In this document: positions 1 to 31,169 of the stretch, piece by piece
How positions within the stretch are numbered: the first letter of the stretch is position 1
Layout: each line of letters begins with the position of its first letter
IMG/VR virus record: IMGVR_UViG_3300020043_000777
Location: 1-31,169 of that record
Origin: a virus
Taxonomy: Duplodnaviria > Caudoviricetes
DNA: 31,169 nucleotides
Strand: one strand, 5' to 3'
Program-made: the position numbers and the translations under genes
The notes under the pieces: generated by a model
The model's database searches: none
What the model was told of the DNA's origin: nothing
What the model saw: the letters and a program-made list of their open reading frames with translations, nothing else

Positions 1-567
1 TTGTTTGCCGATTGGGCAAATCGTGGCATAAATATGTGGACCATTGAGCAGGGCCAACAAGTCCTGACATCCGGTACTGCCACGTATACACTTCCCGCTG
101 ACACGGTAGATCTTATTGAGCATGTGATCCGCACCGGTGCTGGCTCTGCGTCCACGCAGGCTGACCTGACAATCACGCGCATCTCGGTCTCAACCTACTC
201 ATCCATCCCGAACAAACTACAGCAGGCAAGGCCGATTCAGGTGTGGATCAACCGCCAGCAACCTGCCCCTACAATCACAGTGTGGCCCACGCCTGACAAT
301 TCTCAGACGTACACGTTTGTCTACTGGCGGCTTCGCAGGATTCAGGACGCTGGTGCAGGCGGCACGTACACGCAAGACATCCCATTCCGTTTCCTCAATG
401 CTTTGGTGTCTGGACTGGCGTATTACTTGTCCATGAAGATCCCCGGCGCGATGGAGCGGATGCAGGTACTAAAGGCGCAGTACGATCAGGATTGGGATCT
501 TGCATCCACTGAGGACCGCGAAAAGGCCGCTGTCCGGTTCGTGCCCCGTCAACAATTCATCTCATGA
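1..567 (+). CDS. Head-tail adaptor / tail ring-like virion protein (5'-truncated at window edge)
   Basis: ORF open from base 1. Pattern LTSG..YTLPAD ... RP ... VWPTPD..TYT..Y ... FLNALV.GLAYYL resembles podoviral adaptor/ring proteins (recall). Lies at the start of the structural operon; its stop overlaps the next ATG (ATGA 564-567). Confidence 0.6.
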   Translation: MFADWANRGINMWTIEQGQQVLTSGTATYTLPADTVDLIEHVIRTGAGSASTQADLTITRISVSTYSSIPNKLQQARPIQVWINRQQPAPTITVWPTPDNSQTYTFVYWRLRRIQDAGAGGTYTQDIPFRFLNALVSGLAYYLSMKIPGAMERMQVLKAQYDQDWDLASTEDREKAAVRFVPRQQFIS

Positions 568-956
568 GCAATCGCTTTGCAAACGGCGCAAAGGCATTTG
601 GTTTCTGCGATGTCTGTGGTTTCCGTTTCAACCTCAAGAAGCTGAAGAATCTCGTCGTTAAGACTAAGCAAACTGCGATCAAAGCATGTCCTCAATGCTG
701 GACCCCAGATCAACCCCAATTACAACTGGGTATGTACCCAGTTTCAGACCCCCAGGCTATCCGTGATCCCCGCCCTGACACAAACACTTGGTACTCGTCT
801 GGTCTGACTGCTACGGGCTCGTTCGGTGAGGGTAGCCGAGTGATTGAGTGGGGCTGGAACCCGGTTGGTGGTTCCAGAAGTTTTGATGCCGCCTTGACGC
901 CGAATGCCTTGGTGGGGCAGGGATATGTTGGCTCGGTCACGGTAGCGACAACATGA
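564..956 (+). CDS. Conserved phage virion-module protein with CxxC...CxxC zinc ribbon
   Basis: CDVC (aa 15-18) and CPQC motifs followed by PQLQLG...DPQAIRDPRPD. ATGA-coupled at both ends. Confidence 0.7.
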   Translation: MSNRFANGAKAFGFCDVCGFRFNLKKLKNLVVKTKQTAIKACPQCWTPDQPQLQLGMYPVSDPQAIRDPRPDTNTWYSSGLTATGSFGEGSRVIEWGWNPVGGSRSFDAALTPNALVGQGYVGSVTVATT

Positions 957-1465
957 AGCAGTGTAATAAATGCCTAGAGGTTAAGCCTTTAAGCGAATAC
1001 CACAAAAAAAGCACCGCAAAAGATGGGCTTATGTGGTGGTGTAACACGTGCCATAGGCAATATGTAAAAGAAAAGTACCACTTGTATAAGACGCAACCAG
1101 GATATATCGAAAAGGAAAAGCGTAGATTGACCGCGTACAGACAAGCGCACCCTGAAAAAATTATTGAAAACGCAAAAACGTTTGCTGTAAAGCGCCCTGG
1201 CTACAGAAACGCGCAAGCAAAAAAACACGTTCTTTCAAAACAACAACGTACACCTAAATGGTTGACATCCGATGATTTTTGGTTAATTAATGAGGCGTAT
1301 GATCTTGCGGCCATAAGAACAAAAATGTTTGGTTTCCCGTGGCATGTTGATCACATCGTGCCATTGAACGGAAGGCTTGTGTCTGGGCTGCATGTGCCTC
1401 ATAATCTTCAAGTGATCCCAGGCCGACTAAACCGCGTAAAGTCCAATTTGTACCAAGTTTCCTAA
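953..1465 (+). CDS. Free-standing HNH (homing-type) endonuclease
   Basis: N-terminal CNKC...CNTC Zn motif and C-terminal WHVDHIVPL.G..VSGLHVPHNLQVIP...N.VKSN HNH signature. Visibly more A/T-rich than its flanks. Confidence 0.9.
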   Translation: MKQCNKCLEVKPLSEYHKKSTAKDGLMWWCNTCHRQYVKEKYHLYKTQPGYIEKEKRRLTAYRQAHPEKIIENAKTFAVKRPGYRNAQAKKHVLSKQQRTPKWLTSDDFWLINEAYDLAAIRTKMFGFPWHVDHIVPLNGRLVSGLHVPHNLQVIPGRLNRVKSNLYQVS

Positions 1466-1471
1466 GGAGCG

Positions 1472-1636
1472 ATGATGAAGAAAGATGCAATGGCCGCTCT
1501 CCGAGCCCATGCCAAGAAGCCTGCTGGCGAAGCTCACGGCAAGACGCCGGGTTTCAAGAAGGGCGGTCCCACCACTGAGGATCGCATGAAGTACGGGAAG
1601 AACCTGTCCCGCGCCATGAACCAGAAGACGGGGTGA
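1472..1636 (+). CDS. Small basic virion-module protein, 54 aa (absent from ORF track)
   Basis: Translated by hand: MMKKDAMAALRAHAKKPAGEAHGKTPGFKKGGPTTEDRMKYGKNLSRAMNQKTG*. RBS AAGGAG at 1464-1469 (better spaced for the ATG at 1475). Exactly fills the gap between the HNH and the 1640 ORF. Confidence 0.8.
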   Translation: MMKKDAMAALRAHAKKPAGEAHGKTPGFKKGGPTTEDRMKYGKNLSRAMNQKTG

Positions 1637-1639
1637 AAC

Positions 1640-1831
1640 ATGGGCAAGATCACAAAACTGCCGCCTGCCAAGCAGGCATACCCGCAAGAGGCTGAGAACC
1701 CTCGGGATCTGTGTGTGGTGATGGGCAACATTTCTAAAAGCCCCTCTCCTGGCCCAAAGACCACCGGCATCAAGCAGCGTGGGTCTGGTGCCGCTACTCG
1801 CGGATTCATGTCCCGTGGGCCGATGGCGTAA
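1640..1831 (+). CDS. Small basic virion-module protein, 63 aa
   Basis: 3-nt gaps on both sides. C-terminal GIKQRGSGAATRGFMSRGPMA is a type of ending I recall from related uncultured phages. Confidence 0.75.
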   Translation: MGKITKLPPAKQAYPQEAENPRDLCVVMGNISKSPSPGPKTTGIKQRGSGAATRGFMSRGPMA

Positions 1832-1834
1832 AGC

Positions 1835-2485
1835 ATGAACTACACCGAGTTGCAGACTGCCGTGGAGGATAGTACTGAGAACACATTCTCAGCGACAGAT
1901 TTTGCGCTCCTGACAAAGCTGTCAGAGCAGCGCATATACAACTCGGTGCAGCTTCCTGCGCTGCGCAAAAACGTCACGGGCACGTTGACAAGCGGGAATC
2001 AGTACCTTGCAGCGCCGACAGACTTCCTGTCTGTCTTCAGTCTTGCGGTAATTGATGGGTCTGGGAACTACGAGTATTTGCTAAACAAGGATGTAAACTT
2101 CATCCGCTCAGCGTTTCCAAACCCCAGCACGACAGGCACGCCAAAGTACTACGCCCTGTTCGGCCCTGACTCGTCAAATTTAACGGAACTGACGCTCATC
2201 CTTGGCCCGACGCCCAGCGCGGGGCTGACGGCAGAACTGCACTACTTCTACTACCCGGTCAGCATAGTGACTGCTGGTACGTCATGGTTGGGTGACAACT
2301 TTGACTCTGTGCTGTTTAACGCAGTGATGGTCGAAGCCGCTCGGTTCATGAAGCAAGAGCCAGACATCATGGCGATGATGGACAAAGAGTATGCGCAGTC
2401 AATGGATTTGTTGAAGAACCTTGGCGACGGAAAGCAGCGGCAAGATGCCTACCGTAGTGGGCAAGTTCGTTACCCAGTTAAGTAA
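1835..2485 (+). CDS. Head-tail adaptor / tail tubular protein A-like
   Basis: MNYTELQTAV...EQRIYNSVQLPALRKNVTGTLT...P.DFL...GTPKYYA...LGPTP....ELHYFYYP...WLGDNF pattern is typical of podoviral adaptor proteins. Shares motifs with ORF 1..567. Confidence 0.7.
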   Translation: MNYTELQTAVEDSTENTFSATDFALLTKLSEQRIYNSVQLPALRKNVTGTLTSGNQYLAAPTDFLSVFSLAVIDGSGNYEYLLNKDVNFIRSAFPNPSTTGTPKYYALFGPDSSNLTELTLILGPTPSAGLTAELHYFYYPVSIVTAGTSWLGDNFDSVLFNAVMVEAARFMKQEPDIMAMMDKEYAQSMDLLKNLGDGKQRQDAYRSGQVRYPVK

Positions 2486-2495
2486 GGAATAAAAA

Positions 2496-2918
2496 ATGGC
2501 TATCACTCAAGCAATGTGCAGTTCGTTCAAGCAACAGCTTTTCTTGGCTGAGCATGACATGGACACCGACACATTCAAGATTGCGCTGTACACCTCGGCA
2601 GCATCTTTGGACGCATCCACAACGGTGTATACGACCTCTAACGAGGTGGCATCTGGCGGGGGCTACACCACTGGCGGAAACACGCTTAGCGGTGCTACGG
2701 TGTCTTTGACTGGGACCACAGCGTTTGTGGACTTCTCAGATACGTCTTGGACAACAGCGACCATCACAGCCCGAGGGGCGTTGATCTATAACTCCAGTAA
2801 ATCCAACAAAGCGGTTGCGGTGCTGGACTTTGGATCGGACAAGATCTCTACCGGTGGCACGTTTACCATCCAGTTCCCGACCAATGATGCGACGAACGCT
2901 ATCCTGCGGATTGCGTAA
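2496..2918 (+). CDS. Conserved virion structural protein (putative fibre-attachment/decoration protein)
   Basis: MAITQAMCSSFK...FKIALYTS...GYTTGG.TL...DFSD..W...TITARGALIYN...AVAVLDFGSDK....GTFTIQFP, a beta-rich family common in aquatic phages (recall). RBS AAGGA just upstream. Confidence 0.7.
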   Translation: MAITQAMCSSFKQQLFLAEHDMDTDTFKIALYTSAASLDASTTVYTTSNEVASGGGYTTGGNTLSGATVSLTGTTAFVDFSDTSWTTATITARGALIYNSSKSNKAVAVLDFGSDKISTGGTFTIQFPTNDATNAILRIA

Positions 2919-2930
2919 CCGGAGCCTGTT

Positions 2931-3353
2931 ATGGCTGACAACGTAGGGTATACCCCAGGTGCTGGTGCCGTAATTGCTGCTGATGACATCGGCGGCGTAC
3001 TGCACCAGCGCGTAAAAATTGGCGTTGGCGCGGACAACACAGCGGTAGATGTTTCTGACGTAAATCCGATGCCGGTGTCAGACACCGTTGCAGAAGAAAC
3101 GCGCCAGAACATGGCGCTTCTGCTGGTGAGGATGTTGAACTACTTGAATAGCCCAATGGGCTATGACAAGTCCCTACAGCGTCAACGGGGCACGGTGGTT
3201 GTCGAGTCTGGCACGGTTACCACGGTTACCACGGTTACCACGGTCGCCAACATCACTTCGCTCAACAACATTGACGGCTATAACGGGCGTATGCAAATCC
3301 TAGATCAAAACCGCGTAGCATGGGCGCAGTGTGTGCGCGCAAGGATTACTTAA
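2931..3353 (+). CDS. Hypothetical structural protein, first gene of a putative fibre-tip cassette
   Basis: Operonic spacing, GGAG RBS at 2921-2924, internal TVTTVTTVTTV run, stop abuts the next ATG. Confidence 0.7.
   Translation: MADNVGYTPGAGAVIAADDIGGVLHQRVKIGVGADNTAVDVSDVNPMPVSDTVAEETRQNMALLLVRMLNYLNSPMGYDKSLQRQRGTVVVESGTVTTVTTVTTVANITSLNNIDGYNGRMQILDQNRVAWAQCVRARIT
3212..3244 (+). repeat. Perfect 9-bp tandem repeat (CACGGTTAC x ~3.7), in frame, encoding TVT repeats
   Basis: Read directly: cacggttac cacggttac cacggttac cacggt. Confidence 0.9.
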
Positions 3354-4973
3354 ATGGCAAACACCTTCAAAAAAGTTATTGACCGGTTAGTGTGGTCGCA
3401 GGTTGCGCCTACGCCTAACGCTTCTGCGGCGGCAACGTCGATGTGTTCTGACTTGCGATCAGACATTTCTCGCAATCCATTCGTGTACCAGTTGGTTAGC
3501 AATACAGTGCTGAACCGGTATAACATCGTGACAAAGGGGTGGGCGCTAGTTCAATCTCCTGCGCTTGCTGGCACGTTCGGCGCTGGTTCTGCGATGGCTT
3601 TTGCTCCGTCGCTTGGGCTGGTTGGCACCATCGCCGCAGGCGCGACCACCACATCGGTCGTGATCTCTACTGCGTTCCCAACGGCGGTCGGCCTGAATAT
3701 GCTGGCAAACCGTGGCGGCTCGGGTGAGTACGGCTTTAAGCTGCGTATCATCGACGGCACCGCAGGTAAAACTGCTGAGCGATACATCACGGGCAACACG
3801 GCGGGCACGACACCAACTATCACGGTGCTGTCCTCATTCGGATTCACGCCTTCTACCGGCGCTCGATACGAGATCATTGCTGGACGCGTGTTCATGCTGG
3901 GCGCGGGCACCACAGCAGCAAACATCTGGCGCTCATTTGAGGTTGCGTCCAACACGTTGTCCACGGGTCTAAGCACTACCAACCTGCCTGCAACGATTGG
4001 CACCGACTCCGACATTATGGTGTTGGACGAGCAGTACACGCCTTACGACAATTCCCCCGGGGACGGGATGATCAAGGGAGCGTACAACTACGATACCGGT
4101 GTAGTTTCTCGCTACGCCCTGACAGCAACAGCTACTGGCGCTTCATCTATTACCGGTCAGGCAACGCTGGGCGACGCAGTTGTTTTGGCAAACGAGTATC
4201 GCAACTTCCAGATCCGCATTGTTGAGGATACAACCAATACCACAGCAGTTGGACAGCGGCGTATCATTGCTTCGCATACCGCAGGGCCTTCGCCTGTTTA
4301 CACGCTTGGCACAGCTTGGGCAGTAACACCTTCGTCAACAGCCAAGTACGTTATTGAGTTGCCAAATTTGCTGCTGATGCGCTCTACGGCTACCACCACG
4401 GTTTACACCTACAACTATGGTGATGCCACGGTCAACAACGGCACAAACAGCATTGCATCGGCAGCATGGTCAACCACGTACTTTGGCGCGGCCCCTGCCG
4501 CAAACGCAGCGGCGGGTATGTGGATGCCATCGTGGGGGATTCAGCCGGACGCTAATCGAAACGCGCGACAGTCGTTCTGTTATTTCTTCCGTGGCGGCGC
4601 GGCAACACTGGATGTACTGGATATTGCGGCTTCAATTACAGGTACTTGGACTGGTGCAGTGGTGTACGACGGGTCGCCCGGTGCATTCCCAGCAGTGGGA
4701 TCATGCGGTGGATATTCGCCCTTTGACAATGAAGGGCGCATGTTCTATCTCAATTTGTACGTGGCATCGGCAGTGAACCAAATATACAGGTTCGACGTAC
4801 AAAACCGTGTATTGGCCCCGTTCACGCCAACGGACTTCTTGCAATCGGGCGCTGCTACGTTGGGTAAACGAATTGCCTGTTACGCTGCTTTGGATGGCAA
4901 CGACACTTACGATGTAGTTCTGTTGAACTCTCATCTCTCCACGGTCGCGCAGGAAATGGTGGTGCTGGTATGA
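3354..4973 (+). CDS. 539-aa Thr/Ala/Gly-rich beta protein, putative propeller-like receptor-binding/fibre tip protein
   Basis: Long ORF with operon-like codon use. Two similar inserted beta modules (FKLRIIDGTAGKTAERYITGNT.G and FQIRIVEDTT..AVGQRRIIASHT.G, each ending TPS..A.Y.I). Blade-like Y..RYD/FD...W spacing. Confidence 0.6.
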   Translation: MANTFKKVIDRLVWSQVAPTPNASAAATSMCSDLRSDISRNPFVYQLVSNTVLNRYNIVTKGWALVQSPALAGTFGAGSAMAFAPSLGLVGTIAAGATTTSVVISTAFPTAVGLNMLANRGGSGEYGFKLRIIDGTAGKTAERYITGNTAGTTPTITVLSSFGFTPSTGARYEIIAGRVFMLGAGTTAANIWRSFEVASNTLSTGLSTTNLPATIGTDSDIMVLDEQYTPYDNSPGDGMIKGAYNYDTGVVSRYALTATATGASSITGQATLGDAVVLANEYRNFQIRIVEDTTNTTAVGQRRIIASHTAGPSPVYTLGTAWAVTPSSTAKYVIELPNLLLMRSTATTTVYTYNYGDATVNNGTNSIASAAWSTTYFGAAPAANAAAGMWMPSWGIQPDANRNARQSFCYFFRGGAATLDVLDIAASITGTWTGAVVYDGSPGAFPAVGSCGGYSPFDNEGRMFYLNLYVASAVNQIYRFDVQNRVLAPFTPTDFLQSGAATLGKRIACYAALDGNDTYDVVLLNSHLSTVAQEMVVLV

Positions 4974-5134
4974 GCATTTCCGAACTGATCCAGCTTGTCA
5001 GTTACAAGCTGTCTGCGCTGAACTCTGCTCGTGCCTCCGCCGTTTCGGTGGGGGACTTGACTCAGGTGGTAGCACTTGACGCGCAGATCTCGCAGACGCA
5101 ACTGACTCTGGATCAGCTAAAGACGCTGGAGTAA
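4970..5134 (+). CDS. Small helical-hairpin protein, 54 aa (absent from ORF track)
   Basis: Translated by hand: MSISELIQLVSYKLSALNSARASAVSVGDLTQVVALDAQISQTQLTLDQLKTLE*. ATGA overlap with the upstream stop, ends 3 nt before the next ATG, amphipathic heptad pattern. Confidence 0.8.
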   Translation: MSISELIQLVSYKLSALNSARASAVSVGDLTQVVALDAQISQTQLTLDQLKTLE

Positions 5135-5137
5135 TCC

Positions 5138-6085
5138 ATGCTGCTTACCCTGCTCCAATCTGCAGGGGCAGGTTCTGTCGTCGTTCTTGCGACGGGCGTT
5201 CAAGCCACTGGGCAGGTAGGTAACGTCACCGTAACGGGTGATGCGCTTGTTCTTCTCTCTGGCGTACAGGCTACAGGACAGGTCGGCACTGTTACCGCCA
5301 CGGGCGGGGCAGTTGTCCCGGTTACGGGGGTTGAGGCTACAGGACAGGTCGGAACCGTAACGGTAACGATTGGCGTCGATGTAACAGTCCTAGTCACTGG
5401 AGTCGAGGCTACCGGCCAAGTTGGCACCGTCACAGTTGTATTTGGTGCCGTTGTACAAGTTACAGGGGTCCAAGCCACCGGCCAAGTCGGCACCGTCACT
5501 GTAGATTTGACACTGGATGTCCCGGTCACAGGCGTCCAGGCTACAGGTCAAGTTGGCACGGTTACGGTCACTGGCGCAGCAGTTGTGCCTGTCACGGGGG
5601 TTCAGGCCACTGGGCAAGTCGGCACAGTCAACGCCTTCACAGATATCACGGTCCCTGTCACAGGCGTTCAAGCCACGGGGCAGCTTGGTACGGTCACGGT
5701 CACTGCTGGTGCAACGGCAGAAGTCACTGGAGTTCAGGCTACAGGGCAGATAGGCGATGTCACCGTCACCGGCGCAGCGCTGGTGCAGCCCACAGGGGTT
5801 GAGGCGCAAGGGTTTGTTGGCACCGTCACAGTTGATCTGACGCTGATCGTCCCAGTCACTGGGGTCCAGGCGCAGGGTTTTGTAGGGACCGTTTCGGTTA
5901 CGGGCGGCGCTACCATAGTTCCTACTGGCGTGCAAGCGCTTGGACTGGTAGGATACGTCAATGTCTGGGGGCTGGTGCCCAACAACCAAAACCCAAATTG
6001 GACAGGGGTTGTGGATACCCAATCGGCAGGATGGGTTCTGGTCCCAACGGTCCAAGGTCCGAACTGGACGCAAATAGTTAACTGA
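5138..6085 (+). CDS. Repeat-shaft virion fibre protein
   Basis: Twelve ~22-aa repeats of VTGV(Q/E)ATGQVGTVTV and a C-terminal W-spaced tail (VWGLV..QNPNWT.V...Q..GW..V...Q.PNWTQI). GGAG RBS upstream. Confidence 0.75.
   Translation: MLLTLLQSAGAGSVVVLATGVQATGQVGNVTVTGDALVLLSGVQATGQVGTVTATGGAVVPVTGVEATGQVGTVTVTIGVDVTVLVTGVEATGQVGTVTVVFGAVVQVTGVQATGQVGTVTVDLTLDVPVTGVQATGQVGTVTVTGAAVVPVTGVQATGQVGTVNAFTDITVPVTGVQATGQLGTVTVTAGATAEVTGVQATGQIGDVTVTGAALVQPTGVEAQGFVGTVTVDLTLIVPVTGVQAQGFVGTVSVTGGATIVPTGVQALGLVGYVNVWGLVPNNQNPNWTGVVDTQSAGWVLVPTVQGPNWTQIVN
5177..5970 (+). repeat. Coding tandem repeat, ~66-bp period x 12, synonymously diverged
   Basis: Twelve GV[QE]A cores counted in the translation. DNA copies differ mostly at third codon positions. 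Confidence 0.9.
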
Positions 6086-6093
6086 GGTAAAAC

Positions 6094-7715
6094 ATGCCTT
6101 CTTCATACACCACCTCGCTACGTCTGACACTTCCTGCTACAGGTGAGCTTGGGGGGCAGTGGGGCAATACAGTAAACACCGGTATTACGGAACTGCTTGA
6201 TGCTTCGGTAGCCGGTACGACTACGATCTCTACATGGGGCGGAGCAGGGATTGCTTATACGCTGAGCAACAACAGCGGTTTGTCGGACGAAGCACGCCGG
6301 ATGTTCATCGTGGCGACGGGTACTCCGGGTGAAGCCAAAAACGTCATCTGCCCTGCGGTCAGTAAATTTTACGTGTTCAGGAACGACACCACGGGTGGCT
6401 TTGCACTGACGCTGAAGACCTCTGGTGGCACGGGAATCGCTGTCCCAGCGGGCCAGTACAAGTTCCTGTATTGCGACGGCACTGATGTTTTGGAGATGTT
6501 CAACTCTGCCGGGGCACTGACCCTGAGCGGAGCTTTGTCTGTGGGCGGGACGACGACTCTGGCTTCAAACCCGACTCTTTCCGCAGGCACCGCGTCCGGC
6601 TGACGTATCTGAATGCGTCAAAGGTGCTGACGAGCGGGAGTGCGCTGACGTTTGATGGGACGAATTTGGGAGTTGGGGTTGCGTCTCCGGGGCAGTTGAT
6701 TGACGGAACCGCTGCCAACCCGAGGCTTCGTTTGACGGCAACGACTACTGGATATTCCGCTTCCCAGTTTGTTAATTCTTCGGGTTCGTCGTATTTTGGT
6801 CGAGATAACTCCGCTGGCGGCTTTTTTGGTATTGCCAACGGAACTGTTGTTTATAGCAGCACCAATGACCCCATTGGGTTTTATTTGGGCGCGGGCGAAC
6901 AAATGCGCCTCACCAGCACCGGGCTGGGGATTGGGACGAGTTCGCCGGGGGCGAAGCTGGAGGTTTATGGCGGGGCTTCTGGCACCGTCACCAACATGCA
7001 AGTTGGCAATGCAGCGACAGCATTTTTGGTTGGCGTTGATGGCAGTAACAGCTGCCAAATTCGTACCGCGCAAAGCGTGCCAATTCTTTTCTACACTGCC
7101 GCTACCGAACGCGCCCGCATCACGAGCGGGGGTTACTTTAAAGCGAGTAATCTTGGTTCTTATTTGAGTTCAACGGGCGATTACCATGAGTTGCGTAGCA
7201 ATACAGTTAATCAACCTGTTGCCTATATTGCCAGTTCAAGCGCAACAAACCCTTATGGCATAGAAATTGACTACACCGCGCTAGATCCAAACGGAATCGG
7301 AAATAGCTTCCTTGCTTGCTACGGTACGACAACACTGCGTGCTGGAATCCGTTCTAACGGCGGCATTGCCAACTACACCGCCAACGACGTCAACCTGTCC
7401 GACCGCCGCGAGAAGACCAACTTCGCACCGGCTAAGTCTTACCTCGACACCATCTGCGCCATCCCGGTTCAGACGTTCAACTACATCGACCAATCGGAAG
7501 ATGACCCCGGCCTGACGCTGGGTGTAGTCGCGCAGGATGTTCAAGCAGTCGCGCCTGAGTTGGTGATGGAGTCCAACTGGGGCACAGAAGACAACCCCAA
7601 GATGCGCCTGAGCATCTACCAGACCGACCTGCAATATGCGCTGATGAAGTGCATCCAAGAACAGCAAGCCCTCATCACAGACCTCCGCGCCCGTGTCGCG
7701 GCGCTGGAAGCCTAA
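6094..7715 (+). CDS. Tail fibre protein with C-terminal peptidase S74 intramolecular chaperone, interrupted by a 1-nt frameshift near 6600 (ORFs 6094-6603 and 6624-7715 are one gene)
   Basis: N-terminal MPSSYTTSLRL.LPATGE..G.WG.TVN tail-anchor motif. ...LSAGTASG continues in the -1 frame as xTYLNASKVLTSGSALTFDGT. GIGTSSP and ERARITS.G fibre repeats; SDRREKTN autocleavage motif, G.VAQDV..V.PELV and a terminal coiled coil. Confidence 0.85.
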
Positions 7716-7732
7716 CCCCTGAAAGGACAACC

Positions 7733-8041
7733 ATGAACTGGCAAATCTCTTCCCTCGACCGCACCCTGCCTGACGGCTGCGTGACCACTGCCCACTGGCG
7801 TGTCTCCAAGACCGACGGCACCGCTTCTGGCAGCGTCTACGGCACGATCAGCCTGCCCCACAAAGACTCGCACGAGCCCGACTTCATCCCTTACGATCAA
7901 CTCACCGAAGCGCAAGTCGTTCAGTGGGTCAAGGACGAGATGGGTGCCAACCAAGTCTCTGCGTATGAGGCCGCAGTGCAAGGGAAAATTGACGCTCAAG
8001 TCAACCCCACAACCGCCTCTGGAACTCCTTGGAGCAACTGA
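7733..8041 (+). CDS. Tail fibre-associated protein, 102 aa (start revised to 7733)
   Basis: AAAGGA RBS at 7722-7727 before ATG 7733. MNWQI..L...V.T.HW...FIPYDQLTE.QV.QWV...G.PW pattern is typical of genes following S74 fibres. Confidence 0.75.
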   Translation: MNWQISSLDRTLPDGCVTTAHWRVSKTDGTASGSVYGTISLPHKDSHEPDFIPYDQLTEAQVVQWVKDEMGANQVSAYEAAVQGKIDAQVNPTTASGTPWSN

Positions 8042-8214
8042 TGAAAACCGATACCCCTATCACCCTGACCCTTGGCCTTATCAACGCCATGCTGCAATAC
8101 CTCGGTACGCGCCCCTACGCGGAAGTCTTCCCGCTGGTGCAGGAGATCCAAGCGCAAGCCATGCCGCAGGTGCCTGTGCCTGCTCCGCAGGACGAAGCCG
8201 CATTGAACGACTGA
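8041..8214 (+). CDS. Small hypothetical protein, 57 aa
   Basis: TGA/ATG overlap at 8041, GGAG RBS at 8031-8034, sequence LINAMLQYLGTRPYAEVFPLVQEIQAQA. Confidence 0.7.
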   Translation: MKTDTPITLTLGLINAMLQYLGTRPYAEVFPLVQEIQAQAMPQVPVPAPQDEAALND

Positions 8215-8218
8215 CATC

Positions 8219-8716
8219 ATGCTTGACATCCTCGGCGGGGGCCTGCTGGGCTCGATCTTTGGGGGCTTGTTCCGCCTCGCCCCGGAAGTCTTGAAATTCA
8301 TGGACCGCAAGAACGAGCGGCTGCATGAACTGAAAATGTTTGAGCAGCAGTGCCAACTGGAGACGCTGCGCGGTGCGCAGAAACTGCAGGAGATCGGCGC
8401 TCAACACGGTATGGCCGTGGATGTTGGTGTGTTGGATGCGCTCAAGTCCGCGATGGACCAACAGACTGAGATGGTCAAAGCCGCAGGCGGCTGGGTTGCG
8501 TCCCTCAGTGCGTCTGTACGTCCGGTGGTCACCTACTGGATTCTGTTTATCTGGTCGTTCGTGCACATCTGGTTTGCATGGAACGCTTGGCTGCAAGGCA
8601 TGCCGCCAGTGGAAGTGTTCAAGACTGCCATGTCTCCAGACTTCTCCGCCTTGGTCGCGGGCACGATTAATTTTTGGTTCCTTGATCGCGCTTTGAAAGC
8701 ACGGGGGCTTGCGTGA
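8219..8716 (+). CDS. Holin-like membrane protein (GTA 3TM-holin type)
   Basis: Hydrophobic N-terminus, W...LSASVRPVVTY followed by a transmembrane segment, C-terminal hydrophobic segment ending FWFLDR. Overlaps the endolysin start (GTGA). Confidence 0.7.
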   Translation: MLDILGGGLLGSIFGGLFRLAPEVLKFMDRKNERLHELKMFEQQCQLETLRGAQKLQEIGAQHGMAVDVGVLDALKSAMDQQTEMVKAAGGWVASLSASVRPVVTYWILFIWSFVHIWFAWNAWLQGMPPVEVFKTAMSPDFSALVAGTINFWFLDRALKARGLA

Positions 8717-9195
8717 ACCTCGATGTAGCGGTAGCACTGTGCAAGCAGTTTGAGGGGCTTCACCGGCTCGGCAAGGACGGGCTGATCTATCCTTATATCT
8801 GCCCCGCTGGCTACCCTACCATCGGCTGGGGCACCGTTTACAAGCCTGACGGCTCCAAGGTCACTATGGATCACCCGCCAATCACGCGGGAGATAGCCGA
8901 TGCTTGGCTCATGGACGAACTGCGTCGAGTCTGTGCGCCTGCGGTGATGCGGCTTTGCCCTGAACTCTTTGCCTGGAGCGTGCAAAACGGACAGTGGCGG
9001 GCGTTCTGCGCCATTGCGGACTTCACCTACAACCTGGGTACAGGTAGACTCCAGACATCCACCTTACGGCGCAAACTGCGTGCGCTTGATTGGGAAGGCG
9101 CCAAGGAACAACTCGCTTTGTGGGTTCGCGGTGGCGGCAAGGTACTGCCCGGTCTGGTGAAACGTAGAGCCGCAGAAATTGCTTTGCTGGGGTAA
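8713..9195 (+). CDS. Endolysin, GH24 (T4-like) lysozyme
   Basis: FEG...Y.CPAGYPTIGWG (E14, C30, T36), DFTYNLG.G.LQ.STL.RKL and W..GGGKVLPGLVKRRAAE motifs. Confidence 0.92.
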   Translation: MNLDVAVALCKQFEGLHRLGKDGLIYPYICPAGYPTIGWGTVYKPDGSKVTMDHPPITREIADAWLMDELRRVCAPAVMRLCPELFAWSVQNGQWRAFCAIADFTYNLGTGRLQTSTLRRKLRALDWEGAKEQLALWVRGGGKVLPGLVKRRAAEIALLG

Positions 9196-9202
9196 ATATG
9201 CG

Positions 9203-10045
9203 CTACTTATTGATTGCACGTTTGTTATCCCAATACGCTTTTCTGGCAGCAGACAGCTTGGCCCGGTACTCTGGCGTGTCCCACTCTGCGCGTTTAGCTT
9301 TGTATTTCTCTGAGTTCATCGTTTCCTTTAAACGTGCTTTCCTTTTAGCCAAGGCTACAGGGTCCGACATTTTTGCCAGCCTGCGGTCTTGTGATGCTCG
9401 CAAACCCGCAATACGTTTAGCCTCAAATTCTGGATCTTTACCGTTTAGTTCAGCCCAAGACTTCATTTTGGGATTTTCTGCTATTTGTTTGCGTAAACGG
9501 TTCTTTTCTTCTTCAGATGTAACAGGTCCGCGAACTTTTCTTGTAGACATAGCTTCCCGATATGCGGGGTCGGTCCATTTTGCCTTAAGTTTTGCTCGCA
9601 CCTCAGGGCGTTTAGCTGGGTTTGCATCTCCAATAAATAGAACTTTGACATCTGTATCACGCATGCGAGCTTTTTGTCTTTCGCGTGCTTCGGGACTGCG
9701 CACAGGATGGTTAGGATCAAGCATAGCTTGTCGCAATTTTTCTCGGTGCTCTGGAGTCGGCAAATGAGCACCCTCTCCACCGGAAGTCAAATTGGTCAAT
9801 GGACCAGTGCTTGTTTGTATGCGCCCAATTTCAGCTATCAACTGACACTCCAAAGCCGTACCTTCGTTAGCAGAATTAACGGGTCGAAGCTCAATGATGA
9901 CAAGGTGGGCGCCAATCTCATCCAAAGTTTTTTGACAAAGCCAGTTGCGACCACCGTTATTTTTGGGGTTGCTACGGCGCTTGTTTTTTGTAAAGCCAAC
10001 ATAGAACGGGGTGCCGTCCGGTTTTTTCCAGATGTAAACAAACAT
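9203..10045 (-). CDS. Free-standing GIY-YIG-like homing endonuclease with basic C-terminal DNA-binding repeats, 280 aa (start revised to 10045)
   Basis: MFVYIWK..DGTPFYVG...R...LE..LI..IGR....GPLTNLTSGGEG nuclease domain. NP..SPEAR and NPAKRPEVRAKL..KWTDP.YR repeats (NUMOD-like). AAGGAGA RBS on the - strand at 10051-10057. A/T-rich. Confidence 0.85.
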   Translation of the reverse strand: MFVYIWKKPDGTPFYVGFTKNKRRSNPKNNGGRNWLCQKTLDEIGAHLVIIELRPVNSANEGTALECQLIAEIGRIQTSTGPLTNLTSGGEGAHLPTPEHREKLRQAMLDPNHPVRSPEARERQKARMRDTDVKVLFIGDANPAKRPEVRAKLKAKWTDPAYREAMSTRKVRGPVTSEEEKNRLRKQIAENPKMKSWAELNGKDPEFEAKRIAGLRASQDRRLAKMSDPVALAKRKARLKETMNSEKYKAKRAEWDTPEYRAKLSAARKAYWDNKRAINK

Positions 10046-10086
10046 AGTGTTCTCCTTGAAAATGCCGAGAGGGACAGGGTACCACA

Positions 10087-11925
10087 ATGCTAAAAAAGTT
10101 GCAACTCCGTCCAGGCGTCAATAGAGAAAATACACGCTACACCACAGAGGGTGGCTGGTTTTCATGTGACAAGATACGTTTTAGATACGGTACTCCCGAG
10201 AAAATTGGCGGTTGGAATCAAGTATCTAACGTAAGTACGTTTGAGGGTACAGCACGTTCGCTGTGGCCGTGGTCATCTTTGCTGGGCATGGGTACGAACG
10301 AAAAGTTCTACATCATGTATGGCTCCAGTTACTTCGACATCACACCTATTCGTGACACGGTAACGCTGACAGATCCGTTCACAACAACCATTAATTCCAC
10401 GACAGTTACGGTGTCAGATGTCGCACATGGGGCGATCACTGGTGATTGGGTGACCTACTCCGGTGCTACTGCTGTAGGCGGGCTAACGCTCAACGGTGAA
10501 TACCAGATCACCGTGCTTACAATTGACAGCTACACCATCACTGCTTCCAGCCAAGCAAGCTCCACCGCCACAGGCGGCGGCACGGTCACTGCGGCGTACC
10601 AAGTCAACACAGGCCCCGCCATTCAAACGCCTTTGTCTGGGTGGGGCGCGGGGCCTTGGGGTAGTGGCGCGTGGGGTATTGGCAGTACATCGCTTGAGGG
10701 CCTGCGGGTGTGGAATCAGCAGAATTTCGGTGAAGATCTGATCTTCGGCCCCAAGGACGGGCCGATGTATTACTGGGACAACTCACTCGGTCTTACATCT
10801 CGCGGTGTCAACCTGACCTCACTGACCGGCGCGTCGGACGTCCCCACGGTGCAGGGCCTCATCATGGTCTCGGACTCTTCACGCTTTGTGCTGGCGTTTG
10901 GGTGTAACGACTACGGCACCGCTGACCAAAATTTGATGCTGATCCGCTGGTCGGACCAAGAAAGCGCGGTTAACTGGACCCCCGCAGCGACGAACCAAGC
11001 GGGTAGCCTGCAGCTTTCACACGGCTCAGAAATTGTTGGGGTTGCACAGGTTCGTCAGGAGATTCTGGTTTGGACAGACATCTCCCTGTACTCTTTGCAG
11101 TACCTTGGGCCTCCAATTGTGTGGGGTTCTCAGCTTCTGGCCGACAACGTATCGCTCATCAGCGACCGGGCCATGACCACCGCAGCAGGCGTGACCTACT
11201 GGATGGGTGAGGAGAAGTTTTACGCCTACGACGGTCGGGTGCAAACGCTTCCCTGTGATCTGCGGCAGTACATCTTCAGTGACTTCAATCTCAACCAAGC
11301 TGAGCAGGTCTTTGCTTCAACGGTAGAGCGGTTTAACGAGGTCTGGTGGTTCTATTGCTCGGCGGATAACAACACGGCTTCGCCTGACAAATACGTTGTG
11401 TACAACTACTTGGAGAAGATTTGGTACTACGGCACGATGGACCGCACCGCCTGGATCGATGCAAGCATCATCAGCGACTACCCCATTGCGGCCTACGGCG
11501 ATCAGCTTCTGTACCAAGAGTCTGGTGTGGATGACAACTCCACGGGCTCGGCAACGGCTATCGAGTCCTACATCACCTCGTCTGAGTTCGACATTGACGA
11601 CGGACACAACTTCTCGTTCGTCTGGCGGGTGCTGCCTGACATCACCTTCCGTGGCTCCACGGCCAACAATCCTAGCGCCACGCTAACGCTCCTGCCCCTG
11701 CAGAACTCGGGCTCGGGCTACAACAACCCCGCTTCGCTTGGTGGATCAGATGCTGGGACCATTGTCAGAAGTGCTGTCGTGCCCGTTGAGCAATTCACAG
11801 GTCAGGTCAATATCCGCGTGCGTGGTCGCCAGATGTCCATGAAGATTGCTTCAGACGGCGTAGGTGTTACGTGGCAGCTTGGTTCACCAAGAATTGATCT
11901 CAAGCCTGACGGCAGAAAGTCTTGA
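10087..11925 (+). CDS. Tail hub/nozzle protein (P22 gp10-like DNA stabilisation protein)
   Basis: LRPGVNRENT...W...DKIRFR.G.PEKIGGW N-terminus, NFGEDLI, IRWSDQE...W.P..TNQAG and EVWWFY motifs. Inserted small beta domain (HG...GD.VT.SG...LNGEYQIT) at ~10370-10610. Confidence 0.8.
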   Translation: MLKKLQLRPGVNRENTRYTTEGGWFSCDKIRFRYGTPEKIGGWNQVSNVSTFEGTARSLWPWSSLLGMGTNEKFYIMYGSSYFDITPIRDTVTLTDPFTTTINSTTVTVSDVAHGAITGDWVTYSGATAVGGLTLNGEYQITVLTIDSYTITASSQASSTATGGGTVTAAYQVNTGPAIQTPLSGWGAGPWGSGAWGIGSTSLEGLRVWNQQNFGEDLIFGPKDGPMYYWDNSLGLTSRGVNLTSLTGASDVPTVQGLIMVSDSSRFVLAFGCNDYGTADQNLMLIRWSDQESAVNWTPAATNQAGSLQLSHGSEIVGVAQVRQEILVWTDISLYSLQYLGPPIVWGSQLLADNVSLISDRAMTTAAGVTYWMGEEKFYAYDGRVQTLPCDLRQYIFSDFNLNQAEQVFASTVERFNEVWWFYCSADNNTASPDKYVVYNYLEKIWYYGTMDRTAWIDASIISDYPIAAYGDQLLYQESGVDDNSTGSATAIESYITSSEFDIDDGHNFSFVWRVLPDITFRGSTANNPSATLTLLPLQNSGSGYNNPASLGGSDAGTIVRSAVVPVEQFTGQVNIRVRGRQMSMKIASDGVGVTWQLGSPRIDLKPDGRKS

Positions 11926-11926
11926 C

Positions 11927-13309
11927 ATGGCGCTGATCTATAACGTCATCAGGCGGTTTGTTGCACCGGCCCTTCCGCAGGCAACGCAAGAGTACGACCA
12001 GAAGTACTTCGACAAATTTAACAGCGTCCTGCGCTTATATTTTAATCAACTAGATAACCTGCTGGGGCAACTTGTGGCAACTACCGGAAGCGCTGTTCCA
12101 ATCTCTTTCCCAATAAATTCTCTGGACGCATTTGGTAGGCTGGTAACAACACAACCTTACACGATATTTGACAGTCAAAACCGTTACAGGGAAGACGACC
12201 AGTTTGATACTGCTTTGACGGGTGGCGGAACTGCCGCTTACCTGCAGTACGAATCCGCCGTACAGCTAAATGTAGGCACTGCAAATGGTGATCAGGTTGT
12301 CAGGCAGTCGTTTCGTAACATGCCGTATCAGCCCGGCAAGGGGTTGACGTTTCTTGCAACCTTTGTAATGGGCGCACCGAAGGCTAATTTGCGCCAACGT
12401 GTGGGGTATTTCAACACGGACAACGGGGCGTTTCTTCAGCAAAATAATACGACCATTTCGTTTGTTTTGCGTTCAAACTCACTTCCAACCCCTGGTACGC
12501 CAAGTGATGTGCGGACAGTCAACCAAGCCGACTGGAACGTAGACCCTATGGATGGGACCGGGCCAAGCGGGCGCGTGCTGGATTTGACCAAGAACCAGAT
12601 CTTGTACATGGACTTTGAGTGGCTGGGTACTGGAGATGTGCGCTGCGGGTTCTACGTAGACGGCCAACCACAAATTTGCCACATCTTCCACAATGACAAC
12701 ACGCAGACCGCTGTTTACATGCAGACAGCAGTTTTACCTGTAAGGTATGAAATCACCAACACGGGTGCGACAGCGTCTGTTTCCGCAATGAAGCAGGTTT
12801 GTTCTTCCGTGCAGAACATGGGCGGGTATCAGCAGACTACGGCGGATCATCTTGCGCGTAGGACCACGGTTCTCACGACCATCGGAACCACGTTCTTGCC
12901 ACTTGTTTCGATTCGGTTAGCCTCCACTGCATTGGGTGCTGTGGTTCTCCCAAACAAAGTCGAAGTGCTTCCGGTCACCAGCCAGAACTACGAAGTGGCT
13001 TTGGTCAAGAACCCCACAACTTTGACTGGGGCCTCGTGGATTTCTGTTCCATCTGACCCGAATGTGCAGTACGATGTGAGCGCCACAGCAGTGGCCGGTG
13101 GCACGCTTGTTTACAACAACTACACGACCGCCAGCGGCAGCGGGGGCACCAACGTGATCAGCGACTCACCCGGGTACAAGTGGGATCTGCAACTTGGCGC
13201 ATCAATTGCCGGGGTCAGCGATGTGTACACAGTCATGATCCGCACAGTGTCTGGAGCAACCACAGGCGATGCGTTTGGAACCTTCACGTTTTATGACTTG
13301 ACGCAGTGA
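11927..13309 (+). CDS. Tail needle/spike-like protein with large C-terminal beta (lectin-like) domain, 460 aa (start revised to 11927)
   Basis: ATG 1 nt after the hub stop. N-terminal APALP....EY.......NSVLRLYFNQLD coiled segment, then DAFGRL....P.TIFDS, YQPGKG and DFEWLG.G.VR.GF motifs. Confidence 0.6.
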   Translation: MALIYNVIRRFVAPALPQATQEYDQKYFDKFNSVLRLYFNQLDNLLGQLVATTGSAVPISFPINSLDAFGRLVTTQPYTIFDSQNRYREDDQFDTALTGGGTAAYLQYESAVQLNVGTANGDQVVRQSFRNMPYQPGKGLTFLATFVMGAPKANLRQRVGYFNTDNGAFLQQNNTTISFVLRSNSLPTPGTPSDVRTVNQADWNVDPMDGTGPSGRVLDLTKNQILYMDFEWLGTGDVRCGFYVDGQPQICHIFHNDNTQTAVYMQTAVLPVRYEITNTGATASVSAMKQVCSSVQNMGGYQQTTADHLARRTTVLTTIGTTFLPLVSIRLASTALGAVVLPNKVEVLPVTSQNYEVALVKNPTTLTGASWISVPSDPNVQYDVSATAVAGGTLVYNNYTTASGSGGTNVISDSPGYKWDLQLGASIAGVSDVYTVMIRTVSGATTGDAFGTFTFYDLTQ

Positions 13310-13371
13310 TATGACAATGCAGCACCAACACTCACTGCCACCGATAGCCTCTCATTCTGGGATCTGACGTA

Positions 13372-14739
13372 ATGGAAGACCTAACCGAAGAAGCACTGCG
13401 CCAAATTGTGAGTGGCACATCTAATGATTGGATGGCAGCGTTAAAAGAAAAGCATCCTGATTGGATACTGCAAGCTATTCAGTCACAACCAGCAAGTTCT
13501 GAGACTGGCGAACAAGCGGGGCCAATTGAAGGTTACACGTTTTACGACCCGTCAAAAATCAGCACAAGCGATAAGTTTCAGCGATACGATGTATCTGGTA
13601 AATTGCTTGGAAGTCAGCAGTTTAAGAAGCCGGGAAGTGCTTGGGATCTTACAAAACAAGCCGCAGCAGACCTCGGACCAATTCTTCAGTTTACCCCACT
13701 TGCGCCACTTGTAAGGGCTGTAAGTGCGCTGAGTGCTGCGGAGCGCGGTGACATACTTGGTGCGTTGGCTGCTGGCTTACCTATTGCAGACAAAATACCT
13801 GGGCTTGACGCTGCTACTGCAAGTACGCTAAAAGATATCGGGAAGTATGCATCGGTTGGCAAAGCCGCGCAATCTGGGGATTGGCAGCAAGTTCTGAGCG
13901 CAGCATCTCAAATTCCAGGCATCGGCGCCAATATTCCACAAGAACTTAAAACAGTTTCTGATTACGCTTCTAAAGCTGCGTTGCTGCAGAGGGCAGCAAA
14001 AGGCGATATTGGAGCACTTACAAAGCTAGCTAAAGAATATGGCGGCGCAACACCTTCTCCTTCAGAAACAACTGGTGGTTATGGCGGGGCAGAGACTTCA
14101 GGTTTTTACGATGCGGAAGAAGAGCAAAACTTTGACGACTTGATGGCTTCATTAGCGCCAACTTCGGAGCCTTTGCCTCAAGGAAACGAAGATATTGACG
14201 CGCTTTTGTCTGAATATGCGGGGACTGGCGCAGACACTGCTGCAACTCCTACGTTTACTCCCGGTTCTGATGATGTCTACGAAGACATTGAAAGTCTATT
14301 GGCGCGGTATGAAGGTCAAGGATTTGCAGATCAGCCAAGCGGAGCAACGGATCAAAGCGTTGATATTACGGGTAGTAAAGATGTAATCATCCCTGACTGG
14401 GATGTGCTGCCCGATGTAGTAACATCTCCGCGCAGCATCCGTGACATTGGCACTGTGACCAAAATAGGCCCTGACGAAAAATTAGAGGGCACAGAGATCA
14501 AAGAAAAGGATCTTGCTGAGGATCTTAAGCCGGTTACGACAGGCGGCGCAAAAACCAGCACCACAAAGACAACAGACAAGAAGAATGAGATTGACTGGTC
14601 TAAGTTGTTTGCGCTGTTGGGCGCGATGAACCGCCCACAAGAACAGAAAGAGCAGTACCAAACTGCAACAGGTATCCCCGATTACGAGGATTTGATGTAT
14701 GGATTGCGTAGCGGCGAAACGCCGTACATGAGAGGTTGA
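13372..14739 (+). CDS. Acidic, low-complexity putative internal virion (ejection) protein
   Basis: Position after the tail genes, ~42-aa helical repeats (A..GD....L.A...IPG...LK...YAS) and acidic EDI..LL..Y repeats. Confidence 0.55.
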   Translation: MEDLTEEALRQIVSGTSNDWMAALKEKHPDWILQAIQSQPASSETGEQAGPIEGYTFYDPSKISTSDKFQRYDVSGKLLGSQQFKKPGSAWDLTKQAAADLGPILQFTPLAPLVRAVSALSAAERGDILGALAAGLPIADKIPGLDAATASTLKDIGKYASVGKAAQSGDWQQVLSAASQIPGIGANIPQELKTVSDYASKAALLQRAAKGDIGALTKLAKEYGGATPSPSETTGGYGGAETSGFYDAEEEQNFDDLMASLAPTSEPLPQGNEDIDALLSEYAGTGADTAATPTFTPGSDDVYEDIESLLARYEGQGFADQPSGATDQSVDITGSKDVIIPDWDVLPDVVTSPRSIRDIGTVTKIGPDEKLEGTEIKEKDLAEDLKPVTTGGAKTSTTKTTDKKNEIDWSKLFALLGAMNRPQEQKEQYQTATGIPDYEDLMYGLRSGETPYMRG

Positions 14740-14740
14740 T

Positions 14741-17188
14741 ATGACTATTGGTGTTGACGACATTGATCAAGACATCCTGAAAACGTACCTTGATCAATAC
14801 AACGACGATCCAACAAGTTTTTCGTGGCAGAAAGTATTTGATGCCATCAAGAGTATGGGCGGCGCTGCTGCCAAATTTGCCACTTCTGGTCAGGGTATTG
14901 CAAGCCTAGGTGGTGCAGCACTAAACTATCTTGACCGCGCCAAACCTACAGGCGGCGGCACCAAAATGGCCTACCCAGGCGCTATGGATCTGTCCCGCAC
15001 AATGGTGCAGGGCAAGTACGGTCCTATCGCTGAGTACAAGTCTTCGTACTACACAGGCGCTCCAGACTATCGGGACTTTAAGTCACCAACGTTTCCTGGG
15101 TTGGTAGGCACGCCCGCCCCTGCGCCGGGGCCAGCCGCCCGAGAAAGGACTGTTGCATCTAAGATAGCTGAGTACAAAAATTTAGCGTCTTACGGCCTGT
15201 CCGATGAGCGCATCCGTCGTATTGCAGAGGTCATGTATGGCCCGCAGACGGATTCGGATTGGGCAGAACTCAAGCGTCTGTCGGGTGTAAGCACTGAAGG
15301 TGGGATTAAAACGCCTTCTCCGACTCCGGCACCTGCCCCAACACCAGCACCAGCACCTACCCCTGCGCCTACCCCTGCACCTACGCCAGCACCTACCCCT
15401 GCGCCTGCAAGCGCAGCTCGGGGGACTGCGGCAGAGCAATTTGCTAAATTAAATTTGCCAATGCCGGCAAATTGGGAAACTACAACAGATCCAATCCAGC
15501 GCATAAAAATTCTTACTGCGATGGGCGTGACATCTGACCAGCTAAAGTCTATTGGCTACTCGCCAGCAGATATTGCTTGGATGGAAGCGCGTGAGTTTGG
15601 TAAAAACGTGGGATTTGACGATCCAAACAAACCGCCTTCTGGGAACTTAATTGTTCCAACAGATGAATATAGTGTGCCTGTAAGTAGTGACAGAAGTTGG
15701 TATTGGAGTGAAGGAAAATGGAATCCAAATACAATTGGAGCTACTGTGGACCTTATGGAGTCCGGCACTAGGTCACAAGCTCAGACAGGCGAAGGACGAG
15801 CTTCTCGTGCAACTACAAGGCAGGCTGGGGCGGAGCAAGGTATTGCTTCTTTAGCACAAGAAGATCCTTTTGTGGCAGCTATTAAGCAAGCAGTAGCTAC
15901 ACCTCAAGCACAAACTCCAATTTACAAAGATCCAAAATCTGAGTCAACGCTGTCAGTTAAAAAAGATTATTTGGGTCAACCAATAGAATTTACTTTCGCT
16001 GACAAATACGGCAAATCAGAAACTGTTGGTGCATCCAACACAACGCCGATAAATGAACTTGCTCAAAAATATGGCATTGACTTAACTAGCGCATTTGGCG
16101 CTGGCACGTCAGCTACCGGGGGCGGGTTGCCTTGGTATGGGACGCAAAAAAACGCGGCTGATACTCAAAAATATGCAAACGTAGGTAGCTTCACCCCTGG
16201 AACGCCTCAGCAGATGGTGTACAGCCCAGAGGATAAAGGGCTTGTGTTTCAGCCTATTCAAACAGGACAAGATCTTGGAACGCAACTATCAGAGTTTGCG
16301 GCCAAACCATTTGCAGAGCTAGAGAAGACTCTGCAGCAATTCAAACAAACACCACCAAAAACACAAGAAGAGTTAGTTGCTGCCAATTCTGCTTGGTTGG
16401 ACTATCAAAATAGGTTTGCCAACAGTTCAGTTGCAACACAACCCGGCAGATACGATTCTAGTTTGAAGCCAATATCGATGTTGGCGCAAACTTATAACGA
16501 GTATGGGCCGCTAAATCAGGCAATGACGTCTCTTAGCCAGCAGGCATCTCAGGGTACGTCGCAAGCGTTAACGGGTTCCCCATTTGCAGGTGGTCAAGCG
16601 CAACAACTAAACCAAACAATTGCGGCACTTGGGGCCAACCCATTGGTACAGCAGACGTTAGACAAAATATCAGCCGTAGATCCAAGCGCAAAGTTTTCTA
16701 CAGATGATACAACACGGTTGGCTGGGCAAATACAAGAACTTGGGGCAGAAAATGCCATCTCTAATTTTATTAGAGACAAACAAAATTTGATTGGTTTTGG
16801 AACAAATAACTGGCAGTCTAGTTTAAATGTAAAAAATCCAACGTATGCGGCTTATCAGAATCTGCTCAATAATATTGGGGGACTGTACGCGCAACCGACA
16901 AAAGGGTTAGCCAATGGCGGCGCTGTTCAGATGGAAGACGGCGGCTTCGTGATGACCAAGCGTGCGGTGGACGGCGCTGGTGGCCCAAGGGGTATACAGC
17001 AACTGGTCCCAGGTGCGACAATGATCCGTGGCCCAGGCACTGGCACAAGCGACGACATCCCGGCAGTGATCAACGGCCGAAGCGGTAAGACCCCTGCCAG
17101 ACTCTCAAACGGTGAAGCCTATGTCCCTCCGGGGCGCAACACCAAAGGGCTCTACGCCCTGATGCACCAGCTTGAAAGGAAAGCGTGA
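14741..17188 (+). CDS. Putative internal virion protein with PAPT linkers and a tape-measure-type C-terminal module
   Basis: Pro/Ala/Thr linkers and C-terminal LANGG...GGFVMTK...GPGTGTSDDIPA...ARLSNGEAYV...LYALM. Confidence 0.65.
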   Translation: MTIGVDDIDQDILKTYLDQYNDDPTSFSWQKVFDAIKSMGGAAAKFATSGQGIASLGGAALNYLDRAKPTGGGTKMAYPGAMDLSRTMVQGKYGPIAEYKSSYYTGAPDYRDFKSPTFPGLVGTPAPAPGPAARERTVASKIAEYKNLASYGLSDERIRRIAEVMYGPQTDSDWAELKRLSGVSTEGGIKTPSPTPAPAPTPAPAPTPAPTPAPTPAPTPAPASAARGTAAEQFAKLNLPMPANWETTTDPIQRIKILTAMGVTSDQLKSIGYSPADIAWMEAREFGKNVGFDDPNKPPSGNLIVPTDEYSVPVSSDRSWYWSEGKWNPNTIGATVDLMESGTRSQAQTGEGRASRATTRQAGAEQGIASLAQEDPFVAAIKQAVATPQAQTPIYKDPKSESTLSVKKDYLGQPIEFTFADKYGKSETVGASNTTPINELAQKYGIDLTSAFGAGTSATGGGLPWYGTQKNAADTQKYANVGSFTPGTPQQMVYSPEDKGLVFQPIQTGQDLGTQLSEFAAKPFAELEKTLQQFKQTPPKTQEELVAANSAWLDYQNRFANSSVATQPGRYDSSLKPISMLAQTYNEYGPLNQAMTSLSQQASQGTSQALTGSPFAGGQAQQLNQTIAALGANPLVQQTLDKISAVDPSAKFSTDDTTRLAGQIQELGAENAISNFIRDKQNLIGFGTNNWQSSLNVKNPTYAAYQNLLNNIGGLYAQPTKGLANGGAVQMEDGGFVMTKRAVDGAGGPRGIQQLVPGATMIRGPGTGTSDDIPAVINGRSGKTPARLSNGEAYVPPGRNTKGLYALMHQLERKA
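15311..15409 (+). repeat. Imperfect 12-bp coding tandem repeat (PTPA linker)
   Basis: cctacccctgcg / cctacccctgca / cctacgccagca units encoding TPSPTPAPAPTPAPAPTPAPTPAPTPAPTPAPA. Confidence 0.9.
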
Positions 17189-19647
17189 TGACTTCTATTG
17201 CGGGCACGCCCGACCTCGATCCTTCTCAGTCCACGCTGAGCCCGAACTTCGCGCCTTACGTCTACAACTACTTGTCGATGGGTGAGGCTGCAGCTAAGCA
17301 GCCCTTCCAGCCTTTTACAGGTCAGCGCTTCGCAGAGCCTGGAAACCTGCAAAATTTAGCGTTTGCAGGTCTTGGGAGCCTTCAGCAGCCGAGCCAGTAC
17401 GGAACTGCCACAAACCTGTTTTCGGATGCAGGTACGCGGGCGATGGGCATGGGGTACACCCCCACGCAGTTTGGTAATTTTTACCAAGCTCCGGCGCAAT
17501 ATTCACCATCTGGCATGCCGTCTTACGGTCAAGTAGGTGCTCAAGGTATTGCGTCAACGTATCAAGCTCCTGACGCATTTCAGACCGGGCAATTTCAGAA
17601 TCGTTTCCAAGGACCGACGCCGTATCAAGCACAGACGGCTACGTCTGGATATCAACTTCCTTCGCCGTATCAGACGGGTAACTTTGCATCCAATTTTGGC
17701 TATCAAGCTGGTCCCGCGACACAGTTCCAGAATCAGTATCAGGCACCAAAAGACTATCAATCTGGTAGATTTTCTGCTGGTTTTCAAGCGCCATCTACAA
17801 CACCGACAACTGACTTCACAAGCCAATATCAAGCACCATCTTCCTACCAAGGCGCACAATTTGGCAATTTGTTTCGGGGTCCAGGTGCGTATCAATCCTC
17901 AGACATGACGCAGGGGATGTCGCCGCAGTCTTATGCTGCGGGACAATTTACACCGGGCTTTGACTATCAAGCACGGGAGATGCAAACAGGTCTTGGCCCG
18001 GTAAAGTCCATTCAAGATTACATGAGTCAGTACACGGGCGGTGTGTCTGACATTGCTGCTCGTGAAGCTACACGTCAGGCGGACATAAGCCGCACCGCAG
18101 AGCAGGCCCGTTTAGCTCAAGCAGGTGCGTTTGGTGGTTCTCGTCAAGCCATCATGGAGGCCGAACGTCAAAAAAATCTTGGTACGCAAATTGGAGATGT
18201 TCGAGCCAAGGGTCTGCAGGAAGCGTTTGATCGTGCTCAGCAGCAGCGCATGCAGGAGGCTGGTTTAGGTCTTCAAGCTCAACAAGCAACTGAGCAAGCA
18301 AGACAGTTTGGCGCAGAACGTGGTACTCAGTTTGGTCTCCAAGGTCAACAGATGGGGGAACAGTCGCGGCAGTTCGGTGCAGATTTCGGCCTCAAAGGAT
18401 TGAGTCAACTGCTTCAAGCACGTCAGGCATCTGAGGCATCTCGTCAGTTTGGTGCTCAGCAGGGCATGACTGCTGCACAAGCAGAGGCGCAATATGGATT
18501 GTCTGGACTGCAGGCTGGTGAAGCATCTCGACAATTTGGCGCTCAGCAAGATGCTCAATCGCGTCAACTCCAGGCCCAATTTGGGCTTTCTTCTCAGCAA
18601 GCTCGGGAGGCTGCACGCCAGTTCAATGCTGGTCAGTCTATGACTGCTGCTCAGCTTCAGTCGCAGTTTGGGTTGGATGCGCAAAAAGCAGAGGAGATGT
18701 CACGGCAATTTTCGTCCCAACAAGGGATGCAAGCGTCTCAACTTCAAGCGCAGTTTGGTTTGTCCGCACAGCAAGCTCAAGAGGCGGCGCGTCAATTTAA
18801 CGCGGGGCAAACGCTGACAGCAGAGCAGCTTCAGACGCAGTTTGGCCTCGACGCCCAGAAGGCGCAGGAGATGTCTCGCCAGTTTGGTGCTCAGCAAGCT
18901 ATGACAGGTGCGGAGACTGGCGCTCGACTGGGGCTTCAGGCGCAGCAGCAAACGGCTCAAGAACGGCAATTTGGGGCACAACAAGCCATGCAGGCTCAGC
19001 AGCTTCAGGCTCAGTTTGGTCTGAGTGCAGATCAGGCAGCAGAAGCATCTCGGCAGTTTGGCTCAGGTCAACGCATGACGGCGGCGCAGCTTCAAGCGCA
19101 GTTTGGTTTGGATGCCCAGAAGGCCAATCAGATGGCCCAGATGCAGGCGCAACAGTACAACCAGCAAGCAGCGTTGGAAGCGGCGCGGCAGGCTGAAGCG
19201 TCACGTCAGTATGGATATGGTCAGCAGATGACCGGGGCTCAGTTGGGTGCTCAATATGGTTTGCAAGGCGCACAGCAGACGGAAGCATCACGCCAGTTCG
19301 GTGCTCAGTATGGTATGGATGCGTTGCGCCAACAACTTGCCGCTGCTCAAGGGCTGTCTGGCGTGGGAACCGCTCAGTTTGGCACACAACTTCAAGGTCT
19401 TGAGTCACTGCTTCGCGCTGGTGGAGTGCAGCGTGACATCGCCCAGCAGCCGCTTGACTTTGGCTACCAGCAGTTCCAAGAGTCCCTGAAGTACCCGATG
19501 CAGCAAGCTCAGTTCATGCAGTCTTTGGCGCAAGGTTTGCCGCTACAGGCGCGGCCTTACAGCGAAGGCGACTCTGGGATTGGTTCTGCACTGCAGGGCG
19601 GGCTCTCCGGCTTGGCGCTGTACAAAGCACTTTTTCCGAACGGGTAA
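17185..19647 (+). CDS. Gln-rich DNA-transfer/pilot-type ejection protein with two repeat arrays
   Basis: Central DYMSQY...AGAFGGSRQAIMEAE core (AGAFGGSR at 18121-18144), C-terminal LDFGYQQFQE...YP.QQ and a hydrophobic end, flanked by the repeat arrays below. Confidence 0.7.
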   Translation: MMTSIAGTPDLDPSQSTLSPNFAPYVYNYLSMGEAAAKQPFQPFTGQRFAEPGNLQNLAFAGLGSLQQPSQYGTATNLFSDAGTRAMGMGYTPTQFGNFYQAPAQYSPSGMPSYGQVGAQGIASTYQAPDAFQTGQFQNRFQGPTPYQAQTATSGYQLPSPYQTGNFASNFGYQAGPATQFQNQYQAPKDYQSGRFSAGFQAPSTTPTTDFTSQYQAPSSYQGAQFGNLFRGPGAYQSSDMTQGMSPQSYAAGQFTPGFDYQAREMQTGLGPVKSIQDYMSQYTGGVSDIAAREATRQADISRTAEQARLAQAGAFGGSRQAIMEAERQKNLGTQIGDVRAKGLQEAFDRAQQQRMQEAGLGLQAQQATEQARQFGAERGTQFGLQGQQMGEQSRQFGADFGLKGLSQLLQARQASEASRQFGAQQGMTAAQAEAQYGLSGLQAGEASRQFGAQQDAQSRQLQAQFGLSSQQAREAARQFNAGQSMTAAQLQSQFGLDAQKAEEMSRQFSSQQGMQASQLQAQFGLSAQQAQEAARQFNAGQTLTAEQLQTQFGLDAQKAQEMSRQFGAQQAMTGAETGARLGLQAQQQTAQERQFGAQQAMQAQQLQAQFGLSADQAAEASRQFGSGQRMTAAQLQAQFGLDAQKANQMAQMQAQQYNQQAALEAARQAEASRQYGYGQQMTGAQLGAQYGLQGAQQTEASRQFGAQYGMDALRQQLAAAQGLSGVGTAQFGTQLQGLESLLRAGGVQRDIAQQPLDFGYQQFQESLKYPMQQAQFMQSLAQGLPLQARPYSEGDSGIGSALQGGLSGLALYKALFPNG
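17482..17991 (+). repeat. Coding array of ~15-aa [YF]QAP..YQ.G.F units (12 units: 14,12,15,15,15,14,15,15,15,15,14,11 aa)
   Basis: Units delimited by hand from the translation; total 170 aa = 510 nt. Confidence 0.85.
18292..19317 (+). repeat. Coding array of 29-aa EASRQFGAQQ..TAAQLQAQFGL units (22, 25, 8x29, 22, 29 aa plus a partial unit)
   Basis: Units delimited by hand; RQ[FY] recurs at exact 29-aa (87-nt) spacing through eight consecutive units. Confidence 0.9.
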
Positions 19648-19650
19648 AAA

Positions 19651-21714
19651 ATGATGCAACAAGGAATCCAATCGCTGATGCCGCAACAAGGCCCCCAGCA
19701 GGGCCCGATGCCCGGTCAGGCTCAACAAGCCCCGATGCCGGGGATGATGCCAAAGCCGGGAGCACCAACGCCCCAAGCTATGGTCGGCCCGCTGGCTCAG
19801 ATGCCGATGCAGCAGTTGGTTCAGCTTATGGCAAACCCTCGTCCAGATGGGCCTCCGTTGTACGCTGTGCTCACGGCGATCACTAAGAAGCAGGAGCAAG
19901 CTCAGGCGCAGGCGTCAGTGCAGCGCCAAATGGCTATGGCCCAAGGTCAGCAAGCAGCACAGCAGCCACCTATTGCACAGCAAGTAATGGCGCAAGCACA
20001 GCAATCTGAGCGTCAAAATCCTGAACAACAAATACGTCGTCGTATTTCAGACGCATTGGCGCAGGGCAAAACAGCCGAAGTAAGTGCGTTGTTAGATCAA
20101 CTTAAAGAGTTGGAGTTTGCCGAATTCACTCAGCAAAATCAAAAGCAAGAGCCGGGTTTTGCATACGGCGGCGAGATGCGTGGCTATGCGGGTGGCGGGG
20201 CGGTGGCGTTTGGACGCGGCGGTAATGTCCAATATTTTAACCAAGGCGCGGATGAGTTTGGGTTGATGGCTAATCCAGAAGCAGAAGCAATGGACGCGCT
20301 GCGTGTTGAGCGTGCGCAAAAGATGGAAGCGCTGCGTGTTGAGCGCGAGCAAAAAGAAAAGCAGCTAAAAGCACTAGAGGAAACTTATTACTCACTCATG
20401 ATGCAGAACGATCCTCGTGCTGCACAGGTCAAACAACAACTAGAAGCTCTTTCTAATCGCCCATCTGTTTCTGTGCGTCCAGCGCCTGCGCCTGCTATGT
20501 CGCCTGAAGCACAATCACTGGCAAATAGACAAGGCCCGCGTGGCACCGTGGCGGCAGAAAGATCTAGTGTCGCCCAACCTAGCGCAACAACGTTTGACAT
20601 CACCAATCCTGCATCTATAAACGCACTTCGGATTGCTGCACAAGATACTTCTTTGCCAGAAGCAGAGCGTGCGGCGTTGAGTCAACGTATTGTTATGATG
20701 GAAGGAAATCGACCTTCCCAATCCGGTGTGGTTTCTTTGGCAAAGCCGCAGGCAACGTTGACGCCGGAAGAAGAACAATATTTTGCCAACAAGGCTTCAA
20801 CTCTAAGAACGCGGCAAGGTGTACCCGAAGATGTTCTAGCGGGGCGGCAAGGAATTGCTTCTCTTGCGGCTGAGAACTTGGCCGCACAACGCGCAGAACG
20901 TGAACAGATGGCGCGTGAGGCAAAAGAACAACGTGATGCTGCTTTGGCAAGAGCACAGCGTGGAATTTTGGATGACCCGCAAGCACTGCTTGCCTTGGCT
21001 GGCGGCATTGATACCCGAAGAGGCAAAGGTCTTGGATCGCTGGCTCGCGGAGCGGCAGGCATCATGGGTGGTAAAGAAACCGCCGCTGAAGCCGCACGTA
21101 AAGAATATGCACTTTCCCAGCGCGATCAGCGGATGCTTCAAGCCAATGAGCGGCAAGCAAACATGCTTGAGATGCAGCGTCAGCAAGCTATCCGTGAGAA
21201 CAATGTACCCCGCGTATCTCAGATTGAGGATCAACTTGCAGCGCTTGAGATGCAGAAGTCACAGCTCTTGCGGTCGCGTCAGGAGCATGCTGAGAAAATT
21301 GGGCTTGAAGAGCGCAAAGTTGGCGCTATGGAATCAGAAGCCACTGCAAAGTTAGGGCGTCCAACAGAGATTGATTTCTTCCGCCAAGATCCTGAAGGCT
21401 ACGGAAGATTTCAAGCCGCTCGTCGGGGGCCTCAAACGGCGGGGGAGCGGCAAGATCTTGCTGAACTAAAGACGCTGCAAGGTAATCTTCAAAAGCAAGT
21501 TGAAAATTACATCCTTCCCAAGCCGCAGAGGGATGCCGCTGCCGTACAACTTCAGCAAGTTAACGCAAGGTTGGCGCAAATGGCTGGGATTGATGGCGCA
21601 CCAATGCCTACTGGTGGCGTGGTAACTCCTAAGTCTCAAGCGGAATTTAATGCGCTGCCCAAGGGAGCGCGTTACATTAACCCAGCGGACGGCAAAGAGT
21701 ACACAAAGAACTGA
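19651..21714 (+). CDS. Coiled-coil-rich putative internal virion (ejection) protein
   Basis: Q/P-rich N-terminus, tandem FAYGG/YAGGG/FGRGG motifs, long A/E/Q/R helices, a Gly-rich hydrophobic segment (ALLALAGG...GLGSLARGAAGIMG) and a small C-terminal domain. Confidence 0.65.
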   Translation: MMQQGIQSLMPQQGPQQGPMPGQAQQAPMPGMMPKPGAPTPQAMVGPLAQMPMQQLVQLMANPRPDGPPLYAVLTAITKKQEQAQAQASVQRQMAMAQGQQAAQQPPIAQQVMAQAQQSERQNPEQQIRRRISDALAQGKTAEVSALLDQLKELEFAEFTQQNQKQEPGFAYGGEMRGYAGGGAVAFGRGGNVQYFNQGADEFGLMANPEAEAMDALRVERAQKMEALRVEREQKEKQLKALEETYYSLMMQNDPRAAQVKQQLEALSNRPSVSVRPAPAPAMSPEAQSLANRQGPRGTVAAERSSVAQPSATTFDITNPASINALRIAAQDTSLPEAERAALSQRIVMMEGNRPSQSGVVSLAKPQATLTPEEEQYFANKASTLRTRQGVPEDVLAGRQGIASLAAENLAAQRAEREQMAREAKEQRDAALARAQRGILDDPQALLALAGGIDTRRGKGLGSLARGAAGIMGGKETAAEAARKEYALSQRDQRMLQANERQANMLEMQRQQAIRENNVPRVSQIEDQLAALEMQKSQLLRSRQEHAEKIGLEERKVGAMESEATAKLGRPTEIDFFRQDPEGYGRFQAARRGPQTAGERQDLAELKTLQGNLQKQVENYILPKPQRDAAAVQLQQVNARLAQMAGIDGAPMPTGGVVTPKSQAEFNALPKGARYINPADGKEYTKN
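20290..20355 (+). repeat. 33-bp in-frame tandem duplication (MDALRVERAQK / MEALRVEREQK)
   Basis: atggacgcgctgcgtgttgagcgtgcgcaaaag followed by atggaagcgctgcgtgttgagcgcgagcaaaaa. Confidence 0.9.
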
Positions 21715-21716
21715 TC

Positions 21717-24700
21717 ATGGCACTGGACTTCTCAAAATTTGGCACTCCGGTAGAGCAAACTTCTGCTCTGGATTTTTCAAAGTTTGGGACTCCAGTCCAG
21801 CCGCCTGAAAAGGAGAGCGCCTTCCGTCAGATTGCAGACGTACCGCTGGGCATAGCCAAGGGCGCGGTCCAAGGCGTTCGCATGATCGCGGACGCTTTCG
21901 GTGCTGGGTCTGACACATCCAAGACCATTAAATCTGCTGAGACATACCTTGCAGATTTGATGTCTGCCCAGGCCAAGAACGACCAGCAAGAGATCTCACG
22001 CATCATGAAGGATGCGGAGGACAAAGGCGTGCTGGATCAGGTTAAGGCTGGTATCAAGGCTTTTTCAGTTGCGCCTATTGACACTCTTAGTAGTGCGTTA
22101 GGCACTGCTGCACCCGTCATAGCTGGCGCGCTGGGTGCCAAAATTCTTGGTGCTGGTGCGCTTGTAAGCACTGGTGTTTCAGCACTGACTGGCGCTGGCA
22201 TGGGCGCTGGTGTGGTCAAGGGTTCCATCTACGAGGAAACCAAGAAAGCACTGAAGGACGCTGGTGCTTCTGAGCAGGACGCTGAGACTCGGGCAGAACT
22301 TGCCCAACAGTACAACGGTAAGAACCTTGACCAAATTTTGTTGGGCACTGTGCTGGGTGGTGCTGCTGCTGTCGGCCCGTTGGAAAAGGGCGGCGCGGCA
22401 ATATTGGCACGCAGGATTCTTGGCAAGACTGGTACGGAAGCGACAGAGACCGTAGCAGAGCAAGCAGCAAAGGGTGCGGTTCGTCGCCGCCTAGAAGCCG
22501 GTGCGCTGGAAGCTGTGCCTGAAGCCATCCAGGCAGGGCAAGAGCAAGTAGCGCAGAACATCGCTTTGCAGCGGGAAGGGTTTGATGTACCTACGTTCCG
22601 TGGTGCGGTTAGTGCTGCCACGCTGGAAGGTATTGCTGGCGGTGGACTTGGTGCTGCGGTTGGTGGTGGTAAGCCTGCCGTTGCCCCCGAGGCTGAGCCT
22701 GCTCCACCTGTAGCCCCTCCACCTGAAGCGCCCGAAGCAGAACTGGAACAACTGACTCCGCAGCAGAAGCAAGAGCTTGAGCGTCAACGCGCATTACGTG
22801 AGCGCCCGCAGACTACGGAAGAACTGTTGGCCGGTATTACTCCCGCGCCGACCACAACTCCGCTGGACGTGGCGCGTATTCGCGATGAGCATGAAACGGC
22901 AGTGATTGAAGGGCTACTGGCTCAAGATGCAGAGATGAAGCTGGCAAATGACTTTGCCCGCAGACAACTGGAGCTTGAGAGCGAGGCAGAAGCTACTGCT
23001 GGTGGGATCTCTGACGTAGACACTAGAGTCCGCGAAGGCCGCATCTTCTCCCGCGTGCAGGATCTGATTGACCGCAACATCCCGTATGCCAGCACGGCCA
23101 TCAATGACATCAACCAAAAATTTGGTGTCATCAAAGAAGCCCCGCTGACTGAGGATGAGCGGGCTCGTGTAGAAAACATCATGGGCATGGTGAGCACGTT
23201 CACTAATTTTGTGAACCTGCCTGTGCTTGCGCCAAAACTTGTGGACCCGTTTGCTGAGAACCAGCAGATGGAAGCCCTTATCAGAGAAAGGACAGAGAGT
23301 GGACAAGCCCAGCCCGTACGAACAGCGCCTGCTGCGCCAAGCCCGAGCGTCCAAGAAACTCCCGTCAGCCAAGGAGTTGGCGAAGGTCCAGCCGTACGAC
23401 CGACGAGTGGCGTTGAGCCTAGCGTTGCGGAAGATAGTGAACTCGTAACTCCGCCTGCCGCTGTTGAGACGCCTGCGCCTACTGCCCCCTCTGCGCCTGA
23501 TCGGGCACAAGTTCAAAGCACACTCAACACGCTTGAAGACGGCGACACCATCGTCACAGATGACGGTGATCGCGTTGTTGTCTCAAAAGTTATCCGCAAC
23601 AAGAATGGCGATGTAACAGCTATCGTCACGCCAAAAATTGACGAGGAAGGCTTTACAGGTATTGACTTTGATGGTCTGGCGTCTTTTGTTACGCCACAGC
23701 CATACATGGACAGCACCACTGGTGAGCGTAAATTTACGAGCCCAGCAACGATTGAGAAAGCTGCTGCGCCTGCGGTACCGGCACCTGCGGCACAGGAATC
23801 TGCTGTAGAACCAGCAGCTCCGACAGCAAAAACGCCCAGCGAACGGCAGGAGCGCATTGCTTTTGGCAAGGCTATCAGCGCAGCACAACCGTATCCAGGC
23901 TCACTGCGGGGCCGTGTAAATCTTCCTGCTCAGAAGGCTGCGAAGGAAGGCAACTTCCAAGGCGTATTGTCTGCTTTGGAAAAGAGCAAGAACGTCATCG
24001 TTGCTGAGATTGCCAAGCGGGCAAAATCTCTGGGCACCAAAATTGTCATTGATAGCAATGCAGAGGAGACGTATACAGGGCCAAGCACCCTTATGCGGCA
24101 AATGTCCATCGATGGCGCAAAGATGCACCTTGATGCGTTAGAAAAGATCCGCGCACTTGCACCACAAGTAGATGCGCTGCCAGATAAAGCAGAGCTTAGC
24201 TACGCCATTCGCGGCGAAACAATTAACGCTATTGACAACGGTGAGTCTGCTGGGCGCATGGGCTTGGAAGATATTGCCAGGATGGGGCACAGCATGTTTG
24301 CTCCTCTGTCTATTGGCGAAAGCAAACTTAGAACAAAGGAAGACTTCAAAAGACTGCAGAAGGCGTATGAAGATCTCACTTCAGAATATGGAGAGAACGC
24401 ACTTCAACTGACATCTACTGGGTCGGCAGAGATGCGTGGTGTTGCGGGAGCTTACGATGCAGACACAGATACCATCCGTGTTCCTGAATACACCGCAAAG
24501 CGCGAAGAAGTTCTCTCACATGAGATTGTTCATGCGCAGACAGTTCAATCCATCGCCAATCCAACTCTGCGGCAAAAGCCTATTGTTGCTAGGTTGAACA
24601 AACTTTACGAGCACGTAAAGAAAGAACTGGAAGGCAGACCTGGGCGTGCTCCGTATGGCATTCAAAGCATTCAGGAGTTTGTTGCTGAAGGCATGGGCAA

Positions 24701-27700
24701 CCCTGTGTTTCAGTTCCTGTTGAAGAAGATCAAGTACGAGAACACTTCTGCTTGGGACTCGTTTGTCCAGACGATTGCAAACTTGATTGGTGTAAAGCGG
24801 GACACAGCTTTTACAGAGTTGCTGTCTATCTACAGCGATCTGACCACGGAACAGAAGGCTGCAGCACCCACTGTAGAAGCCGCTGCGCCCAAAGCAGAAG
24901 CGCCCCCTACTCTAGACACTTCAGGCGTCACACCGGCCAAAGGCCGTCATCCGCAAGTCCAAGCGGCAGCAAAACTTCTTCAAGAAAAGAAGATGTCTCG
25001 GGAGGAGTTTGAGAAGTACGTTGACGCCTATAAACCGATTGAAACTATTAAAGCGGAAACACTTTATCCGCCGTCATCTGTTGAAAGCATGGCCAAAGCC
25101 ATTCGTGGTGCAGAAAACAAAAGAAAAATTAATATACCGATTGCGGATGGCACACGAGTTGGTTTGCGTATGGATCTGCCTGCCCGTGACCAGGGCGTGC
25201 CAGTCGTATCAATTCATGAAGGCAAGCCGAACGACGATCCAAAAACTGGGAAGCCTTACAAGAGTTCAGGAAAAGTTATTGGGTATGGCAGCACTGGTTA
25301 TTTGAAAGATGTCTTCTTCGCCCCGCGTGATCAAGAGAAAAGTTTGGTCATGGGCATTGAGCCCATCAAAGAACCTTTGCAAACGGCAGAAGGTACGTGG
25401 TTCAACCTGAGCCCAGAGGAAACCTACGCCCGCGTCAAGGAGTTGATGAAAGACCCGGCCTGGAAGCAGATCGGTTTTGATCCTTCTCGGCATGGGTACT
25501 TCTACGACAGGAAGACAACTCAGCCTGTCGTCTCTGCTTCAGAGATGTACCAAGTGGGCCAGTTCCTCTTGGCTAAGGATGTCGAGTACGCGCCTAAAGA
25601 GAACTACTTGTACTCCCTTGGCGGTGAGCGTGCGCAAGTACAAGCCTTTGAGCAGACCCTACGCAGTCTCCTGAACAAGTTTGGCCTGAAGGATGTGGGC
25701 CTGAAGATTCTGGATGGGATGACTGATTCCGGCTCCTATGCCGCGCAACTGATCCGTATTGCCGCTGATGCCGCGAACCCCGTTCGGACATTGAGGCACG
25801 AGGCTATCCACGCCCTGCGAGAACTGGGCTTCTTCACTGATGCGCAGTGGAGTTCTCTGTCCAAGATGGCAAAGGACAAGTGGATTGACCAGTACCTCAA
25901 GCAAAGGAACGTAGACGGCAAACCCCTGAAGGCAGGGGAAGAATCCCGGTATGACGCTTACATGCGTGAGTACAACGGGGACATGGAGAAGATTACCGAA
26001 GAAGCGGTGGGCGATGCTTTTGCTGACTTCGATGCCACGAAGCCGCCCGCTGGGATGCTTCAGGCTTTGCTTAAGCGGATGAAGGACTTGTTCCAGTCCA
26101 TCAAATCTGCGCTTACGAAGGTTGAATCACCTGAGCAAATCTTTGGCAAGGTTGAGAAGGGCGAACTGAAGGAAGGCGCACGCGAGGCTAAGGGCGAAGC
26201 AAAGAGCCTGCGTGACAGGGCTACCGCTAACTTTAAGCGCTGGTTTGGTGACAGCAAAGTAGTGGATGAGAAGGGTGAGCCGCTGGTGGTGTACCACGGC
26301 GGACCGTCTGGTATCACTGCGTTTGATGCCAGCAGACAAGACGTCACGGCGAGCTATGGTCCTGGGTTTTATTTCACCACCTCGGCAAACAGGGCAAAGA
26401 GCATGTACGCGCTTGGCCCAAAATCTGAGGTTTATCCCGTTTACTTGTCTATTCAAAATCCGGCAACGCTTGATCAAGCCAGAAAACTTAAGTTTGATCG
26501 CAAGGCAATGGAGGCCGCTGGATTTGATGGCATAGCGATTGAACGAGAAGGCGACACAGAGTACGTTGCTTTCAAATCCACCCAGATTAAATCTGCTACG
26601 CAAAACAACGGAGACTACAGCCTTACAAATGCTGACATCCGTAAGAGCCTGGGCGGGCGCAACCCCGGAGAGCAGGCTATCTCCATCGTTAACTCTCTTG
26701 GCATGGGCGTGAAGCCGCCTGAGCCTGGGCGTGCTGAGAAGGCGATGAAGATCCTGAAGGACGCAGGAGAGAACCCGTCCCTTACAAAGGAGTCAGCCAA
26801 GAAGACTCTGACCAAGTGGTTGGACTGGTTTGAGACTACTGTGTTCTCAAGCGACTCTGCGTTCAACAACAAAATTAGGCGCGGCATCATCAGTGACTTC
26901 AAGCAGAACCCTGAAGTTTTGGGCATGCTGCTTGAGGCTAGCCAGTCTCAGACTGTTCACGCTGACGCGCTTGCCAGCCAGTTCATGATTGACGGCGGGC
27001 TGCAGTACAACGAAGAACTGAAGAAGTGGGAATCCGTCAAGAAGGAAGATAACTTTGTCGCTTTGGCTAAGAAGATTGAAGACCTAGCCACGAAGTACAA
27101 CGTGACGAAGGACGAGATGGAGCGTATTGCTCACACGTACTTCGTAGCCAAGCGACTGCCGGGGATCATCAAGCGCAACGAAGAGTTGGACGCTGAGATC
27201 AAGGCCGAGCGTGCCACGGCCAAGCCCGACCGCAAGCAGATTGAAGAGTGGGAATCCCTGAAGGTTTTCGTCTCTGATGAGCAACTTGCGATGATGGAGC
27301 CGGGGCTGTCTCTGGTGAAGACCATTCCTGAACTCAAGGAAGTGGTAGACATCTGGCAAGGCATCCGCAAGAACAACATTGACGTGATGGTCAACAGCGG
27401 CCTGTGGTCGCCCGAGTACGCAACTGCCATGTGGGACAACATGGACTACGTTCCGTACTACCGCGAGGAGCAGCTTGAGGAAGGCGCAGGCCCGCAAGAA
27501 TTTATCCGTGGTCTTCAGGTCAAGTCCAAGGAGTTCCAACTGAAGGGCTCCGGTGCGGCGGTGAATGATGTCTTTGACAACATGATCCGCTGGAGTCAGT
27601 ACGCCATGAACCGGGCGATACGGGCGCACAAGGCCACGCAGATGATTGACGCGGCGCTGAAGATTGAGGTTGACGGCAAGCCGATGGCGACCAAGGTCAC

Positions 27701-29411
27701 GGAGCAAAAGCGCGGCATGAACATCGTGCGTGCGTTCCGAGATGGCAAGCAAGAGTTGTACGACATGGCTGACCCCCTGTTCGTACCGGCTTTCTCGTCT
27801 ATCCAGAACGTCTCCATTCCTACCTTGACTTTCATGTCCAAGGTATCGAACGTGCTGCGACAGTCAGTGGTTCTGTACCCGCTGTTCTCTGTTGCCCAGG
27901 TTCCTCAGGATTCCTTCGCGGCGATGTTCTCGTCTGGTCTGAAGACGCAGCATGCTTTGAAGATTCCATTCCTTGCGGTGAAGGAGTTTATTAAGACTCT
28001 TTCCAAGACAAGCCAGACACACAACGAACTGACCAAGTATGGCGTTGTGGGGGTGCGAGATTTCTCCGCGACGATTATCCGCAATGACGCTGAAATCTAT
28101 GCCGGATTGAAGCCTCCCAAAGGTGGATGGGGCAAGACCAAGGAGTTCATGGAGCACATTGCCATGTCTGCCGATAACGCCGTGCGTCAAGCGGTGTATG
28201 AGGCATCCATGCAGCAAGGACTGAACAAGTCTGAGGCTCTTGAGAAGGCGTTTGAGATCATCAACTTCCGCCGCCGTGGCACGAGCAAGATGCTGAACGT
28301 GATGGGCCAAACCGTCCCGTTCTTCTATGCTTACCTCTCCGCTCAGAGAGTTGCTTATCGTGTTCTGTCTGGGGTGGGTATCTCTCCGTCAGAACGCAAG
28401 GAAGCACTGACTACCCTAGCCACTACATCTGCTGCCGTGGCGGCGTTGTCCATGCTCTACGCGATGGCGAACGGGGATGATGAGGACTACGCAGAAACCC
28501 CTGCTGCTATCCGTGACCGGACGCTGACCATTCCCGGATCTGGTGGTGTGCGGATTCCGCTGCGGCCTGACTTCTTCCTCTTCCCAAAAATTGTCGCTGA
28601 GCACACGTACCTGATACTCAGTGACAAGGGGTATGAGGACGGCGCTAAGTTTAGGAAGTCAATGGCTGATGCGCTTCTCAGCGCGGTTGCCAGCCCGACA
28701 CCGTTCCCCACGGCTATCAAGCCCGCCATCGAGGTAGCCATCAACTACGACTTCTTTCAGGGTAAACCCTTGATCGGAACCTTTGAGAAGCAGAAGGAAA
28801 TCGAGCGACAATTCCGGGATTCGACTTCAGAGTTGGCGAAGATACTTTCCAACGTGCCGTTGTCCTACAGTTTGGAAAAAGGCAAGTTTGAAGGGCTTTC
28901 ACCTATCGCCATAGATCACATGATCCGTGGCATGCTGGGTTCGTTCGGTGGTTTGGTTCTGTTTGGAACGAATCAGTTCCTGCACTCTGATCCTGACGTT
29001 TCAAGACCGGAGATGTCAGCGAACGAGATGCTTGCAGCGCTGCCGGGTACATCTGGCCTGCTTAAGCGTCCTCAAGAATCAGCCCTGAAGAACGACTTCT
29101 TCGTGCTTCGCGATGCAGTAGAGAAAGCGGCCAACACCTTCAACGACATCAAGACCCGTAGCCCCGAGGGGATTCAAGCGTTCTTGGAAGACGAGAAGAA
29201 CGCCATCCGTCTAGGCATGGCTAAGGGTGTTGACAAAATTAACAGGCACTTGTCAGACATCCGTAGAAGGATGACCATCATCACGAACATGCCTGAGAGC
29301 CAGATGCCTGCCGATGAGAAAGCAGAAAACATCCGGGAACTGAGGGAACTTGAGCGTGAAATTTTGCGCTCAGTGAACGTCAAGGAACTGCGGGAGATGG
29401 CGAAGATTTAA
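21717..29411 (+). CDS. Large polyvalent virion protein, 2564 aa: membrane-inserting N-terminus, two zincin metallopeptidases, ADP-ribosyltransferase, LPD38-like C-terminus
   Basis: HEIVH at 24519-24533 with downstream QEFVAE; HEAIH at 25797-25811 with EEAVGD; ART signature at 26229-26650; LPD38-like motifs (P.IE...NYDFF.GKP.I, STSELAK, SPIAIDHMIRG..GS.G) at ~28476-28980. Confidence 0.85.
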   Translation: MALDFSKFGTPVEQTSALDFSKFGTPVQPPEKESAFRQIADVPLGIAKGAVQGVRMIADAFGAGSDTSKTIKSAETYLADLMSAQAKNDQQEISRIMKDAEDKGVLDQVKAGIKAFSVAPIDTLSSALGTAAPVIAGALGAKILGAGALVSTGVSALTGAGMGAGVVKGSIYEETKKALKDAGASEQDAETRAELAQQYNGKNLDQILLGTVLGGAAAVGPLEKGGAAILARRILGKTGTEATETVAEQAAKGAVRRRLEAGALEAVPEAIQAGQEQVAQNIALQREGFDVPTFRGAVSAATLEGIAGGGLGAAVGGGKPAVAPEAEPAPPVAPPPEAPEAELEQLTPQQKQELERQRALRERPQTTEELLAGITPAPTTTPLDVARIRDEHETAVIEGLLAQDAEMKLANDFARRQLELESEAEATAGGISDVDTRVREGRIFSRVQDLIDRNIPYASTAINDINQKFGVIKEAPLTEDERARVENIMGMVSTFTNFVNLPVLAPKLVDPFAENQQMEALIRERTESGQAQPVRTAPAAPSPSVQETPVSQGVGEGPAVRPTSGVEPSVAEDSELVTPPAAVETPAPTAPSAPDRAQVQSTLNTLEDGDTIVTDDGDRVVVSKVIRNKNGDVTAIVTPKIDEEGFTGIDFDGLASFVTPQPYMDSTTGERKFTSPATIEKAAAPAVPAPAAQESAVEPAAPTAKTPSERQERIAFGKAISAAQPYPGSLRGRVNLPAQKAAKEGNFQGVLSALEKSKNVIVAEIAKRAKSLGTKIVIDSNAEETYTGPSTLMRQMSIDGAKMHLDALEKIRALAPQVDALPDKAELSYAIRGETINAIDNGESAGRMGLEDIARMGHSMFAPLSIGESKLRTKEDFKRLQKAYEDLTSEYGENALQLTSTGSAEMRGVAGAYDADTDTIRVPEYTAKREEVLSHEIVHAQTVQSIANPTLRQKPIVARLNKLYEHVKKELEGRPGRAPYGIQSIQEFVAEGMGNPVFQFLLKKIKYENTSAWDSFVQTIANLIGVKRDTAFTELLSIYSDLTTEQKAAAPTVEAAAPKAEAPPTLDTSGVTPAKGRHPQVQAAAKLLQEKKMSREEFEKYVDAYKPIETIKAETLYPPSSVESMAKAIRGAENKRKINIPIADGTRVGLRMDLPARDQGVPVVSIHEGKPNDDPKTGKPYKSSGKVIGYGSTGYLKDVFFAPRDQEKSLVMGIEPIKEPLQTAEGTWFNLSPEETYARVKELMKDPAWKQIGFDPSRHGYFYDRKTTQPVVSASEMYQVGQFLLAKDVEYAPKENYLYSLGGERAQVQAFEQTLRSLLNKFGLKDVGLKILDGMTDSGSYAAQLIRIAADAANPVRTLRHEAIHALRELGFFTDAQWSSLSKMAKDKWIDQYLKQRNVDGKPLKAGEESRYDAYMREYNGDMEKITEEAVGDAFADFDATKPPAGMLQALLKRMKDLFQSIKSALTKVESPEQIFGKVEKGELKEGAREAKGEAKSLRDRATANFKRWFGDSKVVDEKGEPLVVYHGGPSGITAFDASRQDVTASYGPGFYFTTSANRAKSMYALGPKSEVYPVYLSIQNPATLDQARKLKFDRKAMEAAGFDGIAIEREGDTEYVAFKSTQIKSATQNNGDYSLTNADIRKSLGGRNPGEQAISIVNSLGMGVKPPEPGRAEKAMKILKDAGENPSLTKESAKKTLTKWLDWFETTVFSSDSAFNNKIRRGIISDFKQNPEVLGMLLEASQSQTVHADALASQFMIDGGLQYNEELKKWESVKKEDNFVALAKKIEDLATKYNVTKDEMERIAHTYFVAKRLPGIIKRNEELDAEIKAERATAKPDRKQIEEWESLKVFVSDEQLAMMEPGLSLVKTIPELKEVVDIWQGIRKNNIDVMVNSGLWSPEYATAMWDNMDYVPYYREEQLEEGAGPQEFIRGLQVKSKEFQLKGSGAAVNDVFDNMIRWSQYAMNRAIRAHKATQMIDAALKIEVDGKPMATKVTEQKRGMNIVRAFRDGKQELYDMADPLFVPAFSSIQNVSIPTLTFMSKVSNVLRQSVVLYPLFSVAQVPQDSFAAMFSSGLKTQHALKIPFLAVKEFIKTLSKTSQTHNELTKYGVVGVRDFSATIIRNDAEIYAGLKPPKGGWGKTKEFMEHIAMSADNAVRQAVYEASMQQGLNKSEALEKAFEIINFRRRGTSKMLNVMGQTVPFFYAYLSAQRVAYRVLSGVGISPSERKEALTTLATTSAAVAALSMLYAMANGDDEDYAETPAAIRDRTLTIPGSGGVRIPLRPDFFLFPKIVAEHTYLILSDKGYEDGAKFRKSMADALLSAVASPTPFPTAIKPAIEVAINYDFFQGKPLIGTFEKQKEIERQFRDSTSELAKILSNVPLSYSLEKGKFEGLSPIAIDHMIRGMLGSFGGLVLFGTNQFLHSDPDVSRPEMSANEMLAALPGTSGLLKRPQESALKNDFFVLRDAVEKAANTFNDIKTRSPEGIQAFLEDEKNAIRLGMAKGVDKINRHLSDIRRRMTIITNMPESQMPADEKAENIRELRELEREILRSVNVKELREMAKI
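26229..26650 (+). other. ART-PolyVal-type ADP-ribosyltransferase domain within the giant protein
   Basis: NFKRWFGDSKVVD..GEPLVVYHG...G.GFYFT...A..YA...VYPVYL.I.NP...GFDGI...EYVAF...QIKSA..N.G; H1527, Y1552 and E1615. Confidence 0.88.
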
Positions 29412-30244
29412 TCCCCACAGAAGCAGGCTATGCCTTCTTCGTCGGAGAACATATCCATCTGCTGCTCGGCAAACTTTGCCATCTGGGCGTAGGAGGGGCG
29501 GTCTAAACGGAAACGGGAAGCAGAGTCGGCAACGGCTTCTGCTTTCTGCTCCATAGCGGCCCACCAGATTGCGCGTTCTGGCTTCTCTTGTATCAGGCTC
29601 AGAATCTGGCTTGCTGGCTTTAGGTAGCACAGATCGCAGTTGCCGTGCATCGTTTTGCCGTTGATGTTGGGTAGTTCAAGATCAAAAGATTGTTGATCCC
29701 AGAACTCGCCAACCTGTTCTGCCGATACTTGTTCAATAGCCAGAGGCATATGCACCTCTTCGCCTTTGAACTCTGGGCGAGGATTGGCTCTAAATTTTGA
29801 TACGCGGCGCGGCTCATCTGCGCGGATACCGATCAGGGTATCCCAGTCTTCCCACCCTAAATTTTTAAGGTAGCGGTGCATGGTGCGGGTCTTCATTTCA
29901 GAAGAGCAATACCTCGCAACTTTGTTGGGCAGGTAGCCACCGCGCTGCTGGATGATAGCCTCAAACGGTTCGCCGTTTCTGCTGGCGGATTCAAACGTAA
30001 CAACTTCAAATGCAGGGCCGACGCGGTACTCCACCCAAGTAATCGGTACTCCCCACTCTTTGCTGCACCGATCTACAAACCTTAGCGTGGCTTCTTCTTC
30101 CTTTCCAGTGTTGGCAAAGCAGACTTTGGCTTCATCAGGCAAGCCGCCGTTGCTCTGAAGCACACGCCATAGCATGTACGCAGAGGTACGCCCACCTGAG
30201 AAAGAGATGCAGGTAAGGCCGTTAATTTTGAATGGGTCGTTCAT
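29408..30244 (-). CDS. Phage PAPS-reductase-family (PP-loop, adenine nucleotide alpha hydrolase-like) protein
   Basis: SFSGGRTS PP-loop, FANTGKE, R.CS.EMK, IGIRADE.RR, GNCDLCYLK and terminal CFCGD. Confidence 0.85.
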   Translation of the reverse strand: MNDPFKINGLTCISFSGGRTSAYMLWRVLQSNGGLPDEAKVCFANTGKEEEATLRFVDRCSKEWGVPITWVEYRVGPAFEVVTFESASRNGEPFEAIIQQRGGYLPNKVARYCSSEMKTRTMHRYLKNLGWEDWDTLIGIRADEPRRVSKFRANPRPEFKGEEVHMPLAIEQVSAEQVGEFWDQQSFDLELPNINGKTMHGNCDLCYLKPASQILSLIQEKPERAIWWAAMEQKAEAVADSASRFRLDRPSYAQMAKFAEQQMDMFSDEEGIACFCGD

Positions 30245-30573
30245 ACAGAGTTCTTCGCACGCAGCACTTCTTCTACCCGGCTAACACCTACGAACCCGCA
30301 GGCTCTGAAGTAGTCACGCTCATCGTCCGTCAGGCCGTGCCAAGGTTTATCAACCTTTATCTCGGGTTTGATAATTGGCGGGGCTGGCTTTAGCGTAGCC
30401 TCTACTGTTTCAACCCAATGCTCAAAGGCTGCTTGGGCTTTGTCTTCTGGCTGGGGCAAGTAGGCACGCAGATCTTCCATGCGTTCTTGGAGCATTCCAT
30501 CGCCAGCTTTGAGAAGCGGGGTGGTATCCCACGCCTCCAGCGCCCGAAGGGCAGCAGTACGAAGATCAGTCAT
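30241..30573 (-). CDS. Hypothetical phage protein
   Basis: ATGA-coupled at both ends, AGGAG RBS upstream, modular MTDLR.AA..ALEAW and W.GLTDDE...E..LRAKN motifs typical of phage accessory genes. Confidence 0.7.
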   Translation of the reverse strand: MTDLRTAALRALEAWDTTPLLKAGDGMLQERMEDLRAYLPQPEDKAQAAFEHWVETVEATLKPAPPIIKPEIKVDKPWHGLTDDERDYFRACGFVGVSRVEEVLRAKNSV

Positions 30574-30809
30574 ACATTCTCCTGCTTAGCTGAACGATGG
30601 GGTTTGAAGTCTGAACTCTTTGAGCACTCGGCCAATAGCCAGCGGGTGCATTTGCCTTCTGGCCCGCTGTCAACGCAATCGGGATAGCGGCATGGCTCCG
30701 GCTGCGTCAGAGCGGCGCGAAGAACGTTGATGGCGTGCCAATTCTTGGGCGATGTAGTTGTTATCAATGCCTCCAGCGCCTGCTCCACAATCTCACGATC
30801 TATTTGCAT
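30570..30809 (-). CDS. Hypothetical phage protein, 79 aa, Cys-rich C-terminal half (start revised to 30809)
   Basis: MQIDREIVEQALEAL...AI..LRAAL.QPEP followed by C-x4-C-x8-C-x7-C; AGGA upstream. The longer 30908 start would lie deep inside the neighbouring gene. Confidence 0.65.
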   Translation of the reverse strand: MQIDREIVEQALEALITTTSPKNWHAINVLRAALTQPEPCRYPDCVDSGPEGKCTRWLLAECSKSSDFKPHRSAKQENV

Positions 30810-31059
30810 ACAGGTTCCTGATGGTTTCGTTAAGGGCGTCCAACTCATCCCACTTCTTGATGCGCCACAAAGTTTTGGTGCCGTGCCAGTTGGCATGGCA
30901 GTCTGCACATAACGCTACCGTGATGAAGTGTTTCTGCTGTTCAATGTGGTGGCACTGAGAAGGCGGCGGCGCGGCGCAGAGTGAGCAAGGGAGCGAAGCG
31001 ACAGCAGCCAGATGCTCCTGCTCATCCTTAGTCTTACTTTTGTGGTTTTTGCTGAACAT
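30793..31059 (-). CDS. Small Zn-binding HNH-fold nuclease (Ref/DUF968-like), 88 aa
   Basis: EQEHLAAVASLPCSLC......CHHI......VALCADCH...HG, i.e. CxxC-HH-CxxCH-H arrangement. Confidence 0.7.
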   Translation of the reverse strand: MFSKNHKSKTKDEQEHLAAVASLPCSLCAAPPPSQCHHIEQQKHFITVALCADCHANWHGTKTLWRIKKWDELDALNETIRNLYANRS

Positions 31060-31168
31060 CTTCCACCCACCTAAGAACACCAGACAGTGCTCTCATCATG
31101 TCAGTGACGTTCTGTTCTACGTCATAAGTTTTATGTAAGCACTTATTCTCTATTTGTTTGAGGTTACG
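31034..31168 (-). CDS. 3' end of a hypothetical protein, truncated by the window edge
   Basis: Open - strand frame from the edge: RNLKQIENKCLHKTYDVEQNVTDMMRALSGVLRWVEDVQQKPQK*, overlapping the next gene start. Confidence 0.55.
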   Translation of the reverse strand, partial: RNLKQIENKCLHKTYDVEQNVTDMMRALSGVLRWVEDVQQKPQK

Positions 31169-31169
31169 T

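What the first reader, a model, noticed from the sequence alone, without database searches (positions are those of the whole stretch)
17482..19317. Mirror-ordered 15-aa and 29-aa repeat arrays: a candidate hairpin ruler for a trans-envelope DNA conduit
Seen: moving outward from the central AGAFGGSR core, the N-arm units are 11, 14, eight of ~15, 12, 14 aa and the C-arm units are 22, 25, eight of 29, 22, 29 aa. The two arms have the same count, irregular units at mirror positions and a ~1:2 length ratio, although their sequences are unrelated. Known: 29 helical residues span ~43.5 A, about the same as 15 extended Pro-containing residues; 11/18/29 periodicities typify near-straight helical bundles, and the phiX174 H pilot forms a Gln-lined helical tube. 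Inference: the extended arm packs antiparallel on the helical arm unit for unit, so the two distant arrays must expand together, setting the length (~50 nm for 330 helical residues) of an ejected tube.
Basis: partly seen in the sequence, partly recalled or inferred. Interest (0 to 1): 0.8.

Follow-up and report, generated by a model that had tools for sequence, protein, structure and literature searches.

The report
Extendable fold-back stalk of phage injector
A protein of a freshwater short-tailed phage, likely one of those injected ahead of its DNA, has two unrelated repeat arms that lengthen and shorten together in mirror order across hundreds of relatives, which suggests a fold-back stalk whose length, predicted to run from about 17 to 70 nm, would set how far the phage can reach to its host's membrane.

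Summary
The 820-aa gene (17185-19647) lies in a podovirus ejection-gene block. Around the AGAFGGSR core, 12 C-arm intervals (22, 25, 7x29, 33, 18, 29) pair in mirror order with 12 N-arm intervals (11, 14, seven of 14-15, 17, 9, 15); 0 of 1000 unit shuffles score as well. Arm lengths co-vary in 228 homologues (contrast r 0.85; 0.98, slope 1.92, after 9 named exclusions). A sister clade with helix-type N arms keeps 1:1 (112 proteins); a third clade uses 12:18. Slope therefore follows arm geometry, as a hairpin predicts. Coupling is not absolute: 3 of 23 changed sister pairs and cultured phage CRP-902 differ in one arm only. Short relatives match phrog_4287, as does the LUZ24 twin (99.4%) of Pa223 gp56, a proposed outer-membrane channel. 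I favour a tube extending the nozzle to the outer membrane over a trans-envelope tube: the arms have no membrane segment and the next gene does not scale. Contacts, oligomer and lumen are not shown. Precedents: gp14-type hairpins; antigen I/II stalks. The scan noted this before on other genomes. Verdict: new variant of a known kind.

The parts
17185..19647 (+). 820-aa putative first ejection protein (phrog_4287-related, gp14/gp56 position)
17218..17388 (+). conserved N-terminal block (aa 12-68), inferred to pair with the C-terminal block
   Evidence: helices predicted in a relative
17455..17991 (+). N arm (aa 91-269): 12 Tyr/Phe/Pro/Gln/Thr-rich intervals, mostly 15 aa, inferred extended chain
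17992..18252 (+). conserved core (aa 270-356): helix, AGAFGGSR turn (18121-18144), helix; inferred hairpin tip
18301..19302 (+). C arm repeats (aa 373-706): 12 intervals, mostly 29 aa, helix-type; about 50 nm if fully helical
19381..19554 (+). conserved C-terminal block (aa 733-790)
19573..19635 (+). Gly-rich, moderately hydrophobic C-terminal segment (aa 797-817), the best membrane-anchor candidate
   Evidence: 19-residue hydropathy 1.04; next-best region 0.59
10087..11925 (+). context: tail nozzle/hub homologue (612 aa)
19651..21714 (+). context: 687-aa gene in the position of the periplasmic-tunnel protein (position only; no family hit)
21717..29411 (+). context: 2564-aa polyvalent protein (ART-PolyVal, LPD38) in the position of the largest ejection protein

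Best explanation
This is likely the first-ejected channel protein of a podovirus, and its two repeat arms, which co-vary in length and match unit for unit in mirror order, are predicted to fold back on each other as one long hairpin that would, in a ring of several copies, extend the tail nozzle down to the host's outer membrane. Shown: gene position, family link through short relatives, mirror order, and coupled lengths with three clade-specific ratios (15:29, 1:1, 12:18). Inferred: the C arm is a near-straight helix (29 residues = 8 turns) and the N arm an extended chain (2.9 A per residue) lying on the helix's Gly/Ala/Ser face. The AGAFGGSR turn would sit in the nozzle and both termini at the membrane, as for T7 gp14 and Ar-KM gp41. 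Two hydrophobic stripes would join neighbouring copies around a polar Gln/Arg/Glu/Lys face. Paired units then set stalk length, from about 17 nm (shortest relatives) to about 70 nm (this protein), likely across LPS, capsule or S-layer. Odds: hairpin pairing about 0.9; hollow tube about 0.65; stalk outside the outer membrane, given a tube, about 0.75.
For: Coupling: 228 of 241 proteins measurable, Spearman 0.93. Independent contrasts on a tree of the conserved blocks only: r 0.85 for all 228; r 0.98, slope 1.92, after dropping 7 N-arm domain insertions and 2 helix-type proteins; 20 of 23 changed sister pairs are coupled. Locus set: 33 length classes, r 0.998, slope 1.92, with different repeat sequences. 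Gly/Ala-rich, Pro-poor N arms: 112 of 120 measurable, 15 classes from 34/39 to 284/284, slope 0.985; contrast slope 0.97, 5 of 5 changed sister pairs coupled. CRP-901 clade: 12:18 steps, 8 of 9 on the line. Order: held-out mirror model beats parallel in 66 of 67 proteins. One freshwater contig has +45 aa and +87 aa (3x15, 3x29) at mirror sites relative to the window. Helical wheel of 172 distinct 29-mers: one half small residues (p 0.003), hydrophobic stripes at about 77 and 215 degrees. Identity: short relatives hit phrog_4287 'DNA ejection protein' (E to 3e-12); so does LUZ24 gp53 (2e-10), which is 99.4% identical to Pa223 gp56, a virion protein proposed as outer-membrane channel. Nozzle homologue upstream. 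Location: no membrane-like segment in the arms; next gene's length does not follow arm length (rho 0.18, p 0.15, n 69); gp14 and gp41 are ejected hairpins with the turn in the nozzle.
Against: One-arm changes exist: P0156, P0029, P0091 and cultured Roseobacter phage CRP-902, which is one N unit short of a near-identical contig and shares its host strain with CRP-901. These are either tolerated mismatches or assembly errors. Seven relatives carry 8-330 extra N-arm residues with no C-arm match. AlphaFold2 models of two relatives are weak (pLDDT 62 and 52, pTM 0.33 and 0.29); the N arm is under 50 and part of the repeat C arm (286-325 of P0022) is mostly not drawn as helix. The Gln moment is not significant (p 0.14). 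The window protein itself does not hit phrog_4287. The link to T7 gp14 or P22 gp7 rests on position and analogy only. The host is unknown, so no match between length and envelope was tested.
Confidence: 0.55

Rival explanations
1. The same hairpin forms the whole trans-envelope conduit: the stalk passes the outer membrane and periplasm, and its termini anchor in the inner membrane, or it crosses a thick wall in a one-membrane host.
For: 50-70 nm is ample. phiX174 H is a 170 A Gln-lined wall-spanning tube with hendecads. The C arm is 26% Gln. Binned contigs include Actinomycetota as well as Burkholderiales, but such bins are unreliable.
Against: No hydrophobic belt in the arms for crossing a membrane midway. 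A tunnel-sized gene follows and keeps its size whatever the arm length. The cultured homologue Pa223 gp56 is assigned to the outer membrane and gp54 to the periplasm. The shortest members (about 17 nm) are common.
Confidence: 0.17
2. The hairpins form a solid rod or needle, not a lumen: the small-residue face packs in a tight core, the aromatic N arms fill the grooves, and the polar face is solvent-exposed. It would act as a spacer, probe or zipper that pulls the terminal segments into the membrane.
For: Half of the helix surface is Gly/Ala/Ser. Antigen I/II adhesins build a non-hollow helix-plus-extended-chain stalk over 50 nm long.
Against: In the helix-type clade both arms carry Gly at 3.5-3.6 periods, which suggests that the small face meets the partner arm. 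Two hydrophobic stripes about 138 degrees apart fit a ring of roughly 8-9 (rough estimate). Positional analogues are hollow hexamers, and a nonamer channel was modelled for gp56.
Confidence: 0.18
3. The coupling reflects packing inside the capsid or shared ancestry and recombination rather than an ejected ruler; length is close to neutral as long as the arms match.
For: CRP-901 and CRP-902 differ in arm length yet were isolated on the same host strain. Close relatives differ by 1-4 units. A nested cassette swap could change both arms in one event.
Against: Ancestry alone does not give contrast r 0.98 or three geometry-matched slopes. This rival keeps the hairpin and only drops host-tuned length.
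Confidence: 0.1

Closest known systems
phrog_4287 'DNA ejection protein'; Bruynoghevirus Pa223 gp56 / LUZ24 gp53 (313 aa); also HTVC023P gp81, Caulobacter RW gp065c, Ochrobactrum OH p40, CRP-901 gp33
   Same: Shared profile hit, core motif and C block, position ahead of a mid-sized and a large gene.
   Different: The cultured Pseudomonas member is short and has no repeat arms. Its channel role rests on mass spectrometry, synteny and an AlphaFold3 nonamer. No length coupling appeared in the passages and section that I read.
T7 gp14 and Ar-KM gp41 (outer-membrane complex proteins); P22 gp7
   Same: First ejection gene. After ejection, two antiparallel helices with the turn in the nozzle and both termini pointing out. 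In T7, loops of gp6.7 lie in the clefts between gp14 copies.
   Different: No sequence homology shown here (Atlas lead to P22_gp7 only 0.89). The class is described as 181-240 aa, varying by under 30%. Here the arm sum runs from 35 to about 600 residues.
Streptococcal antigen I/II (SpaP) A-region / V-domain / P-region stalk
   Same: Two unrelated repeat arrays, one helical and one extended, fold back around a central domain into a stalk over 50 nm; region lengths 279 and 124 aa.
   Different: Unrelated cell-wall adhesin. Order is reversed (helix first), the partner uses PxxP pockets, and there is no lumen. Here the N arm has only 9% Pro and can be replaced by a helix in a sister clade.
phiX174 H pilot tube
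   Same: Gln-rich helix with 11-residue periodicity that carries DNA.
   Different: A decameric helical tube of a ssDNA phage, 170 A long; no extended partner arm appears in the passages read; no homology found.

Membership tests
phrog_4287 / Pa223 gp56-type ejection proteins | profile match | tested here: met
   9 of 11 homologues hit at E under 0.01 (P0158 2e-11, P0152 3e-12); 6 of 6 candidate phage genes hit. The 820-aa protein itself does not hit and is linked through its core.
phrog_4287 / Pa223 gp56-type ejection proteins | gene after the nozzle, ahead of a mid-sized and a large virion gene | tested here: met
phrog_4287 / Pa223 gp56-type ejection proteins | present in the virion and ejected | not testable with these tools
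   virion presence shown for gp56 by mass spectrometry; uncultured phage here
T7 gp14 / P22 gp7 outer-membrane channel class | sequence or fold homology | tested here: inconclusive
   no Pfam or PDB sequence hit; Atlas lead 0.89; fold searches ran on weak models
T7 gp14 / P22 gp7 outer-membrane channel class | antiparallel hairpin with the turn mid-sequence | tested here: inconclusive
   helix-turn-long helix predicted and mirror coupling, but no coordinates or contacts were available
T7 gp14 / P22 gp7 outer-membrane channel class | size about 180-240 aa | tested here: not met
   820 aa; the shortest measured relatives are about 255-280 aa
T7 gp14 / P22 gp7 outer-membrane channel class | several predicted membrane helices | tested here: inconclusive
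   a simple hydropathy scan finds one moderate segment, aa 799-817; no dedicated predictor was run
T7 gp14 / P22 gp7 outer-membrane channel class | oligomeric pore activity | not testable with these tools
   needs bilayer or cryo-EM work
Antigen I/II adhesins | A-V-P order, signal peptide, LPXTG anchor, family homology | tested here: not met
   extended arm comes first, phage gene, no Pfam or NCBIfam hit; it works like the stalk but is not a member
phiX174 H pilot | Gln/Asn/Arg stripe facing a lumen | tested here: inconclusive
   five adjacent wheel positions are 51-100% Gln/Asn/Arg, but the Gln/Asn moment has p 0.14

The most novel reading that the evidence does not exclude
A very large podovirus family carries its own tail-length ruler in the ejected state: a hollow, fold-back tail extension built from interchangeable paired modules (strand-on-helix 15:29, helix-on-helix 7:7, mixed 12:18), tunable from about 17 to 70 nm to clear capsule, O-antigen or S-layer, and so a host-range determinant separate from tail fibres.
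Probability: 0.38. Interest if true: 0.82.

Novelty: new variant of a known kind. Interest (0 to 1): 0.66.

Why it matters
The gp14-type channel protein is described as the most size-conserved ejection protein. This family breaks that rule in a strictly geometric way and gives a direct handle on an open question: how short-tailed phages bridge the gap between tail tip and membrane on hosts with thick surface layers. The family is large (4069 clusters for one subfamily core) and has cultured members, so paired versus unpaired unit changes can be tested. The paired modules are also a ready design for rods or tubes of set length.

Tried and rejected
Complex prediction of three C-arm pieces (519-712) with three N-arm pieces (91-186): no verdict, median 0.31 against a mark of 0.32, controls 0.00, no contacts given; not counted either way. 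Fold searches gave nothing usable: Foldseek no match at E 0.001 or better, VIA-align best Z 6.4 and 6.5, generic long helices. Sequence searches of solved structures: 0 hits for the protein, one chance-level hit for the family profile. The A2 profile did not score LUZ24 gp53 as a whole; the link rests. Mirrored divergence along the arms as a general sign of nested recombination: 1 of 3 classes significant, pairs not independent, so left as a lead. BLAST did not show that the 687-aa neighbour is homologous to the C-terminal fusion of P0102. Host assignment from 28 genome loci was rejected: nearly all are metagenome bins, many on short contigs; the two named isolates hold only distant relatives. 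Small-share sequencing runs were not used. An assembly artefact of the window was rejected (and L002 with 211/394 arms). Literature: ten full-text searches listed no paper on coupled repeat arms in ejection proteins; subscription papers are mostly outside the library. The all-representatives profile search was not run, so the family's full size is open.

Full report
Setting. The window is a 31,169-nt virus record, estimated half complete. Its plus strand holds two SU10-type adaptor genes, tail fibres, a lysozyme, a 612-aa gene and a block of 455, 815, 820, 687 and 2564 aa. The 612-aa protein matches a 513-aa chain of entry 9NWI (E 6e-10) and the 'nozzle gp16' of 8ZKK (E 2e-5). Pa223_059, which the Pa223 preprint calls the tail hub, is also 513 aa. 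The last gene has ART-PolyVal and LPD38 domains. This is the layout of a podovirus tail followed by ejection genes. Near-identical DNA occurs in lake and freshwater metagenomes.

The observation. It is confirmed, with small changes of segmentation. The N arm is rich in Gln, Gly, Ala, Thr, Pro, Ser, Tyr and Phe; the C arm has 26% Gln, 20% Ala and no Pro.

Test 1, do the arms co-vary? Two searches with the core returned the best 120 of 668 and the best 120 of 979 hits. I measured the distance from a conserved N block to the core and from the core to a conserved C block. Of 241 proteins, 11 lacked the N block and 2 failed the edge check; 228 remained, Spearman 0.93. On a tree built from the conserved blocks only, contrasts gave r 0.85. 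Dropping 7 proteins with extra sequence in the N arm gave 0.96; also dropping 2 with helix-type N arms gave 0.98, slope 1.92. Of 64 sister pairs, 41 were unchanged and 23 changed; 20 of the 23 changed in both arms, mostly by 15/29, 30/58 or 60/116. A second set came from loci (80 of 541 viral matches, 28 genome loci, and 7 others). It had 114 core hits, 99 measurable, 96 passing. The 45 long, non-Gly/Ala arms fall in 33 classes with r 0.998 and slope 1.92. This set includes the window itself and a few proteins shared with the first set, but also different repeat sequences (L066, L074). Short-arm loci scatter more (for example L012 34/14, L096 43/25).

Test 2, does the slope follow geometry? 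A search with the core of P0113 (best 120 of 4069) gave a clade whose N arms are Gly/Ala/Gln-rich and Pro-poor. There 112 of 120 were measurable, in 15 classes from 34/39 to 284/284, slope 0.985; contrasts r above 0.999, slope 0.97. The clade of Roseobacter phage CRP-901 uses 12-residue N units with 18-residue C units; 9 of 17 loci were measurable and 8 lie on the line. If the C arm is a helix at 1.5 A per residue (textbook value), the N arm rises 2.9, 1.5 and about 2.2 A per residue in the three clades: an extended chain, a helix, and a mixed chain. Only side-by-side pairing explains this simply.

Test 3, mirror or parallel? A pairing model was trained on some clusters and scored on others (109 proteins with C arm 78 or more, 17 named proteins excluded, 21 clusters). 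Held-out score per residue was 0.53 in mirror order and 0.12 in parallel order. Mirror won in 66 of 67 long proteins, beat the mean of 8 unit shuffles in 67 of 67 and all 8 in 59 of 67. Unit types are inherited across clusters, so this shows conserved order, not independent origin of each pair. In the alignment, the window has 11 and 44-45 extra N residues and 22, 29 and 58 extra C residues against its closest relatives. One contig of run X4 has 135 and 261 extra bases at residues 165-175 and 542-609, which are mirror sites. Its inner 1103 bases differ at 28 places, its outer pieces at 67 of 300 and 85 of 512. That pattern suggests a swap of a nested cassette, which would change both arms at once; a wider test was mixed.

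Results against. P0156, P0029 and P0091 have one arm a unit or two off. CRP-902 has 92/165 where a near-identical contig has 104/165 and CRP-901 has 92/147; both phages were isolated on Roseobacter FZCC0083. So small mismatches are tolerated, or short repeats collapsed in assembly. Seven relatives have unmatched N-arm inserts; six end in FADGG 10-19 residues before the core, a motif absent from the other 221 N arms. I read these as looped-out cargo, which is an inference. AlphaFold2 was run on two relatives, not on the window protein. Both models show helix, turn at GAYGG, long helix, but confidence is low and the N arm is under pLDDT 50. No coordinates were available, so the anti-diagonal could not be checked.

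Identity. Short relatives hit phrog_4287, 'DNA ejection protein'. The same family is hit by genes of HTVC023P, Caulobacter RW, Ochrobactrum OH, DSL-LC04, CRP-901 and LUZ24 gp53. LUZ24 gp53 is 99.4% identical to Pa223_056, and its C block aligns to the family profile (E 6e-5, probability 66%). The Pa223 preprint (10.1101/2025.06.11.659172; passages and section 10 read) finds gp56 in virions and proposes it as the outer-membrane channel, with a modelled nonamer; its supplements were closed and may bear on the membrane segments. For T7, PMC11784390 (passages) shows ejected gp14 as two antiparallel helices, six copies in the nozzle. For Ar-KM, 10.64898/2026.05.18.726046 (passages and section 12) shows gp41 as a hairpin with both termini pointing out of the nozzle and predicted membrane helices at the ends. 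PMC8954989 (passages, Table 1) gives the class as 181-240 aa and mentions an extra-cellular channel in P22. PMC13434306 (passages) gives the N4 equivalents. No sequence link to gp14 or P22 gp7 was shown here.

Mechanism. On a 29/8 helical wheel of 172 distinct units, positions from about 260 to 50 degrees are mostly Gly, Ala or Ser (p 0.003). Positions at 99-149 degrees are Gln, Arg, Glu or Lys, flanked by two stripes of large hydrophobic residues about 138 degrees apart. I infer that the N arm covers the small face, the stripes join neighbours, and the polar face lines a lumen of a ring of roughly 8-9; the ring size is a rough geometric estimate and a solid rod is not excluded. The arms have no membrane-like segment, so both membrane contacts must lie at the termini end. 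The following gene stays at about 430-780 aa in most loci whatever the arm length. By analogy with gp14 and gp41, the variable stalk then lies between nozzle and outer membrane. Lengths: 50 nm for the repeats, 69 nm for the whole C helix, 16.5 nm for the shortest relative modelled.

Comparison and novelty. A helix and an extended chain from unrelated repeat arrays already form the stalk of antigen I/II adhesins (PMC7732690 and PMC6934801, passages; the original 2010 paper was not held and is known only through them). phiX174 H supplies the Gln-lined tube (PMC7354561, passages). PMC10386132 and PMC11288001 (passages) and PMC10149686 (listing; no passage matched) added nothing on this protein. 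Ten searches listed no paper on coupled arms in ejection proteins. The scan itself noted the same thing in at least five other genomes; my tests up to one search were done before that look-up, and those notes are not counted as support. Verdict: a real, well-supported hairpin coupling in a known class of protein, with function inferred. New variant of a known kind, interest 0.66.

Noticed in passing
window 14741-17188 (aa 723) and 19651-21714 (aa 170-191); P0066, P0073-75, P0077, P0083: A short xAxGG motif (FADGG, FAYGG, YAGGG, LANGG) recurs in ejection-block proteins: at the end of 6 of 7 N-arm inserts, near 24 of 65 long N-terminal extensions and 71 of 108 long C-terminal extensions. It may be a cleavage or packaging signal; no control for chance was run at the junctions.
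   Followed up: partly
window 15425-15610 (aa 229-290 of the 815-aa ORF): A ~55-aa domain after a Pro-Thr-Pro-Ala linker is homologous to the repeated domain inserted in the N arm of P0077 (E 4e-10), so cargo domains move between neighbouring ejection genes.
   Followed up: partly
P0102, P0106, P0113 clade; P0020, P0027, P0041: The hairpin protein is often fused to several hundred residues at either end; several N-terminal fusions carry the GPGxGxSD domain also seen at the end of the window's 815-aa ORF. Homology of the C-terminal fusion to the 687-aa neighbour was not shown.
   Followed up: partly
L006:7749-8888: The Ochrobactrum phage OH member carries a C-terminal extension and is annotated as tail fibre domain protein; related hits are labelled peptidase S74 or endosialidase chaperone, which may hint at a different oligomer in that branch.
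   Followed up: no
window 953-1465: An endonuclease VII/HNH-like gene sits between the two SU10-type adaptor genes.
   Followed up: no
window 29408-30244 (-): PAPS-reductase-like gene on the opposite strand.
   Followed up: no
L064, L072, L073, L108 (arms 61/115): A further repeat type with a highly charged C arm and a Gly/Phe-rich N arm stays close to the 1.9 line.
   Followed up: no
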